A stretch of DNA of 64,000 bases from a virus (IMGVR_UViG_3300037047_000216:10078-74077), one strand, 5' to 3'; counted from the stretch's first letter, positions 1-64,000 are shown. Made by a program: numbers and translations. Notes: generated from the letters alone by a model not told the origin.

Positions 1-1
1 C

Positions 2-1087
2 TGGGATCGTTTCCAAGAGTCCATCAAAAACGTTCGGCGCACCCCACTACCGGACCCGGCCACGCTCACCGTCACGTTAGCCCCCGGGTTGACTTTCCCC
101 GTCAACTGGGACGTCCCCGAGAGCGCGTGTCTTCCACTGCCTTCTCACTATCGGGTCCCCGAGTTTGGGCAACTCGGAGTGGATGTCACCCATGCGCTGT
201 TGGCACTCCTGTGTCAAAGATCCCTGTATATCTGGGGCATGCCCGGTACGGGCAAGGATGCCCTCTTCCATGCCTGGAGTTGGAAAACCCGAACCCCCGC
301 CATCATTCGCCCTGTCAAACCGGGAGCCGACATCGAGGGGTGGTTTTTTTCCCGGGCCTTCAATGAAAAGGGAACCTTCTGGGAAGAGGGGGAGGTGCTT
401 CGGGCACTACGAGATGGCTATGTTACGGCGACAGGTCGCCGGGTCCCCTACCTCTTACTGGTGACGGATTTTGACCGTGCGGACCGACAGCAGGCTGAGC
501 ATCTCCGTTTGATCGCAGACTCAATCCTCGGGCGCGTGGACGGGCCTGCTGGTCGTACCTATAACGTTCTCCCAGGCACCATCATTGCGGCAACCGCGAA
601 CACTGCCGGAGGGGGAGATGAACGAGGCCGCATGATCAGTGCCAACCCGATCGATGCCTCGTTGATGGATCGTTTCGAGCGGAAGATCCAGTTTCACTGG
701 ATGGACTGGCAGGACGAGGGGCCAATCCTTCGTGCCAAGTTCCCGGTGCTCGTTCAGAAAGTTCCGAGTGTTTTTACCAAGATGGAAGATGTCACCAAAA
801 AACTCCGGGACGCGATTGCGAAAGACGACCTTCATGCAGAGTTCAGTCACCGGGCGATCTGTTCCATTTTGGGACATGCCGAGGACATCGTCAGAGTCAC
901 GAATCGAGTAGATCCCTACCTGCTGAGTTTTGCCAAGCGGGTTTGGGTGGATGGTCTTCCGGATGAGGAGAACCGCAAAAAAGCAGATCAGATCATGAGT
1001 CCTACGATGGGTGGAATCCTTCCAGAGGGGGACAAGTCCCACATCGGAGCGGGAGAGTTGTCGCTGGCCGTCCGGGGGAAAAAATGA
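2..1087 (+). CDS. AAA+ ATPase (MoxR/CbbQ/NorQ-like), 5'-partial
   Basis: Walker A GMPGTGKD, Walker B-like LLVTDFDR, sensor ATANT and DRF arginine finger; frame is open back to the window start, so the TTG at 89 is not the true start. Confidence 0.8.
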   Translation, partial: WDRFQESIKNVRRTPLPDPATLTVTLAPGLTFPVNWDVPESACLPLPSHYRVPEFGQLGVDVTHALLALLCQRSLYIWGMPGTGKDALFHAWSWKTRTPAIIRPVKPGADIEGWFFSRAFNEKGTFWEEGEVLRALRDGYVTATGRRVPYLLLVTDFDRADRQQAEHLRLIADSILGRVDGPAGRTYNVLPGTIIAATANTAGGGDERGRMISANPIDASLMDRFERKIQFHWMDWQDEGPILRAKFPVLVQKVPSVFTKMEDVTKKLRDAIAKDDLHAEFSHRAICSILGHAEDIVRVTNRVDPYLLSFAKRVWVDGLPDEENRKKADQIMSPTMGGILPEGDKSHIGAGELSLAVRGKK

Positions 1088-2004
1088 GCGTGCAGGGACA
1101 GACCCCCAGCGCCAAAAGTTTCCGAGAGCCTCTTCTTCTAACGCTGGGGGAGTTGACCTATTTCAAAGACGGTGTGCCCGTTTCTTACGACCGGGTTTAT
1201 GATCCAATCTTCTCCCGGATGAACATCGATCGGGCACAATACGGCGTCACAGACAACGATATCCCGTGGGTGGAACGCTGGGTTCAGTTTGCCTTCAAGG
1301 ATCTTTGCGAACAGGGACTAGGCGCGCGACATGGTCGAGGGAGGTGGGGATTGACCCCCGACGGGGTGCGGGCAGCATCGGCTCTGAGCGGCACCACGTC
1401 GTCCGTTGTCCCCGTAGGGGCGGCTCCCATTACCCCGCCGCCCGTCGTGCAGCCCCAAGTCCTACCAGCCCCCGTACCAAAACCCGACACGCAGTTCCTC
1501 TCCGACCCTTACATCCTCGGTCTGGTCGCCAGTAAGATGGGCTGTATGGGGGCGCTGTCCGAACAGGCTCCAACTTGTAAGGACTGTGCCCTTCAAAATC
1601 TGTGCTCGAAAGAGGTGCAAATTAGGCTGCTGGACATCGCGGTCACACTGGACGCGGAGGACAACCGAAAAGCCACGGCTCGTCCGAAGTCGGCGGCAGT
1701 TCCAGCACCCGCTCCAGTTGTGGCACCAGCGCCGCCGGTCGCAGCGACCCCGAGCGCTGTACCAACAGTTCAGACATCTTCTACTACCGAGATGATTCCG
1801 GCCGGGACTGGAGTTTTACCCGCGGGGGCAATCGTGAATGAGGTGCCCACGAAAGCGCAGACCCCTTGTCGGCGTTGCAGACAGATCATCCCCGTGGGGG
1901 AACGCGGAGTCTGGGTGTATATCGCTGGGTCCAATGCCCGGGGACGCGGATCCGCGATGTACCACAAACCCTGTTTCAAAGAAGAGTTTGGAAGGGATCC
2001 CTGA
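1084..2004 (+). CDS. Hypothetical protein with Mrr-N-like winged-helix segment and Cys clusters
   Basis: ORF coupled to the ATPase; segment WVQFAFKDL..QGL...GRGRWGLTPDG; CxxC motifs; Pro/Ala-rich linkers. Confidence 0.5.
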   Translation: MSVQGQTPSAKSFREPLLLTLGELTYFKDGVPVSYDRVYDPIFSRMNIDRAQYGVTDNDIPWVERWVQFAFKDLCEQGLGARHGRGRWGLTPDGVRAASALSGTTSSVVPVGAAPITPPPVVQPQVLPAPVPKPDTQFLSDPYILGLVASKMGCMGALSEQAPTCKDCALQNLCSKEVQIRLLDIAVTLDAEDNRKATARPKSAAVPAPAPVVAPAPPVAATPSAVPTVQTSSTTEMIPAGTGVLPAGAIVNEVPTKAQTPCRRCRQIIPVGERGVWVYIAGSNARGRGSAMYHKPCFKEEFGRDP

Positions 2005-2477
2005 TGACTGTCCAGCACTGGATTACCTCAGTCAAACAGTCGCTAGTGCTTTTGGGGCAAGCGGAGTCCGCCCAACTGGACCAGATGTCCATTCCAGATC
2101 TGGTGGTGTTTGGGCAACGGCTGTGGTGGGTCGTCAAACGGGCCAACAAAGTACTTGATGCCATCAAGGTACGTTTTCGGGACGAGGCTGCCAAAGTGCC
2201 TTCCGACGCTCCCGCCCGTTTTGACGCCCCTGATGGCTCACACTGTTTAGTGATTCCACACAAGGCATCTTTGTCGATGCGCTCAGATGCCGACATCCAG
2301 CATCTCAAACAAGCTCTGGGGGATCGGTTTGGGGACTATTTCGAGGAGGTCATCTCTTACAAGCTGCGGAAGGATTTCTCCACTCGGATTGCGTCATGTG
2401 TGGGGCCAGAACGAGTAGCACTTAATGATGCCGTCGATCAGGTAGACCGCACATCCCGAGTCATCTTCAAGGACTAA
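2004..2477 (+). CDS. Hypothetical protein
   Basis: ATG overlaps the upstream TGA (TGATG); in frame with track ORF 1866..2477. Confidence 0.6.
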   Translation: MTVQHWITSVKQSLVLLGQAESAQLDQMSIPDLVVFGQRLWWVVKRANKVLDAIKVRFRDEAAKVPSDAPARFDAPDGSHCLVIPHKASLSMRSDADIQHLKQALGDRFGDYFEEVISYKLRKDFSTRIASCVGPERVALNDAVDQVDRTSRVIFKD

Positions 2478-2487
2478 GGTTCCACGT

Positions 2488-3549
2488 ATGAGCAATTGGG
2501 TTTGGCCTCTTCCTGGTTACGTCGTGTGGGAGATCCCCCGATCAGGTATGAGGGGATCGTTCCAAGAGTTGCTAGAGGATCACACGTATCATTCGGGAGT
2601 GGATCTCGCGGCTCCGAAGGGTGCCCCCGTTCACGCGGTAGAGTCAGGTTTAGTCCGAAACGTCGGAACTCTGTTGCGCAACGACGCTTCGTTCCAGACC
2701 ATCTGCGTCGAGGGTTTTTCCGGGGTTGTCTGCTATTGCGAGATCCAGGTCGACGAATCGATTACCCCCGGAACCCAAGTGGAACAGGGGCAGCGCGTAG
2801 GAGTCGTTAAAGGGATCTGGGCACCAAACCCAGTTTTGCACTTGGAATTTTGGCAGGATTGGGCATCTGTTCCACACACTGCGGCAAACTGGACATCAGA
2901 GTTCTCTAGACCAGAGGGTCTTCTGGACCCCACGGAGAACCTCCTCCAGGCATGGACTCGGGTTACCCCGAGATTCCACCGAGACAGGCTGAGCCCTCCT
3001 GAGAACCTGGAAACCCGCCGGGAGTTGCTGTCCTGGTTGTCCTTGCATGACATCTGGACTTACCCCTGGACGTTTCTTGCGCCTCCGGATGGAACTGTTC
3101 CGGACGACCTTTTGGATCTGGACTGCGACAAATCCGGTTGGGTAGAGCAGTCAACTCGTTGGGGACGCATGGAACAGTGCCTTCATTTTGACTTTGTTTA
3201 CGTCGATCCGACGATAGAGGAAATCCAAGGGTTCGGGCATTGGTCGGAGGACCCGCGCAACACAGCGTTCAGGGTCTGGATCGAAGCACATACATGGTTT
3301 GAGGCCGACCCGGAGGCACAAAGGCATGAGCGTTGGGATCAGGGACACGTCCTGAATCTCGACTGCGGTGCCGAGAGCATGGAGGACGCCTTGTGCGATC
3401 TCGCTCTCCGTGTCCGTTTCTTTTTTGGTGATCGGGATACCCCCAGGGCAGACGGTCCTCGAAAGTGTGCTGACGAGTGCCGAGATGCCGGGGACGGTTT
3501 CTGCTCCGCTTGCGGGTATCTGGTTCTCTATCCCAGAGAGGTTAAATGA
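2488..3549 (+). CDS. M23 peptidase-domain protein with unknown C-terminal domain
   Basis: YHSGVDLAAPKGAPVHAVESG motif; the HxH motif appears as VLH. Confidence 0.7.
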   Translation: MSNWVWPLPGYVVWEIPRSGMRGSFQELLEDHTYHSGVDLAAPKGAPVHAVESGLVRNVGTLLRNDASFQTICVEGFSGVVCYCEIQVDESITPGTQVEQGQRVGVVKGIWAPNPVLHLEFWQDWASVPHTAANWTSEFSRPEGLLDPTENLLQAWTRVTPRFHRDRLSPPENLETRRELLSWLSLHDIWTYPWTFLAPPDGTVPDDLLDLDCDKSGWVEQSTRWGRMEQCLHFDFVYVDPTIEEIQGFGHWSEDPRNTAFRVWIEAHTWFEADPEAQRHERWDQGHVLNLDCGAESMEDALCDLALRVRFFFGDRDTPRADGPRKCADECRDAGDGFCSACGYLVLYPREVK

Positions 3550-3809
3550 ACGAGCCTCGAAGTTTAGATGAAGAACTGCTGTACGCTTGGTCCGAGGGTC
3601 AGGTTCAGGAGGTACTGCCTCTTGGCGGAGCTATGATTCAGCACGTGGAGCGTCTTCCGGACGGACTGCTGACCGTTTGGGGGCACATCGTGTGTGAACA
3701 CTGCCGTCTGTGCCCCCCTCAGGGGGATTGTCGGGGCCTCACGTGGGACGTACTGAAGGATCGCATCGTGCCCTGGACCCCGGAACCGCTCTATCCGGAT
3801 GAGCCCTGA
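3546..3809 (+). CDS. Hypothetical protein
   Basis: ORF with 4-nt overlap coupling. Confidence 0.55.
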   Translation: MNEPRSLDEELLYAWSEGQVQEVLPLGGAMIQHVERLPDGLLTVWGHIVCEHCRLCPPQGDCRGLTWDVLKDRIVPWTPEPLYPDEP

Positions 3810-4461
3810 CATGCCTGAACTGGTACAAAGAGTCTCGACCCGAGACGTGATCGCTTTTACCGTCCCTCCAAAGGCACAAGCGTTCATCCGTCAGATGGCG
3901 GAAAAAGCTCAGGTCGGCGGAACGTCTCACGTCCGGGATCCCCAGAGTCGAACACAGGCAATGGGTGAGGATCAGCTTGTAGGTCAGTTGGGGCAGTTCG
4001 CCCTATCCGTATACCTGACGGGGGATACCAAGGAGTACGTTCGGGCGCGGGAAAAGGCCAACGCCAATCCTACATCGGGAGACGGCGGAGCCGACATCCT
4101 GGACTCGAACATTGACATCAAGACTTCCCGCATGCGTGCTGGAGAGGATCCCGTCGGGTACACCCTCCCAGTCCGTCCCGCAGAGAGACACCCAAACTGG
4201 ATCTACATCCTTGCATTGGTTCCGAAAAAGAGGGACGATCTGGTGTACCTCGTTGGTTGGCTCAGGGATGAGGATCTCCCAACTGTTACTGACAGGAGCG
4301 GGGAGTTCCGGGGGTGTTACACAAGAAGGGCACGGGAACTGAGCCCTCTGCCTCCTTTCCGATGGCCTCGGGGTCAAATGGTGAACCTGGAGGGACCCCG
4401 GCAAGAGGTTCAGCCCGTGGAAGATCCGATCGCGTCGGCACAGGATATCTTCGATGCCTGA
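3799..4461 (+). CDS. Hypothetical protein, possible PD-(D/E)XK nuclease fold
   Basis: GQ..G....ADI...IDIKT pattern; overlap-coupled. Confidence 0.45.
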   Translation: MSPDMPELVQRVSTRDVIAFTVPPKAQAFIRQMAEKAQVGGTSHVRDPQSRTQAMGEDQLVGQLGQFALSVYLTGDTKEYVRAREKANANPTSGDGGADILDSNIDIKTSRMRAGEDPVGYTLPVRPAERHPNWIYILALVPKKRDDLVYLVGWLRDEDLPTVTDRSGEFRGCYTRRARELSPLPPFRWPRGQMVNLEGPRQEVQPVEDPIASAQDIFDA

Positions 4462-4720
4462 TGAGAACAAGTTCGCCAAGCTCCGCGAAATTGGCTACAC
4501 GATCCCACTAGGGTGCGAGGACTGTTCCCATGCGCAGTTCCCTCCCCGTGGGGATTGGGGGGAGTGCTCTTTTCACAGGTATGAGCACAAGAAACACACA
4601 GGACCGGATCGGGGTATCTCGATCACCAGATTCGGAACATGCCCTCAGTTGAAGCCGGATCCGAAGCGGCCCGCTGGGCGGTACGGTGCTCACGAGGAGT
4701 TTGTTCGGAAGGTGACTTGA
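4454..4720 (+). CDS. Small Cys-rich hypothetical protein
   Basis: CxxCxH and further Cys; coupled ORF. Confidence 0.55.
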   Translation: MPDENKFAKLREIGYTIPLGCEDCSHAQFPPRGDWGECSFHRYEHKKHTGPDRGISITRFGTCPQLKPDPKRPAGRYGAHEEFVRKVT

Positions 4721-4947
4721 TGGCTAGACTGACTCAGCGGGATCTGGTAGGTGTCATCACACGGCTTCGTGTCATCGCAAAAGATCTGAGGGAGGCTTCC
4801 CTCGGAGAGCGGATCCGAAACTACGAGCCTCCGGTTGTGATGGCTCGGGTGGACGGGCTGAATCGGTTTTCCGATTCGCTTGAGGATGCCGCGGATGAAT
4901 TGGAGTCGCTCATTCCTGATCGGGCTGTTCCGGCACTTCCCGACTGA
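4720..4947 (+). CDS. Hypothetical protein
   Basis: ATG overlaps the upstream TGA (MARLTQ...). Confidence 0.5.
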   Translation: MARLTQRDLVGVITRLRVIAKDLREASLGERIRNYEPPVVMARVDGLNRFSDSLEDAADELESLIPDRAVPALPD

Positions 4948-5563
4948 GCGCGTGAAACCGGCCCACAAAAGCATCCTTGGCCATTTTCGGGGACAAATAT
5001 TCGATCTCTAGCCCTGCCAGTTCCACCGGGATGTTGGGCAAACCCCAGTGCCCGGCCCTTTTCAGCACCGGGATCTGTTCCTTTTCAAACGAGGCAGCGA
5101 GGATGTCTGCCGCCTGAACCTCCGGGGCTGTGTAAAAGTCGATCCCCACTCCGAGTGCCTTCGCAATCACCTGATTGATGTTGCGCTCCATGTCCCCCCA
5201 ACCGATCATCTCCCCGTTGGGTTGCACCACTCGGATGTGTTTCCGCACAGGAGCCTGAAGATCATGGGTGTACGCCTCACAGGCGTCATGGAGGAGCCCA
5301 GACAGCATCTGCTGGGAGGAAGGCCACAGGATCTCGATGATTCGAGACACCAGGATCGAGTGCTCCGCAACCGTTACCGGCTCGGATTGTCCTCCGTACC
5401 GAAACTTGTACGCCAGTCCTTGTGCGATGTCCTCTAACCGAACATCCTCCACACGAGGCGAGATCGGTCGAAAACCACTTCCAGTAAAGGTGGGGATCCA
5501 TCCGTCCCAGTGCGCTGGACGACGCAATTTGACATCGGATGGACGAAGTTTGCTGCTCGGCAT
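4910..5563 (-). CDS. HD-domain phosphohydrolase (YfbR/DatZ-like deoxynucleotidase)
   Basis: TVAEHS and LLHDACEAY motifs. Confidence 0.8.
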   Translation of the reverse strand: MPSSKLRPSDVKLRRPAHWDGWIPTFTGSGFRPISPRVEDVRLEDIAQGLAYKFRYGGQSEPVTVAEHSILVSRIIEILWPSSQQMLSGLLHDACEAYTHDLQAPVRKHIRVVQPNGEMIGWGDMERNINQVIAKALGVGIDFYTAPEVQAADILAASFEKEQIPVLKRAGHWGLPNIPVELAGLEIEYLSPKMAKDAFVGRFHALSREVPEQPDQE

Positions 5564-5615
5564 TTTCTCTCCTTCGAGAAATGAGAACTCAGTGACTGTA
5601 CCGAGGCAGCAAGAG

Positions 5616-5649
5616 AAAAACCCACCCGGGTTGTCCCCGGGTGGGTTTT
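5616..5649. terminator. Intrinsic terminator hairpin, possibly bidirectional
   Basis: AAAAA-CCCACCCGGG...CCGGGTGGG-TTTT inverted repeat just past the HNH stop. Confidence 0.7.
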
Positions 5650-5652
5650 AGG

Positions 5653-6195
5653 TCAGGTCAAAGAGCCGTGCCAGTAGCTGACGGATCCCAGGTAGTCCTT
5701 CCAGGTCTCCGGGATATCCCCACCCCACAGGGTGAAAAGATCCTTCGACGGCAGGGACTTCGGTTTGACGGGCTGGCGCCGGAGTCTCATGCCCGCCTCT
5801 TCCGGCCTCCGGTTGGCCTTGTGCTGGTTGCAAGGAGTGCAACAGACCACAAGGTTCTCCCAGGATGCCTTACCCCCCAGGGACTCCGGGGTCACGTGGT
5901 CGAGCGTGAAGGTCTTGATGGACAGTTTCCGCCCGCAGTACTGGCATGCGCCCTGATCCCGGATCCACAGGTTTTTGCGGTTGAACTTCACCCCCCGCCG
6001 AAAGTACCCGCTCGTCTTGCTCAAGAAACGGATGACCGACGGCATCGGGAAGAGTCCCCCGAAGCTGTGGATGAACCTGTCGGCGTAGGTCGCCAAGACC
6101 TCCGCACGTCCCTTGAGCAGGTCTTTGATGGCCCGCTTCCAGGGAACTTGACCTAGGACCATGTAGCTACTGCTGAGTACGAGCGTGTCCATCAC
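5653..6195 (-). CDS. HNH endonuclease (McrA-like)
   Basis: RDQGACQYCG...TLDHVTPESLGGKASWENLVVCCTPCN. Confidence 0.9.
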   Translation of the reverse strand: MMDTLVLSSSYMVLGQVPWKRAIKDLLKGRAEVLATYADRFIHSFGGLFPMPSVIRFLSKTSGYFRRGVKFNRKNLWIRDQGACQYCGRKLSIKTFTLDHVTPESLGGKASWENLVVCCTPCNQHKANRRPEEAGMRLRRQPVKPKSLPSKDLFTLWGGDIPETWKDYLGSVSYWHGSLT

Positions 6196-6325
6196 ATCAC
6201 CTCATCTGTATCTCTTTCTCATGTTTGACTCCGATTGAACAGCGAACGTTGTGACTCGGCATCCCTAAATGTACTCGGAACGAGGTCTGGAAGCTAGTCT
6301 CTTCCGCGGGACGGAAAGGGGATGC

Positions 6326-7162
6326 TTACCAACCCTGGACTGGGCCTTCACCTTCGAACAACATGACGACGCGGTTGCGGACGGATTCCGGGAGCTTTTC
6401 CACCTCGTCCATCATCTCCTGACTGCTATGCCGCAGGGAGAAATGCGTCAGGACGAAAGTCTCGCAGCCGAGGCGCTCCAGATGCGGGGCAAGCTCGTCC
6501 AGGTGCGTATGCCCCATCTTGCGCGCGTACTCGACACTCACGTCCTTCCCCATGAAGGTACACTCGGTGACAAGCACCTTGACGTTCATCAGGTCGGGGT
6601 GCAACAGCGCCTCGGGCGTCGTGTCGCCCGTGAACGCCAAGACCGGCGTTTCGGCCGTATCCGTCACCTCGACGCCGCTCTTGCGGAGGCGCCCCACTTC
6701 CTCGCCCGGAAGGCCCACGAACTGAGCCTTCAACTTCGAGCGGGACTCGTAGAGCAGGTACCCCAGGCTCGGGAGCCGGTGACACGATCGGAACGGGACC
6801 ACCCGAAGCCCTTTTTTGAGATGCAGGGACTCGCCTGGAGGCAGAGCGACGAGTTCATAGCGGAACTCCTCGTTCTGAAGGCGCCCGAAAGCCTGAAGCA
6901 TCTCCCGGAACGGTTCCAGCATCTCCTGGGGCATCACGAACCGAGAGGGTTCCATACTCAGCATGTCCCGGGTTGCCGCGTGCACGACTGCCGCTGCCAC
7001 GTGGTCGACGTGGGCATGCGTCAGGAGCACGGTACGGCAGCTTCGTGCAGCCGGGGTGCAGAACCCCATGTCCACCGCGACGCCGTAGTTCTGCGCCACG
7101 AGACAGGTTCCGACCCCGCTTGCCGAAGCCCCCGTCAGCTTGAGACCGTTCAAGTCCAACAT
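6326..7162 (-). CDS. rnz: Ribonuclease Z-like metallo-beta-lactamase (short form)
   Basis: THAHVDH motif, FTGDT, TECTF, GHTH, LTHFS motifs. Confidence 0.8.
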   Translation of the reverse strand: MLDLNGLKLTGASASGVGTCLVAQNYGVAVDMGFCTPAARSCRTVLLTHAHVDHVAAAVVHAATRDMLSMEPSRFVMPQEMLEPFREMLQAFGRLQNEEFRYELVALPPGESLHLKKGLRVVPFRSCHRLPSLGYLLYESRSKLKAQFVGLPGEEVGRLRKSGVEVTDTAETPVLAFTGDTTPEALLHPDLMNVKVLVTECTFMGKDVSVEYARKMGHTHLDELAPHLERLGCETFVLTHFSLRHSSQEMMDEVEKLPESVRNRVVMLFEGEGPVQGW

Positions 7163-7184
7163 AGATCTCTTCCTCCCAGACCTT

Positions 7185-7212
7185 CTACTCGGATAAGGCC
7201 CGGAATGGTCCC
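7185..7212 (-). promoter_or_regulatory. Phage promoter motif (variant GGGACCAT-N14-GAGTAG)
   Basis: One of at least 23 copies; upstream of rnz. Confidence 0.6.
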
Positions 7213-7215
7213 ACG

Positions 7216-7290
7216 TACCCCCGACCGGATTTGAACCGGCGAAGCTACGGCGTGAAAGGCCGTTGTCCTAGACCGCTAGACGACGGGGGC
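7216..7290 (-). tRNA. tRNA-Glu(TTC)
   Basis: Cloverleaf; anticodon arm ACGGC-CTTTCAC-GCCGT. Confidence 0.9.
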
Positions 7291-7342
7291 ACAGCCTTCT
7301 GACCGAAGGCTTCAAAGACACACCAGGAGGGGACGGACCGAC

Positions 7343-7753
7343 TCAGATGTCGTTCTCGGACAGCAGCGAGGTCGTGGCCGTCGGGGGCGCCGCGACGGCC
7401 ACCGGGGGCTCGGGGGCCACGGGCTGCGGGGCTGCCACGGGCTGCGGCGTCCCGGGGCCGACCGGCGCGGCCTGATTCGCGACCGGCGCAGGGGTCGGGG
7501 CGGGCGTCGCATCCGCCTTCGCCGTGCGCGGGCGCTTCTGCGCCGACTCGCCCAGCTTGAAGAAGCTGAAGCCGTTAACGGCCTTCTGGCGCGTGACCTC
7601 GCCCGCCAGCCTCGAGAGGGACTTGTACACCGTGCCCTCGTACTCGAAGCCCGCATCGGTCACCGTCACGTTGAACGTGGTGCCCTTGAAGGTGCGAGTC
7701 AGAACCGTACCGACAGCCGGAACCCGCGGATCACGAACCTTTGCATCTGCCAT
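7343..7753 (-). CDS. DUF2924-like domain protein with Pro/Ala-rich tail
   Basis: P..GTVLTRTFKG...VTV...GFEYEG..YKSLS..A..VT....NG..FF.L pattern. Confidence 0.7.
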   Translation of the reverse strand: MADAKVRDPRVPAVGTVLTRTFKGTTFNVTVTDAGFEYEGTVYKSLSRLAGEVTRQKAVNGFSFFKLGESAQKRPRTAKADATPAPTPAPVANQAAPVGPGTPQPVAAPQPVAPEPPVAVAAPPTATTSLLSENDI

Positions 7754-7894
7754 TCGAATCGCTCCCATTTCCATTTTGCGTCCACCCCAACTTTGGGGGG
7801 CAACCTGATCTACTCGAACCGGGAGCTTGCCAGCATCCGGCCTGAGATGTCCAGCGAAAAAACACCTGGAAAGCAAAAAGGTGCTCGGTACGGG

Positions 7895-8398
7895 TCAGCC
7901 AAACAGCATGCGGGCGGGTGCCGTGATGTGCATGTGATCGAGGGTCATGTTTCCGGGGCCACTGAAGAGCCCGTAGCGCACGCCTGACGGGCATCTGGTC
8001 ACGACCATCAGGTAGGCCGTTTTTTCCCAGCCCGGAACGCCATCCCGTTCCATTTTCAGCACCAACTCATGCAAGGATTTCATGCGGTTCCTGAGCAGCA
8101 CATCCATGGAGAGTTCCTGGTGTTGCGGTCCCCAGCGCATTTCGTTCTCCGAGTGCCTGGGGACCAGTACCCGGTGACTGCCTACCTGGAAAAACACGAC
8201 CGGGTCGTCGAAGGGCAGCCCCATGTCAATAATGTGTACCGGGAGATCATCCCACGTCTCATCCCATTCCTTGAGGGTACACGCGGGTTTCGTCATCTCC
8301 TGAGCGGAAACTTTCGATCCCCGGAGTCCCAGCCAACCCCCAAGAAGGGTCGCGGCTCCCCCTCCTACAAATGCCCGCCTGTTTGCATCCATGTTCAT
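7895..8398 (-). CDS. Hypothetical protein with twin-arginine-like N-terminus
   Basis: NRRAFVGGGAATLLG N-terminus. Confidence 0.5.
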   Translation of the reverse strand: MNMDANRRAFVGGGAATLLGGWLGLRGSKVSAQEMTKPACTLKEWDETWDDLPVHIIDMGLPFDDPVVFFQVGSHRVLVPRHSENEMRWGPQHQELSMDVLLRNRMKSLHELVLKMERDGVPGWEKTAYLMVVTRCPSGVRYGLFSGPGNMTLDHMHITAPARMLFG

Positions 8399-8469
8399 AT
8401 TCTCCTTTCATCTCTTCTACTCTACACGGGTATGGTGCGATCGAAACAGAATTGAGGAGGAGGATTTCG

Positions 8470-9006
8470 ATGTTGATCCATGAGGAAAATTTCCAGCGGG
8501 CTCTGGAGGATGCTCGTAAAGATTCGGACACGTTTCAGGCATTGGCGGCTGAGATCATCGGGACGATCAACTACCTGACGACGCAGCTTCTTCTCTGCAT
8601 CCCGGACGTGACCAAAAAGCAGGATTTGCATGCGGAAGAGATTATGGATCTCTACACCGAGTGGCGATCCTGTCAGGACTTGTACCCTATTCAGGTTGTC
8701 CCGGCCATTGCTCCTCTTTCTGTGGCCATCATGGCAGATGCCTTCGCACTGGTTGAGAACCGGGATGCCAAAGTGACGGCATGTTTTTTCAATCCCCGGG
8801 ACTATGCCGACCTGCGGAAGTTCGGTCGAGATGTCCTGGATATCGAGTTGCGGGAAAAATATCGGGAGATGGGATGGGAATCGGTTCTCTGGGGCGCTAG
8901 GGTCATCTCGAACCCGGATGTGCCCCAGGGGAAAATTTACGTGATGGGGAAACGACGGGATACGGACGAGAACGTCCTGTCTATCATCACCGTTGTTCGC
9001 GGATAG
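8470..9006 (+). CDS. Hypothetical protein resembling a major-capsid-protein C-terminal segment
   Basis: GAGGAGG before ATG 8470; FFNPRDYADLRKFGRDVLD...LWGARV motif recalled from large-phage capsid proteins (not verified). Confidence 0.45.
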   Translation: MLIHEENFQRALEDARKDSDTFQALAAEIIGTINYLTTQLLLCIPDVTKKQDLHAEEIMDLYTEWRSCQDLYPIQVVPAIAPLSVAIMADAFALVENRDAKVTACFFNPRDYADLRKFGRDVLDIELREKYREMGWESVLWGARVISNPDVPQGKIYVMGKRRDTDENVLSIITVVRG

Positions 9007-9080
9007 TACGCCCGGAGGGATTTGAACCCCCGACCTTTGGCTTCGAAGGCCACCGCTCTATCCAACTGAGCTACGGGCGC
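9007..9080 (-). tRNA. tRNA-Arg(TCG)
   Basis: Cloverleaf; loop CTTCGAA. Confidence 0.9.
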
Positions 9081-9277
9081 GTACATTTGCCTCCCCGGTG
9101 TAACTCCGGGGGCGGATCGTTTTTCCAAAAGGGCATCTCAGCCCAAAACAATCCATCCAGATTCCCTGTTCGCCGGACACTGGATCCGAGTTTCTCGGTT
9201 TGACGGGAAGCCCAAGCCAACAATTTGGCGATGTGTTCCCTTACATTTTCGTTTCCGGCGCTCATCGGCACTCTCTG

Positions 9278-9350
9278 TGGGCGATACAGGGCTCGAACCT
9301 GTGACATGCAGGATGTAACTCTGCCGCTCTACCAACTGAGCTAATCGCCC
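9278..9350 (-). tRNA. tRNA-Val(TAC)
   Basis: Cloverleaf; loop GTTACAT. Confidence 0.85.
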
Positions 9351-9360
9351 TTTCTTCGCG

Positions 9361-9789
9361 TTACTTTGCCATATTCATGTTCAGAAAGCGAGGATCCCCT
9401 GTTACTTCTTCCCCTGCCCAATCCGGGATCTCGATGCTCTCGTCCTCCGAGGCCAACTCGATTTCCGCCAGCCAGACATTCAGGTCGAGGAAAAAGTCCA
9501 CGTCCCAACGGCCGATCCGACGCCGGAGTTTCGTGATCTTCGGACTGCACCGTTTCAGGATGTCCCACGCTGCCCGTTCCGGGATCTCGTACTCGAATTC
9601 CTCTCGGGAGATACCCTTTCCCGATTTGACCGTGATCGTCCCCTTCTTGGTCGAACCGTCGAACAGGTGCCGTACCCTGACGGAGGGGTCACCGACGAGC
9701 AGGTATCCCTGCTGGATCATCACCCCCTGCGGTAGAACTGGCAGTCGATCCGGCAGCACCAGGAACTTGCGCTCGATTTCGTAGGGCAT
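9361..9789 (-). CDS. CYTH-domain protein (adenylate cyclase/triphosphatase fold)
   Basis: EIERKFLV N-terminus, REEFEYEI, LAEIEL motifs. Confidence 0.9.
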   Translation of the reverse strand: MPYEIERKFLVLPDRLPVLPQGVMIQQGYLLVGDPSVRVRHLFDGSTKKGTITVKSGKGISREEFEYEIPERAAWDILKRCSPKITKLRRRIGRWDVDFFLDLNVWLAEIELASEDESIEIPDWAGEEVTGDPRFLNMNMAK

Positions 9790-9834
9790 CCAGAACCTCC
9801 CAAGGACGATCCATTCCCGGGAGATCCTACTCCA

Positions 9835-10338
9835 TCAGGAGCGCCCGCAGACCTCCCGGACGCGGTCGGACAGGGCAGTTGTGCTGTTCAGTTCATCGAT
9901 GTCTGGGACGATGACGACCTGAACCTTGTCCCGAGCCGTGCCCAGAGCCACCTCATTCTCGCGTCCCTCGAACATGTCGTTGCGGAACACGCGGCCCCCG
10001 CGGATACCCAGGAGGGTCTCGACCACTCGAACGAAATCCTCCACCCCATCCTGGATGTAGGAGAAGGTCACGTTCTTGTTGGCCTCCATGAGCATCCGGC
10101 GCTGATACTCGCTCTGGAAGGGCCGTCCCGGACCTTTCACTCTGCGCACCTCGGCGTCCGAGTCCACCCCCACGATCAGGATGTCGCACCGTCTGCGACA
10201 CCGCTCCAGGTACCGCTCGTGGAAATCATGGAACAGATCGAACGTCCCGCTCGTCAGCCCGACGCGCAGTTCCGGATGCGCCGCGATGTAGAGTCCCGCG
10301 CACTCCAGGCTCGTGCAGGGATACGGATTGATGATCAT
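9835..10338 (-). CDS. Cytidylyltransferase-family nucleotidyltransferase (RfaE2/HldE domain II-like)
   Basis: GTFDLFHDFH and LIVGVDSD..VRRVKGPGRP motifs. Confidence 0.8.
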   Translation of the reverse strand: MIINPYPCTSLECAGLYIAAHPELRVGLTSGTFDLFHDFHERYLERCRRRCDILIVGVDSDAEVRRVKGPGRPFQSEYQRRMLMEANKNVTFSYIQDGVEDFVRVVETLLGIRGGRVFRNDMFEGRENEVALGTARDKVQVVIVPDIDELNSTTALSDRVREVCGRS

Positions 10339-10360
10339 GGCTCCCCCGTTTCCAGGAGGA

Positions 10361-10885
10361 CTACTCAGGGAATCGTTCGAATGATCCCACTCCATGAATG
10401 GGGCACGCCCACCGCATCTCTTTCCCCGCCCGGACACTTTCCGCTATCATGTGATCGATCCGCATGTTGCCGTAACTCTGGGGGTTGGACAGGTTCTTTT
10501 CCCCCGGGGTCTTGGCAATCAAAAGTTTGACTCCCGCGTTGGTCGCCAACTCCTGGGACATCCTGACTACGGCCACGGCCTCGGGGCACTGCAGTTTACG
10601 CCCGAACCACTTGAAATATTGGCACACGGCCTGAGAGGGTACCTTGATGGTCAGAGCCGAGGCTGAAGAACTGTCGAGTTCTTTGACCGCAGTCGTGATA
10701 GCCATCGAAACGGCATACAGTTTGGCCTGAACGAGACTTTGCACCCATGACGGACAGATGCCCGTTTTCAGAATGCGCTGGGTGTTGTCCCGCACCCAGA
10801 TAGCCCAGGTGCCTTTGCCATCTCCGAAACTCGCATCAGCGTAGCCGGAGAGCCAGACCTCGGAGTGGATGTCGTATCGGGGCAT
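10361..10885 (-). CDS. RNase H-like fold protein
   Basis: YADASFGDGKGTWAIWVR; divergent C-terminal region. Confidence 0.5.
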   Translation of the reverse strand: MPRYDIHSEVWLSGYADASFGDGKGTWAIWVRDNTQRILKTGICPSWVQSLVQAKLYAVSMAITTAVKELDSSSASALTIKVPSQAVCQYFKWFGRKLQCPEAVAVVRMSQELATNAGVKLLIAKTPGEKNLSNPQSYGNMRIDHMIAESVRAGKEMRWACPIHGVGSFERFPE

Positions 10886-10913
10886 TCGTAGATCCTTGCC
10901 GTTTCCCAAGGGT

Positions 10914-10941
10914 CTACTCTGAGGCGAGGGTCAATGACCCC
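10914..10941 (-). promoter_or_regulatory. Phage promoter motif (variant GGGGTCAT-N14-GAGTAG)
   Basis: Repeat motif copy. Confidence 0.55.
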
Positions 10942-11214
10942 TCAGTTGGGAAGGATTTGCAGGCGCTTGGCTACCTCGATGATGCGGTCCTTTTTGGAGA
11001 CCGGAACCCCCAGGCGTTCTGACACGGCATCGATCTCTTCGGGAGTTAGACCAAAATCCCAGATCATGGACTCGTCTGAAACCCAGGCGTCAGGATGGCC
11101 CAAGGCAATCAGAACCTGATCCACGTAGGGATCAAGCTCTTCAACCTGCGCGGTGTCAGCGAAAATGATCCTTCGATCTCCCACCTTAGTCAATCCCCTC
11201 GTTCTCCGTTTCAA
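10942..11214 (-). CDS. Hypothetical protein
   Basis: ORF in operon orientation. Confidence 0.55.
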   Translation of the reverse strand: MKRRTRGLTKVGDRRIIFADTAQVEELDPYVDQVLIALGHPDAWVSDESMIWDFGLTPEEIDAVSERLGVPVSKKDRIIEVAKRLQILPN

Positions 11215-11425
11215 ATTTGCGTCCGTCGTCCTTGTCAGGATTCACGAAGGCATAGGGTCCATGCAAGGAGCACACGGGCGCCCCTTGTACGAACGGCCCC
11301 AATTCACCGCACTGAGGACAGCGCCCTTCTTTGAACCATCTCCGCCGCTCCGCGGATAGTGCCGCGTTTTCATCCGCGGAGAGTTCATCCAACTCAGTGA
11401 CGGCTGCTCGTCGTGACGTAGCCAT
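11186..11425 (-). CDS. Small zinc-ribbon hypothetical protein
   Basis: CPQCG...CSLHG. Confidence 0.5.
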   Translation of the reverse strand: MATSRRAAVTELDELSADENAALSAERRRWFKEGRCPQCGELGPFVQGAPVCSLHGPYAFVNPDKDDGRKFETENEGID

Positions 11426-11437
11426 GGTACCCCCAAG

Positions 11438-11510
11438 TGGGCGCAGGAGGGCTCGAACCTCCGACTTTCTGGATGTGACCCAGGTGCTCTACCAACTGAG
11501 CTATGCGCCC
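11438..11510 (-). tRNA. tRNA-Val(CAC)
   Basis: Cloverleaf; loop GTCACAT. Confidence 0.85.
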
Positions 11511-11668
11511 GTAGGCTGACACTCCAGTGTGGTGGGTTGGTTTGTAGCAATGGTCTCCGGTGCCGGATCACAGTACGGGCACCCCCGGCTGGGTTTGCCC
11601 TTCTGCAGTTTGACCTTGTATTTGTTGTGGCACTTTGGACACTTCACCTTCTCTACAGGTTTCGCCAT
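11501..11668 (-). CDS. Small zinc-ribbon hypothetical protein
   Basis: CPKC...CPYC. Confidence 0.45.
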   Translation of the reverse strand: MAKPVEKVKCPKCHNKYKVKLQKGKPSRGCPYCDPAPETIATNQPTTLECQPTGA

Positions 11669-11684
11669 TTCCCCCACACCCCGT

Positions 11685-12728
11685 TCAAAACAGACCGCCC
11701 CCGTCCGACCTCCGGACAATGAGCAAGTACTCCCTCAGGTACTCTGTATTATACTCGCGCTCGGCCTCCTCCCCATCAGATTTGTACCGGGGATACCCTT
11801 TGACGTGTACCTCGATACTCTCTGACGGGAAAGCCTCCGTCAGGATCTCAGTCAGCCGTTCCAGTTTCACTGTACCATCGGAACTATAACTGATGGCGAC
11901 TAGCGACGCTCTGGTGCGGTTCAGGATGCCCTTCAAGAATCGTTCTACGGCCTCTGTACGGCCGCAGAACTCACTCCTGGCGTAACCCTCGGGCAGTCCT
12001 GTAATGCCCCGCACAACGGGATCCTGGGGCGCCACGAGGGCCTCGTAGAGATGGTAGTTGGGGGCGTACTCTCGGGATACGTAAGGAGGGTCGATGTAGA
12101 GCACGTCCTCCATGTACTGGGATCGAAAACCGGGATCCTCCAACAGATCGTGAATGTCCCGGTTGAAAACGACCGCCGTACCATCTCCAGTTGTAGGCTC
12201 CGGAGCTACAATCAGAAGGTTGTGGGCATCTCGTTTCCACGCCTTCAGGTAAGCCCCATGGATCCCAGTGGTGTTTTCCACCTTGCACAGAGCTTCGATC
12301 AGGCACAGGTAGAGGTAGCTCTGAAGCGCTGGATCCTTTACCTGCTGAATGAACGCTCGCGCCGAGTCAACTCGTTTGGCGTTGTCTTCGGTCAGGTACT
12401 TGCGTCCCCCTGCCGGGGAGTAGGAATGGTAGAAATGTCCCTCTCTGGGAGGAAGCTGGTTGATCTCCCCGATCAGGCTTCGTGCCTCCTCCATTTGGGA
12501 AAGGGGAACACCGTACCTTCCCCGGGCAACGTGGGTCGCAAAGGGAAGTAGATCGTTCGAGATCAGTTGGAATCCTTCCTGGATCGCCCGTCCCCCCACA
12601 GCCCCACTTCCGGAGCAGGCATCGAGGAACACGGTTTTCCCCGTAGTCCACCCCAGATCCTGAACATGCCGGAGGATGTGTCGGAAAATCCAGTCCAGAA
12701 GGCTTGTTTTGCGACCGAGATATCTCAA
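11685..12728 (-). CDS. DNA adenine methyltransferase (D12 class)
   Basis: MRYLGRKT, DACSGSG (motif I), YIDPPY (motif IV). Confidence 0.9.
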   Translation of the reverse strand: MRYLGRKTSLLDWIFRHILRHVQDLGWTTGKTVFLDACSGSGAVGGRAIQEGFQLISNDLLPFATHVARGRYGVPLSQMEEARSLIGEINQLPPREGHFYHSYSPAGGRKYLTEDNAKRVDSARAFIQQVKDPALQSYLYLCLIEALCKVENTTGIHGAYLKAWKRDAHNLLIVAPEPTTGDGTAVVFNRDIHDLLEDPGFRSQYMEDVLYIDPPYVSREYAPNYHLYEALVAPQDPVVRGITGLPEGYARSEFCGRTEAVERFLKGILNRTRASLVAISYSSDGTVKLERLTEILTEAFPSESIEVHVKGYPRYKSDGEEAEREYNTEYLREYLLIVRRSDGGGLF

Positions 12729-12740
12729 ACCCGGGACCTT

Positions 12741-13457
12741 TCAGAAAATGTCGGACAAGTCGGGGAGATCAAACGCCGGGTCGGACTCCTGTTTCACTGG
12801 AGGAGCCTCGAACATCGTGATCAGATCTACTCCATCATCGACTGGTCTGACGTGCCCAGAGAGCGCAGTAGCACAGAATTTGTTTCGATGCAAGGATGTC
12901 AGCCCGTGCTGACGGAGGGCCTCGATGTGGGCGGCACTTCCATACCCTTTGTTGGAGTCCCACCCGTAGGCCGGGTAGTTTTTAGACTCCATCTCCATAT
13001 AGGTGTCTCTGGCGACTTTTGCCAGGATGGATGCGGCACCCACCGACCAGTGATTAGCATCGGCTTTGGGCTCGAATCGGGTCGGGACCCGAAATGCGTA
13101 TTTTGCCCAGATCGCGTTCCCGTCAATGATGATCTCGGAGATCGGCTCGGTTCCTTCCATCATCTTGTTGATGATGTTGCGGAAACAAGTCTCCGTTGCC
13201 CGACCAATTCCGATCCGGTCAATCTCTTGGACGGAGGCGCTCTCGATGACCCATTTGATCTCATGGCATTTTCGGAGCGCCGCCGACAGTTCCGACCGTC
13301 TGCGGGCAGTGAGTTTTTTGCTGTCCGTGATCCCATCTACAGGATGGGAGTCGGTTTTGACCAGGACTCCGGCGGCATACACGTCCCCGGCCAGACAGCC
13401 ACGTCCGACCTCGTCAATCCCGAGAATGTTCATGTGACTGAAACTCAGTTCTACCAT
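12741..13457 (-). CDS. rnhB: Ribonuclease HII
   Basis: GIDEVGRG, DSKKL, IIIDG, VGAASILAKV, GYG motifs. Confidence 0.95.
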   Translation of the reverse strand: MVELSFSHMNILGIDEVGRGCLAGDVYAAGVLVKTDSHPVDGITDSKKLTARRRSELSAALRKCHEIKWVIESASVQEIDRIGIGRATETCFRNIINKMMEGTEPISEIIIDGNAIWAKYAFRVPTRFEPKADANHWSVGAASILAKVARDTYMEMESKNYPAYGWDSNKGYGSAAHIEALRQHGLTSLHRNKFCATALSGHVRPVDDGVDLITMFEAPPVKQESDPAFDLPDLSDIF

Positions 13458-13675
13458 TGCCGGTAGTGTTTCGTCCCATTGATGACGAGGTACGTTCCCT
13501 GGTCATCTTCTTCAACGGGACGCCATTGCCCCCCGATCATGTAGTACCGTTTGCCGTCCCGGTAGTCACAGCCCCCGCACCGGAAAACCGGCCTCATGGA
13601 GGCTGCCAGTTTGGCCCGACCCTCAGGGGTTTGGAGCATCTTCCGGATTGCACTTTTTTTCTGTTCTTCTGTCAT
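13451..13675 (-). CDS. Small protein with a capsid-N-terminus-like segment
   Basis: MTEEQKKSAIRKMLQTPEGRAKLAASM; resemblance recalled, not verified. Confidence 0.45.
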   Translation of the reverse strand: MTEEQKKSAIRKMLQTPEGRAKLAASMRPVFRCGGCDYRDGKRYYMIGGQWRPVEEDDQGTYLVINGTKHYRQW

Positions 13676-14624
13676 CGGCTTTCACCTCAGTCCAGCCTAT
13701 CTCGGGAACCGGCTCAGGTTCAGGGGGAAGATCCCAGAGTCCTTCCAAGGACTCTGCTGGTGTTTTGTCCTCGTCGAAGTACGACGAAACTTTTGACCAT
13801 GCATAGGGTTCTTTCGTTTTTTCGGGTTCAACGGGAACGATCTCCCCCCAAGGATCTACCGTGAAACCGGCTACGTTGATGGATTGGAACAGGGGGCTAC
13901 TCGGAATTTTCTTTTTTTCTACGGGGGACTCGATTACATCGCGATTAACAATCGCGAGAGGGGAATACGAGGGGTCGGTAGACTCCGACCTCTCTATGAG
14001 AGTTTCTGCAACCACGTCCAAAACGTCCATGTTTCCCGACAAGCCGGGTCCCATGTAGACTCCCGGTTCCGGGGTAGTTTTTGACGGGACGTAGTTCAGA
14101 TCCCACTGGATACGTCCTTCATCCAGATAGAACCCAGGTTCCAGCCACAATACGGTGAGTTTCCAGTACTCCTCTGACCCGTATTCGAGTTTGGACGACC
14201 CAGGTTCCTCGACCGGGAAAAACTCCTGGGCCTCTTCTTCCGTTAGCTCGGGGCCTGCATAAAGCGTAGCCGTTTTCCAGCTTTCCTGCAGTTGCTTCTG
14301 GATGCGGGGTCCGAGTCGTTCCGCCGGTTGTCCACAGCCAGCCAGTGCTTGGCTGCCGCGGAGCATGACCATCTTAAACCATTGGAGACGGCGGTCGAGT
14401 TCCGCTTGGGACGTGTTCTGGTCGTCAAACGGTCCCCGCATCAAATGCTCATTGGTCTGAATGACATCCAGGAACACGGGTCGAAGCAGAAGCTGAAGCT
14501 CCCCGTCAACCCAAGACGCAAGCTCCTGTTTGACCAAGATGCGTGCTTGTGCAGGATTGCAGGTTCCGATGGGGACTTTCTGATCAGCGATCCGGGAGAA
14601 CATACGAATGGTGTGTTTGCTCAT
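13623..14624 (-). CDS. Hypothetical acidic protein
   Basis: 333-aa ORF. Confidence 0.6.
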   Translation of the reverse strand: MSKHTIRMFSRIADQKVPIGTCNPAQARILVKQELASWVDGELQLLLRPVFLDVIQTNEHLMRGPFDDQNTSQAELDRRLQWFKMVMLRGSQALAGCGQPAERLGPRIQKQLQESWKTATLYAGPELTEEEAQEFFPVEEPGSSKLEYGSEEYWKLTVLWLEPGFYLDEGRIQWDLNYVPSKTTPEPGVYMGPGLSGNMDVLDVVAETLIERSESTDPSYSPLAIVNRDVIESPVEKKKIPSSPLFQSINVAGFTVDPWGEIVPVEPEKTKEPYAWSKVSSYFDEDKTPAESLEGLWDLPPEPEPVPEIGWTEVKADDRRTEKKCNPEDAPNP

Positions 14625-14752
14625 GGCCGTCTACCTCTCGTCACAAGTAGGGGATACTTGGTGCGGGGTAGATACTCTCGCCCGGAGGCGAGGAAAGGAG
14701 GCTCCGAGTGACACACCAGGGTCAACCACGCAGGACACCATACCCATGAAAC

Positions 14753-14829
14753 TGGTGGGCTCGCTCGGATTCGAACCGAGGACCTCGAAATTATGAGTTT
14801 CTTGCTCTAACCAGTTGAGCTACGAGCCC
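14753..14829 (-). tRNA. tRNA with CAT anticodon (Ile2 or elongator Met), CCA encoded
   Basis: Cloverleaf GGGCTCG/CGAGCCC; loop CTCATAA. Confidence 0.85.
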
Positions 14830-14862
14830 GCACATCAAGATGTTACCCGGGGGAGGGTGGTT

Positions 14863-15438
14863 TCAGCCCCACGAAACCATCAGCAGGTGGTTCTGCCCCC
14901 AGGCGAGCAGGCGGTCGAACATCTCCAGCCGTGTGACGATCATCTCGTCCGAAAGCTCGCCCACGATGAGGCGGGGGGAGGCGGGGATCACCTCCACGTG
15001 TACCACGTTGCCCTCGGTGACGGTTTCGACCCGCTCTTCGCCCATCAGTTCGACACCCTCACGGATGCCGGGGGCTCGGCGCTTGGCGCTGTTTAGGAGC
15101 ACCAGAAGGCGCTGCCGAATGGTCGCCATCTGGTCGAGGGTCAGTTCCCCGTAGAGTTCGCCGCCCGTGAAGATGGGCAGCGCGGTCTCGTTCTCGCTGG
15201 TGCTCGGGTGGAGAGTCCACTCGATGGGCTCGGGCATGGCCGCGAGGCCCACCAGCCCGAGGATCGCGCGGGCGTTTCCGTTGCAGAGGTTGAACTCGGG
15301 GGCGTCGCTGACGCGCTCCGACTCGACGCCGTCATCGCAGTACCCGCAGCGATTGCCCGGCACGCAACCCGGAAAGTCGCAGGGCTTCGTGACCGTGCGG
15401 CGCGGAGCCTCGGGACACCAGAAGGTAACGCTCATCAT
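14863..15438 (-). CDS. Hypothetical protein with Cys-rich N-terminus
   Basis: ORF directly downstream of promoter motif 15463. Confidence 0.65.
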   Translation of the reverse strand: MMSVTFWCPEAPRRTVTKPCDFPGCVPGNRCGYCDDGVESERVSDAPEFNLCNGNARAILGLVGLAAMPEPIEWTLHPSTSENETALPIFTGGELYGELTLDQMATIRQRLLVLLNSAKRRAPGIREGVELMGEERVETVTEGNVVHVEVIPASPRLIVGELSDEMIVTRLEMFDRLLAWGQNHLLMVSWG

Positions 15439-15462
15439 GATCCCTCCCCTGGTTCAAACAAC

Positions 15463-15490
15463 CTACTCTGACCCTGAGGGAAATGATCCC
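15463..15490 (-). promoter_or_regulatory. Phage promoter motif GGGATCAT-N14-GAGTAG
   Basis: Exact motif copy. Confidence 0.7.
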
Positions 15491-15491
15491 A

Positions 15492-15803
15492 TTACCGGCG
15501 TTTCCCCCGCAGGTTGGATTCCCTGACGGTGATGGACGTACCCGGCGGAACCTTTCGGATGAATTTCAGCGCCCGCTGGAACTCTTCGTTCTCCAGGATG
15601 CCCTCCAGGGTATCCAGGCCAAGCTCTGTGTTCCGGATCTCGTTGTTCCCGAAGAGCACGTGAAACTGCCGGTGGCATTCCCGACAGATTTTCTCTGTCC
15701 CTTTCTTGTCCTTGCGGCGCGTTTTCAGGTGATGTGCCTCCAGGATAGACTGGGGGACGTGGCGTTCACACAGCGGGCACTGAATGAGGTTCTCCGTCTT
15801 CAT
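15492..15803 (-). CDS. Small HNH endonuclease-like protein
   Basis: CPLCER...HHLKTR...ICRECHRQFH. Confidence 0.75.
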   Translation of the reverse strand: MKTENLIQCPLCERHVPQSILEAHHLKTRRKDKKGTEKICRECHRQFHVLFGNNEIRNTELGLDTLEGILENEEFQRALKFIRKVPPGTSITVRESNLRGKRR

Positions 15804-15810
15804 AGGGGTG

Positions 15811-15838
15811 CTACTCTGCGCCTGGAGGGGATGATCCC
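15811..15838 (-). promoter_or_regulatory. Phage promoter motif, 7 nt upstream of ATG (leaderless candidate)
   Basis: Exact motif copy. Confidence 0.7.
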
Positions 15839-15955
15839 GGAGCTTTCGGGGTTCCATATCGGTCGACTGGACTGCGGGATGTGAACACTCGGAGAGCTAT
15901 GGAAGGACCCCACCCACTCTGGCATCCCTCACACCAAGCGTGGTAGGGCGACCCC

Positions 15956-16294
15956 TCAAAGATCAGTTTCCCGTTGACTTTGATCCTGGACGGCATCGCT
16001 CTCAGAGAAGGATGCGAGCACCCGGAACGTGCCAATGGCTGTTGGTCGGTCGAATTCGCGCTGGAAAGCTTTTTTCGAGAGTGGTTCCCCATCCATGAAC
16101 CGTTTCCAGAAGCCTTTGTCGCGGGGGCCATTGGGGTAGTACCCCCGCTCCATTTTGGCCCCGTGACGGCAGAAGAGCAGGAATCCTATGGAAACAACCG
16201 GAGCCATGACTCCGAGCAGGATCGGTCCAGCCCAAACGGATGGTACCCCACCCTGTTCTCCCAGCATTGCATAAACGAGCAGCAGGCCCCACAC
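15956..16294 (-). CDS. Hypothetical membrane protein
   Basis: Hydrophobic N-terminal segment. Confidence 0.4.
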   Translation of the reverse strand: MWGLLLVYAMLGEQGGVPSVWAGPILLGVMAPVVSIGFLLFCRHGAKMERGYYPNGPRDKGFWKRFMDGEPLSKKAFQREFDRPTAIGTFRVLASFSESDAVQDQSQRETDL

Positions 16295-16300
16295 GATGTT

Positions 16301-16618
16301 CTATCCTTGTGCAGAGTTGTCGATCTCTACCGTTTTGCCGTAGATGCTGGAACGCCCGACCCAACCATTGATCCGGCCTCGGTTGTTCCCGATTTGGTAA
16401 CGACTTTGTCTTTCAGCTTTGATTAGGTGCAGGTAGTCGTGGCCGGAAACGTGGACGAGAACGATGTCCCCTTTGGCAAGAGGAGTCGTTTCGGTGACGG
16501 GATCGAGTGTGACCAGGGCCCCACTTTTGACCAGTGGGAGCATGGAATTCCCTTTGGGGCGGATTTGAACGGGGCGTCCAGCACGAAGCTCGGTTTTGGC
16601 GTGATCAGTCCAACCCAT
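16301..16618 (-). CDS. Peptidase S24/S26-like (LexA/signal peptidase fold) protein
   Basis: GNSMLPLVKSG, GDIVLV, QIGNNRG. Confidence 0.7.
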   Translation of the reverse strand: MGWTDHAKTELRAGRPVQIRPKGNSMLPLVKSGALVTLDPVTETTPLAKGDIVLVHVSGHDYLHLIKAERQSRYQIGNNRGRINGWVGRSSIYGKTVEIDNSAQG

Positions 16619-16632
16619 TGGTTATCTCCAAG

Positions 16633-16869
16633 TTAGGGCTCTGCTAAGCAATGTGGCTGGCCATTGATGGTTTCGACCCGTTTCGCCAAACCTTCTTGAA
16701 TGGTATTGACCCCCAGAAAACCTTGGCCTGTTCCTCCCTCTCGGGTAACTCGTCGATAAGGGAAACCGGATTCCTGATTGCCCCCTTTTAGGATGATCAT
16801 GAGCCAACCCCAAGGGTGGAACATCCAGACATCCCCAGGATGCGGTATGCTGAGTGTTTTGGTAGTCAT
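16633..16869 (-). CDS. Hypothetical protein
   Basis: ORF with AGGAAAA upstream. Confidence 0.45.
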   Translation of the reverse strand: MTTKTLSIPHPGDVWMFHPWGWLMIILKGGNQESGFPYRRVTREGGTGQGFLGVNTIQEGLAKRVETINGQPHCLAEP

Positions 16870-16886
16870 TTGTTTTTCCTTTTAAG

Positions 16887-16957
16887 CAGGGGCGGCAGGG
16901 ATCGAACCTGCGATGCAGGAGTCAAAGTCCTGTGCCTTACCGCTTGGCGACACCCCT
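16887..16957 (-). tRNA. tRNA-Gln(TTG)
   Basis: Cloverleaf; loop CTTTGAC. Confidence 0.9.
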
Positions 16958-16980
16958 ATATCGGGAGTATTACTCCCGGC

Positions 16981-17107
16981 GGGACCTGTTTCAGCGGCCC
17001 TGCTTCCCCTATCCCCTAGTTTCGGCGGGGATCCCTACATCTCGTTTCAGCGATGTGCCCTATCCCTCGTTTCAGCGGGAAGCCCTAACGCCACGCTTCG
17101 GCGGCGC
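16981..17107 (-). repeat. Tandem array of five bulged hairpins with G-CYGAAR-C caps
   Basis: Five units at 16981-17000, 17011-17032, 17037-17056, 17062-17081 and 17088-17107; stems differ but pair; AGGG linkers. Confidence 0.75.
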
Positions 17108-17169
17108 CCCCTCTCCCGTAACGTGGGATTGACGCTGACTACCCCGAGGGGTAGCCTAGAAGGTAGGTT

Positions 17170-17291
17170 TGGAGCAACAAGCCGGATTTGCACCGGCTCG
17201 GGGATGGTTTCAGCCGGGTTGCCCCGGGTGCTGCTCACAACTAGCCATCCCCCGCAGCAGCCCCCGCGTGTTCACACGCCGTCGCTGCCCC
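17170..17291 (-). ncRNA. tRNA-like RNA with 10-bp terminal stem (G3-U70) and variant T-loop
   Basis: GGGGCAGCGA/TTGTTGCTCC; T-arm GCCGG-TGCAAAT-CCGGC; internal GGGGATGG/CCATCCCC stem and GCAA tetraloop hairpin. Confidence 0.6.
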
Positions 17292-17754
17292 TAACCTCTG
17301 TGGAGCCAGGGGGGATCGAACCCCCAAAAATCCGACGCATCGTAGCTTCTGCCCTTCTGGTTGTCCTCCGGCTTTTGCCGTAGTTGAGACTGCCATAATT
17401 AGCCGTCAGGGAGTGGCAATTAGGACAAAGCAGCCGGAGATTTCCAGGATGGTTATTCAAACAGTTTCCATCTATGTGATCGACTGTAATGGGTACGAGT
17501 CCCGTATGGGGGTTCCGCTCGTCCCATCCACATTTTGAGCACTTCTCCCCGTTTTTCTCCCTTAGAAAACGATGAAGGTGCCGAGAGATTTGGTCAGATC
17601 CTATCGTTCCTGTTTTCAGACCTGACAGCCAATCGGCAATGAAACTGCGGTACTGCAATTTCATCTGGCACGTGTTGGAACAATACCGACTCCGAAGATT
17701 CTCAATCGTTTTCCCACAAGCAGGACATTCGGGTCTTTGTTTTCGAGGTCTCAT
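17272..17754 (-). CDS. HNH homing-type endonuclease with N-terminal zinc finger
   Basis: CPACG...YCSNTC; CSKCG...VDHIDGN..NN...NLRLLCPNCH. Confidence 0.9.
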   Translation of the reverse strand: MRPRKQRPECPACGKTIENLRSRYCSNTCQMKLQYRSFIADWLSGLKTGTIGSDQISRHLHRFLREKNGEKCSKCGWDERNPHTGLVPITVDHIDGNCLNNHPGNLRLLCPNCHSLTANYGSLNYGKSRRTTRRAEATMRRIFGGSIPPGSTEVRGSDGV

Positions 17755-17821
17755 GTAAACTGAGACCAATAGAAAGATTACCGAAGGTCTCCTGTTCGGG
17801 ACTCCGTTGAGCTATGGCCCC
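17301..17821 (-). ncRNA. tRNA-Ala-like frame enclosing the HNH ORF (interrupted tRNA-Ala or tRNA-like domain)
   Basis: 5' GGGGCCATAGCTCAACGGAGT pairs with 3' GGGGGTTCGATCCCCCC-TGGCTCC-A about 470 nt away. Confidence 0.6.
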
Positions 17822-17824
17822 AAA

Positions 17825-17909
17825 CAGGGTCGTGCCCTCCAGACCTGCCCAAGTCGTCGTTCCGTCTGGGATGACTCTGCATCCCGAGTTAGAAAGAGGC
17901 ACGACCCTG
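17825..17909 (-). ncRNA. Candidate small structured RNA
   Basis: Terminal stem CAGGGTCGTGCC/GGCACGACCCTG plus GGGATG/CATCCC hairpin. Confidence 0.4.
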
Positions 17910-17918
17910 CACTTCTAT

Positions 17919-18092
17919 CTAGCGAATTTTCTTTTTCATGTCTTCCAGAGCACGCTCGATCACCCGGCGGAACTTCCCGCGCTCCTGTGAGGATGTGCTT
18001 CCCCAGTTGCGCTTCCGAATCCGATACTGCATCTGGTTGTCACCACGAAGTTTTGAGATCTTGCGCAACAGTTTAGCGGCTCGACCACTCAT
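17919..18092 (-). CDS. Small basic hypothetical protein (57 aa)
   Basis: MSGRAAKLLRKISK...; below the ORF-track cutoff; translated manually. Confidence 0.5.
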   Translation of the reverse strand: MSGRAAKLLRKISKLRGDNQMQYRIRKRNWGSTSSQERGKFRRVIERALEDMKKKIR

Positions 18093-18148
18093 GATAGCGC
18101 ATTCCTTTCAGATAAGTCAAAGTCTCGTTCTTTCGGACGACTCAAGGG

Positions 18149-18221
18149 TGGAGCCAGCCGGGCTCGAACCGGCGACCTCTACCATGCCGAGGTAGCGCTC
18201 TCCCAACTGAGCTATGGCCCC
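18149..18221 (-). tRNA. tRNA-Ala(GGC)
   Basis: Cloverleaf with G3-U70; loop TCGGCAT. Confidence 0.9.
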
Positions 18222-18225
18222 AAAG

Positions 18226-18417
18226 TCAAGCGTAAGACAGATCCATCCGGACGGCTTCTTCCGGCGTCATTCCTTCTGAGTAGTACCCTTCCCGGAGTTC
18301 CTCGGGATCGAAATAGTTCTGGTATGCCGCGAGGTTTTCCAGGTCCTCATGGATGTCCGCGTACACCCTGCGATACTCGGACATCCAGGTCTCAAAATCA
18401 ACGGTCGGTTCGGGCAC
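18226..18417 (-). CDS. Small acidic hypothetical protein
   Basis: ORF in operon orientation. Confidence 0.55.
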   Translation of the reverse strand: MPEPTVDFETWMSEYRRVYADIHEDLENLAAYQNYFDPEELREGYYSEGMTPEEAVRMDLSYA

Positions 18418-18754
18418 GGGACAACTCCTGCACTCTCTTTGAGTAGTACTCGGAACTGGTCTCGTTTTTCCGGTGGACTTTCCGGAATCTCCGGCTTTGT
18501 TTGCGGAGTTCCTGGTACTCCGTTTCCTCCGCCTTTGTCCGGTTTCGGAGCAGGGTTTTCAGACGTAGGGATTTTTCCCTGGTGAAAATGAAGTCAGGGC
18601 CGAACCGCTGCTCCAGATCCAGATACACCCAGGAGATTTTCCTAAGCCGTCGTTTTCCTGCAGGCATGGTTAAAGCCCAACTCCAGACGGACCGGGACAT
18701 GCTCGAATCTCCTATGGGGTGGTTACTAGGGATGGCGAGACACATCCCGTTCAC
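18398..18754 (-). CDS. Basic hypothetical protein (start uncertain)
   Basis: ORF overlapping the next gene. Confidence 0.45.
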   Translation of the reverse strand: MNGMCLAIPSNHPIGDSSMSRSVWSWALTMPAGKRRLRKISWVYLDLEQRFGPDFIFTREKSLRLKTLLRNRTKAEETEYQELRKQSRRFRKVHRKNETSSEYYSKRVQELSRARTDR

Positions 18755-18819
18755 CCTATTTTTTAGATGCCCAAGGTCTCGCGGCCTGCTGGGGCATTAC
18801 CTAGGAGTTAGCCCCATGG

Positions 18820-18897
18820 ACACGGGGGCAGGATTTGAACCTGCGTGATTTTCTGGGTATGAGCCAGATGAGGAAAACCGGACTCCTCCACCCCGTA
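18820..18897 (-). tRNA. tRNA-Met(CAT), initiator-like
   Basis: TACGGGGTGGAGG 5' end, weak 1-72 pair, loop CTCATAC. Confidence 0.8.
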
Positions 18898-18904
18898 GTA
18901 TCAG

Positions 18905-18977
18905 AGCGGGTCACGGGTCTCGAACCCGCCACCTTCAGCTTGGGAAGCTGACGCTCTACCTGATGAGCTAGACCCGC
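18905..18977 (-). tRNA. tRNA-Gly(CCC)
   Basis: Cloverleaf; loop TTCCCAA. Confidence 0.9.
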
Positions 18978-18979
18978 AT

Positions 18980-19450
18980 TGAGGGGGACTAAGAGGGCCA
19001 CCCTGCCCAGAGGACGTTCCCCTTCGGGATGTCCTCAACATAGTCCCATTACCCCCAGAGCCTCTTGGGGTTCCGTCTCTACGTTAGACGGTGTACGTTT
19101 TTGGTGCCCAGTTAAATCTGGGCCGGTTGTTAACGCACCTCCGGAAAAGCGGTCTCGATTTGTACGTGTTCGAGCCGCACGCCCAATTGGTGATGGGGCT
19201 GGGACCCCATTGGTGGCGACCTTACGGTCGGGTGAGGAACCACCAAGTCTGCGAAAAGGTACGGGTCTACCCCCGATGGGCACCAGACGACTTAGGTCAT
19301 CATTGGGTCGTCCGTCCTCTTCTCCCAGGCGAAAGATGACTCATCCCTGGTTCCGAGTACTTCATTCCGGTCGGAAGCTACCCGTTTCCCTACAGGTTAT
19401 GACTCCAGTAGGGAAGTTTCTCTGGTACAGAAAGCATTCTGTACACTCAA
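18980..19450 (-). ncRNA. Candidate large structured ncRNA (about 470 nt)
   Basis: No credible ORF; more than 10 hairpins found by eye; lies between tmRNA and tRNA-Gly. Confidence 0.5.
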
Positions 19451-19451
19451 G

Positions 19452-19819
19452 AGGAGGCGACGGGAGTCGAACCCGTGTCCGAAGTGTCGTCAACCAAGCG
19501 TCTACGTGTGTAGAACCATCGTTTTGATCTCGGGCACGGGTTTGGCCGGTCCTCGCCATCTCCCGAACCCCTCCCTCTTGTGGGTTTCAACCCGCGGTCT
19601 GTGAGGGCCACCCCCGCGGTATCAAGCTCACCTAAATAACGTTCTCCGGGGCCGATGAGCCCTCCCCTTTGAACGGGCGCGGCCGATTGTTAGGCGGCCA
19701 TCGCCATGGGTGCTTCGTTGCTGTTGGCAATTAAGCTGTGTCCTGCTTTTTACGAGGTGCAAGACATCCCCGACACGCTGCTTGACCTCAGTTCACCCCG
19801 TCGAAACCGTTACGCCCCC
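19452..19819 (-). ncRNA. ssrA: tmRNA; tag ANSNEAPMAMAA (19690..19728)
   Basis: 5' GGGGGCGTAACGGTTTCGAC, 3' GGGTTCGACTCCCGTCGCCTCC, G3-U70, tag ending in AA-stop. Confidence 0.95.
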
Positions 19820-19861
19820 AGTTACGATCACACAAACTTAGGATGTCAGAGAACAACTGAT

Positions 19862-19934
19862 TGGAGCTTACGGGGCTCGAACCCGTGACCTCAGGCTTGC
19901 AAAGCCCGCGCTCTCCCAACTGAGCTAAAGCCCC
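19862..19934 (-). tRNA. tRNA-Ala(TGC)
   Basis: Cloverleaf; loop TTTGCAA. Confidence 0.9.
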
Positions 19935-19936
19935 CG

Positions 19937-20160
19937 AATCCCTGGGTTTCCCATGCAGATCGTCCATGGGCCGTCCCAGGGGACGGCGGGAAGGCGCCCC
20001 TTCCCTTCAACTACTGGCGGGCATCCTACGAGCCTCCGAAGAGGGTCGCCAAGGACGTGGCCTGTTTCCGCCTGCCATCCGAGGCCCCCAAGTGCCCCGG
20101 TTTAATGTTTCGACCGCTTGGGCGGACGTTGCTAAACCCCGAGGGGTCAAGCAAGGGATT
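19937..20160 (-). ncRNA. Candidate structured ncRNA (about 220 nt)
   Basis: Closing AATCCCT/AGGGATT stem; several internal hairpins including CCTC-TTCG-GAGG. Confidence 0.4.
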
Positions 20161-20164
20161 GTTG

Positions 20165-20238
20165 TGGGCCTGGGAGGACTCGAACCTCCGACCTAGCGGT
20201 TATCAGCCGCTCGCTCTAGCCACCTGAGCTACAGGCCC
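20165..20238 (-). tRNA. tRNA-Ile(GAT)
   Basis: Cloverleaf; loop CTGATAA. Confidence 0.9.
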
Positions 20239-20239
20239 T

Positions 20240-20660
20240 CAGTCTCCCGACCCAGTAGCACGCCGGTTCGGGCACCGTGCAGGTCGTCTATGTCAAGACC
20301 CCGAAGGGAACTATCAAGCGAGACGTTGCCTGCTTCAGCTTGGTTTGTCAAATCCCTTCTCCACCGACAGATCCAAGCATCGTGTCGTGGAAGAGTCCGC
20401 GTGTAGCCCCCGAGAGTGCCTTTCAAGGTCGGCCTCAAGATGCCGACTCACCCCAGGACACGTGAACCGGGCCAGTGGGGGTTTCACCCGTTGCCATTCC
20501 CCTTATGAGCCCCAGTTGCTCTCAAATTCGAGGTTTGGCACCGCTTTCATCACCCTGTTCCCTAAGTGAGGGGCTGGGCAGGGCTTTACAGCGTCCGTTC
20601 AGGATCAATGCGGCCCCCTCCGCCCCGTGCCGGGTTTCTATGGGGGTCGCTCCCCTGGCA
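20240..20660 (-). ncRNA. Candidate large structured ncRNA (about 420 nt)
   Basis: Directly downstream of promoter motif 20668; no credible ORF; hairpin-rich. Confidence 0.45.
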
Positions 20661-20667
20661 AGTGATC

Positions 20668-20695
20668 CTACTCGAAACCGCGTCCGGATGATCCC
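20668..20695 (-). promoter_or_regulatory. Phage promoter motif
   Basis: Exact motif copy. Confidence 0.7.
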
Positions 20696-20836
20696 CAGGA
20701 TTTGAAAAATCGATCCTGGAAACTAAAATCCTGTCCGGCCAAAACATGCTGAAAACGGGGGTACGCCCCTCGAACACAGTGCTCCGGATCCAGTTGGCAC
20801 CTTGGAACTCTCCCCCCTGTTCTATCCGGGTGAGCA

Positions 20837-21064
20837 TCAAATGTCCGTGAAGTCCCGATGTTTTAAATACAGGCGCTCCCGTTCCAGCACCGTTTTGGCA
20901 GGGAGGCTGCTCCACGCTTCGGTCACTTCATAGCGACCTTCCATCGTGTCGATCCTCAGGACCCGCCCTTTCTGGGCGAACTTGGTCGGGATCCATGCAA
21001 AGTGGAACGCTCTTGTCTCCGTGTTCGTCAGTTTACACTGAGTGTAAGTTTCGGGAGTAGACAT
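20837..21064 (-). CDS. Hypothetical protein
   Basis: ORF with GGAG upstream. Confidence 0.55.
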   Translation of the reverse strand: MSTPETYTQCKLTNTETRAFHFAWIPTKFAQKGRVLRIDTMEGRYEVTEAWSSLPAKTVLERERLYLKHRDFTDI

Positions 21065-21076
21065 AGGAACGACTCC

Positions 21077-21856
21077 TTATTTTTTGGCGTTCCACCGAGC
21101 AAGCCACGCTTCCGCAGCTTCAACAGCATATTCCATGTCAAGGAAGATCCCTGCCTTCTCTTTGCGGAGACCGTTGTAAACCGTTGTTGCGGCCCAGGTG
21201 TAACCCCCAGCCAAGTTCTTTTGGACTCGAACACTACCATCCGGACGTTCCCAGGCCCGCAATCCTTTTAGATCCGGCTCCACGATAACCAGTTTGTGTT
21301 TTCTCGCGATGCGACGTTCTACGGCTTCAAAACGCATGTCCTGGTCAAGGATCTGACGGGGTACTGGTCTCCCAGTTAGGCGTCGATAACAGTCTACCCC
21401 CATCACCCCTTTGTTGGTGATCAGAGCCCATTTGGTCAAACCGGAACCACAGATGTCACAGGTATAGCTTTCGCCTTCGACTAAAGGGTCGACAACCCGT
21501 TCGATTTCCACCGAGGAGGCTTTTTTGGACGGTCGCACACGACGGGAGTCCGCATACGCAACATCCCCGTCGATGTTGATCCCCTTACCCTCGGTGAAGA
21601 CTACCCTGATCCGTTTGACACTATCGAAGTTGATCTGTTTGATATCTTTGTATGTGCGTTTCCGGTCCGGGTCGTTGTCGTTGAGGTACATGACCTCGTA
21701 GTGGTCAACTTCCCGTTTCCCTACCGCCCGCTCAACATCCGCACGGGTCACGGAAGGTCTCTGGGCTGCGGAGTGGCACATCCCCATGTTGGCGGACAAC
21801 CACCTGGAGGCAATTCGTTTGGCACACGACGATTTTTCGGGTTCAAAGTTGAACAT
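21077..21856 (-). CDS. Hypothetical protein
   Basis: 259-aa ORF with GAGGAGG upstream; CxxC motifs. Confidence 0.6.
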   Translation of the reverse strand: MFNFEPEKSSCAKRIASRWLSANMGMCHSAAQRPSVTRADVERAVGKREVDHYEVMYLNDNDPDRKRTYKDIKQINFDSVKRIRVVFTEGKGINIDGDVAYADSRRVRPSKKASSVEIERVVDPLVEGESYTCDICGSGLTKWALITNKGVMGVDCYRRLTGRPVPRQILDQDMRFEAVERRIARKHKLVIVEPDLKGLRAWERPDGSVRVQKNLAGGYTWAATTVYNGLRKEKAGIFLDMEYAVEAAEAWLARWNAKK

Positions 21857-21900
21857 GAGATCCTCCTCTTGGAGAACTCATGTATAGAGACTGTAACGGA

Positions 21901-21975
21901 TGGAGCGAGCAACGGGAGTCGAACCCGTCTAAAACAGCTTGGAAGGCTGTCGCCCGACCGCTAGGCCATGCTCGC
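21901..21975 (-). tRNA. tRNA-Gly(TCC), CCA encoded
   Basis: Cloverleaf; loop CTTCCAA. Confidence 0.9.
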
Positions 21976-22032
21976 ATTTTCCCGGGCGCCAAGCGCCCGG
22001 GAACGTTAGTATCGCAGGGATTTTCTCCCTTG

Positions 22033-22614
22033 TCAACCGATTCTGACGATCCCTGAGGGCAGGATGTGGTAACTGCGCTTCTCCCCCATCTCCAGGAACC
22101 GCTGGGCTACGAGTGCCATCTGGGCGGACACGAGCGCGTGGAACGGGAGGTTCCGTCCGTCTTCGCACGTAGCCTGCCCGGAGTCGCCTCCCTCGTCGAT
22201 CCTGAACATCTCGTCCCACACGACCCGTCCGAGCGTTCCTGCGCCATCCATGGCACCGTGGAGGCAAGGGATTCCCTGTGCCCGAACGAACCTCTGGATG
22301 ACGTGCCTTGCCTCGGGGTTGTCGACGCAGTCGAGGACGAGTGCCGCCCCACCCAGGAGCACCTGGACGTTGTCAGCCGTCAGGCGGTTTGTGTTGGCCT
22401 CGATTTTGAGCCCCCACATCGCCTGGAAGGCTTGCTGGAGCGCCTGGGTTTTGTTGCGGCTCACCCCCATCTTGGTGTGGAACTGTGACTGGGTATTTTT
22501 GGTCTCTACCCGATCTGGGTCAACAAGTCGAATCTCCAGGGGGAGATTTCTAATGAACAGCGCCACATGGCTCCCCAGCGCTCCTACACCGACGATGACG
22601 ACTGGATTGGTCAT
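22033..22614 (-). CDS. ThiF/E1-like adenylyltransferase
   Basis: VVIVGVGALGSHVA, DPDRVETKN, LVLDCVDN..AR; Cys in TCEDG. Confidence 0.9.
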   Translation of the reverse strand: MTNPVVIVGVGALGSHVALFIRNLPLEIRLVDPDRVETKNTQSQFHTKMGVSRNKTQALQQAFQAMWGLKIEANTNRLTADNVQVLLGGAALVLDCVDNPEARHVIQRFVRAQGIPCLHGAMDGAGTLGRVVWDEMFRIDEGGDSGQATCEDGRNLPFHALVSAQMALVAQRFLEMGEKRSYHILPSGIVRIG

Positions 22615-22626
22615 GGATTTTTCCTA

Positions 22627-23103
22627 TCAGGATAGGGGTTCCATCGTGAACCGCCCCATCCGCATCTCCTTGATCCTGGTGACGGGCTTTTCGGCCTCGT
22701 CCCCCATTGCCAAGGCCGCCACGATCTCCTCCGAGATTTCGTTGACGATGGCGACGGGCTCGTTGAACGCCATCTCCGGGAACCCTATTCCCCAGCCATG
22801 TTCGTCCAGGATCTCCCATATGTTCAGGTTTCCGTCTGTGACCCCACCCGCGTAGCTCAGGAACAGATCGCGGATCTCGTCCTCCCCGACCGGCTGCCAT
22901 TCCCGGATGGGCTTGGAGCAGTGGGGGCACACCGGCCGGTCGTCTTTTTGGGCATGTTCCCATTCGGCGGCGATTTTGAACACCTGCCCCAGATGCCGTA
23001 GTCCGTCGAGTACCGTCTCGAACCCCGTCCGGTGATGGAGGACGAGGCAGCCGTTGCTGCTCGACTCCACGTAGCCACCGTACAGAACGAAGATACGGAT
23101 CAT
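22627..23103 (-). CDS. Hypothetical protein with CPHC zinc ribbon
   Basis: Within the ubiquitin-like operon. Confidence 0.6.
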   Translation of the reverse strand: MIRIFVLYGGYVESSSNGCLVLHHRTGFETVLDGLRHLGQVFKIAAEWEHAQKDDRPVCPHCSKPIREWQPVGEDEIRDLFLSYAGGVTDGNLNIWEILDEHGWGIGFPEMAFNEPVAIVNEISEEIVAALAMGDEAEKPVTRIKEMRMGRFTMEPLS

Positions 23104-23309
23104 TGGGAGGACTCCTCCTCGATCTCGACCAGGATCCGGAGTCGGGAGTTTTTGAACCCCGTCCGGGTGACCTCAGTGTAGGTCTCGATGTTCAACGAGA
23201 CCCACTCGAAGGGGCTGTTGCTGTTTGGCGGACACTCTCCGTTGAGGAACCCTTTGAACGATCCCTCGGCATTCAACATCAGTGTCCGCTCGAACCGCCG
23301 AGTTGTCAT
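23100..23309 (-). CDS. Small hypothetical protein
   Basis: Coupled to both neighbours by 4-nt overlaps. Confidence 0.55.
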   Translation of the reverse strand: MTTRRFERTLMLNAEGSFKGFLNGECPPNSNSPFEWVSLNIETYTEVTRTGFKNSRLRILVEIEEESSQ

Positions 23310-23563
23310 GCGAACCGGGTCTTCGGGCGAACCAGAAGCTGATTCGGGAACCCGTTACCCGCCGGGACGCGCTCGATCTCGAAGCCGCTCAGGTCGGCGT
23401 CGGGATCCGCCGTGATGTTGATCACGGACCCGCTCCGGATGGCCTCCTGTGCCCACGCCCGGACCTCCACGTCCGTCGCGTCGTAGTAGACCGGGTTCGG
23501 CAAATCGCCCTGTTCACCGTGGTAGGTGATGTTCAGCCGTGCCTGATTTGCTTCCATCTTCAT
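23306..23563 (-). CDS. Candidate ubiquitin-like (beta-grasp) protein
   Basis: 85 aa, ARLNITYHGEQGDLPNPV...LLVRPKTRFA; lies between JAB and ThiF genes. Confidence 0.55.
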   Translation of the reverse strand: MKMEANQARLNITYHGEQGDLPNPVYYDATDVEVRAWAQEAIRSGSVINITADPDADLSGFEIERVPAGNGFPNQLLVRPKTRFA

Positions 23564-24372
23564 CCTCCGTTTCGTCTGGACCGTCGTCGAAGTTCCGCAC
23601 TGTCAGCTACTCGACTCGGTGGTTCGATGATCCCATAGTTGTACCGATCCGGACCCACCCACCGGAAATATCTGATGGTGGAAAATGTCACGATCGGCCA
23701 GATCAAACGTCTGCCCAGTCCATCTTCGATGGCCACAAACGTCGTTCGGTCTTCCCAGGATGGATGAGGTTCTCCCACCCACGGATGCGTGTGAGCCACC
23801 CCACCGAGGTTCTTTCGGTGCTCCCAGATCACTTTCCACAGAAGGGAACTGTCCGGGATACTGACGGCCGTTCTTCCCGGAGGGTCGTGCCAGTAGATGG
23901 TCTTCCCGCTCGGATCGAACACGAGTGCCACCTCGATGACCTCGTGATCGTCCTCCCGCGTCCCCGCGTCAAGGGACTCGAAGATTTCCCGGACGCAGGT
24001 TTCCATCTCCAGCCAGAACTCTGGCTCCTCGAACGTGAAATCCTTAACGTCCTTTCGGAAGTCATAGGATTTCATCCACTCGACCCAGGTGCTGTATCCC
24101 CGAGCCCCCCCGGTGTCGTCATACCACCCGATCCAGTCCCCGCCGATACGAGACAACTGAAATCGTTTGGCGATCTCCCGAGAGACGCTGGTTGCGAATT
24201 CGGAGTTTCTACCCCCAGATGTATAGGCCACCTCCAGCACATTGGCTGGTTTCCACTGAAACCAGCATCCATACTCCCCCTCCACTCCGATCTCCGGGGC
24301 AGAAAAGAGGTACTCCTGGCATCGAGCGTATTCTTCTGGGGTGCTGAATTCGAGCCAGCGTTCTTGACCCAT
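23560..24372 (-). CDS. JAB/MPN metalloisopeptidase fused to an N-terminal unknown domain
   Basis: E...HTHP....PSWED JAMM motif. Confidence 0.8.
   Translation of the reverse strand: MGQERWLEFSTPEEYARCQEYLFSAPEIGVEGEYGCWFQWKPANVLEVAYTSGGRNSEFATSVSREIAKRFQLSRIGGDWIGWYDDTGGARGYSTWVEWMKSYDFRKDVKDFTFEEPEFWLEMETCVREIFESLDAGTREDDHEVIEVALVFDPSGKTIYWHDPPGRTAVSIPDSSLLWKVIWEHRKNLGGVAHTHPWVGEPHPSWEDRTTFVAIEDGLGRRLIWPIVTFSTIRYFRWVGPDRYNYGIIEPPSRVADSAELRRRSRRNGG
23607..23634 (-). promoter_or_regulatory. Phage promoter motif (internal, upstream of Ubl)
   Basis: Exact motif copy. Confidence 0.65.
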
Positions 24373-25322
24373 CAGTCGTCGTCCATGTCCATGTCACCGT
24401 CCCCATGCCGAAACACATGAAGACGATGCGTATCCATTCCCTCACGGATGACCGTGGGTAGGGACTCCAGTGTGAACAGCCGGTCGTTTCCAGCCAAACA
24501 CACTCCAGCCTCCACTACCCGAAGCGTCCTGGTTTCGACGACGCATTCCAATCGTCGGTGTCGATACCGATACTGGACGATCATCTCCCCGCGGTTCACG
24601 TTCGGGCGGGAAGCCAGAAACTCCGCTCCCCCGATTGCCAAGGCCGCCCGTGCGGCTGCCGGAAAATCATGTTCTGCCAGCGCACGGCGTCCCGCGGCGG
24701 TACCGATACTCCGGAGTGCCTCTTCCATCTGCTCCGCGCGCAGCCGCTGCCGATCTTCCTCCGCACGGCGTGCCGTCGCTTCCCGTTCCCGCCTCTCCGC
24801 CTGCACCCTTTGGTGGGATAGCCAACGGAATGCGAGATCAAGTGCCGGGGTAACACCGGAGATGGCATCTACAGATGTCAGGCGATCCAGATAGGCACTC
24901 TCGACTTCGGCCTCAGCCCCTTGTGGGAACTCCATTCGGGTGTAGATGAGGTTTCCGTCCCGATCCCGAATTGCGACCGCACGGCTGAAAGTTTCGAGCC
25001 CCAGTGGGACGAGGGCTACATGAACCGTCTGATCAAACAGTTTCTCGGGGTTTGGGTCGACCCGAACGTTATCCGGGATCAGGCGATCTCCCACAAGATA
25101 GCCCCGAACGATCTGATGCCCTCTCTCGAACTCGGGATCCTGGTCGGCTTCACGACCGACACGAGCGTTACGGCTCCCGTCCACGGCGAACTCGTACCAC
25201 CCGTACTCAGCAGGAAGCCGACCAGTCACCCGCCAAGATCGGTCTCGACAGTGAACTGTCCGCCCTCCGATCCATGGGAGGACAATCGCATGGCTGGTTT
25301 CGATCAGATCTCGCCATCCCAT
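24372..25322 (-). CDS. Uncharacterised protein of the Ubl operon (E2-like candidate)
   Basis: First gene of the operon; C-terminal ECVV...EAGVCL Cys-containing domain. Confidence 0.5.
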   Translation of the reverse strand: MGWRDLIETSHAIVLPWIGGRTVHCRDRSWRVTGRLPAEYGWYEFAVDGSRNARVGREADQDPEFERGHQIVRGYLVGDRLIPDNVRVDPNPEKLFDQTVHVALVPLGLETFSRAVAIRDRDGNLIYTRMEFPQGAEAEVESAYLDRLTSVDAISGVTPALDLAFRWLSHQRVQAERREREATARRAEEDRQRLRAEQMEEALRSIGTAAGRRALAEHDFPAAARAALAIGGAEFLASRPNVNRGEMIVQYRYRHRRLECVVETRTLRVVEAGVCLAGNDRLFTLESLPTVIREGMDTHRLHVFRHGDGDMDMDDD

Positions 25323-25344
25323 GGACGACCCTCCTTGGACTAAA

Positions 25345-25372
25345 CTACTCGGATTGGGTGGGAGATGATCCC
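25345..25372 (-). promoter_or_regulatory. Phage promoter motif
   Basis: Exact motif copy heading the Ubl operon. Confidence 0.7.
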
Positions 25373-25385
25373 GGAAAGATCTAGG

Positions 25386-25952
25386 TTAGCGGAGAAGAGA
25401 CTCCATCTCGGGGAAGTGCCTTTGAAGCATGTTCCGTTTCTGTCCCCCGAGACCGATGAGATCGTGCTGCAGTTCTTTTCGGGCAGTCCAGTACTGCTCG
25501 TTGGCTTTGTCCGCACGCTCTTGGAGCCCTTTCAGTTTCGTTTGGGTCTCTTTCGGGAGTTGCTTGAAATAGCGTCCTCCCGGTTTGACCTGATTCAAGT
25601 TGGTGACATCCCGTGTAGGGATCTGCGCCGCCGCTTCATAAGCGGAATTTTCGAGATCCCTGGAACTCTCAGAGTACTCCTTGGAGATGGGACCCTTGTC
25701 CAGATCTTCCATTTTCTTGAGAACCGGCCCGACCTGCGGGTCGTCCTTGAGCTTCTGTTTGGTCTGCGGGTTTGCGGAGGGTTTTACCTTGTGCTTGGAC
25801 TTGTCAGCATCCGGATGCTCCTTCAGATACTGCTGAAGCTGCTCCTTGGTGCTGAACTCCATAGCTGTCCTCCGTAGAATTGGAACCAGATGCTGACGCA
25901 GTTCCGGGACTTCATGTGCCAGTCGGATTAATTCATTCCTGAGCAATTTCAT
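25386..25952 (-). CDS. Charged protein with shared N-terminal leader (paralog of 59361..60368)
   Basis: LRNELIRLAHEVPELRQHLVPILRRTAMEFSTKEQ..QYLKEHP. Confidence 0.7.
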   Translation of the reverse strand: MKLLRNELIRLAHEVPELRQHLVPILRRTAMEFSTKEQLQQYLKEHPDADKSKHKVKPSANPQTKQKLKDDPQVGPVLKKMEDLDKGPISKEYSESSRDLENSAYEAAAQIPTRDVTNLNQVKPGGRYFKQLPKETQTKLKGLQERADKANEQYWTARKELQHDLIGLGGQKRNMLQRHFPEMESLLR

Positions 25953-26003
25953 GTTGCCTCCACAGCTAACCTGATGGAGGCACTCAAAAGGATCTTTACC
26001 GAA

Positions 26004-26252
26004 TCAGGATGTTGGGGCTACATAGCCCGTATCCTCGATCCATGTTTTCGTGTCCGGGTAGCCGAGATCCGACGGGGAGATCCATCCGATGCAGTTGGTT
26101 CCTTGCATGACGGCCATGGAGCCCGCGTACCCGCGAAGGGGTAGCACCGTGAAACCAGGCTCCATTTGCCGGATCCGAACATTCGGTACGAATACCCGGA
26201 GATGATCTGCTCCTGGCGCTCCGTAGTAACCCCATTCACCGTCGTGCATCAC
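26004..26252 (-). CDS. Hypothetical protein
   Basis: Coupled ORF. Confidence 0.5.
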   Translation of the reverse strand: MMHDGEWGYYGAPGADHLRVFVPNVRIRQMEPGFTVLPLRGYAGSMAVMQGTNCIGWISPSDLGYPDTKTWIEDTGYVAPTS

Positions 26253-26602
26253 TTTGCCTTGTTCCGTGCCCTGGCCTGTGCTAGCTCATCCGGGTCGAGG
26301 AGCGCCATCAGGATGTCGTCCATCGTCCGGCAGAAACCCTCCGGGAGGGACGTAATCCGACCGTTCTCGTCCGGACCAACGCACAGGCCCTTGTACATGA
26401 TCCGAAGCGGAAGGTGAAGCATGCCCCGGGCGTGCATCAGGCGAGCCGCGTCGATCAGCACCTGAGACCCGACGAGAACTTGGACCTCGTCCTCCCCACG
26501 CTCATGATTGAGGATGTCCCCATCATTCGTGACACGGATCCAGTCGAAAACGTCCCCGTCCCTGACGGCTTCACCATGCTTGGCATCGTAGTGCAGGATC
26601 AT
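26249..26602 (-). CDS. Hypothetical protein
   Basis: GGAGG upstream; follows promoter motif. Confidence 0.6.
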   Translation of the reverse strand: MILHYDAKHGEAVRDGDVFDWIRVTNDGDILNHERGEDEVQVLVGSQVLIDAARLMHARGMLHLPLRIMYKGLCVGPDENGRITSLPEGFCRTMDDILMALLDPDELAQARARNKAK

Positions 26603-26632
26603 GTAACCTCCAGGGCACCCTGCCCCCTCTGA

Positions 26633-26660
26633 CTACTCAGATGGGGGACAGGATGATCCC
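26633..26660 (-). promoter_or_regulatory. Phage promoter motif
   Basis: Exact motif copy. Confidence 0.7.
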
Positions 26661-26665
26661 AGGAG

Positions 26666-28588
26666 TTACAGCTGGAGGAGCGGGGTGTCCAGGATCTCCT
26701 GGATCAGCGTTTTGCGCGGCTGCGCGGCGGGCGTGGCACGGCGAGCCATCGAAACCGGCGTCGACGCGATGAGGTTGCGCAGCGTGCGGGTGATCGCGTA
26801 GGGGTCGCTGAACAGCGACTCCTCGATCGTGAGGCACGGGATCCCCATCTGCTGGGCCGTCCAGCGGACGATCTCGCCGTTCTCCCCCGGAACTTTCAGG
26901 AGCCCGAAAGCTCCGGGCGTCACCCCGTAGGTGCGGAACACTTCGATCATCCGCTGGTTGTTGTACTCGCCCTCGTCTCCGACGAACAGGAACAGCGCAT
27001 CCTCATCCGGACCCGGCTTGTGCGTCCGGAGCAACACCTCGACGCCAGCGGCGTAACACGTGCTGCCACCCGCGTTGAACCTCGAGAACGCGTTCTCCAC
27101 GCCCGCCGAGGTCGGTGCCTTCAGCGTAACTTCGACCCCGATCGAGTCAAACACGCTGATGTGGGTACGGTCGGTCGGGAACCCTCCGAGGAACCGAGTC
27201 AAGTACTCTTTGGCCTTCGCGATTGCCGTATGCATCGATCCGGACTTGTCGATCACCCAGTAGACACGCATGCCCCGGGTGGCTTCCTCCATCACACGCG
27301 CCGTAGCCTTGTCCGCTGCTTCCTGGAGGGCTGCTACGTTTTCGGTTTTCCGGACACGCAAAGCGACGTTCGCTGCCCGCTGGTTGGTGGCAGTCGCCCG
27401 CGCCACGGCCACCTTAGCGGCGACCGACGGCACCTTGAGTACGTCCAGTTCCTCCAGCAGCGCGTAGTGGATGATCATGTCCGCGTTGGACATGCACCCG
27501 TTCTCGATCGCTGCGACCGTGATGGCGCACGTCAGCCCTCCCCGGTAGCCGTTCGCCGGGGTTTTCACGTCCGCAGGCAGCGGGGCCGGGAGCATGCCCA
27601 CGATGCGCTTCCAGTTCGGCTTGTCCTTCTCGATCCGGTTGCCGATCTCGGTCTCGGACAGGCCCACCCAGGACTCTGCCACCTTGACAGCGGCTCCGAT
27701 CGCCAGTGCCCGGCGTCCGTCCGCGGCCTGAACCTGCTTCCAGCGCAGCACCTCGAAGAACCTCGCCGTGAGCGGTTTGAAACCGATCCGGCGTGCGAGT
27801 TCCATGATGGTCGTACGCCACCCGCTCTTGACGTCGCGCTCCAGTACCTTCGGGTTCAGTTCCCGATTGCGCAGCCACTTCTCGACGGCTTTCGGGTAGC
27901 GCCCGAGGAACGCCGACCGCGCGGAACGGCCGAAACCGAGTTCCCGGTTGATGGCCGCGATGCCCGGCAGTTCGAGGAACTTTCCGACTCGGAGCAGAAG
28001 CTTCGCGTCGAATCCGGTTTTTCCGCGCAGGAGGCACATGGCCTCCCCGACGGTCCTGAAGTCGTCATCGAGGAATTCGACGGTTCCGTCGGCGCCCCGC
28101 ACGGGCTCTCCTGTCCGATTCTGAACGAGCAGGAATGCGGCGAGCACGACTTTCAGGTCACGGTGTTCCCGTGCCCATGCCCACGAGGCCCAGTGTGCGA
28201 CGAACTCATTGTCCGACTTGAAAACCTCTGCGACCTGTCGGTACATCCAGATCGCGACCTCCGGGAAGAACCCAGAGGTGCGGTACTGGCCGATGACACG
28301 GTTCCCGTCCCTGATGGCCCCGTCATCTCCGAGGACGCCGATGCGCGTACGGATTTTCCGCATCTTGCCCCGTCCCGCGGGAACCTGTTCCTCGCGGTAC
28401 ACGTTCTTCTGCCCGTCCTCCAGTTTCCAGGAGCACGGTTGCCACTTCACGCCGATGTTGGCGCTCGGGTCGGGAGTGATGTAGCCTGGACGATTGTGAA
28501 TCAGGTGGTCGAGGTACTGCGCCACCGTGTTGACGATGCGCTCGGCCGGGCCGAGGGTTTCCAGACGTTCCCGAGAGACGGCGACCAT
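26666..28588 (-). CDS. Large protein with C-terminal vWA domain (possible divergent TROVE/Ro60-like)
   Basis: MIDAS VIDKSGSM, GGST, FVGDEGE; helical N-terminal 440 aa. Confidence 0.7.
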   Translation of the reverse strand: MVAVSRERLETLGPAERIVNTVAQYLDHLIHNRPGYITPDPSANIGVKWQPCSWKLEDGQKNVYREEQVPAGRGKMRKIRTRIGVLGDDGAIRDGNRVIGQYRTSGFFPEVAIWMYRQVAEVFKSDNEFVAHWASWAWAREHRDLKVVLAAFLLVQNRTGEPVRGADGTVEFLDDDFRTVGEAMCLLRGKTGFDAKLLLRVGKFLELPGIAAINRELGFGRSARSAFLGRYPKAVEKWLRNRELNPKVLERDVKSGWRTTIMELARRIGFKPLTARFFEVLRWKQVQAADGRRALAIGAAVKVAESWVGLSETEIGNRIEKDKPNWKRIVGMLPAPLPADVKTPANGYRGGLTCAITVAAIENGCMSNADMIIHYALLEELDVLKVPSVAAKVAVARATATNQRAANVALRVRKTENVAALQEAADKATARVMEEATRGMRVYWVIDKSGSMHTAIAKAKEYLTRFLGGFPTDRTHISVFDSIGVEVTLKAPTSAGVENAFSRFNAGGSTCYAAGVEVLLRTHKPGPDEDALFLFVGDEGEYNNQRMIEVFRTYGVTPGAFGLLKVPGENGEIVRWTAQQMGIPCLTIEESLFSDPYAITRTLRNLIASTPVSMARRATPAAQPRKTLIQEILDTPLLQL

Positions 28589-28737
28589 GGGATCCTCCTA
28601 CGTCGCCCCGCAGCGCACAGCGAAGAAGCACAGCCACGGGAGAGCCTTCGCTTGTAGGCTCGGGTTAAATTGCCCCCTGTTTACAGGGACGAGTTCGAGA
28701 GCAGACGCAAATGCGTCGCTCCCCCGTGTACGGTTAG

Positions 28738-28765
28738 CTACTCGATTTCGGGATCTGATGATCCC
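28738..28765 (-). promoter_or_regulatory. Phage promoter motif
   Basis: Exact motif copy. Confidence 0.7.
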
Positions 28766-28815
28766 AGAGGAGGGAAAAAGGATCAGGAACACGAGTTGCG
28801 AAGCTGGTTACAAGG

Positions 28816-28888
28816 TGCAGAAAGTCGGACTTGAACCGACGACACACAGCTTACAAGGCTATTGCCCTACCAACTGGGCTATTTCCGC
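28816..28888 (-). tRNA. tRNA-Thr(TGT)
   Basis: Cloverleaf; loop CTTGTAA; acceptor has G3-U70. Confidence 0.85.
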
Positions 28889-28889
28889 G

Positions 28890-29280
28890 TGTAGGCTCCG
28901 ACGAGTGTGTTCCTGATTTTTGATGGAAGGGTTGCGGGGACGGGTTCCATCACCAAGCGGGTACTTATGAGGGGGCACCCTGCTGATCCTCGGGATCGCG
29001 CAAGCGCAAGCACCTAGATCAGCGGCTCCCGAGGGAGCCTCCTGGATCACAGAACACTGGGTTCTGGTGCCGTCCCGCAGGTGTTTCACTGCGGAAACAC
29101 GGAACCCGACCCCGCAATTGGGCTTGGATGCGCGAGAGGACAGGCGTTACTTGCGACACCCCTATGGTCGAGGTGAGAGGGTTTCCCCTCTCATGCTTGT
29201 GTGCCAGTCCATTTGCGCACCCAAAACTGGTTTTCAAAAGGTTGGGAACACGCGAGGCGGCAAGCTTTGGTTTCCCGCCC
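28890..29280 (-). ncRNA. Candidate large structured ncRNA (about 390 nt)
   Basis: Many hairpins (TGAGAGGG-GAAA-CCCTCTCA etc.) and a long-range 16-bp pairing TTGCGGGG-T-CGGGTTCC / GGAACCCG-T-CCCCGCAA. Confidence 0.55.
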
Positions 29281-29288
29281 GCCGGGCG

Positions 29289-29362
29289 GGAGTGGAACCG
29301 GAATCGCACCGGCAACCTTCAGCTTGGTAGGCTGACGCTCTATCTAATTGAGCTATCCTTGT
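29289..29362 (-). pseudogene. Degenerate tRNA-Gly(ACC)-like sequence
   Basis: D and anticodon arms intact (loop CTACCAA); T-loop TGCGATT; acceptor pairs only 3 bp. Confidence 0.6.
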
Positions 29363-29389
29363 TAGCTCGCCTGTTTGCGTGCACCCGAG

Positions 29390-29461
29390 CGCAGACGCCA
29401 GGAGTCGAACCTGGGTGTACCGACGTTAGCTTCCGCCTAGGTAACAGAAGCCCTCGTCTGC
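29390..29461 (-). ncRNA. tRNA-like RNA lacking a D-arm
   Basis: Acceptor GCAGACG/CGTCTGC, T-arm CCAGG-TTCGACT-CCTGG, single central hairpin. Confidence 0.55.
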
Positions 29462-29500
29462 AAAAAATGAGCGCGCGAGAAGACATGCTTTTTACAATGT

Positions 29501-29573
29501 CGGCAGGAGCCGGGGTTGAACCGGCGACCTTCAGTTCCTTAAACTGACGCTCAACCAACTGAGCTATCTTGCC
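29501..29573 (-). tRNA. Atypical tRNA with AAG (Leu) anticodon and short variable loop
   Basis: Cloverleaf; arm TCAGT-TTAAGGA-ACTGA; one acceptor mismatch. Confidence 0.7.
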
Positions 29574-29601
29574 TTGTAGGCACGTCAGTTTGCGCGCTCA
29601 C

Positions 29602-29738
29602 TGGGGGAGGGGCCGGGAGTTGCACCCGAACTTGTGTGCTCTGCGGGTTTGTCCCCGACGAGGACGAGGAGCAAAGCGTGTTTGCTTTGTGCTTGCTTTC
29701 AACGGGCAAGTGCCATTCTGCATGGCGACTCCCCTCCC
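29602..29738 (-). ncRNA. 137-nt tRNA-like RNA with 8-bp acceptor (or G-1:C73 plus CCA) and expanded variable region
   Basis: GGGAGGGG/CCCCTCCC-CCA; D-stem GCCAT/ATGGC; T-loop TGCAACT; 9-nt loop in the anticodon-arm position. Confidence 0.6.
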
Positions 29739-29796
29739 ATACTTTTCAAACCTGAAGAACCTAACAGGTTTTCAGGGGCACTTCGGAACAGGGAAA

Positions 29797-29825
29797 AGGT
29801 TACTCTTTGCGATGCTCCCTGTCAA
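29797..29825 (-). promoter_or_regulatory. Sigma70-like promoter TTGACA-N17-TAACCT
   Basis: Consensus match upstream of the atypical tRNA-like group. Confidence 0.55.
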
Positions 29826-29836
29826 GGACTTTTTTG

Positions 29837-29909
29837 AGCGGGCGAGGGGACTCGAACCCCCGGTCTTCGGCATGGCAAGCCGACGCTCTACCAACTGAGC
29901 TACACCCGC
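29837..29909 (-). tRNA. tRNA-Gly(GCC)
   Basis: Cloverleaf; loop TTGCCAT. Confidence 0.9.
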
Positions 29910-29957
29910 AAAGAGGACCTCGTAGTGGGTACTGTCCCACAAAAGAAGGAGGATCTC

Positions 29958-30758
29958 ATGTACGTTTTCCAGATCTTGCAGCAAGGTGATGAAGGTGTCG
30001 AGGTAAAGCACCTGCAACGAACTTTGCCCGCGTGGTGTTGGGGCAGTCCCGTCACAGCAAGCAGCATTGACGGGAAGTTCGGGTCGAAAACCCGAGCCGC
30101 GGTCACCACCTTCCAGGAGGCTCGCGGACTGCCCGGTGACGGCATTGCAGGTCCGGAGACCTGCCGTCAGCTCGGCATCTGGGCAGAGGTCATCCCGGGG
30201 ATCGATGTCTCCGACCACCAGGGGAACATTGACTGGCCCGCAGTCACCGGCGTGAAGTTTGTTTACTGCAAGGCGACCGAGGGCAAGACGTTCCAGGCGG
30301 CCTCTTTCGGTGCCAACTATGCTGGGGCTCGTGCCCGCGGTTTCCTGACCGGCGCTTACCACTTCGCTCGCGGAGGGAACACCCCGCACGAGGAGGTGGA
30401 AAACTTTTTGTCCGTCGTGACCGGACCCTGCGACCTGCCCGCGGCCCTCGATGTCGAGGGGGAATTCGCTCTGTCCGGTAAGGCAGGCGTTGCCTGGATC
30501 CTGGCTTGGCTGGAAGAGATCGAACGCCGGACCGGCGACCGCCCCGTACTTTACACCAGCAGCCGTGTCGTGAAGCTGAAAAACCTGACTGCAGAATCCG
30601 GCCTGGAGAAGTACAAGGTTTGGTTTCCCAAGTACGGCGACCAGCCCGAGACAGTTGTCCCTTGGGACAACTGGTGGATCTGGCAGTACTCCAGTTCCGG
30701 GACTGTCCCGGGTGTTCCCACCCGGGTTGACCAGAACTGGATGTGCATCTCAAAATAG
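29958..30758 (+). CDS. Endolysin: peptidoglycan-binding domain plus GH25 muramidase
   Basis: IDGKFGSKTRAAVTTFQEARGL..DGIAGPET; GIDVSDHQG, KATEG, GAYHFA, ALDVE, WQYSS. Confidence 0.9.
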   Translation: MYVFQILQQGDEGVEVKHLQRTLPAWCWGSPVTASSIDGKFGSKTRAAVTTFQEARGLPGDGIAGPETCRQLGIWAEVIPGIDVSDHQGNIDWPAVTGVKFVYCKATEGKTFQAASFGANYAGARARGFLTGAYHFARGGNTPHEEVENFLSVVTGPCDLPAALDVEGEFALSGKAGVAWILAWLEEIERRTGDRPVLYTSSRVVKLKNLTAESGLEKYKVWFPKYGDQPETVVPWDNWWIWQYSSSGTVPGVPTRVDQNWMCISK

Positions 30759-30988
30759 GTACTTGTTCGGACTTAGTGGGCAGAGCCGTCAAGGGGTACC
30801 AGAACCGCTCCCTCTCTCCGCCTTTGGGATTAGACTCGGCCGGGTCCCCTGTAACGGGGCTGCCCCATGTGGCCGAGGGGCTTTAATCGAATGCGGAGGA
30901 GCACCTGACGGATGAACCCCACTGGACAACGGGTTACGGGACATGGTGCTGGGTCGCCTCCCGTCTTACGTATCCAGGGTCAGTACCT
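30757..30988 (-). ncRNA. Candidate rod-like structured RNA (about 230 nt); strand inferred
   Basis: Nested stems AGGTACT/AGTACCT, AGTGGG/CCCACT, CCGTCA/TGACGG, TCCGC/GCGGA, CTCGGCC/GGCCGAG. Confidence 0.4.
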
Positions 30989-31035
30989 TTTCAGCCCCGT
31001 GCCTGAGTCTGCCGGACGACGGGGCACCCTATTTG

Positions 31036-31357
31036 TGGGCTCAGAGGGACTCGAACCCTCGACCACCCGATTACTTACCGCACCGGGTTTCCCCGGCCCT
31101 ATTGGTTGCGGTCTGGACCATATCTTCACCCGCGAGTAATTACCCGGTAGGGTGCTCGGCGTATGGCCTCTGAGGACTCTCCCTTTTCAGGGGTTGCCTG
31201 CTGATTGCCCAATCTTTCCGATTTTCACTGCCCACTGGTGGCGAGTACGGAAAGCTCTAAGGGTGTTCCAGCATACAGCCGAGTTTTCACCCGTCCCTTT
31301 CAGGACGGGGCTCCCATCACCAAAAGTCGGATGCTCTACCAACTGAGCTATGAGCCC
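31036..31357 (-). tRNA. tRNA-Lys(TTT) split by a group I intron (exons 31323..31357 and 31036..31073)
   Basis: Joined exons give arm TCCGA-CTTTTAA-TCGGG. Confidence 0.9.
31074..31322 (-). mobile_element. Group I intron (249 nt, no ORF)
   Basis: Q AATCAGCAG, R TCAGAGGCCATA, S AAGATATGGTCC with covarying P7; terminal G. Confidence 0.85.
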
Positions 31358-31391
31358 GAAACTACTACCCTTTTACTTGTCACAGAACCTA

Positions 31392-31538
31392 GGGCTAGCG
31401 GTCGGATTCGAACCGACATCCGCGGGAGCATCAACATCGGCCGTCACGCAGCGTAAGCCACGAAGGTGTTGCAAGCAACAACCAGACGCGATGTCCCGGC
31501 CTCTTTCCTCCCCTTTGGGGTTGAGGTACTCGCCAACC
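31392..31538 (-). ncRNA. 147-nt tRNA-like RNA with elongated central arm
   Basis: GGTTGGCG/CGCTAGCC terminal stem; T-arm GTCGG-TTCGAAT-CCGAC; follows promoter motif 31565. Confidence 0.55.
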
Positions 31539-31564
31539 GTCAACGGGTTTCCCCGTGGATCATC

Positions 31565-31592
31565 CTACTCCGAATCCGCGAAGGATGATCCC
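31565..31592 (-). promoter_or_regulatory. Phage promoter motif
   Basis: Exact motif copy. Confidence 0.7.
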
Positions 31593-31599
31593 ATTTTTG

Positions 31600-31673
31600 T
31601 GTCCTCGGCCGGATTTGAACCGGCGACCCCATGCTTAGGAGGCATGCGCTCTGTCCAACTGAGCTACGAGGAC
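31600..31673 (-). tRNA. tRNA-Arg(CCT)
   Basis: Cloverleaf; loop CTCCTAA. Confidence 0.9.
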
Positions 31674-31694
31674 CCCGGAAACTCCCGGATCTAG

Positions 31695-31722
31695 CTACTC
31701 GGATTCGGGGGCACATGATCCT
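31695..31722 (-). promoter_or_regulatory. Phage promoter motif (variant AGGATCAT)
   Basis: Motif copy. Confidence 0.65.
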
Positions 31723-31769
31723 GGTTTTTAGGATATGTCGAACTCCGAACAACACGGAATAGGAGATGA

Positions 31770-31794
31770 TACCCCTGGAGGGATTTGAACCCCC
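31770..31794 (-). pseudogene. 3' tRNA half (T-arm plus acceptor strand); partner 5' half at 32456..32476
   Basis: GGGGG-TTCAAAT-CCCTC-CAGGGGT-A can pair with GCCTCTG. Confidence 0.5.
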
Positions 31795-31833
31795 CTTGGC
31801 AATAGTCATCCTTTAGGTTCAGTTCTAATGTAA

Positions 31834-31911
31834 GGCGGGCGGGGGGAATCGAACCCCCATGTGTCCTAATTACGCTTTCAACAGGGTAGAAGCCTGAGGC
31901 GATACGCCCGC
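31834..31911 (-). ncRNA. Rearranged tRNA-like RNA (TCT anticodon-like loop, no canonical D-arm)
   Basis: GCGGGCG/CGCCCGC acceptor, CAGG-CTTCTAC-CCTG arm, T-arm GGGGG-TTCGATT-CCCCC. Confidence 0.6.
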
Positions 31912-31922
31912 ATGAGGTTTTT

Positions 31923-32465
31923 ATGGACTTTACATGTTACAATTGTGCATCCGTTTTTCAAAGAAACCCTTCGCAAGTCCGTTCTGAAAAAACATTTTGT
32001 TCACGGTCTTGCGCTGTCACATATCATAACCGCAGGAAACCTAAAAGATCCGTTCAGGGTATTTGTGCAACGTGCGGGACCCCGGTCCCTGTCAGGCTCA
32101 GAAAATGTTTGGATTGTCGAGCGTCCCAAAGTGCCAAAAAACGCTCCCTGACCCTAAAAGAAACGCATGACCGTTTTTCCGTGAAGGGAAAACATCGGTC
32201 CTGGGTCAATTCTAACGTCCGCAATCTGTGCCGGAGTTGGAACTCGTCACTGCAGAAACAACCTTGTCAGAAATGTGGGTATTCACTTCATGTTGAGTTT
32301 TGTCATATCCAACCCATTACGGCTTTCCCAGAGGAAACGGAGTTGGCCGTGATCAATGACCCCTCTAACATTATTGTGCTCTGCCGAAATTGTCATTGGG
32401 AGTTTGATCATGGTCTGTTGAAGTTAGACGAGATCCAACCTAGAGCACTGCAAGGTACCAACTGA
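31923..32465 (+). CDS. HNH homing-type endonuclease with zinc fingers, antisense to the tRNA cluster
   Basis: FCSRSC; CQKCGY...FCHIQP...NIIVLCRNCHWEFD. Confidence 0.85.
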   Translation: MDFTCYNCASVFQRNPSQVRSEKTFCSRSCAVTYHNRRKPKRSVQGICATCGTPVPVRLRKCLDCRASQSAKKRSLTLKETHDRFSVKGKHRSWVNSNVRNLCRSWNSSLQKQPCQKCGYSLHVEFCHIQPITAFPEETELAVINDPSNIIVLCRNCHWEFDHGLLKLDEIQPRALQGTN

Positions 32466-32476
32466 GCTACAGAGGC
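32456..32476 (-). pseudogene. 5' tRNA half truncated by the HNH insertion
   Basis: GCCTCTGTAGCTCAGTTGGTA followed directly by HNH antisense sequence. Confidence 0.5.
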
Positions 32477-32481
32477 ACAAG

Positions 32482-32555
32482 TGGGCGCGGCTGGAGTTGA
32501 ACCAGCGACCCCCTGCATGTCACGCAGGTACTCTAACCAACTGAGCTACGCGCCC
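32482..32555 (-). tRNA. tRNA-Val(GAC)
   Basis: Cloverleaf; loop GTGACAT. Confidence 0.9.
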
Positions 32556-32845
32556 GATCCTCTCATGACATCCGAGATGAGTGTTCTCTCGGAATCCCCG
32601 AACACAAAATGCGTATCCCTCCCGTGCGAAAACACCCAGATCAGACCATCCTGGTCGACATCTCCATCGGTGTCCCACAGGTCTCTGGTGTCTCTGTTCC
32701 GGAAAGCGAAAAACCCACTCAGGCTGAGTGTGTCCGGTTCGTAGTGAACCTCCGGCCACACACGAGCTAGATTCTGCTGGATGACCGTCTTGCGAGGCTC
32801 ATCCAAAGGACCCTCCCAAATTGCGTCACGACCTCCGATACCCAT
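32546..32845 (-). CDS. Hypothetical protein
   Basis: GGAG before MGIGGRD; stop overlaps the tRNA-Val 5' end. Confidence 0.5.
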   Translation of the reverse strand: MGIGGRDAIWEGPLDEPRKTVIQQNLARVWPEVHYEPDTLSLSGFFAFRNRDTRDLWDTDGDVDQDGLIWVFSHGRDTHFVFGDSERTLISDVMRGSGA

Positions 32846-32858
32846 ATCATCTCCACGG

Positions 32859-32933
32859 TGAGGGCGGCGGGGATCGAACCCGCGTTTAGGCAGATTAAGA
32901 GTCTGCTGCAAAGCCAACGTTTGCTACGCCCCC
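32859..32933 (-). tRNA. tRNA-Lys(CTT)
   Basis: Cloverleaf; loop CTCTTAA; atypical D-arm GCAA/TTGC. Confidence 0.8.
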
Positions 32934-33220
32934 TTGTCTTCCTGCTGGGGTTTGCGGAATTCCGGCAGGATCTCTTCCAGGGATACCAGCGCGTGTAGGA
33001 TACGATCCCGTAGGACATCTCGGTTCTGGAATCGATCCCATTTCTCTACAACAACCCGTAGGGTACGGACGGAGCGGATCACCCCAATCGAGATCTGGTG
33101 CTTGTCATGTTTCAAGTTTTGAACAAGGATTCGGGAGTTTCGTTCCCGCCGAAGCGCGAACAAGAGCATCACCCCGAACACGACCGTGCTGAGACAACCA
33201 AGGAGTGCTAAGGTAACCAT
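32924..33220 (-). CDS. Hypothetical membrane-anchored protein
   Basis: N-terminal hydrophobic helix; GGAGG upstream. Confidence 0.55.
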   Translation of the reverse strand: MVTLALLGCLSTVVFGVMLLFALRRERNSRILVQNLKHDKHQISIGVIRSVRTLRVVVEKWDRFQNRDVLRDRILHALVSLEEILPEFRKPQQEDKGA

Positions 33221-33508
33221 GTTGCACCTCCGTCCCTTTGATGGGATGGAGGGATTGAAAGACTAGCGAGGAATTAGAACTCGCACTCCTCGGCATCGTA
33301 CCACGTTTCGAAGCGACCAGGAAAACGTACCCGGAAGCACAGACCGTGGGAGTCGGAGTAGTCCGTGACTAGCCCGCGACATTCATCCACGACCTCTTTT
33401 ATGGAAACTGGGAGCCCATCAGCGGTGGATCGGCGCCGCTACCCAGGTGCTCTCCCTGGGCCTCAACTACAGTTCCCTACAAAAGAGCTTTCGGGAACCT
33501 GATGGACT

Positions 33509-33582
33509 TGGCGAGGGCGAGGGGACTCGAACCCCCCTTACGTGATAGACAGTCACGCGCCTTCCCTGATGGCTACGCCCCC
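33509..33582 (-). tRNA. tRNA-Asp(GTC), CCA encoded
   Basis: Cloverleaf; loop CTGTCTA. Confidence 0.85.
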
Positions 33583-33626
33583 ACAGCCGGAACCCCCGAG
33601 GGGGATCCGACGCTCCCCCCTGGCTG

Positions 33627-33959
33627 TTACCCCAAACGGGAGATGATCAACGATTCGATTGCGGACGCGAAATCGGCTCCGTAGGATCCGAAGTCACGTC
33701 CGTTCTCCAGCCGGAACTGGAGATCCCTCCAGGTCGTCATCTCCGGCTCCCACTGGTTCTCCAAGCCGTAGCAGGAGCAGTGGTAGCCGTGGACCTCATA
33801 CAACAGCCCACAACGCTCGAAGAGTACGAAAGCGTAACCCTCGTAACTCGGAATGTCGTAAGCCGCGATGAGGACGTTGACATCCTGGAGGACGTCCTCG
33901 CTGATCTGGAACTCGCGGATGATGTCGTCGTTGGACTCGAAGTTACCGAAGTAGCTCAT
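33627..33959 (-). CDS. Hypothetical phage protein
   Basis: GAGGAGG before MSYFG; YEVHGYHCSCYGLE motif. Confidence 0.7.
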   Translation of the reverse strand: MSYFGNFESNDDIIREFQISEDVLQDVNVLIAAYDIPSYEGYAFVLFERCGLLYEVHGYHCSCYGLENQWEPEMTTWRDLQFRLENGRDFGSYGADFASAIESLIISRLG

Positions 33960-34048
33960 GGGATCCTCCTCTAGTTTGGAACACGCAAGTCCCTTACGAG
34001 GGAGGCCCAACGACTCAACCTCCGTGACTTCCAAGGAACCGATCTAAC

Positions 34049-34076
34049 CTACTCTAAAACGGGACTGGATGATCCC
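34049..34076 (-). promoter_or_regulatory. Phage promoter motif
   Basis: Exact motif copy. Confidence 0.7.
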
Positions 34077-34162
34077 AAAAACTGCCCGAGTACGGAGTCC
34101 AGTTTGCACTCTGGGTACAAAGGAGGCGCTTTAGGCACTCTAACGGGGTATCCGGATTCGGG

Positions 34163-34236
34163 TCAGGGTGAGAGGATTTGAACCTCCGGCAACTGCTTCC
34201 CAAAAGCAGAGCTCTACCAAGCTGAGCTACACCCTG
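34163..34236 (-). tRNA. tRNA-Pro(TGG)
   Basis: Cloverleaf; loop TTTGGGA. Confidence 0.9.
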
Positions 34237-34245
34237 ATATTCAAG

Positions 34246-34332
34246 TGCTCCCGCCCGGAGTTGCACCGGGGTTGTCTGATACCGGAATCGAACCGGCGAC
34301 CCTGTTAGGGAGCCCACCAGGACTGCAGGAGC
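34246..34332 (-). ncRNA. tRNA-like RNA with two T-arms
   Basis: GCTCCTGC/GCGGGAGC stem; GCCGG-TTCGATT-CCGGT and CCCGG-TGCAACT-CCGGG. Confidence 0.5.
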
Positions 34333-34369
34333 GTGCATTTAAAAAGATCGCTCTTTGTGGCGACCCTTG

Positions 34370-34444
34370 CGGTCCCAGCGGGATTTGAACCCGCGATCTC
34401 TGCGCTGACAACGCAGCGGGGACTCCGGACTCCCCTATGAGACC
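34370..34444 (-). tRNA. tRNA-Asp(GTC), second copy
   Basis: Cloverleaf; loop TTGTCAG. Confidence 0.85.
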
Positions 34445-34511
34445 TACGAGAGCCTTCCGGAGGCGCAGTCCCGTTTGGGGGCTTTTGCAACCGTTACGGC
34501 TCACAATCTTT

Positions 34512-34539
34512 CTACTCGGAATGCCCCTTAGATGATCCC
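34512..34539 (-). promoter_or_regulatory. Phage promoter motif
   Basis: Exact motif copy. Confidence 0.7.
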
Positions 34540-34989
34540 ATCCAAAGGATTTTTGTTGCCGCGGATCAGAATCAGGTCGAACATTTCGGTGAGTTCAGGG
34601 TTGGGCGTGCGGTCAACTACTACGACCTCACCACCCGTCAGTCCGACCCGAGAGACCAGAAACTCTAGCACCTTGAAGGCGTCGAACGTGTGGCACGAAT
34701 AGATGTCGAAGGACACCCTTTTGTGCAACGGCCATGTGTGAATGGACGTGTGAGAGGTGCCCAGGATAACAAACCCCGTCACGCCCCCACAATCGTCGTC
34801 ACAGTCCGCTTTCGATTCGTCCAGCGGAATTGACAGCACCATAGGTTCCATGAGGGGTTTCATCTCTACGAGCGCAACCACGTCTGAAAGCAGTTTCGAG
34901 ATGGGTGCCGTCTCCGACAAACTCGGGAGGAATTCATCGGAGACAAAACCAGTCAAGATGAAGTGAAGACCCCTGGTGCTGTTGTTCAT
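34528..34989 (-). CDS. speD: S-adenosylmethionine decarboxylase proenzyme (class 1b family)
   Basis: GVTGFVILGTSHTSIHTWP...FDIYSC. Confidence 0.8.
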   Translation of the reverse strand: MNNSTRGLHFILTGFVSDEFLPSLSETAPISKLLSDVVALVEMKPLMEPMVLSIPLDESKADCDDDCGGVTGFVILGTSHTSIHTWPLHKRVSFDIYSCHTFDAFKVLEFLVSRVGLTGGEVVVVDRTPNPELTEMFDLILIRGNKNPLDGII

Positions 34990-35081
34990 GGCACACCCCC
35001 AATCCCCACGAAACATCAAAATGTGGGAAATAGGAGGATCAACGTCAGCACCCGTTTTTGTAGTCGGGCAGGAATTGTTAG

Positions 35082-35160
35082 TCAGGGTGGCGGGACTCGA
35101 ACCCGCGATTGTTACCTCCAGTCCCCCAGACTGGCGCTCTACCAACTGAGCTACACCCTG
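35082..35160 (-). tRNA. tRNA-Pro(GGG) with enlarged variable loop
   Basis: Cloverleaf; loop CTGGGGG; variable loop AGGTAACAATC. Confidence 0.85.
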
Positions 35161-36074
35161 AAACTAAAAAGTTCAGATAGTTCGTTTTCCGGGTACAGAT
35201 TCTCCGGATATATTTCGAGCAATTGAAACCCATATTTTTGAGCTTGTGCCCGTTTTTTGACTATCGTGTCAACATAACTTGAGTTCGGGGAGTCTAAAAA
35301 TCCAAAATACTCCACCCATAATTTAGTGTCGGGCAAATAGAAATCACAGGTATACCTCCCTTCCGGGTAGTGCCAACTTCTTTCATGCTTAATATGGTGT
35401 TCCAAAAGCCATTCATCTATAAGTTTCTCTGAGACACTTTCCGCTATGTGCCCATCCTTGCAAGGAATACGTTTTCGGGGACACTTCCGATTGATGGGGA
35501 TCCCCAGTTCACGCATTGCTTTGTTCCAGGTACCAAAAAATCTGGATGTAGCATATTTCAGTTTCATCGACACCAGTTTGGTACTAGGGGCATTTCCGAT
35601 ATCGGCATACATGTGCAAAAGTGTGCTGGTCACCTCTTCTTTGGTGTACGGCAATGCACCAAACTCTAAGATCATCCCACATGCATTAGAGCAGGCACGG
35701 TGGTTTTCTTTTTTGGGGTAAAAGGAAGCCCCACAGATCTCACACATTCGCACCGGGCGTTTTCGTAGTGTCTGACGGGTGCGTTCTTTAGTTTCCTCTG
35801 TAGGGAGTGGTCGATGTTGGTTATTGTAAGAAGCTGCACATGAATGGGAACAGAAAATTCGACCCTTGGGAGACGAATTACGCTTTAGAGTACACCAAAC
35901 AGGTACCCCACAACCAAGACAACTTTTGGACTCCCCCGTCCTTTTCGATGCACCCTGACAGGTTGGGCTACAGTATTGGGCCCAATTGTTTTTCTGTGCC
36001 TCCCGAACTCTGTTGGCTGGTCGTTCAAAAGGTTGCCTACAACAACTACACTCGATAGTGATGCTTTTTGCCAT
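35151..36074 (-). CDS. Putative homing endonuclease (zinc fingers plus PD-(D/E)XK/Vsr-like domain), AT-rich
   Basis: Repeated CxxC...YCS/FCS motifs; DGH..ES.SEK.ID..L....YTCDFYLPD..LWVEYFG. Confidence 0.75.
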   Translation of the reverse strand: MAKSITIECSCCRQPFERPANRVREAQKNNWAQYCSPTCQGASKRTGESKSCLGCGVPVWCTLKRNSSPKGRIFCSHSCAASYNNQHRPLPTEETKERTRQTLRKRPVRMCEICGASFYPKKENHRACSNACGMILEFGALPYTKEEVTSTLLHMYADIGNAPSTKLVSMKLKYATSRFFGTWNKAMRELGIPINRKCPRKRIPCKDGHIAESVSEKLIDEWLLEHHIKHERSWHYPEGRYTCDFYLPDTKLWVEYFGFLDSPNSSYVDTIVKKRAQAQKYGFQLLEIYPENLYPENELSELFSFRV

Positions 36075-36132
36075 TAAGGTACCTCCAAAAAGAGGCACCT
36101 ATAGACAAGCTATCGGGGGGATCAGTTTTGGT

Positions 36133-36180
36133 GTCGGGGAGGTAAGAGTCGAACTCCTGCTCCCGAAACAGGAGTTTTAA
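36133..36180 (-). pseudogene. Truncated tRNA-Pro(CGG)-like remnant
   Basis: CCTGT-TTCGGGA-GCAGG arm, degenerate T-arm, no 5' half. Confidence 0.4.
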
Positions 36181-36211
36181 CCCTCTAGCTTTTTCCCGTG
36201 CTGTTTAGAGA

Positions 36212-36282
36212 AGGCGGCACCCGGACTTGAACCGGGGATCACGATTTTGCAGACCGTTGCCTTACCACTTGGCTATGCCGCC
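36212..36282 (-). tRNA. tRNA-Cys(GCA)
   Basis: Cloverleaf; U73. Confidence 0.9.
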
Positions 36283-36292
36283 AGAAAAAGAG

Positions 36293-36363
36293 CAGGGGCG
36301 GAAGGATTTGAACCTCCGATGCGGGGGCCAGAACCCCGTGCCTTACCACTTGGCGACGCCCCT
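36293..36363 (-). tRNA. tRNA-Gln(CTG)
   Basis: Cloverleaf; loop TTCTGGC. Confidence 0.9.
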
Positions 36364-36369
36364 AAAAAG

Positions 36370-36445
36370 TCGGGGTGACTGGATTTGAACCAGCGAAACC
36401 TCCCGGTCCCGAACCGGGCGCTCTACCAGACTGAGCTACACCCCG
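36370..36445 (-). tRNA. tRNA-Pro(CGG)
   Basis: Cloverleaf; loop TTCGGGA. Confidence 0.9.
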
Positions 36446-36541
36446 AGGTTTGAGGGTAACGGGACGGCTCCCTCAGCCGGTTGACTTCTCGACCCCGTTT
36501 GTGAGTCAACAGACCTTGTGACGACGCAGTCAACTGCAGAG

Positions 36542-36615
36542 TTGTGGTGGCGGGGATCGAACCCGCGTACTCCAGCTTATGAGGCTGGCGCTTGAACCAA
36601 CTCAGCTACACCACA
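36542..36615 (-). tRNA. tRNA-Met(CAT) (or Ile2)
   Basis: Cloverleaf; loop CTCATAA. Confidence 0.85.
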
Positions 36616-36623
36616 ATACCGAG

Positions 36624-36697
36624 TCCGTCCGGGCAGAATTGAACTGCCGACCTAGCGGTTATCAGCCGCTCGCTCTAGCCACCTGAGCTACGGACGG
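36624..36697 (-). tRNA. tRNA-Ile(GAT), second copy with a different acceptor stem
   Basis: D and anticodon arms identical to 20165..20238; acceptor CCGTCCG/CGGACGG. Confidence 0.85.
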
Positions 36698-36704
36698 ATA
36701 GGAG

Positions 36705-36778
36705 TATCCCCGGGCGGATTTGAACCGCCGACCTTCGGATCCGCAATCCGACGCTCTATCCATCTGAGCTACGGGGAC
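36705..36778 (-). tRNA. tRNA-Arg(GCG)
   Basis: Cloverleaf; arm TCGGA-TTGCGGA-TCCGA. Confidence 0.85.
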
Positions 36779-36783
36779 ACAAG

Positions 36784-36857
36784 TACGCTCGGCCGGGCTC
36801 GAACCGGCGACCTTCGGCTTCGGAGACCGACGCTCTTTCCATCTGAGCTACGAGCGC
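36784..36857 (-). tRNA. tRNA-Arg(CCG)
   Basis: Cloverleaf; loop CTCCGAA. Confidence 0.9.
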
Positions 36858-36890
36858 ATTTTTCTCACCCCTCAAAAACCGGAGGAAAAG

Positions 36891-36964
36891 TGACCCCAGC
36901 GGGATTTGAACCCGCGTTCCCGGATTGAAAGCCCAGTGTCCTGACCGGACTAGACGATGGGGTC
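36891..36964 (-). tRNA. tRNA-Glu(TTC), second copy
   Basis: Cloverleaf; loop CTTTCAA. Confidence 0.9.
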
Positions 36965-37030
36965 ATTTTCCGGTCTCACAACCGGAAGGGCGCTCCTTCT
37001 GTTTTCTACCGTCGCGCCTGACCGTCATTG

Positions 37031-37103
37031 TCCCTCCGGTAGGTCTCGAACCTACGACCCCCTGATTAAGAGTCAGGTGCTCTTCCAACTGAGCTACGGA
37101 GGG
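37031..37103 (-). tRNA. tRNA-Lys(CTT), second copy
   Basis: Cloverleaf; loop CTCTTAA. Confidence 0.9.
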
Positions 37104-37113
37104 ATGACTTTAC

Positions 37114-37339
37114 TGGTGCGGGTGAGGGGAATCGAACCCCCATATCGGAACGGTGCCTCTCAGGTCTCGCGCTTTCCTACTCGGCCCGTACTGGCTGTTT
37201 CGGTGCTTCTGGAGCCCGGCACCCGTACCCCTTCGGGGGAACGCCACAACGCAGCTTTTTACCCGTTCAGGATACCTCCGACCCTACGTAGGTCTCCGGC
37301 TCCGGTTTTCCGGCGCTCATCCATTTGAGCTACACCCGC
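37114..37339 (-). ncRNA. 226-nt tRNA-framed RNA with a structured insert of about 150 nt in place of the anticodon arm; CCA encoded
   Basis: GCGGGTG/CACCCGC-A-CCA; D-arm GCTC-AAATGGAT-GAGC; T-arm GGGGG-TTCGATT-CCCCT. Confidence 0.7.
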
Positions 37340-37346
37340 AAACAAG

Positions 37347-37420
37347 CTCCCGGGGCCGGACTTGAACCGGCGACCAAACGGTTAACAGCCGTTCGCTACT
37401 ACCAACTGAGCTACCCGGGA
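37347..37420 (-). tRNA. tRNA-Asn(GTT)
   Basis: Cloverleaf; loop CTGTTAA. Confidence 0.9.
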
Positions 37421-37473
37421 ATAGAAGTCTAGAGGACGGCAGGGTTATCAGCCCTGCTCCCATCTATTGATTG

Positions 37474-37549
37474 GGTGGCCGATGAGATTTGAACTCATGT
37501 CGCAGGCGTCACAAGCCTTCATCCTGGGCCAGACTAGACGACGGCCACC
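37474..37549 (-). tRNA. tRNA-His(GTG) with encoded G-1
   Basis: G-1 opposite C73; loop TTGTGAC. Confidence 0.9.
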
Positions 37550-37640
37550 ACAAGGGGAAAGCCCCTTCCCCCGAAGGTTCAGGGGCACCCCCTCAAACGG
37601 CGGATCCAGGCTGGGTGACCCGTTCCGCCGTGACGTTCGC

Positions 37641-37658
37641 TATTCAATTGTCAAAGAA
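37641..37658 (-). promoter_or_regulatory. boxA-like antitermination site in the tRNA cluster leader
   Basis: TTCTTTGACAATTGAATA resembles rRNA-leader boxA (TCTTTAACAA type). Confidence 0.5.
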
Positions 37659-37747
37659 TCTCCGGGCTGAACCCGACATCCCTACCCGTGTAGGGAAACT
37701 ATATCCGAGTCACCATTTGTGACAGGTATGGGATGGAATTTTCACCA

Positions 37748-37784
37748 ACAAAAAAAGCCGAACACGTTTTTCGTGCCCGGCTTC
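37748..37784 (-). terminator. Intrinsic terminator
   Basis: AAGCCGGGCACG-AAAAA-CGTGTTCGGCTT followed by a T-run. Confidence 0.6.
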
Positions 37785-38021
37785 TGACCGCTTACGCTCT
37801 GGAGAGCTTGATCAGGAGTCCGGGCGCCCCCTTGGATCGCAGCCGACGTGATTGTCGGCGGGGATCGGGGCGGGCTGCCCCTGCACGCACATCGGCTGAC
37901 GCGCTTCGACGGCTTTCGCCGTCTGACGCTTCTGCCGTCTGATCTGTGCCTGCATGGACAACATCACCGAAACTCCATCCTGCTCTGCCGAACTGGCGAG
38001 CTTGCCGAAACCTTACTGCAC

Positions 38022-38051
38022 CCTACGCCTAAGAGTCAAGAACTTTTTTCG
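38022..38051 (-). promoter_or_regulatory. Sigma70-like promoter TTGACT-N18-TAAGGT
   Basis: Consensus-like, with an A-rich upstream element. Confidence 0.45.
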
Positions 38052-38161
38052 CCCCCTTGCTTTTTCTGGAACCCCTTGACGGCATGGGGTTGAAGCGAGA
38101 TCGAAACCACGCTGCAATCCGATACCATCAAAGGGCGCGAGGAACTGCTCCTCGGTGGTTT

Positions 38162-38189
38162 CTACTCGAAACGTGGGCAAGATGATCCC
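38162..38189 (-). promoter_or_regulatory. Phage promoter motif
   Basis: Exact motif copy. Confidence 0.7.
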
Positions 38190-38206
38190 GGGGCTCGGTC
38201 GAATTC

Positions 38207-38509
38207 TCACTCCCCGAAGATGGGGTTGGGGATGTAGCACGCGGGTCGGAAAAACTGGGCGTCACACGAGCGGCACTTCAGAATGACGGTGTGGTATCCG
38301 GAAGCGCCCGACGGCAGCCCCCCTCTTTCCGATGGCGTACAGCGACGGGCTCCGACCCGCACGATGTCGTGCTTGGCGTGCCAGCGGAACCACAGGAACT
38401 TGCGCGGGCGATTCGGACACGGACCCTTGGACTCATACGCCATGATCATCGCTCCTGGTAGAGGCCATGGTTCTGGATGTAGTCGAGCACCGGCTGCGGG
38501 ACGAGCCAC
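38207..38509 (-). CDS. Small hypothetical protein (start uncertain)
   Basis: Cys-containing ORF. Confidence 0.4.
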   Translation of the reverse strand: MARPAAGARLHPEPWPLPGAMIMAYESKGPCPNRPRKFLWFRWHAKHDIVRVGARRCTPSERGGLPSGASGYHTVILKCRSCDAQFFRPACYIPNPIFGE

Positions 38510-39006
38510 TGCGCTTGGTCCGTCCTACCGCTGCGGATCATCTCCCTGATCTCGGTGCTGGAGATAGGAGGCAGGTGCATGCTAAAGGGACGGTCGGAGT
38601 TGGTTCCCTCGCGACCGATGACGAAAAACTCGACCTTCTGCTGGAGTTGCTCCCAGCGCTCCCACCTTTCCCGGTCCCTCCAGTTGTCTTCCCCGATGAT
38701 GAACGTGAACTTGTGATGGGGGTAGTCCCTCGCCAGGGAGTCGATCAGGTCGATCGTGAACCGGGTTTTGTAGACGCTCTCCAGCCGGGCGAGCGTGACT
38801 TTCGGGTGGCAGCAGGCGCGAACGGCGAGTTCCATCATCTCCGCACGCTGCTCGAAGGGGATCAGGGTTTTGCCGAAGGAATGGTCCCAGCAGGGAAGGC
38901 ACCAGATCTGGTCGAACCCGCCCACCGCCAGAGCGTAGTTCATCGCCATCACGTGGGCGACGTGCGGAGGATTGAACGCACCCCCGAAAAGTCCGACTCG
39001 AGCCAT
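38446..39006 (-). CDS. nadD: Nicotinate-nucleotide adenylyltransferase
   Basis: GLFGGAFNPPHVAH, FIIGEDN...W..W, ISSTEIR. Confidence 0.9.
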   Translation of the reverse strand: MARVGLFGGAFNPPHVAHVMAMNYALAVGGFDQIWCLPCWDHSFGKTLIPFEQRAEMMELAVRACCHPKVTLARLESVYKTRFTIDLIDSLARDYPHHKFTFIIGEDNWRDRERWERWEQLQQKVEFFVIGREGTNSDRPFSMHLPPISSTEIREMIRSGRTDQAQWLVPQPVLDYIQNHGLYQER

Positions 39007-39029
39007 GTCACTGGTCCTCCCTAAGAGGA

Positions 39030-39057
39030 CTACTCTGCGGGTGCGACAGATGATCCC
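39030..39057 (-). promoter_or_regulatory. Phage promoter motif upstream of nadD
   Basis: Exact motif copy. Confidence 0.7.
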
Positions 39058-39059
39058 CA

Positions 39060-39587
39060 TTAGGGGCCGGAGGGGGACTCCGGCGTTGGGGCATGAGGAT
39101 GTGCCCGGAGGGCTTCGCGGCGGTAGCAGGCGTCAATCGGATCCCGAGCGAACCAACCCAGATTTTCCAGGCAGATGCACTGGTCGACTCCGGTCTGGGC
39201 CAAACACGCCCCATGGTTCCGGATCCTGGTCAGTTCCTCTTGTCGGGCTTTTTCTTTTTTGGCATCCGCCTGGGCTTTCTCGACCTGGGTACGCTGAATG
39301 ACGGTCTGGTACTCCTGTTGCTGGTTCTTGTCATAGGTCTGAACCAGAGGCGCGAAAACGAACACCGTCAGGACAGACAGCACCGCTCCCGTCACAACGG
39401 TCAAGAACACGTTTCGGATGGTCGAGTGCCGACTACGCCTTGCACGTTCCTCGGCTTCCAGTACCCTGCCCGTGGCCCACTCCATCTTCTGCTGGTAGTC
39501 GACAAGCTGACGGCCAGAGATTGTCCCCAGGCGCTGGCACAGGGGACAATCATTGATCGCATCCGGTTCAATTTTACGCTGTGCCAT
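39060..39587 (-). CDS. Hypothetical membrane protein with coiled coil
   Basis: Single transmembrane segment. Confidence 0.55.
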   Translation of the reverse strand: MAQRKIEPDAINDCPLCQRLGTISGRQLVDYQQKMEWATGRVLEAEERARRSRHSTIRNVFLTVVTGAVLSVLTVFVFAPLVQTYDKNQQQEYQTVIQRTQVEKAQADAKKEKARQEELTRIRNHGACLAQTGVDQCICLENLGWFARDPIDACYRREALRAHPHAPTPESPSGP

Positions 39588-39595
39588 GAGATTTC

Positions 39596-39964
39596 CTAAA
39601 CCGTCCACCGCTCCTCAGGCGGCCAGCATGTGCAGTTCGAGTTGCGTTCCCGACAAGTCCCGCAGTAGTAACCCCCATTATAAGTGTAGATCGGGCTCTG
39701 GGGGTTCTCCCGCCACATCGGAGTGGGCAGTTTTTTGCCACAGAAGGGACAGAACTTCGGGCTCTCTTTCAGGAACCGAAACGGAGGGACCTCCATCTGA
39801 GCACTGCCTGACAGTACCCAGCGGGGGTTCCCGTCATCACCGCACTGGAGGGAGATCAGTCCAGTCTCTTGGGACGGAGGGCAACACCCCGGAATGATGA
39901 TCAATCGCCGGTAGGTGGGCTCGTTCTCAAACACGGGTTCTGTAGTCCACCTGATATCCATCAA
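39596..39964 (-). CDS. Cys-rich hypothetical protein
   Basis: FCPFCG, YCGTC. Confidence 0.55.
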   Translation of the reverse strand: MMDIRWTTEPVFENEPTYRRLIIIPGCCPPSQETGLISLQCGDDGNPRWVLSGSAQMEVPPFRFLKESPKFCPFCGKKLPTPMWRENPQSPIYTYNGGYYCGTCRERNSNCTCWPPEERWTV

Positions 39965-40836
39965 CCGACCTCGAAATCGATTCCCATGGCCTGAAGTTCT
40001 TTGTACCGCTCCCGGTCGAACCTGTACAGCTTTCCTGCTGGGCCACGATCCGAGGCCATGTTGGTTTCGGTGTCGATGAGCAGTCCGGATTTCAGTACCT
40101 GGCGTCGGAAGTTGCGCTTGTCAATCGAGTGACCCAGGATCACTTCGTATAGGCGCTGGAGCATCCCGAGGGAGAACTCCTCCGGGAGCAGACCGAGACC
40201 GATCGGGTGCCCTCGAACTTTCGACCGGAGACGTTCCAGCCCTTTCCGGACGATCTCCGCGTGATCGAAAGCCAGCGCAGGGTGGTTCTTGACGGGGAAC
40301 CACTCTGCTTTTCGGGCATCATCCGCGGCCTCGACCTTCATGTTGTCCGGGGACACGAGCGCGAGGTATGCAGTCGAAATCACGTACCCTCTGGGGTCAC
40401 GGTCCGGACGCCCGAACGTGTAAAGCTGCTCCAGGTAGGAGAGTTTTACGTGGGTCTCTTCCTCCAGTTCCCGTCGCACGCAGGCGTCGAGATCCTCACC
40501 GAGGTTGAGGAAGCCACCCGGGAGCGCCCAGAATCCGTAGAACGGTTCGTTCTCCCGCCCCCGCATGATCAGCAAGATGACGAGTTCGTCGTTCAGGAGT
40601 CCGAACAGCACCGCGTCCGTCGTGTTGTCCGCTTTTGGAAACTCGTAGACATGACATCTCCGAAGGAAATCCACGAATTGGTCAAGATCCATCCCCGCGG
40701 GAACGACAGGCTGCGAGACGTGGCCGAAAAGAGACCCCTCGGTCACCGGGTGCAACTGTCTCCGGGCCTGTTCCGCCATCTCCCGGAGCATCCGTTCGAC
40801 GGCCTGCTCCACGGTGCGACGTGTGGGCTTGCTCAT
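39961..40836 (-). CDS. nrtR: NrtR-family regulator (Nudix plus winged HTH)
   Basis: WALPGGF...CVRRELEEET, LEQLYTFGRPDRDPR, LAFDH, IDKRNFRR. Confidence 0.9.
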   Translation of the reverse strand: MSKPTRRTVEQAVERMLREMAEQARRQLHPVTEGSLFGHVSQPVVPAGMDLDQFVDFLRRCHVYEFPKADNTTDAVLFGLLNDELVILLIMRGRENEPFYGFWALPGGFLNLGEDLDACVRRELEEETHVKLSYLEQLYTFGRPDRDPRGYVISTAYLALVSPDNMKVEAADDARKAEWFPVKNHPALAFDHAEIVRKGLERLRSKVRGHPIGLGLLPEEFSLGMLQRLYEVILGHSIDKRNFRRQVLKSGLLIDTETNMASDRGPAGKLYRFDRERYKELQAMGIDFEVG

Positions 40837-41678
40837 GTGCGTGCCAGTGCCTCGTCCACGAGTACCTCCTGCGAGTACTCTGGGGTCTTCCTGTCGAAGA
40901 TGAAACCCTCCCGGTTGGTGACCTGGGTGAACGCCACCGGGATGCCCATCTCCTGCGTGTCCCATCGCACGACCACCAGATCCGGGTTGGCGCGGGCGTC
41001 GTGTTTCGGGGGGAGCGCTTTCAGTTCCGCCGTGGTGAACGGGCGAGCGACCCGGACACGGCGAACCCAGGTTCCCCGTTTCGCCCAGTCCGCGTAGAGA
41101 TCCCAGTCGATGTCCAGTTCATGCCGGAGCATCCGGATGATCTCGGCGGTGTCCTTCCCGTGGAGCCCCTTGTGGCTGAAGTGGGCCTGCCCGGCGGACA
41201 GGATGCTGTTCCGCGTCGCGTCCAGTTCCCTCCAGAGGAAGGTGTTGGCCGCTTCCGTCTGCGACGGAACGGCCCACACCCGGCAGTCGAACATGGGCAG
41301 CAGGTTCGCTTTCTCGGGCAGGAACGCCGGGAGGAACAGATTGAACACGGCGGTCGCCATGGCCGCCAGTACACTCGTCATCTTCTGGACGCGCCCGTCG
41401 AAAAAGATCTGGCTGCCCTCGTTCTCCTGGTGCCAGACGAGGGAGATCTCATCCGACTGGGTGTAACCCATCCGGGCGTTCGTTTCCTCCACCAGATGGC
41501 GGGTTACCCGCACCATGAGGCGATGGAAGCGCTCGTCGAAGGGCTTCTCCAGCCCCCGGCAGAACGTGTGGAAAGCGCGCCCATCCAGCCGCGCCATTAC
41601 GATGGAGTTGGGCGGGAACCGTCGTCCGGCTTCCTCGCTCTCGTACCCTTTCATCCGGTCGCCCAGCTTGTCGTCCAT
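40833..41678 (-). CDS. Thg1-like 3'-5' polymerase (tRNA-His guanylyltransferase family)
   Basis: RMKGYE, RLDGRAFHTF, YTQSDEIS, FDGRVQK, FDCR. Confidence 0.92.
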   Translation of the reverse strand: MDDKLGDRMKGYESEEAGRRFPPNSIVMARLDGRAFHTFCRGLEKPFDERFHRLMVRVTRHLVEETNARMGYTQSDEISLVWHQENEGSQIFFDGRVQKMTSVLAAMATAVFNLFLPAFLPEKANLLPMFDCRVWAVPSQTEAANTFLWRELDATRNSILSAGQAHFSHKGLHGKDTAEIIRMLRHELDIDWDLYADWAKRGTWVRRVRVARPFTTAELKALPPKHDARANPDLVVVRWDTQEMGIPVAFTQVTNREGFIFDRKTPEYSQEVLVDEALART

Positions 41679-41727
41679 GTGCCTCAGTCCTTGAGCATCG
41701 GACAAATCAATCCAGCCCCTACACAGG

Positions 41728-41755
41728 CTACTCAGGCATCGGCCTGGATGATCCC
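41728..41755 (-). promoter_or_regulatory. Phage promoter motif
   Basis: Exact motif copy upstream of the Thg1-like/nrtR operon. Confidence 0.7.
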
Positions 41756-41943
41756 GGAGTTGAGCCCCTTAGGGCTCCGGAATAGCCCTTAGTCGATCCA
41801 CCGGATCAGGTGCCAACTGGATTTCAGGAGGGGGGCAGGTTACCTGAACTGGCGGCGGGGACCCGCAGTGACACGTAAACCCGCAACCCGTCAGTCCCAG
41901 CGCCAGTAAGGCAAGGAGAGCATTCAGGTACTTCAGCATGGGT

Positions 41944-42324
41944 CTAACTCTTTACCGGAACCTTGTGCAGATTCCCGTCGGGGCCTCGTTCCACAGTCAC
42001 GTAAACGATCTCGGTCGCGGTCACGGCACAGGGGGCCTCCTGTCCGTCTCTGCTGGCCTCGATGTCTACCTGAACCGTGATGGATGTGTCTCCGATCTTT
42101 ACGAGGCTCGTGTAGAACGTGACCACGTCCCCGATCTGAACGGGACGGGTGAACTCGATCCCGTTCATGAACCGGGTCACGACATCGTGCTTGGTATGAC
42201 GCCGAGCTTCGACGGCGCCTGCGAGATCCATCTCCGCCAGAAGGGTTCCACCGAAAACCATCCCATGATGATTCGTGTCCCTGGGAAGCAGAATCCGGCG
42301 GATCGCAATGTGACGCTCGCTCAT
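41944..42324 (-). CDS. Acyl-CoA thioesterase (HotDog fold)
   Basis: LPRDTNHHGMVFGGTLLAEMDLA. Confidence 0.9.
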   Translation of the reverse strand: MSERHIAIRRILLPRDTNHHGMVFGGTLLAEMDLAGAVEARRHTKHDVVTRFMNGIEFTRPVQIGDVVTFYTSLVKIGDTSITVQVDIEASRDGQEAPCAVTATEIVYVTVERGPDGNLHKVPVKS

Positions 42325-43274
42325 GGTTCCTTCGGCAGTCCAGCCAGGGTGGCGTCCAGTTCCGTCCTACGCTTGAGCCCAGTCAGAAGCGGGTTTTCCT
42401 CCCAGTACTGGTTGATGCCGATCGCGGCACCCATCATGGCCCCAGCCACCGCAGCATTGGTGTCCGTATCCCCGCCCTCCCGAATGACCATGTCGAGGAT
42501 AGACTGGAATCGGTCGTCGTGCATGTCGTCGTACATGGCGTCGGTTCGGCGCTGGAACTCCCGCAGAGCCCAGAACCCGGCACCCGCACACTTGTAGGTG
42601 TATCCGATACTGCCCCGGGCGCCGAGTCTCAGATCCTGGATCCCCTCATTGGCATACGCCCGGATCTCAGCATCGTGCTTTTCCCCTGCCTCGATCCCGA
42701 TCTGGATCGCCGCCGGAATGGCCTCCCCACGGATCAAAGCAGCGATCGTGCAGGAGACCGCCACGGAACTTGCCACACAGCGGGGGTCGGCGTGAGTCAC
42801 CTTGCAGGCGAGAGCGGACATCCGCTCCGTCCAGGCATGATCCCATGGCCGAACAATGGCGGCACCGACGGTACGCATCACACCCCCATTGGGGGCTTTG
42901 ACGCGACCGCTGGACTCCCAAATCTCCTCTGCGATAGCCAGGGGCTCACAGAGATAGAGCGGGTGAGTCAGGATTTCGACCGTGAGGTTTCCAACCCCCC
43001 GGCCATCCTGGTGCAGCCAGTTCTGGAACCCCTCGGCCAGGAGCAGAACGACCGTGTCCGGATCATCCCCCGCCTCGGAGAGAGCCCGTGCCACAATGAG
43101 AGCCTGAGCCGTGTCATCGGTCCACTCCCCGGGCAAGAAATTTCCGCCCTTGGTTACGACCTGATAACGGGCGTGCTCCCCAGGTTTCAGATCACCCGAG
43201 AACTCATACCACGCACCGAGGGCATCCCCGATGGCCTGTCCATACAAAGCGCCTCTACGCAGATCTTTCATCAT
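42321..43274 (-). CDS. ADP-ribosylglycohydrolase (DraG/ARH family)
   Basis: GQAIGDALG, WTDDT, NGGVMR, THADP, GGDTDTNAAVAG. Confidence 0.95.
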   Translation of the reverse strand: MMKDLRRGALYGQAIGDALGAWYEFSGDLKPGEHARYQVVTKGGNFLPGEWTDDTAQALIVARALSEAGDDPDTVVLLLAEGFQNWLHQDGRGVGNLTVEILTHPLYLCEPLAIAEEIWESSGRVKAPNGGVMRTVGAAIVRPWDHAWTERMSALACKVTHADPRCVASSVAVSCTIAALIRGEAIPAAIQIGIEAGEKHDAEIRAYANEGIQDLRLGARGSIGYTYKCAGAGFWALREFQRRTDAMYDDMHDDRFQSILDMVIREGGDTDTNAAVAGAMMGAAIGINQYWEENPLLTGLKRRTELDATLAGLPKEP

Positions 43275-43288
43275 CTATCCTTCCGCCA

Positions 43289-43606
43289 TCACTCGAAGTG
43301 AACTTCTCCGCCCACTTTTTCCGAAACGAAACGACGAGCCTCGGCCTCGATCTCCGGGGGCAGGCCCAAGATCGTCCACCACTCCTCTGGGATGATGCAG
43401 TCGTCATCCAGTGTGTGAACGGGCAGCCCGAACCCCCGGATCTCGTCCTCGTCCCAGAGATTGTCCGGAATGAGGGCATCGAGAATGCCGTCCCTGGTGA
43501 AGTGGACGTGATCCAGATCCTCGTCGATGCCAAATCCTCGACGAAGCATCTCGAGTCCGTTCTTCGAGAGGGCTTCGAGAGGAAAGGTCACCCGGTACTT
43601 GGGCAT
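43289..43606 (-). CDS. Acidic hypothetical protein
   Basis: ORF in operon. Confidence 0.55.
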   Translation of the reverse strand: MPKYRVTFPLEALSKNGLEMLRRGFGIDEDLDHVHFTRDGILDALIPDNLWDEDEIRGFGLPVHTLDDDCIIPEEWWTILGLPPEIEAEARRFVSEKVGGEVHFE

Positions 43607-43609
43607 GGC

Positions 43610-44644
43610 TTAGCCCCGGTCCCGGACGACCCACCCGATGGCGGGAGTCAGGGCCTTGGTGGCGATGTTCTGGCTGAATCCCATGAAACCGGCCACGAAA
43701 TCCATCGTGAAAATCAGGTCGTAGTAGTACCACGTGAACGGGGCCACGGAGAGCCCGCTGGGGAATGACTCGGTCGTCATACCCCCGAAGATCTGATCTT
43801 CGTCCGGAAACTCGCACTGCAAGGTGCATTCTTTCGTGCGCCAGTCTTTCCGGTAAGGGAAGAACCGAGTGATGTGTCCCTGGATGTAGGGGCCACCGGA
43901 TGCATCGGACTCCTTGAAAAATCCCTCCCACCACTTGATATTAGGGTTGCCCCCCATGGCTGCCACGAACTGATCCAGCACCGGGACCAGTTCTTTGGTC
44001 CACCACGAAAGGTTGAACTCTGCCAGTGCAATGGCACGTTCCCTGATCTCGACCCAGTCCGCGAGAGTTCCCTCGATCGTGATCCTGGGGATGCCGCACA
44101 TCGTATGGAACTCATACTCGAAGAACGCCTTCATGGCGTCCATCATCGTGATTTCCGCGGCGGCCTGCTCGATGGCCCCGGTTGTAGAGAACCGAGGCAC
44201 GATCAGACGGTGGACGCCGGGCACCGTGTTGTCCCTGACGGCTCCGGAGAACTCCGTGAAAACCTCGGGCCAGGGGTTCTCGGCATTTCCCTTCACGAAC
44301 GAGTCCCGACGAACCTTGATCGTCATCTTGCCCTGGTGGGACACGCACCGATGCCGAAGCCGCTCTGCGTGGTTGTTGATGTGCTGGGCGAACCCCTGTG
44401 CGATTAGCAGCCAGATGGCGTCCGGTGTCAGCACGAGCGGGTAGTGATCGGAGAACGCTGTGAACGCAGCGTCGACGAAGGGATGGAACCCGTGAGGGGC
44501 AGCCAGTGTCCCCGGGGTATTTACGGCACCAGCTTCGCCTCGCCGTCCCGTGACTGTCTGCACGGAGTTCCAGAAATCGGTTGTAGGGAGTTTTTTCCGG
44601 CTGATTTTGGTGCTGAGATTGATGTCCATGGAATGGCCTTTCAC
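43610..44644 (-). CDS. DUF4419-family protein
   Basis: AFSDHYPLVLTPDAIWLLIAQGFAQHIN, FSTT, MCGIP.ITIEGT..DW. Confidence 0.85.
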   Translation of the reverse strand: MKGHSMDINLSTKISRKKLPTTDFWNSVQTVTGRRGEAGAVNTPGTLAAPHGFHPFVDAAFTAFSDHYPLVLTPDAIWLLIAQGFAQHINNHAERLRHRCVSHQGKMTIKVRRDSFVKGNAENPWPEVFTEFSGAVRDNTVPGVHRLIVPRFSTTGAIEQAAAEITMMDAMKAFFEYEFHTMCGIPRITIEGTLADWVEIRERAIALAEFNLSWWTKELVPVLDQFVAAMGGNPNIKWWEGFFKESDASGGPYIQGHITRFFPYRKDWRTKECTLQCEFPDEDQIFGGMTTESFPSGLSVAPFTWYYYDLIFTMDFVAGFMGFSQNIATKALTPAIGWVVRDRG

Positions 44645-44733
44645 AGGTGGGGTTAGTTCCCACCAGTAGCTACTCAGAAACGGGTGTTAGCTGAGGAGCA
44701 TCTGATAGATGAGACGATTGGAGTACGTTGTGC

Positions 44734-44985
44734 TCATTGAGTCAATCTTATGTAGCCCCACTCGCAATCCGCGGGGGGCTCACAACCCAGTTCCTGACGT
44801 TTTCGGTCGAGATGACGCTGGGCCTCGTCGGGCATGGTGAAACACCCGACGCGGGTACTTCGGGTACTTCCTGATCCGTCCCACCGGGGATCCGATTTGC
44901 AGGAGATCCCCCACGTGCCCCGTTTGGTGCCAAACATACTGCCGTCGTCCCACTCGTCCTGTTCGTCGCTGAACATCATCGGCAT
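44734..44985 (-). CDS. Hypothetical protein
   Basis: ORF with GGAG upstream. Confidence 0.5.
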   Translation of the reverse strand: MPMMFSDEQDEWDDGSMFGTKRGTWGISCKSDPRWDGSGSTRSTRVGCFTMPDEAQRHLDRKRQELGCEPPADCEWGYIRLTQ

Positions 44986-45187
44986 CAGATGCTCTCCCTC
45001 CGTGCAAGCATCGAGGTTAGCGTCCGCAGCCCACTTCCGACCCCGATCTGGTCAACCCAGCCGTCGGCCAGCGCAAGGGTGTAAGAGGCTCTCAAGTCCG
45101 CCACGTCCATGAGGGACGCCATCCCTTTCGGGATCTCATCCCTCAGTTCGTTGAGCCGACGGGCCAGCCCTGTACCGACCTCTTCGG

Positions 45188-45400
45188 TTACAGGTCTTCG
45201 GTCAGCACCTCGACGATCTTGCCCGCGATTTCGAGGTTCAGCGGATCCTGATCCTCCTCCGCAACGCCGCTGACCACGGCTGCCACGATCGAGTAAGGGA
45301 ACACGATCGTGGCAGCTACCGCGCAGGCCACCGCACCCGTCAGGATCGCCACCTGGGCTACGATCGCATGCGCCAGATTGTCGGCCAAGTACTTGATCAC
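45188..45400 (-). CDS. Small hydrophobic hypothetical protein
   Basis: Follows promoter motif 45458. Confidence 0.5.
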   Translation of the reverse strand: MIKYLADNLAHAIVAQVAILTGAVACAVAATIVFPYSIVAAVVSGVAEEDQDPLNLEIAGKIVEVLTEDL

Positions 45401-45457
45401 GGGGAAGCTCCTTTGTCCGTCTGTTCACTGCGGGATCCCTAGACCTTTTCAGGACTC

Positions 45458-45484
45458 CTACTCTAAAACGGTGCCGATGATCCC
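45458..45484 (-). promoter_or_regulatory. Phage promoter motif (13-nt spacer)
   Basis: Motif copy. Confidence 0.6.
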
Positions 45485-45487
45485 ATC

Positions 45488-45901
45488 TCAGGAACGACGG
45501 ACATCCCGCCCGGCGCGGACACTTCCCCCCACGGAACCCCTGATTTCGATGTTCCGACCCGCCTGTGCGCTCCCACCGACGTTCGAGCAATGAACGTCCT
45601 CCCCGGCCTGAACGGAACCGCCAACGTTGGAACCGCACACGACAGATCCATGCTCGACGGAAACACTGCCCCTGACCTGACCCTGAACCTTGAGATGGAC
45701 GGTTCCAGAACCCTCAACCATCAGATTTCCTTTGATGTCCCCAGTGATGCATCCATCCTGATCAAGATGCAGCGTGTACGTTGGGGGTTTCAGGTCTGGA
45801 GTTGGAGCCCCCGGCTCCAGGGGGCCCCACTGAACTCCATCTACGAAAAGTCGGTCACCGCGCAAGTCGATCCGCATGCCATTGATACTGAAGGATGCTC
45901 C
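45488..45901 (-). CDS. Hypothetical protein with beta-solenoid (bactofilin-like) repeats
   Basis: VGGSVQAG..V repeats. Confidence 0.55.
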   Translation of the reverse strand, partial: GASFSINGMRIDLRGDRLFVDGVQWGPLEPGAPTPDLKPPTYTLHLDQDGCITGDIKGNLMVEGSGTVHLKVQGQVRGSVSVEHGSVVCGSNVGGSVQAGEDVHCSNVGGSAQAGRNIEIRGSVGGSVRAGRDVRRS

Positions 45902-45903
45902 CA

Positions 45904-47775
45904 TCAGGCAATCTCCACGAGCCACACGGTCTTGTTGTTGGCCACCCAGACCGCGGTCGGTCCGGAAACGAACACGCTGTCCCCGTCATTGACGAACGGC
46001 GCCGTGTCGACGAAAAGTTTCTCCTCCACGATGGCGCCCTGATCTGTTTTGAGGAGGAGCAGACCCTCCGAAGTCGGACACAGGATCTTGCCCCCGAACA
46101 CGCATTTCCCTTTGACACTGCGAAGCATCCGGACCTGATCCGGATCCCCCTCGGTCTGGGCAACCACCTGACCATGGACGTCGACGAGCACCATCACATG
46201 GATGATCTGACCGTTGCGTTCCTCCGCCCGGCTGAACAGGACATGCTGGTCACTGAACACGGCGTCCACGTCACGCACCTTACCTTGAGGCTGCGGGATA
46301 CCCACCGGGATCAGCCCGATTTTGCTGGGGAAGAATATCTGGTGGAACCACGTGTTCGCGGCCTGACTCACGGCGATGCCGAGGGACTCTCCGGCTTTGA
46401 CCCATGTGTGTCCGGGAAGCACCGATCCGAGCACCTGGGTGTTTCGGTACAGGTACAGCCCTTCGATCCGGTAGATCGCGGAGGAGGAGGAATCGAACAC
46501 CGGGAGGGTTCCGGAGACATCCGTGGACGTGCGCTGTTTGAGCGTTTCGTCCTCGATTTGGAGCAGGGTCCCGTTGCCAGCCCCGATCCACGTGGAACGC
46601 CCCTGCACCGAGAAACGGGTGTTGGGCGGCGGAGTGCTGTCCCAGACCTTCTTCCCGTCCTGCCGGTAAACGTTGCCGTTCTCCTCGTATACGATCTGGA
46701 TCCGTCCGTTCTGCACTCGCAGATGGCGGATGACGCCCCGGGTCTCGAAAACTCGGGTGGACTTGCAGGCTTTGTTGTACCGAATGGCCTCCACCACGAG
46801 TCCAGGGGCGGCGCATTTGGGGCACACGTTCCGGGCGTGCTCTTCCCCGCACTTGAGGCACTTCGTCCACTGGATCTGGAGCAGACTTTCGGGGAACACC
46901 CCCCGCAGATCCTGCTCGAACACTTTGATGAAGTGATGCACCAGATCGTCCGGGAGTCGGTCTGGCGGAATTACCCCATTGTACTTGACATCCGGGTGAA
47001 GGATGCTGATCCGGTTTTCAGCCCGGCGCAGATAGCCCCGGTGTTTCTTGTGCACGCCCCCGAATGGCAGCACGCACAGGAGGGACTGGAACAGGAGCGC
47101 CGTGAACGCATACCAGTCGGTGTCCGTGTTGAACAGACCGGCCACGTCCTTGTTGTAAAACCTCGGGTCCAGGAACCGAGGGGCAGCTACCACGCACGGG
47201 AGTCCGTTGAACTGCATGGAGTCGACGTCGATGACACGGATCACGGGCTGGGGATGGACGGCACACATCTCGTTGCCATCGTTCAAGTCCCCAACGATGA
47301 CGCGGAGAGCATGCAGTTTCACGAGGATGCTGTGCAGATCCCGAAGGAAGGTGACCACGTGATCGTGCTGGACGCCCAGCGTCGTGCGCTCCTTGAAGTC
47401 CGACAGCTTGTAGATCGGGAACATGCCGCCCAACAGGGGCATCGTGTACCCTACGATCTTGCCGGTCGTGTCCTTCACGAAATCGATGGGCGCCAGTACC
47501 CCCTCGGGCATGTTCTTCGGGAACGCCAGGACCTTGCGCTCTTTCAACTGGAGCGCCAGTTTGTGGGTCTTTTTCTCATCCGAGGTTCGGGCCGGATCGA
47601 GATCCTCGTTCCTGTGAAACAGCTTGAGGGCTTTGTTGTTGCCGAAACGGTAAACCGCCGCTTCTCCGCCCGCCCCGAGGAACGCGGATTTGTCATCCGG
47701 ATCCGCGAAAAAGCGGGTCGTCGCTCCCGTGGTTGCGTCCTCGACCAGTACAGTGCGGGACTTCAGGAACGACAT
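45904..47775 (-). CDS. TerY-P-type Ser/Thr kinase with zinc ribbon and beta-rich C-terminus
   Basis: LGAGGEAAVY, ALKLF, VGDLNDGN, IDVDS; CLKC..CPKC. Confidence 0.85.
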   Translation of the reverse strand: MSFLKSRTVLVEDATTGATTRFFADPDDKSAFLGAGGEAAVYRFGNNKALKLFHRNEDLDPARTSDEKKTHKLALQLKERKVLAFPKNMPEGVLAPIDFVKDTTGKIVGYTMPLLGGMFPIYKLSDFKERTTLGVQHDHVVTFLRDLHSILVKLHALRVIVGDLNDGNEMCAVHPQPVIRVIDVDSMQFNGLPCVVAAPRFLDPRFYNKDVAGLFNTDTDWYAFTALLFQSLLCVLPFGGVHKKHRGYLRRAENRISILHPDVKYNGVIPPDRLPDDLVHHFIKVFEQDLRGVFPESLLQIQWTKCLKCGEEHARNVCPKCAAPGLVVEAIRYNKACKSTRVFETRGVIRHLRVQNGRIQIVYEENGNVYRQDGKKVWDSTPPPNTRFSVQGRSTWIGAGNGTLLQIEDETLKQRTSTDVSGTLPVFDSSSSAIYRIEGLYLYRNTQVLGSVLPGHTWVKAGESLGIAVSQAANTWFHQIFFPSKIGLIPVGIPQPQGKVRDVDAVFSDQHVLFSRAEERNGQIIHVMVLVDVHGQVVAQTEGDPDQVRMLRSVKGKCVFGGKILCPTSEGLLLLKTDQGAIVEEKLFVDTAPFVNDGDSVFVSGPTAVWVANNKTVWLVEIA

Positions 47776-47778
47776 GGA

Positions 47779-48606
47779 TCAGCCCTCCGACCTTCTCTGA
47801 AGACGAATGAACGTCGTGTCGTCATCGAGAGGGGACTTTTTCCACCCCAGGTAGGGGCCGCAGGCTGCGAGTTTGCGCTGCCCCAGCGTGTACCCGTCCG
47901 GGCTCATGTATACGTTGTCGTAAAACTGGAGCAGTCCTCCGAGGGGTTCGCCACCATGCGCCGGGTGGTTTTTCTTGGAAAGGAACCGCTCCATCCCGTC
48001 CGATCCGATGAGAACCCGCTGTACGTCCACCGTGGGGATCTCGATCTCGATCTGGAACGGATCCGATGTCCACCCGGTCAGCAGAGCATAACCAGGATAG
48101 TTCGGGCGATTGTCCTCGTCGATGACCACCGGATCCTGGTCATTCACGTGCCACAGTCCGTCCCCTCGACGGAAAATGAACGTGTTCGTCGGGGTCATGA
48201 CGACCCCCATGACCGTGGCCAGGAGTGCCTGCGGGACGTAAGACTCCGGCGGTTCCCCCATGGCCTGCACGACTCCGAACAGGAGCCGCTCCAAACGCCG
48301 CTGTGCCTCGCGGAGCATCCCCTCGGTAGTCAGGAGGGCGCTATACCCTCCTCGCCGTTCTGGGGGCAGTGTGACCGTTTGCGCGCGTAGCGAGAGGAGG
48401 TCCAGCAGAGTGCGGCACAGGAATCGGGACTGGAGACGTGCTCCCACCTCGGACTCTGGTGCCGAACTGCACCCGTCGCAGATGATGCCTACGAACCCGA
48501 GTTCATGTTGACCCATCTGGTGGGCGTCCTGGTTGTTGACGCCCCGGGCAACATGGCTGGATCCTGGGACAGATCCAGCCATGCTCTGGATAGTATCGGT
48601 GATCAT
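47779..48606 (-). CDS. PP2C-like protein phosphatase (TerY-P type)
   Basis: GSSH...NNQDA, ICDGCSS, GD, GSDG, DDTT. Confidence 0.88.
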   Translation of the reverse strand: MITDTIQSMAGSVPGSSHVARGVNNQDAHQMGQHELGFVGIICDGCSSAPESEVGARLQSRFLCRTLLDLLSLRAQTVTLPPERRGGYSALLTTEGMLREAQRRLERLLFGVVQAMGEPPESYVPQALLATVMGVVMTPTNTFIFRRGDGLWHVNDQDPVVIDEDNRPNYPGYALLTGWTSDPFQIEIEIPTVDVQRVLIGSDGMERFLSKKNHPAHGGEPLGGLLQFYDNVYMSPDGYTLGQRKLAACGPYLGWKKSPLDDDTTFIRLQRRSEG

Positions 48607-48630
48607 CGAAACCCCTCCGGTGTCAGGCGC

Positions 48631-49500
48631 TCAGGAGAAGAAAGTCGAGGTCGACCCCGGCTGGGTCTTGCCGGACGAGACCTGCCGCACGGAGGAGGAG
48701 ACCCGCATGAACGCCCGCGCGATGTTCTGGTCGACTCCGATGGCGCCGTCCGGGAACCCGATCTCCTTCGCGGGAGCCCAGAAATGGCTGGCCTGCGGGC
48801 GCTTCGGGTCGGCGTTCTGATCGATCCCCATGAAAGCGAGGATGAACCGCTCCGACTGCAGCAGATCGGATGCGACCTTGGCAACGTCTCCCGCCACCTT
48901 CTGGCGCTGCTGGCCATAGAGGACGTTTTCCCCGCCATCCGTGATTACGATGCAGAGACTCGTGGTCGGGACGGGGAACGGGCTTTCCTCTTCGTTGTAG
49001 TGGTGGTGCGCGATGGCTGCCGACAGCACCTCCTGCCACGACTGGAACAGCCGCGTAGATCCGCCCTGCGGGTTGTACTGGTGCTCGCCGGGGCCGGGAC
49101 GCCCGACCGACAGGCGATTCACCTGGGCAAGCGGAACGGCGGGGTGAACGAGCCTCAGTGTCGAGTCGAACTCCCACAGGGAGAGCATCATCTCGTTCTT
49201 GCGCGAATCGCGGTTGAGGTCGTTCAGCATCTCGTTGTAGCCCTCGACGACCTTGGCCTCGTTCCCCAGCATGGATGCGGACGTGTCCAGCAGGAGCCAG
49301 ATGTGGAGCGCCTCCTGCGCCTGGGCGTGCGTGATGTCGTGTCCCGCGGCGCCGAGCGCGACCAACTGGTTCGCGCCACCCGCCAGCACCTGACTGGACA
49401 CGGAGGAGAGAAGGGGAGCCTCGCCCTGGGACGCGCCCGCGAGCAGGCTCTGGAGTCCGGACAGCCCGGAAATGGGCACGCTCTTGCTGCCATTGCTCAT
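48631..49500 (-). CDS. vWA-domain protein (TerY-like)
   Basis: LLLDTSASM MIDAS, GGST, VITDG. Confidence 0.8.
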   Translation of the reverse strand: MSNGSKSVPISGLSGLQSLLAGASQGEAPLLSSVSSQVLAGGANQLVALGAAGHDITHAQAQEALHIWLLLDTSASMLGNEAKVVEGYNEMLNDLNRDSRKNEMMLSLWEFDSTLRLVHPAVPLAQVNRLSVGRPGPGEHQYNPQGGSTRLFQSWQEVLSAAIAHHHYNEEESPFPVPTTSLCIVITDGGENVLYGQQRQKVAGDVAKVASDLLQSERFILAFMGIDQNADPKRPQASHFWAPAKEIGFPDGAIGVDQNIARAFMRVSSSVRQVSSGKTQPGSTSTFFS

Positions 49501-49561
49501 CTTGAGTCCTTTTCCGATCCTAGGTGCCAGGGAATTCCCTGGCACCTAAGTCGAACCTGCG

Positions 49562-50683
49562 TCAGGCGGCCAGCGCCTGCTCCAGGAAGTTGTCGGTGCT
49601 CTCGACCACGTTGATGCCCTCGCTCGCCCACCGCTTGAAGGTCTTCTCCGCGACCGCGGGGAAGTTCAGCGGGCTGTCCGGGTCGTTCTCCGTGCCGGGG
49701 ACCGCCGGGATCGGGTCCATGCAGTCCTTCATGATGTACAGCCGCTTGACGAGGTCGGGGCTGCGCTTCTCGAACCAGTAGCGAAGCTGGTCGACCGTCT
49801 TGCCCACGCAGAAGGGCGGCGCGGCCTCGCCCACGATGACGACCACCTTGTGGCGCAGGAGCAGGTCGATGAACTCCATCCGCACCGCGTCCCCGACCAT
49901 CTCGCCGTCGATCTGGGACACTTCCTCGCCGCAGATCCCGTAGCACTCCGAGAACTGGCGGTACCCCTTGATCTCCACGTTCGCCTCGGAGTACCGGGCG
50001 ATCTCGTGGAACAGGGACACCTCGCTCAGGATCGGCATGAGCGGGTGGTGCGTGCTGCCCAGGCGGCAGTGAATCGGCCAGATCGTCAGGGGCGTGCTGC
50101 CCTGCGCGGCCAGCGCCCGGATGTACCCGAGTGCCTTCTTCTGGCCGAAGATCGACGTGTAGTGCCGGTTCATGTCCGGCTGCCCGTTCAGCCCGAGCGG
50201 CCGGATGACGCCCGCCACCTCCACGAGGACCGTCAGCGGCGGCGCCGGGTTGCCGTCCTGGTCACGCCAGAAGTCCGGGTGGAAGATCTGCCACACCCGG
50301 TGGGTGTCCAGCGAATCCACCCACTGGCCGATCAGGTTGAGGTTCTCGACGCCCCAGCGAGCGGTCCGGAACACGGTCTTCTCGGCGTTCGGGACGTAGA
50401 GGCTCCCGCCCGTGTTCTTGAACCAGAGCCCCGGGATGTTGGCATCCCCGGGCGGGGCGCAGAAGCCGGTCTGCATGTCGACCCGGACGCAGATCGCGGA
50501 ACCCCCGAGGCGCGAGGGATCTTTGACGGCAGGCGGGATCCCGTGTGCCTTGCGGTAGGCACGGGCTTCGGCGGCCACCTCCTGCTCACGGGTCATCCAC
50601 AGGAGACCCGCGGCCTCCGGGTGATCGAGGAAGGGCTCGAAGAACTTCGGGTAGGGCAGTCCATTTGGCATCAGGCGCGTCAT
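49562..50683 (-). CDS. pncA: Nicotinamidase-like cysteine hydrolase (isochorismatase family)
   Basis: VDMQTGF, DTH, WPIHC, IKG, GEA...FCV give a D-K-C triad. Confidence 0.75.
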   Translation of the reverse strand: MTRLMPNGLPYPKFFEPFLDHPEAAGLLWMTREQEVAAEARAYRKAHGIPPAVKDPSRLGGSAICVRVDMQTGFCAPPGDANIPGLWFKNTGGSLYVPNAEKTVFRTARWGVENLNLIGQWVDSLDTHRVWQIFHPDFWRDQDGNPAPPLTVLVEVAGVIRPLGLNGQPDMNRHYTSIFGQKKALGYIRALAAQGSTPLTIWPIHCRLGSTHHPLMPILSEVSLFHEIARYSEANVEIKGYRQFSECYGICGEEVSQIDGEMVGDAVRMEFIDLLLRHKVVVIVGEAAPPFCVGKTVDQLRYWFEKRSPDLVKRLYIMKDCMDPIPAVPGTENDPDSPLNFPAVAEKTFKRWASEGINVVESTDNFLEQALAA

Positions 50684-50731
50684 GTCTCTATCTCCTCTCT
50701 GGCATATCCGTCCGGGGTTGAACCGGGCGAC

Positions 50732-50959
50732 TCAGTAGCTCACGTTGAACTTCTCGTTGAAAAACGGGTCCAGATCCCTTCCGCTCTCGGCGGTCTGCGG
50801 ATCCACCCGGGGCAGGCACATCCGCCGGATCGCCCTCAGGATTTCTTTTTTCTCCGTGCCCCTCTGGTGAAAGACTCCGAGCCAGTACTGCTCACCGGGC
50901 ACCAGAGGGCGTCCCAGTTCTGCGGCGATCCAGTCGCTAACTGTTTCGCACGTTTCCAA
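50732..50959 (-). CDS. Small hypothetical protein
   Basis: GGAGG before TTG start; 3' part of track ORF 50732..51256. Confidence 0.45.
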   Translation of the reverse strand: METCETVSDWIAAELGRPLVPGEQYWLGVFHQRGTEKKEILRAIRRMCLPRVDPQTAESGRDLDPFFNEKFNVSY

Positions 50960-50979
50960 GATGCCCTCCAGGATCAGGC

Positions 50980-52098
50980 TCAGTTCCGCTTGTCGGCCAC
51001 CACCGGGGGAACGCCCGCCGGGGTCAGGTCGTCGCTCAGGATCCCCTCCTGGACGAGGCCCTTGCGGCTTCCCAGGTTCGGGATGTTCGGGTTCATCTTG
51101 TGGCGCGAGATGCGCTCCGCGTAGCGGGCCGCCTTCAGGAGCGCCACGACCTCGTCGGCCGAGATGCCCTCGAACAGCCGGTGCGCCGGGGCGATCTGGT
51201 AGAGCTTCTCCCAGGCGGCCTCCCGGGCGTTCCAGACGATCTGGTCGTCGTCGCACACGAGGCCGGTGTCCGGATTCGAGAAAATCCGCTCTTTCACCCA
51301 GTCGATGAACCGGGCGATGCGCTCCAGCGTCCCGAACCGGAGGATCTCGCCGGTGTCCGGGTCGACCCGGCCGTAACCGAAGGGCACCTTGTACACGGCC
51401 AGCATCTCGGCCTCGTCCGAGTGCCCGTCCCCGATGCCCCAGAGGTCGGGGCTGGGCGTCGCGATGATGGTGTCCCGCATCACGGCCTTGACTTCGGGGC
51501 CGAGCCGCTCACCGAGGCCCCAGGCAAGCTGCCAGACTTCGGTCTTGCTCAGCATGTCGAGCGGGTTCGTCCCGACTGAGCCATCCCCGAACCTGTTGTA
51601 GAATCGGATGATCCGGTCTTCGCACTCGTTCCCGGTGCCGTGCCGGATGCCGTCGCCTTTCAGGAGCAGGAAGAACATGCCGATCGGGGTCCGCATCATG
51701 CTGCGGAGCGATCCGCCGATGGTGCGCTTGTCCGCGAACCGCTGCTGGGCGTCCTTGTACTCCGGGGAGTCGAACCCGTGGGCGCGCCCGATGGACCCGA
51801 GCGCCTTGCCCACGAGGGCGTCGTACACGTCGGTGTAGTCGTCGTCGTTGAGCGGGATGCCCAGCGCTGCGGCCAGCCGCTGGGCACGGTCGGTCTGTGC
51901 CCCGCTCGTGCTGAACCGCGAGTGGACGAGCGTGACGTTTTCGGGGCCGAGGGCGATCCACAGCAGGCAGGCCATGACCGCCGAGTCGATCCCGCCCGAC
52001 AGGTCCAGTTCCGCCTTCTTGAAGCCGTGCTTCTCGTGATAGGCGCGGATCGCGGCCACGCGATTGTCGATGAGTCGGTTGACATCCAGGACCGGCAT
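50980..52098 (-). CDS. nadE: NH3-dependent NAD+ synthetase (no glutaminase domain)
   Basis: LSGGIDSAV, GTGNECE...FYNRFGDG, KTEVWQLA, PSPDL. Confidence 0.9.
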   Translation of the reverse strand: MPVLDVNRLIDNRVAAIRAYHEKHGFKKAELDLSGGIDSAVMACLLWIALGPENVTLVHSRFSTSGAQTDRAQRLAAALGIPLNDDDYTDVYDALVGKALGSIGRAHGFDSPEYKDAQQRFADKRTIGGSLRSMMRTPIGMFFLLLKGDGIRHGTGNECEDRIIRFYNRFGDGSVGTNPLDMLSKTEVWQLAWGLGERLGPEVKAVMRDTIIATPSPDLWGIGDGHSDEAEMLAVYKVPFGYGRVDPDTGEILRFGTLERIARFIDWVKERIFSNPDTGLVCDDDQIVWNAREAAWEKLYQIAPAHRLFEGISADEVVALLKAARYAERISRHKMNPNIPNLGSRKGLVQEGILSDDLTPAGVPPVVADKRN

Positions 52099-52140
52099 CG
52101 AGTCTCTCCTTCGTAGTTCGAGGTCTACCTAGCAGTTTCC

Positions 52141-52168
52141 CTACTCAGGCAGCGTTCTGCATGATCCC
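52141..52168 (-). promoter_or_regulatory. Phage promoter motif upstream of nadE
   Basis: Exact motif copy. Confidence 0.7.
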
Positions 52169-53650
52169 AAGGATCTGCTGTTCCCGTTCGGCCGTCAACT
52201 TTTCGATCAGTGCCTTGGTCGCCGGGCTGTGGATGACCCGGCAGGGTGCGTTCTGGCTGAACGCGGCGGCCCATGCCTGCTGCGCCCGGTAGTCGTAACC
52301 CTTGTCCGTCAGCAGGACGTAACCCTCCGGGGGCGTCTCCCCGAACTGGCCGATCATGCCCTCTTCCCGCTCCATCCCGTTCCACGTCCAGGGATCGGGG
52401 CGGAAAATCACGGGGCACCCCGGGACCGAACCCTTGCCGGGCGTACCGGAGAACTTCATCCGGGGGTTGCATCCGGACATGGTCAGCTTGTAGACCGCGG
52501 AGGCCACGTCTCGGCTGTACGGCGACCGGGACGGGCCGGACACGATGAATCCGCCGTAACCGTAGAACCGCCGGGAAGCCGCGAGTCCGAGGTTCTCACA
52601 GAGGAGTTCGTTCCGAACGGTACGCTCCGCCGTGTACCCGTCCTCGAAAATGTAATTCGGTCGGATGCCGAATTCCTTCTCTGCCGCGAGGAACCGCCGA
52701 AGCTGGTCGTCCTGATCCCCCGAGTCGAATCGGACGGAACAGGGGCGGCTGAGATCCTCCCGCATCACCTGGATGGCTGCCGGGATCCCGGAGCGGATCG
52801 GGTCGTACGTGTCGAACAGGTAGCTGGGCGGTTCCGGACGCATGTCGCGGATGGCGCGGAACCCATCCAGATCCGAACCCCAGCGCTGCTGGTGCTCGTG
52901 CCCGGTCGTTCCCACCGGGATCATGTAGAGTTCCCAGGCCAGGAACACGTTCGAGGTCTTGTTGATGCCGTACTTCCGGCAGACCTTCAGGGCGATCCGG
53001 TGCTGCTGGATGCAGGTCGCGGCGCGCATCCCGACTTCGAACGCCCGTTCCCCCTGACTTTCGAGCGCCTGGAGGATCTCCCGGACACGGCTCCCGACAT
53101 CGGTCTCGTAAGCGTTCTGATCGACCCTGATCTCAACGGTCCTCCCGAGCGCCTCCGCCACCAGCCGGATGATGGTTGCCTCGTCCTCGCACGTGACGTC
53201 GAAAGTCTGCACCCCGTTCATCATCGCCGTGGCGACCTGGATGGGGTAGTGCAGCATGATGCTGAGGGGTTCGAGCCAGGAGGCGAGGAACTGCGGTCCC
53301 TTGACCGTGAACACCGGCTCGCCGCCCAGCACCCACGTGCCCTGCTTGATGGCATGGATTTCCAGCGGTTTGGTCAGGGCGACCTCTTCCGCCGGATTCA
53401 TCCCGTAACCGTTCGCCGTGAGGAACGCCTGCTCCTTGCTGTTGGCCGGTTCGGGCACCAGCAGGCGGACGATTTTCTCCATGTCGAACGGGATGTACCA
53501 GGGGCCTCCCTTGCGCAGGACGAGGTAGAACTTCTCGGGGCGCAGCGGGGCTCCCGCCTGCGACATGGCGAACTTGTATGCGTCGGACATCAGAGTCGAC
53601 GGACGGTCGCGTCCGATGAGCGCTCGAACGAATGCTTGCTCGCGGTCCAT
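52145..53650 (-). CDS. pncB: Nicotinate phosphoribosyltransferase
   Basis: SDAYK, EVGMR, TSNV, GTTGHE, FDTYD, VRFDSGD; the GT.xHE motif is PncB-type rather than NadV/Nampt-type. Confidence 0.85.
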   Translation of the reverse strand: MDREQAFVRALIGRDRPSTLMSDAYKFAMSQAGAPLRPEKFYLVLRKGGPWYIPFDMEKIVRLLVPEPANSKEQAFLTANGYGMNPAEEVALTKPLEIHAIKQGTWVLGGEPVFTVKGPQFLASWLEPLSIMLHYPIQVATAMMNGVQTFDVTCEDEATIIRLVAEALGRTVEIRVDQNAYETDVGSRVREILQALESQGERAFEVGMRAATCIQQHRIALKVCRKYGINKTSNVFLAWELYMIPVGTTGHEHQQRWGSDLDGFRAIRDMRPEPPSYLFDTYDPIRSGIPAAIQVMREDLSRPCSVRFDSGDQDDQLRRFLAAEKEFGIRPNYIFEDGYTAERTVRNELLCENLGLAASRRFYGYGGFIVSGPSRSPYSRDVASAVYKLTMSGCNPRMKFSGTPGKGSVPGCPVIFRPDPWTWNGMEREEGMIGQFGETPPEGYVLLTDKGYDYRAQQAWAAAFSQNAPCRVIHSPATKALIEKLTAEREQQILGIMQNAA

Positions 53651-53683
53651 GAATTCCCCTCGTCTCCCCGACCTTCCGAAACG

Positions 53684-53698
53684 GTGTATCTCTTACAC
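53684..53698. promoter_or_regulatory. Candidate NrtR operator
   Basis: Palindrome GTGT-N7-ACAC 34 nt upstream of pncB; matches the GT-N7-AC core. Confidence 0.45.
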
Positions 53699-53767
53699 AG
53701 ATAGCCGTGTCAAGGGTACACCGTTCTTTTTGGCGTCCAGGGGGTGCTTTTTTGCCCTCACCCTCAG

Positions 53768-53795
53768 ATACTCTGACCCCAGCGAGGATGATCCC
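53768..53795 (-). promoter_or_regulatory. Phage promoter motif (GAGTAT variant) upstream of pncB
   Basis: Motif copy; back-to-back with 53831. Confidence 0.65.
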
Positions 53796-53830
53796 AGATC
53801 CTGCACGAAGGTGCAGGTGGCTGGTTTTTC

Positions 53831-53858
53831 GGGATCATTCCCGATCTTTTCAGAGTAG
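53831..53858 (+). promoter_or_regulatory. Phage promoter motif
   Basis: Exact motif copy upstream of ardC. Confidence 0.7.
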
Positions 53859-53894
53859 TCTAGATGGACGGGGACGGGGAACCCCGCTGAGGAA

Positions 53895-54821
53895 ATGATG
53901 GCTCGCCAGTTCACGCCGCGCGATCGGTACGAGACGGTCACCAACCAGATCGTGGCGGCGCTGGAGCGTGGTGTGGCTCCCTGGGTGCGTCCCTGGAATG
54001 CGGACGCGGGTCGGCCGCGGAACGGGCACACGGGGCACGTGTACCAGGGGATCAACACCTGGGTCTGCTGGGCCAGCGGCTACGGAGACTCCCGCTGGTT
54101 CACGTTCAAGCAGGTCCAGGAGTACGGGAGCAGCCACGTTCGCAAGGGGGAGAAGGGCACCCACATCGTGAAGTGGGTGTTCCTGGAGGTCGAGCGCAAG
54201 CAGGACGACGGCACCATGAAGAAGGAACGGGTGCCCCGGCTGTTCACCTACGTCGTGTTCAACTACGAGCAGATCGAGTGGGACCCCAACCACAAGCCCA
54301 AGGGGCTTCCGGTGTCCGACATCGACCCGGAGAAGTCCTACACCGAGGCCGCCGTTTTCGTGCGGCGGCAGAACGCCAAGATCAAGCACGGCAGCGAGAA
54401 GGCGTGCTACTCCCCCCGGCACGACGAGATCTGGCTGCCGGATCCGAGCGCGTTCAAGACGGTCGAGGGCTACTGGGGAACCAGTTTCCACGAACTGGGC
54501 CACTGGACGGGGCACGTGAGTCGCTGCGCCCGCGACCTGACCGGCCGGTTCGGGGAGGAGAGCTACGCCGCCGAGGAACTGGTGGCGGAACTGACGGCCG
54601 CTTTCCTCTGCGACGAGTTCGGGCTGCAGGGGAACCTCCAGCACCCCGAGTACATCGGTAGCTGGTTGCGGGTGCTGAAGGGCGACAAGTACGCGGTGTT
54701 CACCGCTGCGCGCCTCGCCCGTGAGGCGATGGCCTTCATGAAGGGTGAGGCCAAGGACACGGTGGACGAGCAGACGGCCGAGCCCGACCCGAACGACACC
54801 GGGCTCTCCCAGGCCGCCTGA
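53895..54821 (+). CDS. ardC: Antirestriction protein ArdC (ssDNA-binding plus zincin-like domain)
   Basis: PWVRPW, YQGIN, WFTFKQ, VRKGEKG, FHELGHWTG, YAAEELVAEL, YIGSWL. Confidence 0.92.
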   Translation: MMARQFTPRDRYETVTNQIVAALERGVAPWVRPWNADAGRPRNGHTGHVYQGINTWVCWASGYGDSRWFTFKQVQEYGSSHVRKGEKGTHIVKWVFLEVERKQDDGTMKKERVPRLFTYVVFNYEQIEWDPNHKPKGLPVSDIDPEKSYTEAAVFVRRQNAKIKHGSEKACYSPRHDEIWLPDPSAFKTVEGYWGTSFHELGHWTGHVSRCARDLTGRFGEESYAAEELVAELTAAFLCDEFGLQGNLQHPEYIGSWLRVLKGDKYAVFTAARLAREAMAFMKGEAKDTVDEQTAEPDPNDTGLSQAA

Positions 54822-54834
54822 AAGGAAACTTCTG

Positions 54835-55086
54835 ATGCTCCTCAAGAACAAGATCACGACCGAGGAACTGGCGAAGGTTGTGGATGGTTGGACCCGGCTG
54901 GCCATGACCATGACCCCCGCGTACCAGTGGGAGAAACGCCTCGACTACAGCATCCCGACCCAGAAGTATCGGGTGCAGAAGCGGCGCCTCGGAGAGGGGT
55001 TGGAGTGGCAGGAAGCCTGCCTCACCCCCAATCCGGAGGAGGCAGTCATGGCTTACAACTCGATCCAGGATGGGGTGTCATGCTGA
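54835..55086 (+). CDS. Hypothetical protein
   Basis: AGGA upstream. Confidence 0.5.
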   Translation: MLLKNKITTEELAKVVDGWTRLAMTMTPAYQWEKRLDYSIPTQKYRVQKRRLGEGLEWQEACLTPNPEEAVMAYNSIQDGVSC

Positions 55087-55386
55087 CAGCCATGAACATC
55101 GTTCTCCCGTCCATGCACCACGGGAATTTCGGTCTGGAGATCCAGACCCGGGATCCCGAAAAGCGCCAGATGTTCGACAGCCTGTGCCTCGACAAATTTA
55201 GCTGTTACTACACCGATGTGCCGGACATCGAGGAGCGCCGGGCCTGGGGGGCATTCCACCAGGGACAGATCGCGAGTGGTCTTACTGGGAGTTCTGGATG
55301 GAGCAGGATCTGTCCAACCAGGAACGGCTCCTCCTCCTGGCCCTCGAATTCGAGGCCAAGCTGGGGATTCCGGTCGGCATCCGATA
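55080..55386 (+). pseudogene. Hypothetical gene with apparent frameshift near 55260
   Basis: MLTAMNIV...GAFH continues plausibly in another frame as (P)GTDREWSYWEFW...GIR-stop. Confidence 0.4.
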
Positions 55387-55392
55387 GGGGGC

Positions 55393-55420
55393 GGGATCAT
55401 CTCCCCCACCTTTCGAGTAG
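55393..55420 (+). promoter_or_regulatory. Phage promoter motif, 7 nt before GTG (leaderless candidate)
   Basis: Exact motif copy. Confidence 0.7.
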
Positions 55421-55427
55421 CCCGAGT

Positions 55428-55889
55428 GTGACCCCAACGGGAGACATCAGACATGCGCATCCGGAAGACGGCAAGCACACCCCAGCGTGCAAGCTGATCG
55501 AGGCGTGCTACCAGTTCATGGCGGGAAATGTCCCGGCATCCGATATCACAGCCCAGCAGGGTGACCTGATCTTTATCCAGCACCCGAACGATCCGGTCGT
55601 GGCGGGGGCGAAGGTCGAGGAGCCCCTAGCGAGCCCCGTGCTGGAGTTCGAGTCCCATAGGTTCGAGTTGGCCTCCTCCAAAAACGGTGACGGGGGGCTG
55701 AAGCTGTACGTCTCCAAGGCCAAGCAGCCGGACAATCGGCTGGGGTTCCTGTACACCCCAGAGGAGTTTCGGGTAAAACATCCGGAGCACATGAACATTG
55801 ATGCTCTCCCTGCTGGCTGGTACGAGATCCGCCGGTGCAAGTCATGGGAGGCCAATCCGAAAGCGATCTGGTCCCGAACGATCGACTGA
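55428..55889 (+). CDS. Conserved-looking phage hypothetical protein
   Basis: QQGDLIF...HPEH...LPAGWYEIRR motif. Confidence 0.65.
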   Translation: MTPTGDIRHAHPEDGKHTPACKLIEACYQFMAGNVPASDITAQQGDLIFIQHPNDPVVAGAKVEEPLASPVLEFESHRFELASSKNGDGGLKLYVSKAKQPDNRLGFLYTPEEFRVKHPEHMNIDALPAGWYEIRRCKSWEANPKAIWSRTID

Positions 55890-55900
55890 GGACGTGCCAG

Positions 55901-56128
55901 ATGTTTGAGACCTTCAATGTGTACCTCAAGGCCAGTATAGACACAAAGTCTCGGGCCATTACCCGGGTTTTCATCCACGGGTTCGTCGAGCCCCCGAAGG
56001 CGGCGGAAATGCCAGAGGTGGTGCTCTATTGGATTGGGGGTCCATCCCTCGACGAGGCCACTCGCCTTTTGCGCCAAGAGATCGAAAAACCACACTGGGC
56101 TTGGATTCGCCCGATTCTGGATGACTGA
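55901..56128 (+). CDS. Hypothetical protein
   Basis: ORF in operon. Confidence 0.5.
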   Translation: MFETFNVYLKASIDTKSRAITRVFIHGFVEPPKAAEMPEVVLYWIGGPSLDEATRLLRQEIEKPHWAWIRPILDD

Positions 56129-56140
56129 AAAGGGGCAGAC

Positions 56141-56437
56141 ATGGAAATCTTCACCATCGCTTGTGCCAAGTTCGATCAGGACGAGGGGTTTGCTCGTTTC
56201 CGAACGTGGGGCTGGTACCCGACTCTGGATGAAGCACGAGAGCATGTCGAGACGGGGGACGACCTGCTGTTCGAGGACGACACTTACGATTACGCCGTCA
56301 TCGAGGAGATCCCCGTGGGGGCTCCCGTACTAGCAGAATCCGCCCACTGGTTCCGCAAGGTGAAGGGTGAGGATCGAGCCGAGCCTTGCGCTCCGCCGTC
56401 GTGGGCAGAGGGCGGCATCAACTACACGATGGGGTGA
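56141..56437 (+). CDS. Hypothetical protein
   Basis: RTWGWY...LFE..YDYAVIEE. Confidence 0.6.
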   Translation: MEIFTIACAKFDQDEGFARFRTWGWYPTLDEAREHVETGDDLLFEDDTYDYAVIEEIPVGAPVLAESAHWFRKVKGEDRAEPCAPPSWAEGGINYTMG

Positions 56438-56445
56438 TTCCCACC

Positions 56446-56760
56446 ATGAACTACCGCAAAGCGTTTGCCGAGGCTGATCGACGGAACAAACTGCTCCGGG
56501 CCACACACCCTGGTTTCAATGGTGCTGTCCTTTTCCAGCACGGGGACGGGTCAACGCTTTTTTACAACTCCGCGTTTTACGAGGAGCTAGGGGAAGACGC
56601 TGAGGGTGCATGGTACGGGATTTTCACGGAACACCATGGAACCCATGTCTACCACAGTACGGATGGCCAGATCTGGGCTTTCATCAGAGCCGTCTCGCAC
56701 TGGTGGGAGACTCAGAACCCGACCGGAAAGTCAGGATCATCTCGGGTCGAGGAGGAGTAG
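56446..56760 (+). CDS. Hypothetical protein
   Basis: ORF in operon. Confidence 0.55.
   Translation: MNYRKAFAEADRRNKLLRATHPGFNGAVLFQHGDGSTLFYNSAFYEELGEDAEGAWYGIFTEHHGTHVYHSTDGQIWAFIRAVSHWWETQNPTGKSGSSRVEEE
56733..56760 (+). promoter_or_regulatory. Phage promoter motif (AGGATCAT variant)
   Basis: Motif copy. Confidence 0.65.
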
Positions 56761-56784
56761 AGCACTCGAGAGGAGGGCCTGTCC

Positions 56785-57075
56785 GTGACCAAAACGACGA
56801 CACGTGCTATCCCGAAGCGGGGACGGCAACTCCATCTCCCGGACGGCATCTGGCAGTTCCGTATCGGCCGGGGAGGGATCCGCCTTTGGGACCCACTCGG
56901 GAACAGCTACACCGTGAGGATGACTGATTTCACCGGGTGGTCTCCTACCGACCTCGAACGTGGCCGCTGGAAAGGCTACGCTCCGAAGATCGGTCCCGCG
57001 GATGTCAAGGAATACATCGAGACCCATGACTTGTACGCAGGGACGGGTTCTCAGAAACGAGCGGAGAGGCTCTAG
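56785..57075 (+). CDS. Hypothetical protein
   Basis: GAGGAGG upstream of GTG. Confidence 0.55.
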   Translation: MTKTTTRAIPKRGRQLHLPDGIWQFRIGRGGIRLWDPLGNSYTVRMTDFTGWSPTDLERGRWKGYAPKIGPADVKEYIETHDLYAGTGSQKRAERL

Positions 57076-57179
57076 ATGGACTGGGCCAGTTTCGCGGCGG
57101 GTGCCGGAGCAGCTACCCTGCTGATCCTGTTGGGACGGGTGGCGTACATCTTCATCGTAACCCGGTAAAAGGTCTCCCG

Positions 57180-57836
57180 ATGTTCGACTGCACGACGGAA
57201 CGATACGACGAGATTTATGCCCCCTGGCTGGCAAACCCGGGGGAGCTTCTGGATCTCGGCAACTATATCCCAGGGCGGGATCACTTGCTGGATCTCTGTG
57301 GGGGTTCCGGGATCGTTGCCTTGGAGGCACTGCGTAGGTCCTCCGAAAAGTCACGGAAATCCTCGATTGCCGTTCTGGACTTGAATCCCCGTGGAGGATT
57401 CAACCCCGACGACATCTCAGAGACCCACGGTCAGGCACAACACGCGTCGCTGATCTACAAACCGGGGACGTTCAATCTGGTCATCTGCCGTCAGGCACTG
57501 GGCTATCTGGATCTCGTTCCCGTGTTTCGCGCAGTGGGGCATGTGCTCGCTCGGGGAGGACGTTTCGTCTTCAACAGTTTCCTCCAGCCCCGACGCTATG
57601 CCACGAAGCATTACACGTATCGGGACCAGACATACGCGGAAGCACATCTGTATCTGATGGGTCGGGTGTTCCATGTTCAGTGTAAACTGACCGGAGTCCC
57701 GGGCGCCGATGTCAGTGTGTTTCGTTACCACTCTCCCGAAACCATCAGGAAAGCGCTCTGGGACAGCGGGCACAAGTGGCTGATCCGTGAGGACTGCAGG
57801 GATCGCAGCGTCCACTGGCTTTGCGTGAAGAGGTAA
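57180..57836 (+). CDS. Class I SAM-dependent methyltransferase
   Basis: LLDLCGGSG, VLDLN, FNLVICRQALGY, LARGGRFVF. Confidence 0.8.
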   Translation: MFDCTTERYDEIYAPWLANPGELLDLGNYIPGRDHLLDLCGGSGIVALEALRRSSEKSRKSSIAVLDLNPRGGFNPDDISETHGQAQHASLIYKPGTFNLVICRQALGYLDLVPVFRAVGHVLARGGRFVFNSFLQPRRYATKHYTYRDQTYAEAHLYLMGRVFHVQCKLTGVPGADVSVFRYHSPETIRKALWDSGHKWLIREDCRDRSVHWLCVKR

Positions 57837-57841
57837 CGGAC

Positions 57842-59047
57842 ATGGCACGGGTGCTGATCACGGGGGGTCCCGTCTATGGATGTCTTGATGACAACAAGCT
57901 CGTCAGCAACAGGGTCCGGGGCATCTGGGCATGTCAGTTCGCGGGGTACCTCTCGGCAAGGGGGCACTCCGTCACACTGCTCCTCGCTGACACGATGCCT
58001 GCGTTCCAGGATCTCAACACCCTGATTGGGGACAGGCCCGGTCGTGGGCCTCTCTGTCGCAATGGGGCAGCGGTCGACGGGGAGCCCGGAGCCATCCAGG
58101 TCGTCCGCCACGACGGGTACGAGAGCTACCGGGAGCAGTGTTTCGCGCTCGCCAAAACCCACGACGCCGCCGTACTCGCAGCGGCGGTCGTCAACTGGAT
58201 CCCCGTAGAGCCAGTCAAGGGCAAGATGCCCACGGCGGGCTACAAGGAGGGGGACATCATCCAGGTGCCCTTCGTCCTCGCCCCCCGAGTCATCCAGGGG
58301 ATGAAATCCCAGAACCCGAAGCTGACCCTCATCGGCTGCAAGATGCTGATCGGGTCGACGGAGGAAACGCTGATCGACTCCGCTTACTCCGGAGTCCTGC
58401 TCCCGGCACGTTGCAATGCTGTCGTGGCGAACGACATGGGCGCCGGGTTGAAGTGCAAGTACATCGTCAACAAAGACCGCAGCGTGCAGAAATTCGACAA
58501 TGACTTCGACGGGTTCTTCGGGGCACTCGCAAACATCGTCGAGGATGAGCATTTCCACACGGAGTTCATTGAGCAGCAGGAGACCCCCGAAGGGATCCAC
58601 ATGATGCTCAGGAAACCTTGCCAGGAGTTTGACCGGATCGTGGAACGGAACCGAAACAAGTTTCTGCCGGTCGAGGGCGGACGGGTGTTCGGGTCGGTTG
58701 CGGTTCACGCCTGCGGGCTCGGTTGGCTAGTCTCCCCCCGGGAAAAGGGTGAGTTGTTCACGTCCAAGGACGCGACGATCGTACAGTGGATGAGTGTCAG
58801 GGAGCGGGCTGTCCGCGTGCCTGAGGGCTGGAGCAAGCCCACGTTGAACGCCCCGCTGCTCATCCGTTTCGCGATGCAGTTCAACTACAACGCCGTGTTG
58901 CACTACCACCAGCTTGTCGAAATGTTGCCGACGTTGCCTTACGCGCAGCCGGGCACGGTGCGGGACAACTGCCGGGAACTGCCCGAGGAATGTCGCAACG
59001 GGTTCAACATCAAGGGGCACGGGTGCGTCATCCCCGTATTGCCGTGA
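57842..59047 (+). CDS. CoaB/DFP-like phosphopantothenate-cysteine ligase domain fused to a C-terminal aldolase-II-like domain
   Basis: VLITGG...D...VSN...G, LAAAVVNW, LIGCK, VVAND. Confidence 0.65.
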   Translation: MARVLITGGPVYGCLDDNKLVSNRVRGIWACQFAGYLSARGHSVTLLLADTMPAFQDLNTLIGDRPGRGPLCRNGAAVDGEPGAIQVVRHDGYESYREQCFALAKTHDAAVLAAAVVNWIPVEPVKGKMPTAGYKEGDIIQVPFVLAPRVIQGMKSQNPKLTLIGCKMLIGSTEETLIDSAYSGVLLPARCNAVVANDMGAGLKCKYIVNKDRSVQKFDNDFDGFFGALANIVEDEHFHTEFIEQQETPEGIHMMLRKPCQEFDRIVERNRNKFLPVEGGRVFGSVAVHACGLGWLVSPREKGELFTSKDATIVQWMSVRERAVRVPEGWSKPTLNAPLLIRFAMQFNYNAVLHYHQLVEMLPTLPYAQPGTVRDNCRELPEECRNGFNIKGHGCVIPVLP

Positions 59048-59056
59048 GGGTCACAC

Positions 59057-59326
59057 ATGTTGACGTTCGATATTGTCTGGTTTTTCAAAGGGAAATGTTA
59101 CGTCTGGTCATTTCGTTCCGACAGGGAATATGACCACATGGAAACGTCCCCTGAAGTCCATGCTGTCATGACTTTGCTGACCGAAGCTGGAGTCCCTTGG
59201 CAGGTGTACCGGCTCAAGGACGACTCGTACTGTGCATTCCACACACCGGATCTTGAAACTCTGTTTGGAGATGGTGCTGAGTGGCTCAAGAATCGGCGGC
59301 TGGCTGTGGCAGCGGGAGTGGCATGA
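59057..59326 (+). CDS. Hypothetical protein
   Basis: ORF in operon. Confidence 0.5.
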   Translation: MLTFDIVWFFKGKCYVWSFRSDREYDHMETSPEVHAVMTLLTEAGVPWQVYRLKDDSYCAFHTPDLETLFGDGAEWLKNRRLAVAAGVA

Positions 59327-59360
59327 TGAGCGAGACCTACGAGTACCAAGGGATGTTCCG

Positions 59361-60308
59361 TTAGTCTGAAAAACGGTCTAGCATCCCCATGGTCCTCTTA
59401 AGATAGTCCCGAACCCCTTTGGTGCGGGCTGGGTCTGCCGCTTTGGCATTTGACTTGACGTAACCGTCCCAGTCTTGAAGCACACCTTTCATCGCTTTGA
59501 TGTGATCCTTTGTGATTTCACCCTCTTTTAGCCCCTCGTAAATGGAACTTGTTTCCTTCTTGAACTGTTCGACCACACCTGCATCTTCTGTCCACCGATC
59601 AAGGGCTTTGGCGACATTTCCTGTGTTGGCGGTGAAGTAATTTGGTTTGAAACCTGGGACTACAGGGCTGTCTTTGCGGACTGATGGTTTCGGTGCCGCC
59701 GGTTTCTTCGGAAGTCCTTTGGATTTCGGGATGGTAGAACGCTCGCGCCGTTCACCACCCCCACCGATGTCCTTAGGCATGATCGGTTTTTTGTCGTCCT
59801 CTTCGTAGAACAGATCTTCCGCACGCTCGAAAAGCACTTCCGCAACATCATGGTAATTATGGTCTCGTGCGGCTTGCGCATAGGCATAGGCTTTTTCGTA
59901 GCGGGTGATTTCTTTGGCCCGGACTTTTGCATTTTCGATTTCAAAATCCCGATCATTGTCACCTTCTTTGATGACCTTGTTCACCCAATTGTAGTCCGCT
60001 TTTGTTGGCTGTTTCTCCTCAATCTCTTTGCGTTTTTCCTTCCAGCGTCCGCTGGGGGTTTTCAAATTTTCGCGGCGGTCGTGCATCTGAATCGACTGGT
60101 ACAATGAGACGGGTTTGCCCCCACCGCCAGGAGATTTCGATTTCTGCACGGTGTGCTTGCTCGGATTCGCTCCTGGATGTTCTTTCAGGTATTTCTTGCG
60201 TGCATCCTCCGTTGGAAACTCCATAGCCGTCCGCTGTAGAATCGGAACCAGATGTTTACGAAGTTCCGGGATTTCGTGTGCCAGTCTAATCAGTTGCTCT
60301 CGTAGCAT
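59361..60308 (-). CDS. Charged protein with shared N-terminal leader (paralog of 25386..25952)
   Basis: MLREQLIRLAHEIPELRKHLVPILQRTAMEFPTEDARKKYLKEHP; start placement approximate. Confidence 0.7.
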   Translation of the reverse strand: MLREQLIRLAHEIPELRKHLVPILQRTAMEFPTEDARKKYLKEHPGANPSKHTVQKSKSPGGGGKPVSLYQSIQMHDRRENLKTPSGRWKEKRKEIEEKQPTKADYNWVNKVIKEGDNDRDFEIENAKVRAKEITRYEKAYAYAQAARDHNYHDVAEVLFERAEDLFYEEDDKKPIMPKDIGGGGERRERSTIPKSKGLPKKPAAPKPSVRKDSPVVPGFKPNYFTANTGNVAKALDRWTEDAGVVEQFKKETSSIYEGLKEGEITKDHIKAMKGVLQDWDGYVKSNAKAADPARTKGVRDYLKRTMGMLDRFSD

Positions 60309-60373
60309 CGTGGTAACCCCCATCGGTTTTGCATCCCTGACAAGAACCTCGAACAGGCAAAAAACCAAACCCT

Positions 60374-60401
60374 GGGATCATATCGCCCCTTGGCAGAGTA
60401 G
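60374..60401 (+). promoter_or_regulatory. Phage promoter motif
   Basis: Exact motif copy upstream of the RNA ligase. Confidence 0.7.
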
Positions 60402-60425
60402 AAGGGAGGAAAGGAGGTTTCTGGT

Positions 60426-61526
60426 ATGGCAACATTCGCTGTGATCGTGAAGAAGGTACGGGCGATCGAACCCATCGAAAACGCCGACGCGCTCGAAGTG
60501 GCGGTGATCGATGGGTACCGCTCCGTCGTGAAGAAGGGGCAGTATCGGGCGGGCGATCTCATCGCTTACATCCCGGAGCAGGCCGTGCTCCCGGACCCCG
60601 TGCTGGAGCGGCTGGGCATGAAGGGTTCCAGCCTGCTCGCGGGCAAGGACAACAACCGGGTCAAGGCCATCAAGCTGCGGGGGACCGAGTCCCAGGGCAT
60701 CTGCTACCCGGTCGAGCCGACCTGGGTCGAGGGGCAGGATGTCACGGCTGTGCTCGATGTCGAGAAGTACGTGCCCCCGATCCCGGCGCACCTGAGCGGT
60801 CAGGTCTGGGCGCTCGGCCGGGAGTGGACGTGGGATTTCGACATCGAGAACGTCAAAGCGTGGCCGGACGTTCTCGTGCCCAACGAGGACGTGGTTTTCT
60901 CGGAGAAAGTACACGGGACGTGGACGGGCGTCGCGCTCATCCCGCAGGAGGGTGCGCCTCCGCTGCTGGTCGTGTCCAGCAAGGGGCTGTTCGCGGACGG
61001 GCTCGCGTTCAAGCTCGTGCCGGAGAACGACCACAACGTCTACGTCCGGGTCGCACGCAGCCGCAAGCTGTGGGACCGGATCCAGGAGGTCTTCGGGGAC
61101 GAGATGCTGGCTGGTACGCCGGTGTACGTCCTGGGTGAGACCTTCGGGATCCAGGACCTGAAGTACGGCGCCAACCCGAACCAGGACGCGACCCTGGGGT
61201 TTCGGGTATTCGACGTGTACGTCGGGCAGCCCCGCCGCGGGCGTTACCTGAACGACGCGGAACTGGACACCGCCTGCCAGAGCATGGGGCTGCCACGGGT
61301 TCCGGTGCTTTACCGGGGTCCGTTCAGCATGGAGGTGATGCTCCAGTACACCAACGGGCTGGAGACGGTCAGCGGCAAGGGGCTTCACATCCGCGAGGGC
61401 ATCGTCATGTCCCCTGTTGTGGAGCGGCGGGTCGAGGGTCTCGGGCGCGTGAAGCTCAAGAGCGTGTCGTTCGCGTACCTGACCCGCAAGGGCAAGAAGG
61501 GCGAGGAAACCACCGAGTTCGCGTGA
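60426..61526 (+). CDS. RNA ligase, DRB0094/Rnl5-type, with N-terminal OB domain
   Basis: IEPIENADALE, EKVHGT (motif I), GE, FDV, EGIV, LKSVS..YL. Confidence 0.92.
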   Translation: MATFAVIVKKVRAIEPIENADALEVAVIDGYRSVVKKGQYRAGDLIAYIPEQAVLPDPVLERLGMKGSSLLAGKDNNRVKAIKLRGTESQGICYPVEPTWVEGQDVTAVLDVEKYVPPIPAHLSGQVWALGREWTWDFDIENVKAWPDVLVPNEDVVFSEKVHGTWTGVALIPQEGAPPLLVVSSKGLFADGLAFKLVPENDHNVYVRVARSRKLWDRIQEVFGDEMLAGTPVYVLGETFGIQDLKYGANPNQDATLGFRVFDVYVGQPRRGRYLNDAELDTACQSMGLPRVPVLYRGPFSMEVMLQYTNGLETVSGKGLHIREGIVMSPVVERRVEGLGRVKLKSVSFAYLTRKGKKGEETTEFA

Positions 61527-61942
61527 GAGGAGCGGGGGTCATGGGCCAGTGGCAGCGTCAGGTTTGGATCCCGAATCGGGGGAGCCTCTGGATGGCACCC
61601 CAGCGTCGAGGGTTCACGATGATCGAGATGATGATCGTCGTTTTCGTTCTCATCATTCTCGGATCTCTCGTGTACCGGATGGTTTCCAACAGCGGGGAAG
61701 GGGCAGATCAGCACGCTCTGGCACACGTCACGAAGCTGTTCCCGGGCGCGCAGGACATCCGTACCGCCTGTGGGGGGTACGACTCCGATCTGGACAACTA
61801 CGTGCGCTGCACCGCGACGTGGTTGAACCCTGTGCCAGGATTGGCCGAGGCCCCGCGACGGGAGTCTCTGGAGATGGAGTGCAACCTCCTGACGGGGGAC
61901 TGCGTTCCGGTCAAGCCACGAGCCCGCGGCTGGGGGTACTAA
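61523..61942 (+). CDS. Type IV pilin-like protein with N-methylation signal (start uncertain)
   Basis: QRRG-FTMIEMMIVV class III signal; C-terminal Cys pairs. Confidence 0.65.
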   Translation: MRGAGVMGQWQRQVWIPNRGSLWMAPQRRGFTMIEMMIVVFVLIILGSLVYRMVSNSGEGADQHALAHVTKLFPGAQDIRTACGGYDSDLDNYVRCTATWLNPVPGLAEAPRRESLEMECNLLTGDCVPVKPRARGWGY

Positions 61943-62335
61943 GTGGCTCCCAAGACCGGACAACTGAAAGCGACGGACGGGTTTCGAATCGAGGGGGCGC
62001 TGCGGGAGCGGGGTTTCCGAGTCGAAACTCGTCCTCGTTCTCAGACAGGCACGCCCCGGTTCCCCACACTCATCTACGTCTGGGACACGCAAGACCGATA
62101 CATCGGTGCTTTCAAATGGGTCGCCCACCACGGGTGGCACATGGAGATGGTTTACCCCACCCTCCGCTCTGAGACCGATCTTCAAGTTGCCGTCTCGACT
62201 ATGACGTCGAGCCCCGAAATCAGGGCCGAACTCGAAATCCTGTGGGAAAACTACCGAACCTCCCGCACGCAGAAAGCGTGGGATGAGTATATGGAAGTGT
62301 TGGCAGCTTTCTACACAGGCGGACGAGATGGCTGA
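61943..62335 (+). CDS. Hypothetical protein
   Basis: ORF in operon. Confidence 0.5.
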   Translation: MAPKTGQLKATDGFRIEGALRERGFRVETRPRSQTGTPRFPTLIYVWDTQDRYIGAFKWVAHHGWHMEMVYPTLRSETDLQVAVSTMTSSPEIRAELEILWENYRTSRTQKAWDEYMEVLAAFYTGGRDG

Positions 62336-62549
62336 TTACACACAGGGCCAAAAAGATTTCATCGATCAGATGACCCGCAAGCTCATGGTGGATTTGTGCC
62401 ACCAGAGCATCATCAATGGACACCTTCCTGACATTCAGGAGCCGGATCCCTACATCGACCACGCCCTCTCGAAGGGATGGATCTCCAAGGATCGGTCTAA
62501 GGTTCTGGCCTCCGGTTGGTCGACGGCGACGGCGTTCCTCAAGCGGTAG
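62328..62549 (+). CDS. Small hypothetical protein
   Basis: Overlap-coupled ORF. Confidence 0.55.
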   Translation: MADYTQGQKDFIDQMTRKLMVDLCHQSIINGHLPDIQEPDPYIDHALSKGWISKDRSKVLASGWSTATAFLKR

Positions 62550-62555
62550 GACATC

Positions 62556-64000
62556 ATGCAGATTCGTGCTGAGGCCCGAGAACTCCATCTCGGAGGCATC
62601 CAGGCGAGTGCGTCTTTTGCGATCTCTCGCAAGGACGAAGCTCACATCATGCAGATCCTTCGCGATACCTTGTATACGGACAAGGTGTCGGCAGTACTTC
62701 GAGAGTACACATCCAATGCCTGGGATGCTCACCGAGAGGTAGGGAAACACAACGTCCCCATTCGCGTGGTTCTCCCCACTCAGATGGAACCTCCTCTGAT
62801 CATCCGCGACTTCGGGACTGGACTTTCTGAGTTTGACGTTTTCAATGTCTATACTCAGTACGGTGCATCCACCAAACGGGACAGCGACGAATGTGTGGGC
62901 ATGTTGGGGATCGGATCCAAAGCTGGTTTCGCATACTCCGACCAGTTCATGATCACATCCCACTATGAGGGGATGAAGACGGTTTACTCCGCAGTGATTG
63001 ACTCCTCCAATCGAGGGCAGATCCACAAACTGAGTGAGTTCCCTTGCGGAGATGAGACCGGGATTGAGATTCGGATCCCGGTCAAGCCCCGGGACATCAG
63101 AGAGTTCCACTTCAAGGCTGTTGATCTCCTCAAGTACATGGAGCCTCAGCCGGAGATCAACACAGAACTGCCCCTGAGCCCGAAGTTCAAAAACTCAGAC
63201 GGATTCCTTTCGGTCGACGGATGCGGTTGGGTCGCCGTGATGGGGTGTGTACCCTATCGGATCAGCCTAGACCAGATCCTTTATGATTTGTCCGACGATG
63301 GTGGTGTCACCGTCTCCAATCTCCGGGGGATGTCCGGGGCACTTCGTTTTGATATCGGCGAAGTACAGGTCTCTGCGAACAGGGAAGAGTTGAAATACTC
63401 GACTCTTACAAAGCAAGCTCTGTGTCAGAAGTTCAACCAACTCATCTCCGCGTATGTTGAGGAGTCCCTACAGGCGCTGCAATCCTCGGACATGACGGAG
63501 TGGGCTAAACGTCTCTACATCCGGAAGGTTTCAGAACAGCTAAGGCTCCCGCTCCCTGCCTCGTGCCGGGAGTATGGCCAGCACGTTGTGAATCTGTGGG
63601 GCGTGTCAGACCCCGAAAAGCCGCCCCCGAGAACGTTCACTTTGTTGCAAGGTAACGACGCTGTACGGGGGATCTCGGTAGCCCCACACACAGTGTTGTA
63701 CCTTCGGGACGAGGCCAAACCGATCGCGGGGTACCAACTGAGATGGAATGCAATCGTTGTCAAACCTGTTGGCTCCGCTACGATTTCAGAGGTGCTCGAT
63801 GAACTGAATGGGTATCTGTCCCGACACCTGCTTACAGGCATCCCCGTCGAAAAACTGTCCTCTTGTCCCTGGACTGAGAATGCTAAAGGGATCCGTGTTC
63901 CGAATGCAAAACATTCGGTCAGGACGTTTGTTCTCGTCTCCGGAAAAAGCCAGTTCTGTTTTCCATGGTCCAGTGCCTGGAGCATTGAGGATCATGAGCC
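62556..64000 (+). CDS. rIIA: RIIA-like protein (GHKL/HSP90-like ATPase), 3'-partial
   Basis: LYTDKVSAVLREYTSNAWDAH, IRDFGTGLS, YGASTK, GMLGIGSKAGFAYSD; translated manually from ATG 62556. Confidence 0.85.
   Translation, partial: MQIRAEARELHLGGIQASASFAISRKDEAHIMQILRDTLYTDKVSAVLREYTSNAWDAHREVGKHNVPIRVVLPTQMEPPLIIRDFGTGLSEFDVFNVYTQYGASTKRDSDECVGMLGIGSKAGFAYSDQFMITSHYEGMKTVYSAVIDSSNRGQIHKLSEFPCGDETGIEIRIPVKPRDIREFHFKAVDLLKYMEPQPEINTELPLSPKFKNSDGFLSVDGCGWVAVMGCVPYRISLDQILYDLSDDGGVTVSNLRGMSGALRFDIGEVQVSANREELKYSTLTKQALCQKFNQLISAYVEESLQALQSSDMTEWAKRLYIRKVSEQLRLPLPASCREYGQHVVNLWGVSDPEKPPPRTFTLLQGNDAVRGISVAPHTVLYLRDEAKPIAGYQLRWNAIVVKPVGSATISEVLDELNGYLSRHLLTGIPVEKLSSCPWTENAKGIRVPNAKHSVRTFVLVSGKSQFCFPWSSAWSIEDHE

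Follow-up and report, generated by a model that had tools for sequence, protein, structure and literature searches.

A predicted deamidating NAD+ salvage module, probably from a huge groundwater phage

Introduction

Several phage-encoded enzyme sets that restore NAD+ have been described. NARP1 acts on ADP-ribose with Adps and Namat, and NARP2 proceeds via NMN with Nampt and Nmnat (Osterman et al. 2024), while NARP3 uses nicotinamide riboside by means of PnuC and NadR (Yan et al. 2026, PMC13464706). Furthermore, Preiss-Handler clusters were reported in 'NAD-jumbo phages', e.g. pncB-nadD-nadE of Kuafu_71, and gene sets for NAD+ synthesis and NAD+ consumption were described together (Li et al., Microbiome 2024, PMC11662467). 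In the cultivated Bacillus phage G (JN638751, 497 kb), all four enzymes of a route from nicotinamide via nicotinate to NAD+ are annotated together with a Nudix protein within 7 kb (gp273-gp283). No functional study of this NAD gene region was found in the literature.

Here, a stretch of 64,000 nucleotides (the window) from the IMG/VR viral record IMGVR_UViG_3300037047_000216 was analysed. The original prediction for this DNA had claimed four NAD genes (pncA, pncB, nadD and nadE) and nrtR, and all of them were recovered as intact minus-strand ORFs at or near the predicted positions.

Results

The features of the region are compiled in Table 1. The start of nadD was shifted to position 39006, and 10.5 kb separate this gene from pncA. 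The motif GGGATCAT-N14-GAGTAG, regarded as a phage promoter, occurred in 19 exact copies compared to none in shuffled sequences. As predicted, pncB, nadE and nadD each have their own copy, the one at pncB with a single mismatch (GGGATCAT-N14-GAGTAT). No copy was found before pncA. The genes for NadE, the small ORF, PncA, the vWA protein, the PP2C phosphatase and the kinase probably form one transcription unit. The small ORF of about 75 aa between nadE and pncA had no family match.

Table 1. Position of the NAD+ genes, their neighbours and the promoter motif copies in the window
Feature	Position	Strand	Basis or remark
NaMN adenylyltransferase, nadD, 186 aa	38446..39006	-	TIGR00482, motifs, PDB matches
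Promoter motif, exact	39030..39057	-	upstream of nadD
NrtR-type Nudix/winged-helix regulator, nrtR	39961..40836	-	PF00293, PF21906
thg1	40833..41705	-	4-nt overlap with nrtR; promoter motif upstream at 41728
ADP-ribosylglycohydrolase (ARH)	42321..43274	-	PF03747, 164 bits
623-aa protein, N-terminal Ser/Thr protein-kinase catalytic domain	45904..47775	-	PDB kinases, motifs
PP2C-type protein phosphatase	47779..48606	-	PF13672, 59 bits
vWA-domain protein	48631..49545	-	complete MIDAS (D87xSxS91, T164, D203); PDB E-values weak, ~1e-3
Long-form nicotinamidase, pncA-like, 373 aa	49562..50683	-	profile, AF2 model, Foldseek, conserved residues; activity predicted
Small ORF, ~75 aa	50732..50959	-	TTG start after GGAGG; fills nadE-pncA gap
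NH3-type NAD+ synthetase, nadE, 372 aa	50980..52098	-	PF02540, motif, PDB matches; PP-loop domain and ~130-aa C-terminal extension
Promoter motif, exact	52141..52168	-	43 bp ahead of nadE, overlapping the 3' end of the PRT gene
Divergent NAPRT-like type II phosphoribosyltransferase (PRT), pncB-like, 501 aa	52145..53650	-	homology, motifs, fold, gene context
Promoter motif, one mismatch	53768..53795	-	upstream of PRT gene (pncB)

The 373-aa protein is predicted to convert nicotinamide to nicotinate and NH3. It had no match in Pfam, including PF00857, or in NCBIfam at E ≤ 0.01 and falls into a divergent clade of long forms, which carry insertions of about 150 aa. However, a profile of its family (A1, 70 sequences) matched yeast Pnc1 at 5.7e-12 as well as other nicotinamidases. 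The AF2 model (pLDDT 96.4) has an isochorismatase-like fold with solved nicotinamidases as its closest relatives, since all of the top ten Foldseek hits were nicotinamidases, nine of them with a TM-score of 0.68-0.78 on the target. The Asp-Lys-Cys triad D69, K239 and C292 is invariant or near-invariant among the 70 homologs and pairs in the HMM alignment with D8, K122 and C167 of Pnc1. Nicotinamidases are separated from other amidases of the isochorismatase fold by a metal-binding Asp-x-His and a distal His. These ligands are conserved as D126, H128 and H205, and the segments SLD126-T-H128 and WPIH205 align to RDWH and WPVH of Pnc1. The nicotinamidase with a D-K-C triad named in the original prediction was confirmed at the level of residues, profile, model and structural matches. 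Near the catalytic Cys, in the oxyanion-hole segment, the protein reads AAPPFC, while 69 of the 70 homologs have A-x-S-H-C. This corresponds to a one-residue insertion and changes of S to P and H to F, and it is unique in the family. A second groundwater sample, from a different study, contained the same sequence including this variant. The changes beside the catalytic Cys could alter the nicotinamidase activity.

The 501-aa PRT would join nicotinate and PRPP to NaMN. Its NCBIfam matches were exclusively NAPRT models, the best with 83 bits compared to cut-offs of 297-776. It had no match in Pfam, including PF04095, and precomputed PF04095 assignments exist for just a few members of its family. 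At about 1e-21, the family profile matched two NAPRT structures (2f7f and 4yub); the value for NAMPT was 8e-6. With the AF2 model (pLDDT 93.4), Foldseek found a NAPRT match at 2e-19, and the scores for NAPRT and NAMPT were similar. The motif GTTGH251EH is invariant in the family and aligns to GTHAHS of 2f7f, which contains the autophosphorylated His of GT-x-x-H. A second motif, KTSNV, corresponds to ATSNV of E. faecalis NAPRT and lies at what is presumably the position of Asp219 in NAMPT. Asp219 is the specificity determinant of NAMPT (PMC7096376). As the NAPRT cut-offs were missed and Foldseek scored both enzyme types similarly, the assignment of nicotinate as substrate draws on the profile ranking, one motif and the gene context with nicotinamidase and NadE as neighbours.

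NadE matched PF02540 with 65.5 bits (cut-off 21) and has the P-loop SGGIDS; it reached none of the NCBIfam equivalog cut-offs. Its PDB relatives are NAD+ synthetases throughout, and the glutaminase domain is absent. Homologs occupy the same slot in the related loci L011-L028. NadD exceeded the TIGR00482 cut-off of 112.45 with 118.7 bits and contains the motifs GGAFNPPHVAH and ISSTEIR. NadD-type adenylyltransferases made up 17 of its 18 PDB matches (best 1kam, 6e-24), the remaining one being the uncharacterized 3h05. The regulator matched PF00293 with 64 bits and PF21906 (NrtR_WHD) with 69 bits, but NF050029 with only 162 bits compared to a cut-off of 400. Its Nudix box is nearly intact, and a search for an NrtR operator found none. 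Homologs of the ADP-ribosylglycohydrolase adjoin NrtR and NadD in three relatives (L017, L019 and L028).

Co-occurrence across phage genomes, proposed as a check of the original prediction, was borne out. The order PRT-NadE-PncA was observed at 13 of the 19 PRT-anchored IMG/VR loci, i.e. on approx. 11 distinct viral contigs of 35-619 kb, often with NrtR, NadD and ARH downstream. Such repeated occurrence across many viral contigs shows that these genes are not neighbours by chance. NadD was located near the module in each of the five large relatives searched (four 92-100% complete, one with terminal repeats). The pairing also exists in bacteria. On the chromosome of Myxococcus landrumensis (CP071091), the PRT adjoins a long-form nicotinamidase, and Desulfatibacillum aliphaticivorans (KE386982) shows the order PRT, PncA-like, NrtR. 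This adjacency argues that the PRT uses the product of the nicotinamidase.

Behind pncA, the vWA, PP2C and kinase genes follow at distances of 16, 24 and 3 bp. The 623-aa kinase matched 191 PDB kinases (best 3e-9), and its G-loop, K51, D163xxxxN168 and D183 are invariant. The linkage of pncA to these genes is kept in four relatives (L005, L010, L023 and L029), even where pncA lacks PRT or NadE as a direct neighbour.

Discussion

We consider it likely that the region is a self-contained deamidating NAD+ salvage module and that its source is part of a huge (∼0.5 Mb) groundwater phage. The long-form nicotinamidase would convert nicotinamide to nicotinate, which the divergent NAPRT-like enzyme would join with host PRPP to NaMN. 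Adenylylation by NadD would lead to NaAD and amidation by the ammonia-dependent NadE to NAD+. The module genes would be transcribed from the phage's own promoter motif, with an NrtR-type regulator and an ADP-ribosylglycohydrolase close by, and this predicted flux may keep NAD+ available in the infected cell. Homology, motifs, fold and conserved synteny give good support to the originally predicted route from Nam via NA, NaMN and NaAD to NAD+. NadE is required on the deamidated route only. The sole PRT is NAPRT-like, and the deamidated route is indicated by NadE together with a nicotinamidase. The score of the PRT (83 bits compared to at least 297), the similar Foldseek scores for NAPRT and NAMPT, the AAPPFC variant, the distance of nadD from pncA, the negative search for an NrtR operator, the lack of structural phage genes on the fragment and the weak or missing terminase and capsid matches in relatives were weighed against this reading.

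That the contig instead derives from a cellular chromosome or a giant plasmid-like element, with genes for ordinary host salvage, is very improbable. The ∼74-kb fragment contains no virion or structural phage genes, the relatives showed weak matches or none to the Pfam models of terminase and HK97 capsid, and the PRT tree interleaves viral and cellular sequences. However, the lineage of the IMG/VR viral record is that of a huge phage, its nearest database matches are 'huge phage' records of 460-595 kb, and the relatives are 92-100% complete according to CheckV, one with direct terminal repeats. The window carries 34 tRNAs and a tmRNA amid short ORFs without assigned function, the promoter motif with its 19 occurrences is private, and endolysin-like, ArdC, Thg1 and RNA-ligase genes are found on the contig. 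It is also unlikely, though less so, that the isochorismatase-fold protein mainly serves a vWA/PP2C/kinase signalling cassette, removing nicotinamide or hydrolysing another amide as signal or inhibitor, and is not a dedicated feeder of NAD+ synthesis. The close spacing of these genes behind pncA, their linkage in four relatives, even where a PRT or NadE gene does not adjoin, and the atypical active-site neighbourhood speak for such a role. Against it, the protein retains its catalytic triad and the metal site specific to nicotinamidases, the top structural matches are nicotinamidases only, and bacteria without the vWA/PP2C/kinase triad still pair the nicotinamidase gene with the PRT.

Within the salvage reading, the module may have been selected for rebuilding NAD+ after NADase defence or for feeding the phage's own NAD+ consumers. 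The latter, general auxiliary metabolism that raises or maintains NAD+ for NAD+-consuming phage enzymes and host metabolism over a lengthy infection cycle, as suggested for 'NAD-jumbo phages' and with no specific link to defence, is quite conceivable, if short of probable. An NAD+-dependent DNA-ligase adenylation domain was found in all four near-complete relatives, synthesis and consumption sets occur together in the phages of Li et al. (PMC11662467), and the module is widespread among huge phages and has long resided in them. It leaves the co-travelling nicotinamidase step, NrtR and the ADP-ribosylglycohydrolase unexplained, however. Counter-defence is proposed more tentatively: the module would mainly rebuild NAD+ from nicotinamide freed by NADase defences of the SIR2, TIR or SEFIR type and would represent a fourth pathway of NAD+ reconstitution, with NrtR sensing the co-product ADP-ribose and the glycohydrolase clearing ADP-ribose adducts. 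The route begins at nicotinamide, the product of NADases, and the nicotinamidase is a step beyond plain Preiss-Handler synthesis. NrtR and the ADP-ribosylglycohydrolase are linked to the module here and in L014, L017, L019 and L028, the neighbouring genes for ArdC, Thg1 and an RNA ligase belong to counter-defence or repair, and NARP1-3 are experimental precedents. On the other hand, no publication testing a deamidating route against NADase defences was found in the literature, PRPP and at least two ATP would be spent on a route that is slower than either NARP1 or NARP2, bacteria use the same operon for ordinary housekeeping salvage, and the relatives carry NAD+ consumers of their own. Because they encode the NAD+-dependent DNA ligase, general NAD+ supply accounts for the data just as well as counter-defence; both roles are not mutually exclusive. 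The effect on sirtuin feedback that the original prediction suggested for the removal of nicotinamide is speculative.

Like NARP1, NARP2 and NARP3, the module is a phage-encoded set of NAD+-restoring enzymes, and NARP2 likewise starts from nicotinamide. In contrast, these three systems are experimentally validated and have neither a nicotinate intermediate nor NadE; the claim that NARP1 and NARP2 bypass nicotinate holds and extends to NARP3. The hallmarks of NARP1 (the PRPS-like Adps, Pribosyltran_N) and NARP3 (PnuC) gave no match on the contig and in four near-complete relatives. The place of a third reconstitution route, which the original prediction assigned to this pathway, is already taken by NARP3 (PMC13464706). 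Likewise, a four-gene phage pathway is not new, as phage G has the full set and Preiss-Handler clusters were published in 2024 (PMC11662467).

The 'NAD-jumbo phages' share with the window the clustered pncB, nadD and nadE for the synthesis of NAD+ from nicotinate, the co-occurrence of NAD+-consuming enzymes and a prediction by annotation only. They are gut phages, and in their description (PMC11662467) the word nicotinamidase is absent and pncA is mentioned in passing only. The window differs by divergent forms of both PRT and nicotinamidase that Pfam misses, by the order PRT-NadE-PncA with nadD 10 kb away, and by the linkage to NrtR, ADP-ribosylglycohydrolase and the vWA/PP2C/kinase triad. 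Phage G likewise combines NUDIX, isochorismatase/PncA-like, NAPRT, NaMN adenylyltransferase and NAD synthetase proteins. Its enzymes, however, are of the canonical short form (gp277 is 27% identical to the window's PRT over half its length), the gene order is different, a KptA-like gene is present and vWA, PP2C or kinase genes are not annotated. The NrtR-regulated pncB-pncA operons of bacteria encode a PRT of the same divergent family (41% identical) and, directly downstream, a long-form nicotinamidase that likewise belongs to the family found here (30-35% identical); NrtR lies close by. They are cellular, though, lack NadE between the PRT and nicotinamidase genes, and have neither the phage promoter motif nor vWA/PP2C/kinase genes at their loci. 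The pncA-vWA-PP2C-kinase linkage, conserved in relatives, is a less-described feature of the region.

Identification of the NAD+ genes

The genes for the phosphoribosyltransferase (PRT, pncB-like, 501 aa), NadE (372 aa) and the long-form nicotinamidase (pncA-like, 373 aa) are adjacent on the minus strand with a GC3 of 0.85-0.94, and a codon-position GC screen selected all three as real genes. The original prediction had placed them side by side with the expected motifs and had also located NadD and NrtR; profiles, motifs and fold confirmed the genes and supported the pathway assignment.

Features of the NAD+ gene region and its neighbours
Feature	Coordinates	Strand	Basis or remark
nadD	start 39006	-	186 aa; both NadD signature motifs
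Promoter motif, nadD	39030	-	motif search
NrtR	39961-40836	-	NUDIX and NrtR winged-helix domains; overlaps thg1 by 4 nt
DUF4419 (262 bits), 105-aa ORF, ADP-ribosylglycohydrolase (ARH), 4HBT thioesterase, Thg1 (tRNA-His guanylyltransferase)	40833-44644	-	run between kinase gene and NrtR
vWA-PP2C-Ser/Thr-kinase triad	45904-49545	-	directly 3' of pncA; successive gaps 16, 24 and 3 bp
Nicotinamidase, long-form	49562-50683	-	family profile, conserved residues, AF2 model, Foldseek
AAPPFC segment of nicotinamidase	49805-49831	-	residues 285-293
Small ORF, ~75 aa	50732-50959	-	in apparent 296-bp nadE-pncA gap; GGAGG Shine-Dalgarno, TTG start
nadE	50980-52098	-	PF02540, 65.5 bits; SGGIDS PP-loop
Promoter motif, nadE	52141	-	motif search
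PRT, NAPRT-like	52145-53650	-	NCBIfam NAPRT models, family profile, motifs, model
Promoter motif, pncB	53768	-	motif search; one mismatch
CoaB-like protein (DFP C-terminal domain)	57821-59047	+	kept upstream of PRT gene in related loci L011, L014, L025, L027
RNA ligase with PHA02142 OB domain	60426-61526	+	kept upstream of PRT gene in L011, L014, L025, L027

The nicotinamidase had no match in Pfam, NCBIfam or a single-sequence PDB search and a family profile was therefore required. It has more than 1,000 homologs, and certain myxobacterial members are already named nicotinamidase. The profile built from 70 sequences matched yeast Pnc1 best (5.7e-12), followed by Mtb PncA and the nicotinamidases of A. 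baumannii and P. horikoshii. The catalytic residues Asp69, Lys239 and Cys292 are conserved in the 70 homologs, and the metal ligands Asp126, His128 and His205 are likewise conserved in the family. The AF2 model had a pLDDT of 96.4, and the ten best Foldseek matches were all nicotinamidases. Beside the catalytic Cys, the window protein alone (1/70) carries AAPPFC with a one-residue insertion at the place of the near-invariant A-x-S-H-C of the family. No homopolymer frameshift was present in the DNA at this site, and the same letters were reproduced in an independent groundwater sample. A 7-sequence alignment applied as locus probe retrieved three viral loci only.

Within NCBIfam, the PRT matched NAPRT models only, with 83 bits and thus far under the cut-offs. 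A 40-sequence family profile matched the NAPRT structures 2f7f and 4yub at ~1e-21, compared with 8e-6 for NAMPT, where the match was confined to the N-terminal domain. The invariant GTTGHEH of the family was aligned to the NAPRT phospho-His motif, and its KTSNV motif is the counterpart of ATSNV in E. faecalis NAPRT. Asp219, the specificity-defining residue of NAMPT, presumably lies at the position of KTSNV. The role of Asp219 in NAMPT specificity was confirmed in the literature (PMC7096376). The PRT model (pLDDT 93) was assigned to the type II PRT fold by Foldseek, which did not separate NAPRT from NAMPT. A reading of the PRT as NARP1 Namat or as Nampt was rejected because no Adps is present, NAPRT comes first in the profile search and both NadE and PncA are linked. 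We infer that the enzyme would use nicotinate, the product of the nicotinamidase, and gene context is the strongest argument for this.

All PDB relatives found for NadE were NAD+ synthetases. The glutaminase domain is absent, so that NadE would be of the ammonia-dependent type; it has a C-terminal extension of ~130 aa. NadE is required on the deamidated route only. NadD had its best PDB match in the NaMN adenylyltransferase of B. subtilis (6e-24). The small ORF between nadE and pncA had no Pfam match; extra DNA separates these two genes in several relatives, too.

Promoters and transcription

The window has 19 exact copies of a private promoter-like motif, GGGATCAT-N13-15-GAGTAG, whereas 100 shuffles gave none. 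Separate copies for pncB, nadE and nadD had been proposed from the sequence and were all recovered. The copy of nadD is situated inside its longest ORF, which upholds the start originally given and marks it as the true one. No copy was found before pncA or anywhere between 52141 and 45484; therefore, nadE, the small ORF, pncA and the vWA, PP2C and kinase genes probably share one transcription unit. Neither sigma-70-like promoters nor terminator-like sites at a frequency above shuffles were detected in 49400-54000.

Back-to-back copies of the motif (53768-53858) lie between the divergent pncB (minus strand) and an ArdC-like anti-restriction gene (53895-54821, plus strand) and would drive both. 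A 46-bp imperfect palindrome, AACGGTGTA...TACACCGTT (53680-53725), lies downstream of the pncB promoter motif and ahead of the pncB start codon; it may act as an operator or form a hairpin in the 5'-UTR. Near the other NAD genes, the half-site of this palindrome was no more frequent than expected by chance, and a shared NrtR operator was not found.

The triad downstream of pncA and other neighbours

The vWA protein has a complete MIDAS motif, the PP2C phosphatase is the second gene after pncA, and the 623-aa protein has an intact N-terminal Ser/Thr-kinase core whose profile matched 191 PDB kinases (best 3e-9). Linkage of PncA, kinase and PP2C is retained in the related loci L005, L010, L023 and L029. 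The triad resembles TerY-P systems, and no literature tie between a TerY-P-type triad and a nicotinamidase was found. The linkage of nicotinamidase, vWA, PP2C and kinase is an under-described feature that hints at regulation. Apart from this, a 139-aa protein encoded at 61523-61942 (plus strand) carries a prokaryotic N-terminal methylation (type IV pilin-like) motif, here in a phage.

Source of the DNA

The IMG/VR record has a length of 74,077 bp, of which the window covers bases 10078-74077, and its CheckV completeness of 14% implies a genome of ~0.5 Mb. The window contains 34 tRNA genes and a tmRNA, throughout on the minus strand, as well as accessory genes typical of huge phages, namely, ArdC-like anti-restriction, Thg1, RNA ligase, endolysin-like peptidase and DNA methyltransferase. 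A megablast search with the region among 50,697 phage records revealed no close phage. In the phage database, relatives of the nicotinamidase occurred only in metagenomic records that lack annotation; three of these are 460-595 kb long. Among the relatives, Terminase_6N and HK97 capsid gave no Pfam matches and the TerL_ATPase model gave weak matches only. The sample originates from a groundwater metagenome; a second groundwater sample, collected for another study, also contained the window DNA, with no differences over the covered part. None of the sequencing runs listed as carrying it was an RNA run.

Conservation and exchange

Gene context was compared with the PRT family as anchor in IMG/VR and a scan of 10-kb flanks. 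Of the 19 PRT-anchored loci, 13 share the gene order PRT, NadE, PncA on a single strand; they represent ~11 distinct contigs of mostly 190-620 kb. Further downstream there are often homologs of the 623-aa protein, NrtR, NadD and the ADP-ribosylglycohydrolase. When whole records were searched, NadD lay within ~12 kb of the module in all five large relatives, four of which are 92-100% complete and one of which is a 436-kb record with direct terminal repeats.

Variants of the module were seen as well. The 436-kb NCBI metagenome contig L002 has the order PRT, NAD synthase, PncA, NrtR; its NAD synthase (L002:8909-9991) aligned with the window NadE at the P-loop only and looks like a same-slot replacement, non-orthologous or extremely divergent. 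The viral contigs L017 (497-kb) and L018 (372-kb) carry PRT-NadE-NadD-NrtR-ARH with no nicotinamidase within 10 kb, which would be a plain Preiss-Handler variant. Members of these two divergent families adjoin each other in bacteria, too: the Myxococcus landrumensis chromosome has a PRT (41% identity) directly upstream of a long-form nicotinamidase, and Desulfatibacillum has the order PRT, PncA-like, NrtR.

Viral and cellular sequences are interleaved in a rough PRT tree, which suggests repeated exchange of the module between phages and bacteria. GC3 is strongly heterogeneous across the window genes (about 0.55 to 0.94), with the NAD genes, ArdC and RNA ligase at the top of the range; expression level or origin may be the cause. 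Recent horizontal acquisition, suggested by the GC3 of 0.85-0.94 in three genes, was rejected as main explanation since the module is conserved at ~50% identity across the huge-phage clade and high GC3 is common to other window genes.

Proposed function

The biochemical route from nicotinamide via nicotinate to NAD+ is well supported by gene identities and context, and would follow the order originally proposed (Nam -> NA -> NaMN -> NaAD -> NAD+). PRPP for the PRT step would have to be supplied by the host.

Depleting NAD+ is one of the main ways in which bacteria counter phages, and there is experimental proof for three phage pathways that rebuild it. The module may be retained for counter-defence against NADases: their product nicotinamide is its starting substrate, and NrtR, the ADP-ribosylglycohydrolase and other counter-defence genes are linked to it. 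It may also be retained for general NAD+ supply, as the bacterial version of the operon is housekeeping and each of the four near-complete relatives has a gene for an NAD+-dependent DNA ligase. The two explanations are mutually compatible, and no experiment deciding between them was found in the literature. Sir2-type enzymes are inhibited by their product nicotinamide, the removal of which would if anything relieve inhibition.

A more far-reaching proposal unites PRT, NadE, nicotinamidase, vWA, PP2C, kinase, NrtR, NadD and ARH, an ensemble conserved in huge phages, in a fourth NAD+ reconstitution system that would be under regulation, respond to damage and overcome NADase defences. Here, nicotinamide from SIR2/TIR effectors would be recycled via nicotinate, NrtR would serve as the sensor of ADP-ribose, and a TerY-P-like phospho-switch would govern the nicotinamidase or targets in the host. 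As a whole, this reading is rather unlikely. The counter-defence idea is straightforward to test, and the outcome would distinguish a fourth counter-defence from plain auxiliary metabolism.

Comparison with known systems

NARP1 and NARP2 consist of Adps and Namat and of Nampt and Nmnat, respectively, and nicotinate, PncA and NadE are not mentioned in their description (Osterman et al. 2024). NARP3 (2026) combines PnuC and NadR (PMC13464706). A PRPS-like Adps, the hallmark of NARP1, and PnuC are absent from the contig and four near-complete relatives; thus, the deamidating route is distinct from all three, as had been claimed for NARP1 and NARP2. A search for 'NARP4' yielded nothing relevant, and no functional test of the four-enzyme route was found in the literature.

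The claim of novelty as a third route was overstated, given NARP3 and the phage gene sets already on record. Bacillus phage G encodes an isochorismatase/PncA-like protein, NAPRT, NaMN adenylyltransferase, NAD synthetase and a NUDIX protein within 7 kb; a 2025 paper noted its PncA-like gene and did not draw the pathway link. Complete salvage or Preiss-Handler pathways were reported in 174 of 668 gut jumbo phages, with clustered pncB-nadD-nadE and phage pncA mentioned in passing (Li et al. 2024, PMC11662467). The deamidating route goes unmentioned in two Iyer/Aravind surveys and in Al-Shayeb 2020. The four-enzyme route is widespread in huge phages and annotated in the cultivable phage G; as a set of phage genes, it is not novel. 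The window is a new divergent environmental instance, in which enzyme forms unseen by Pfam bear the pathway in environmental huge phages.
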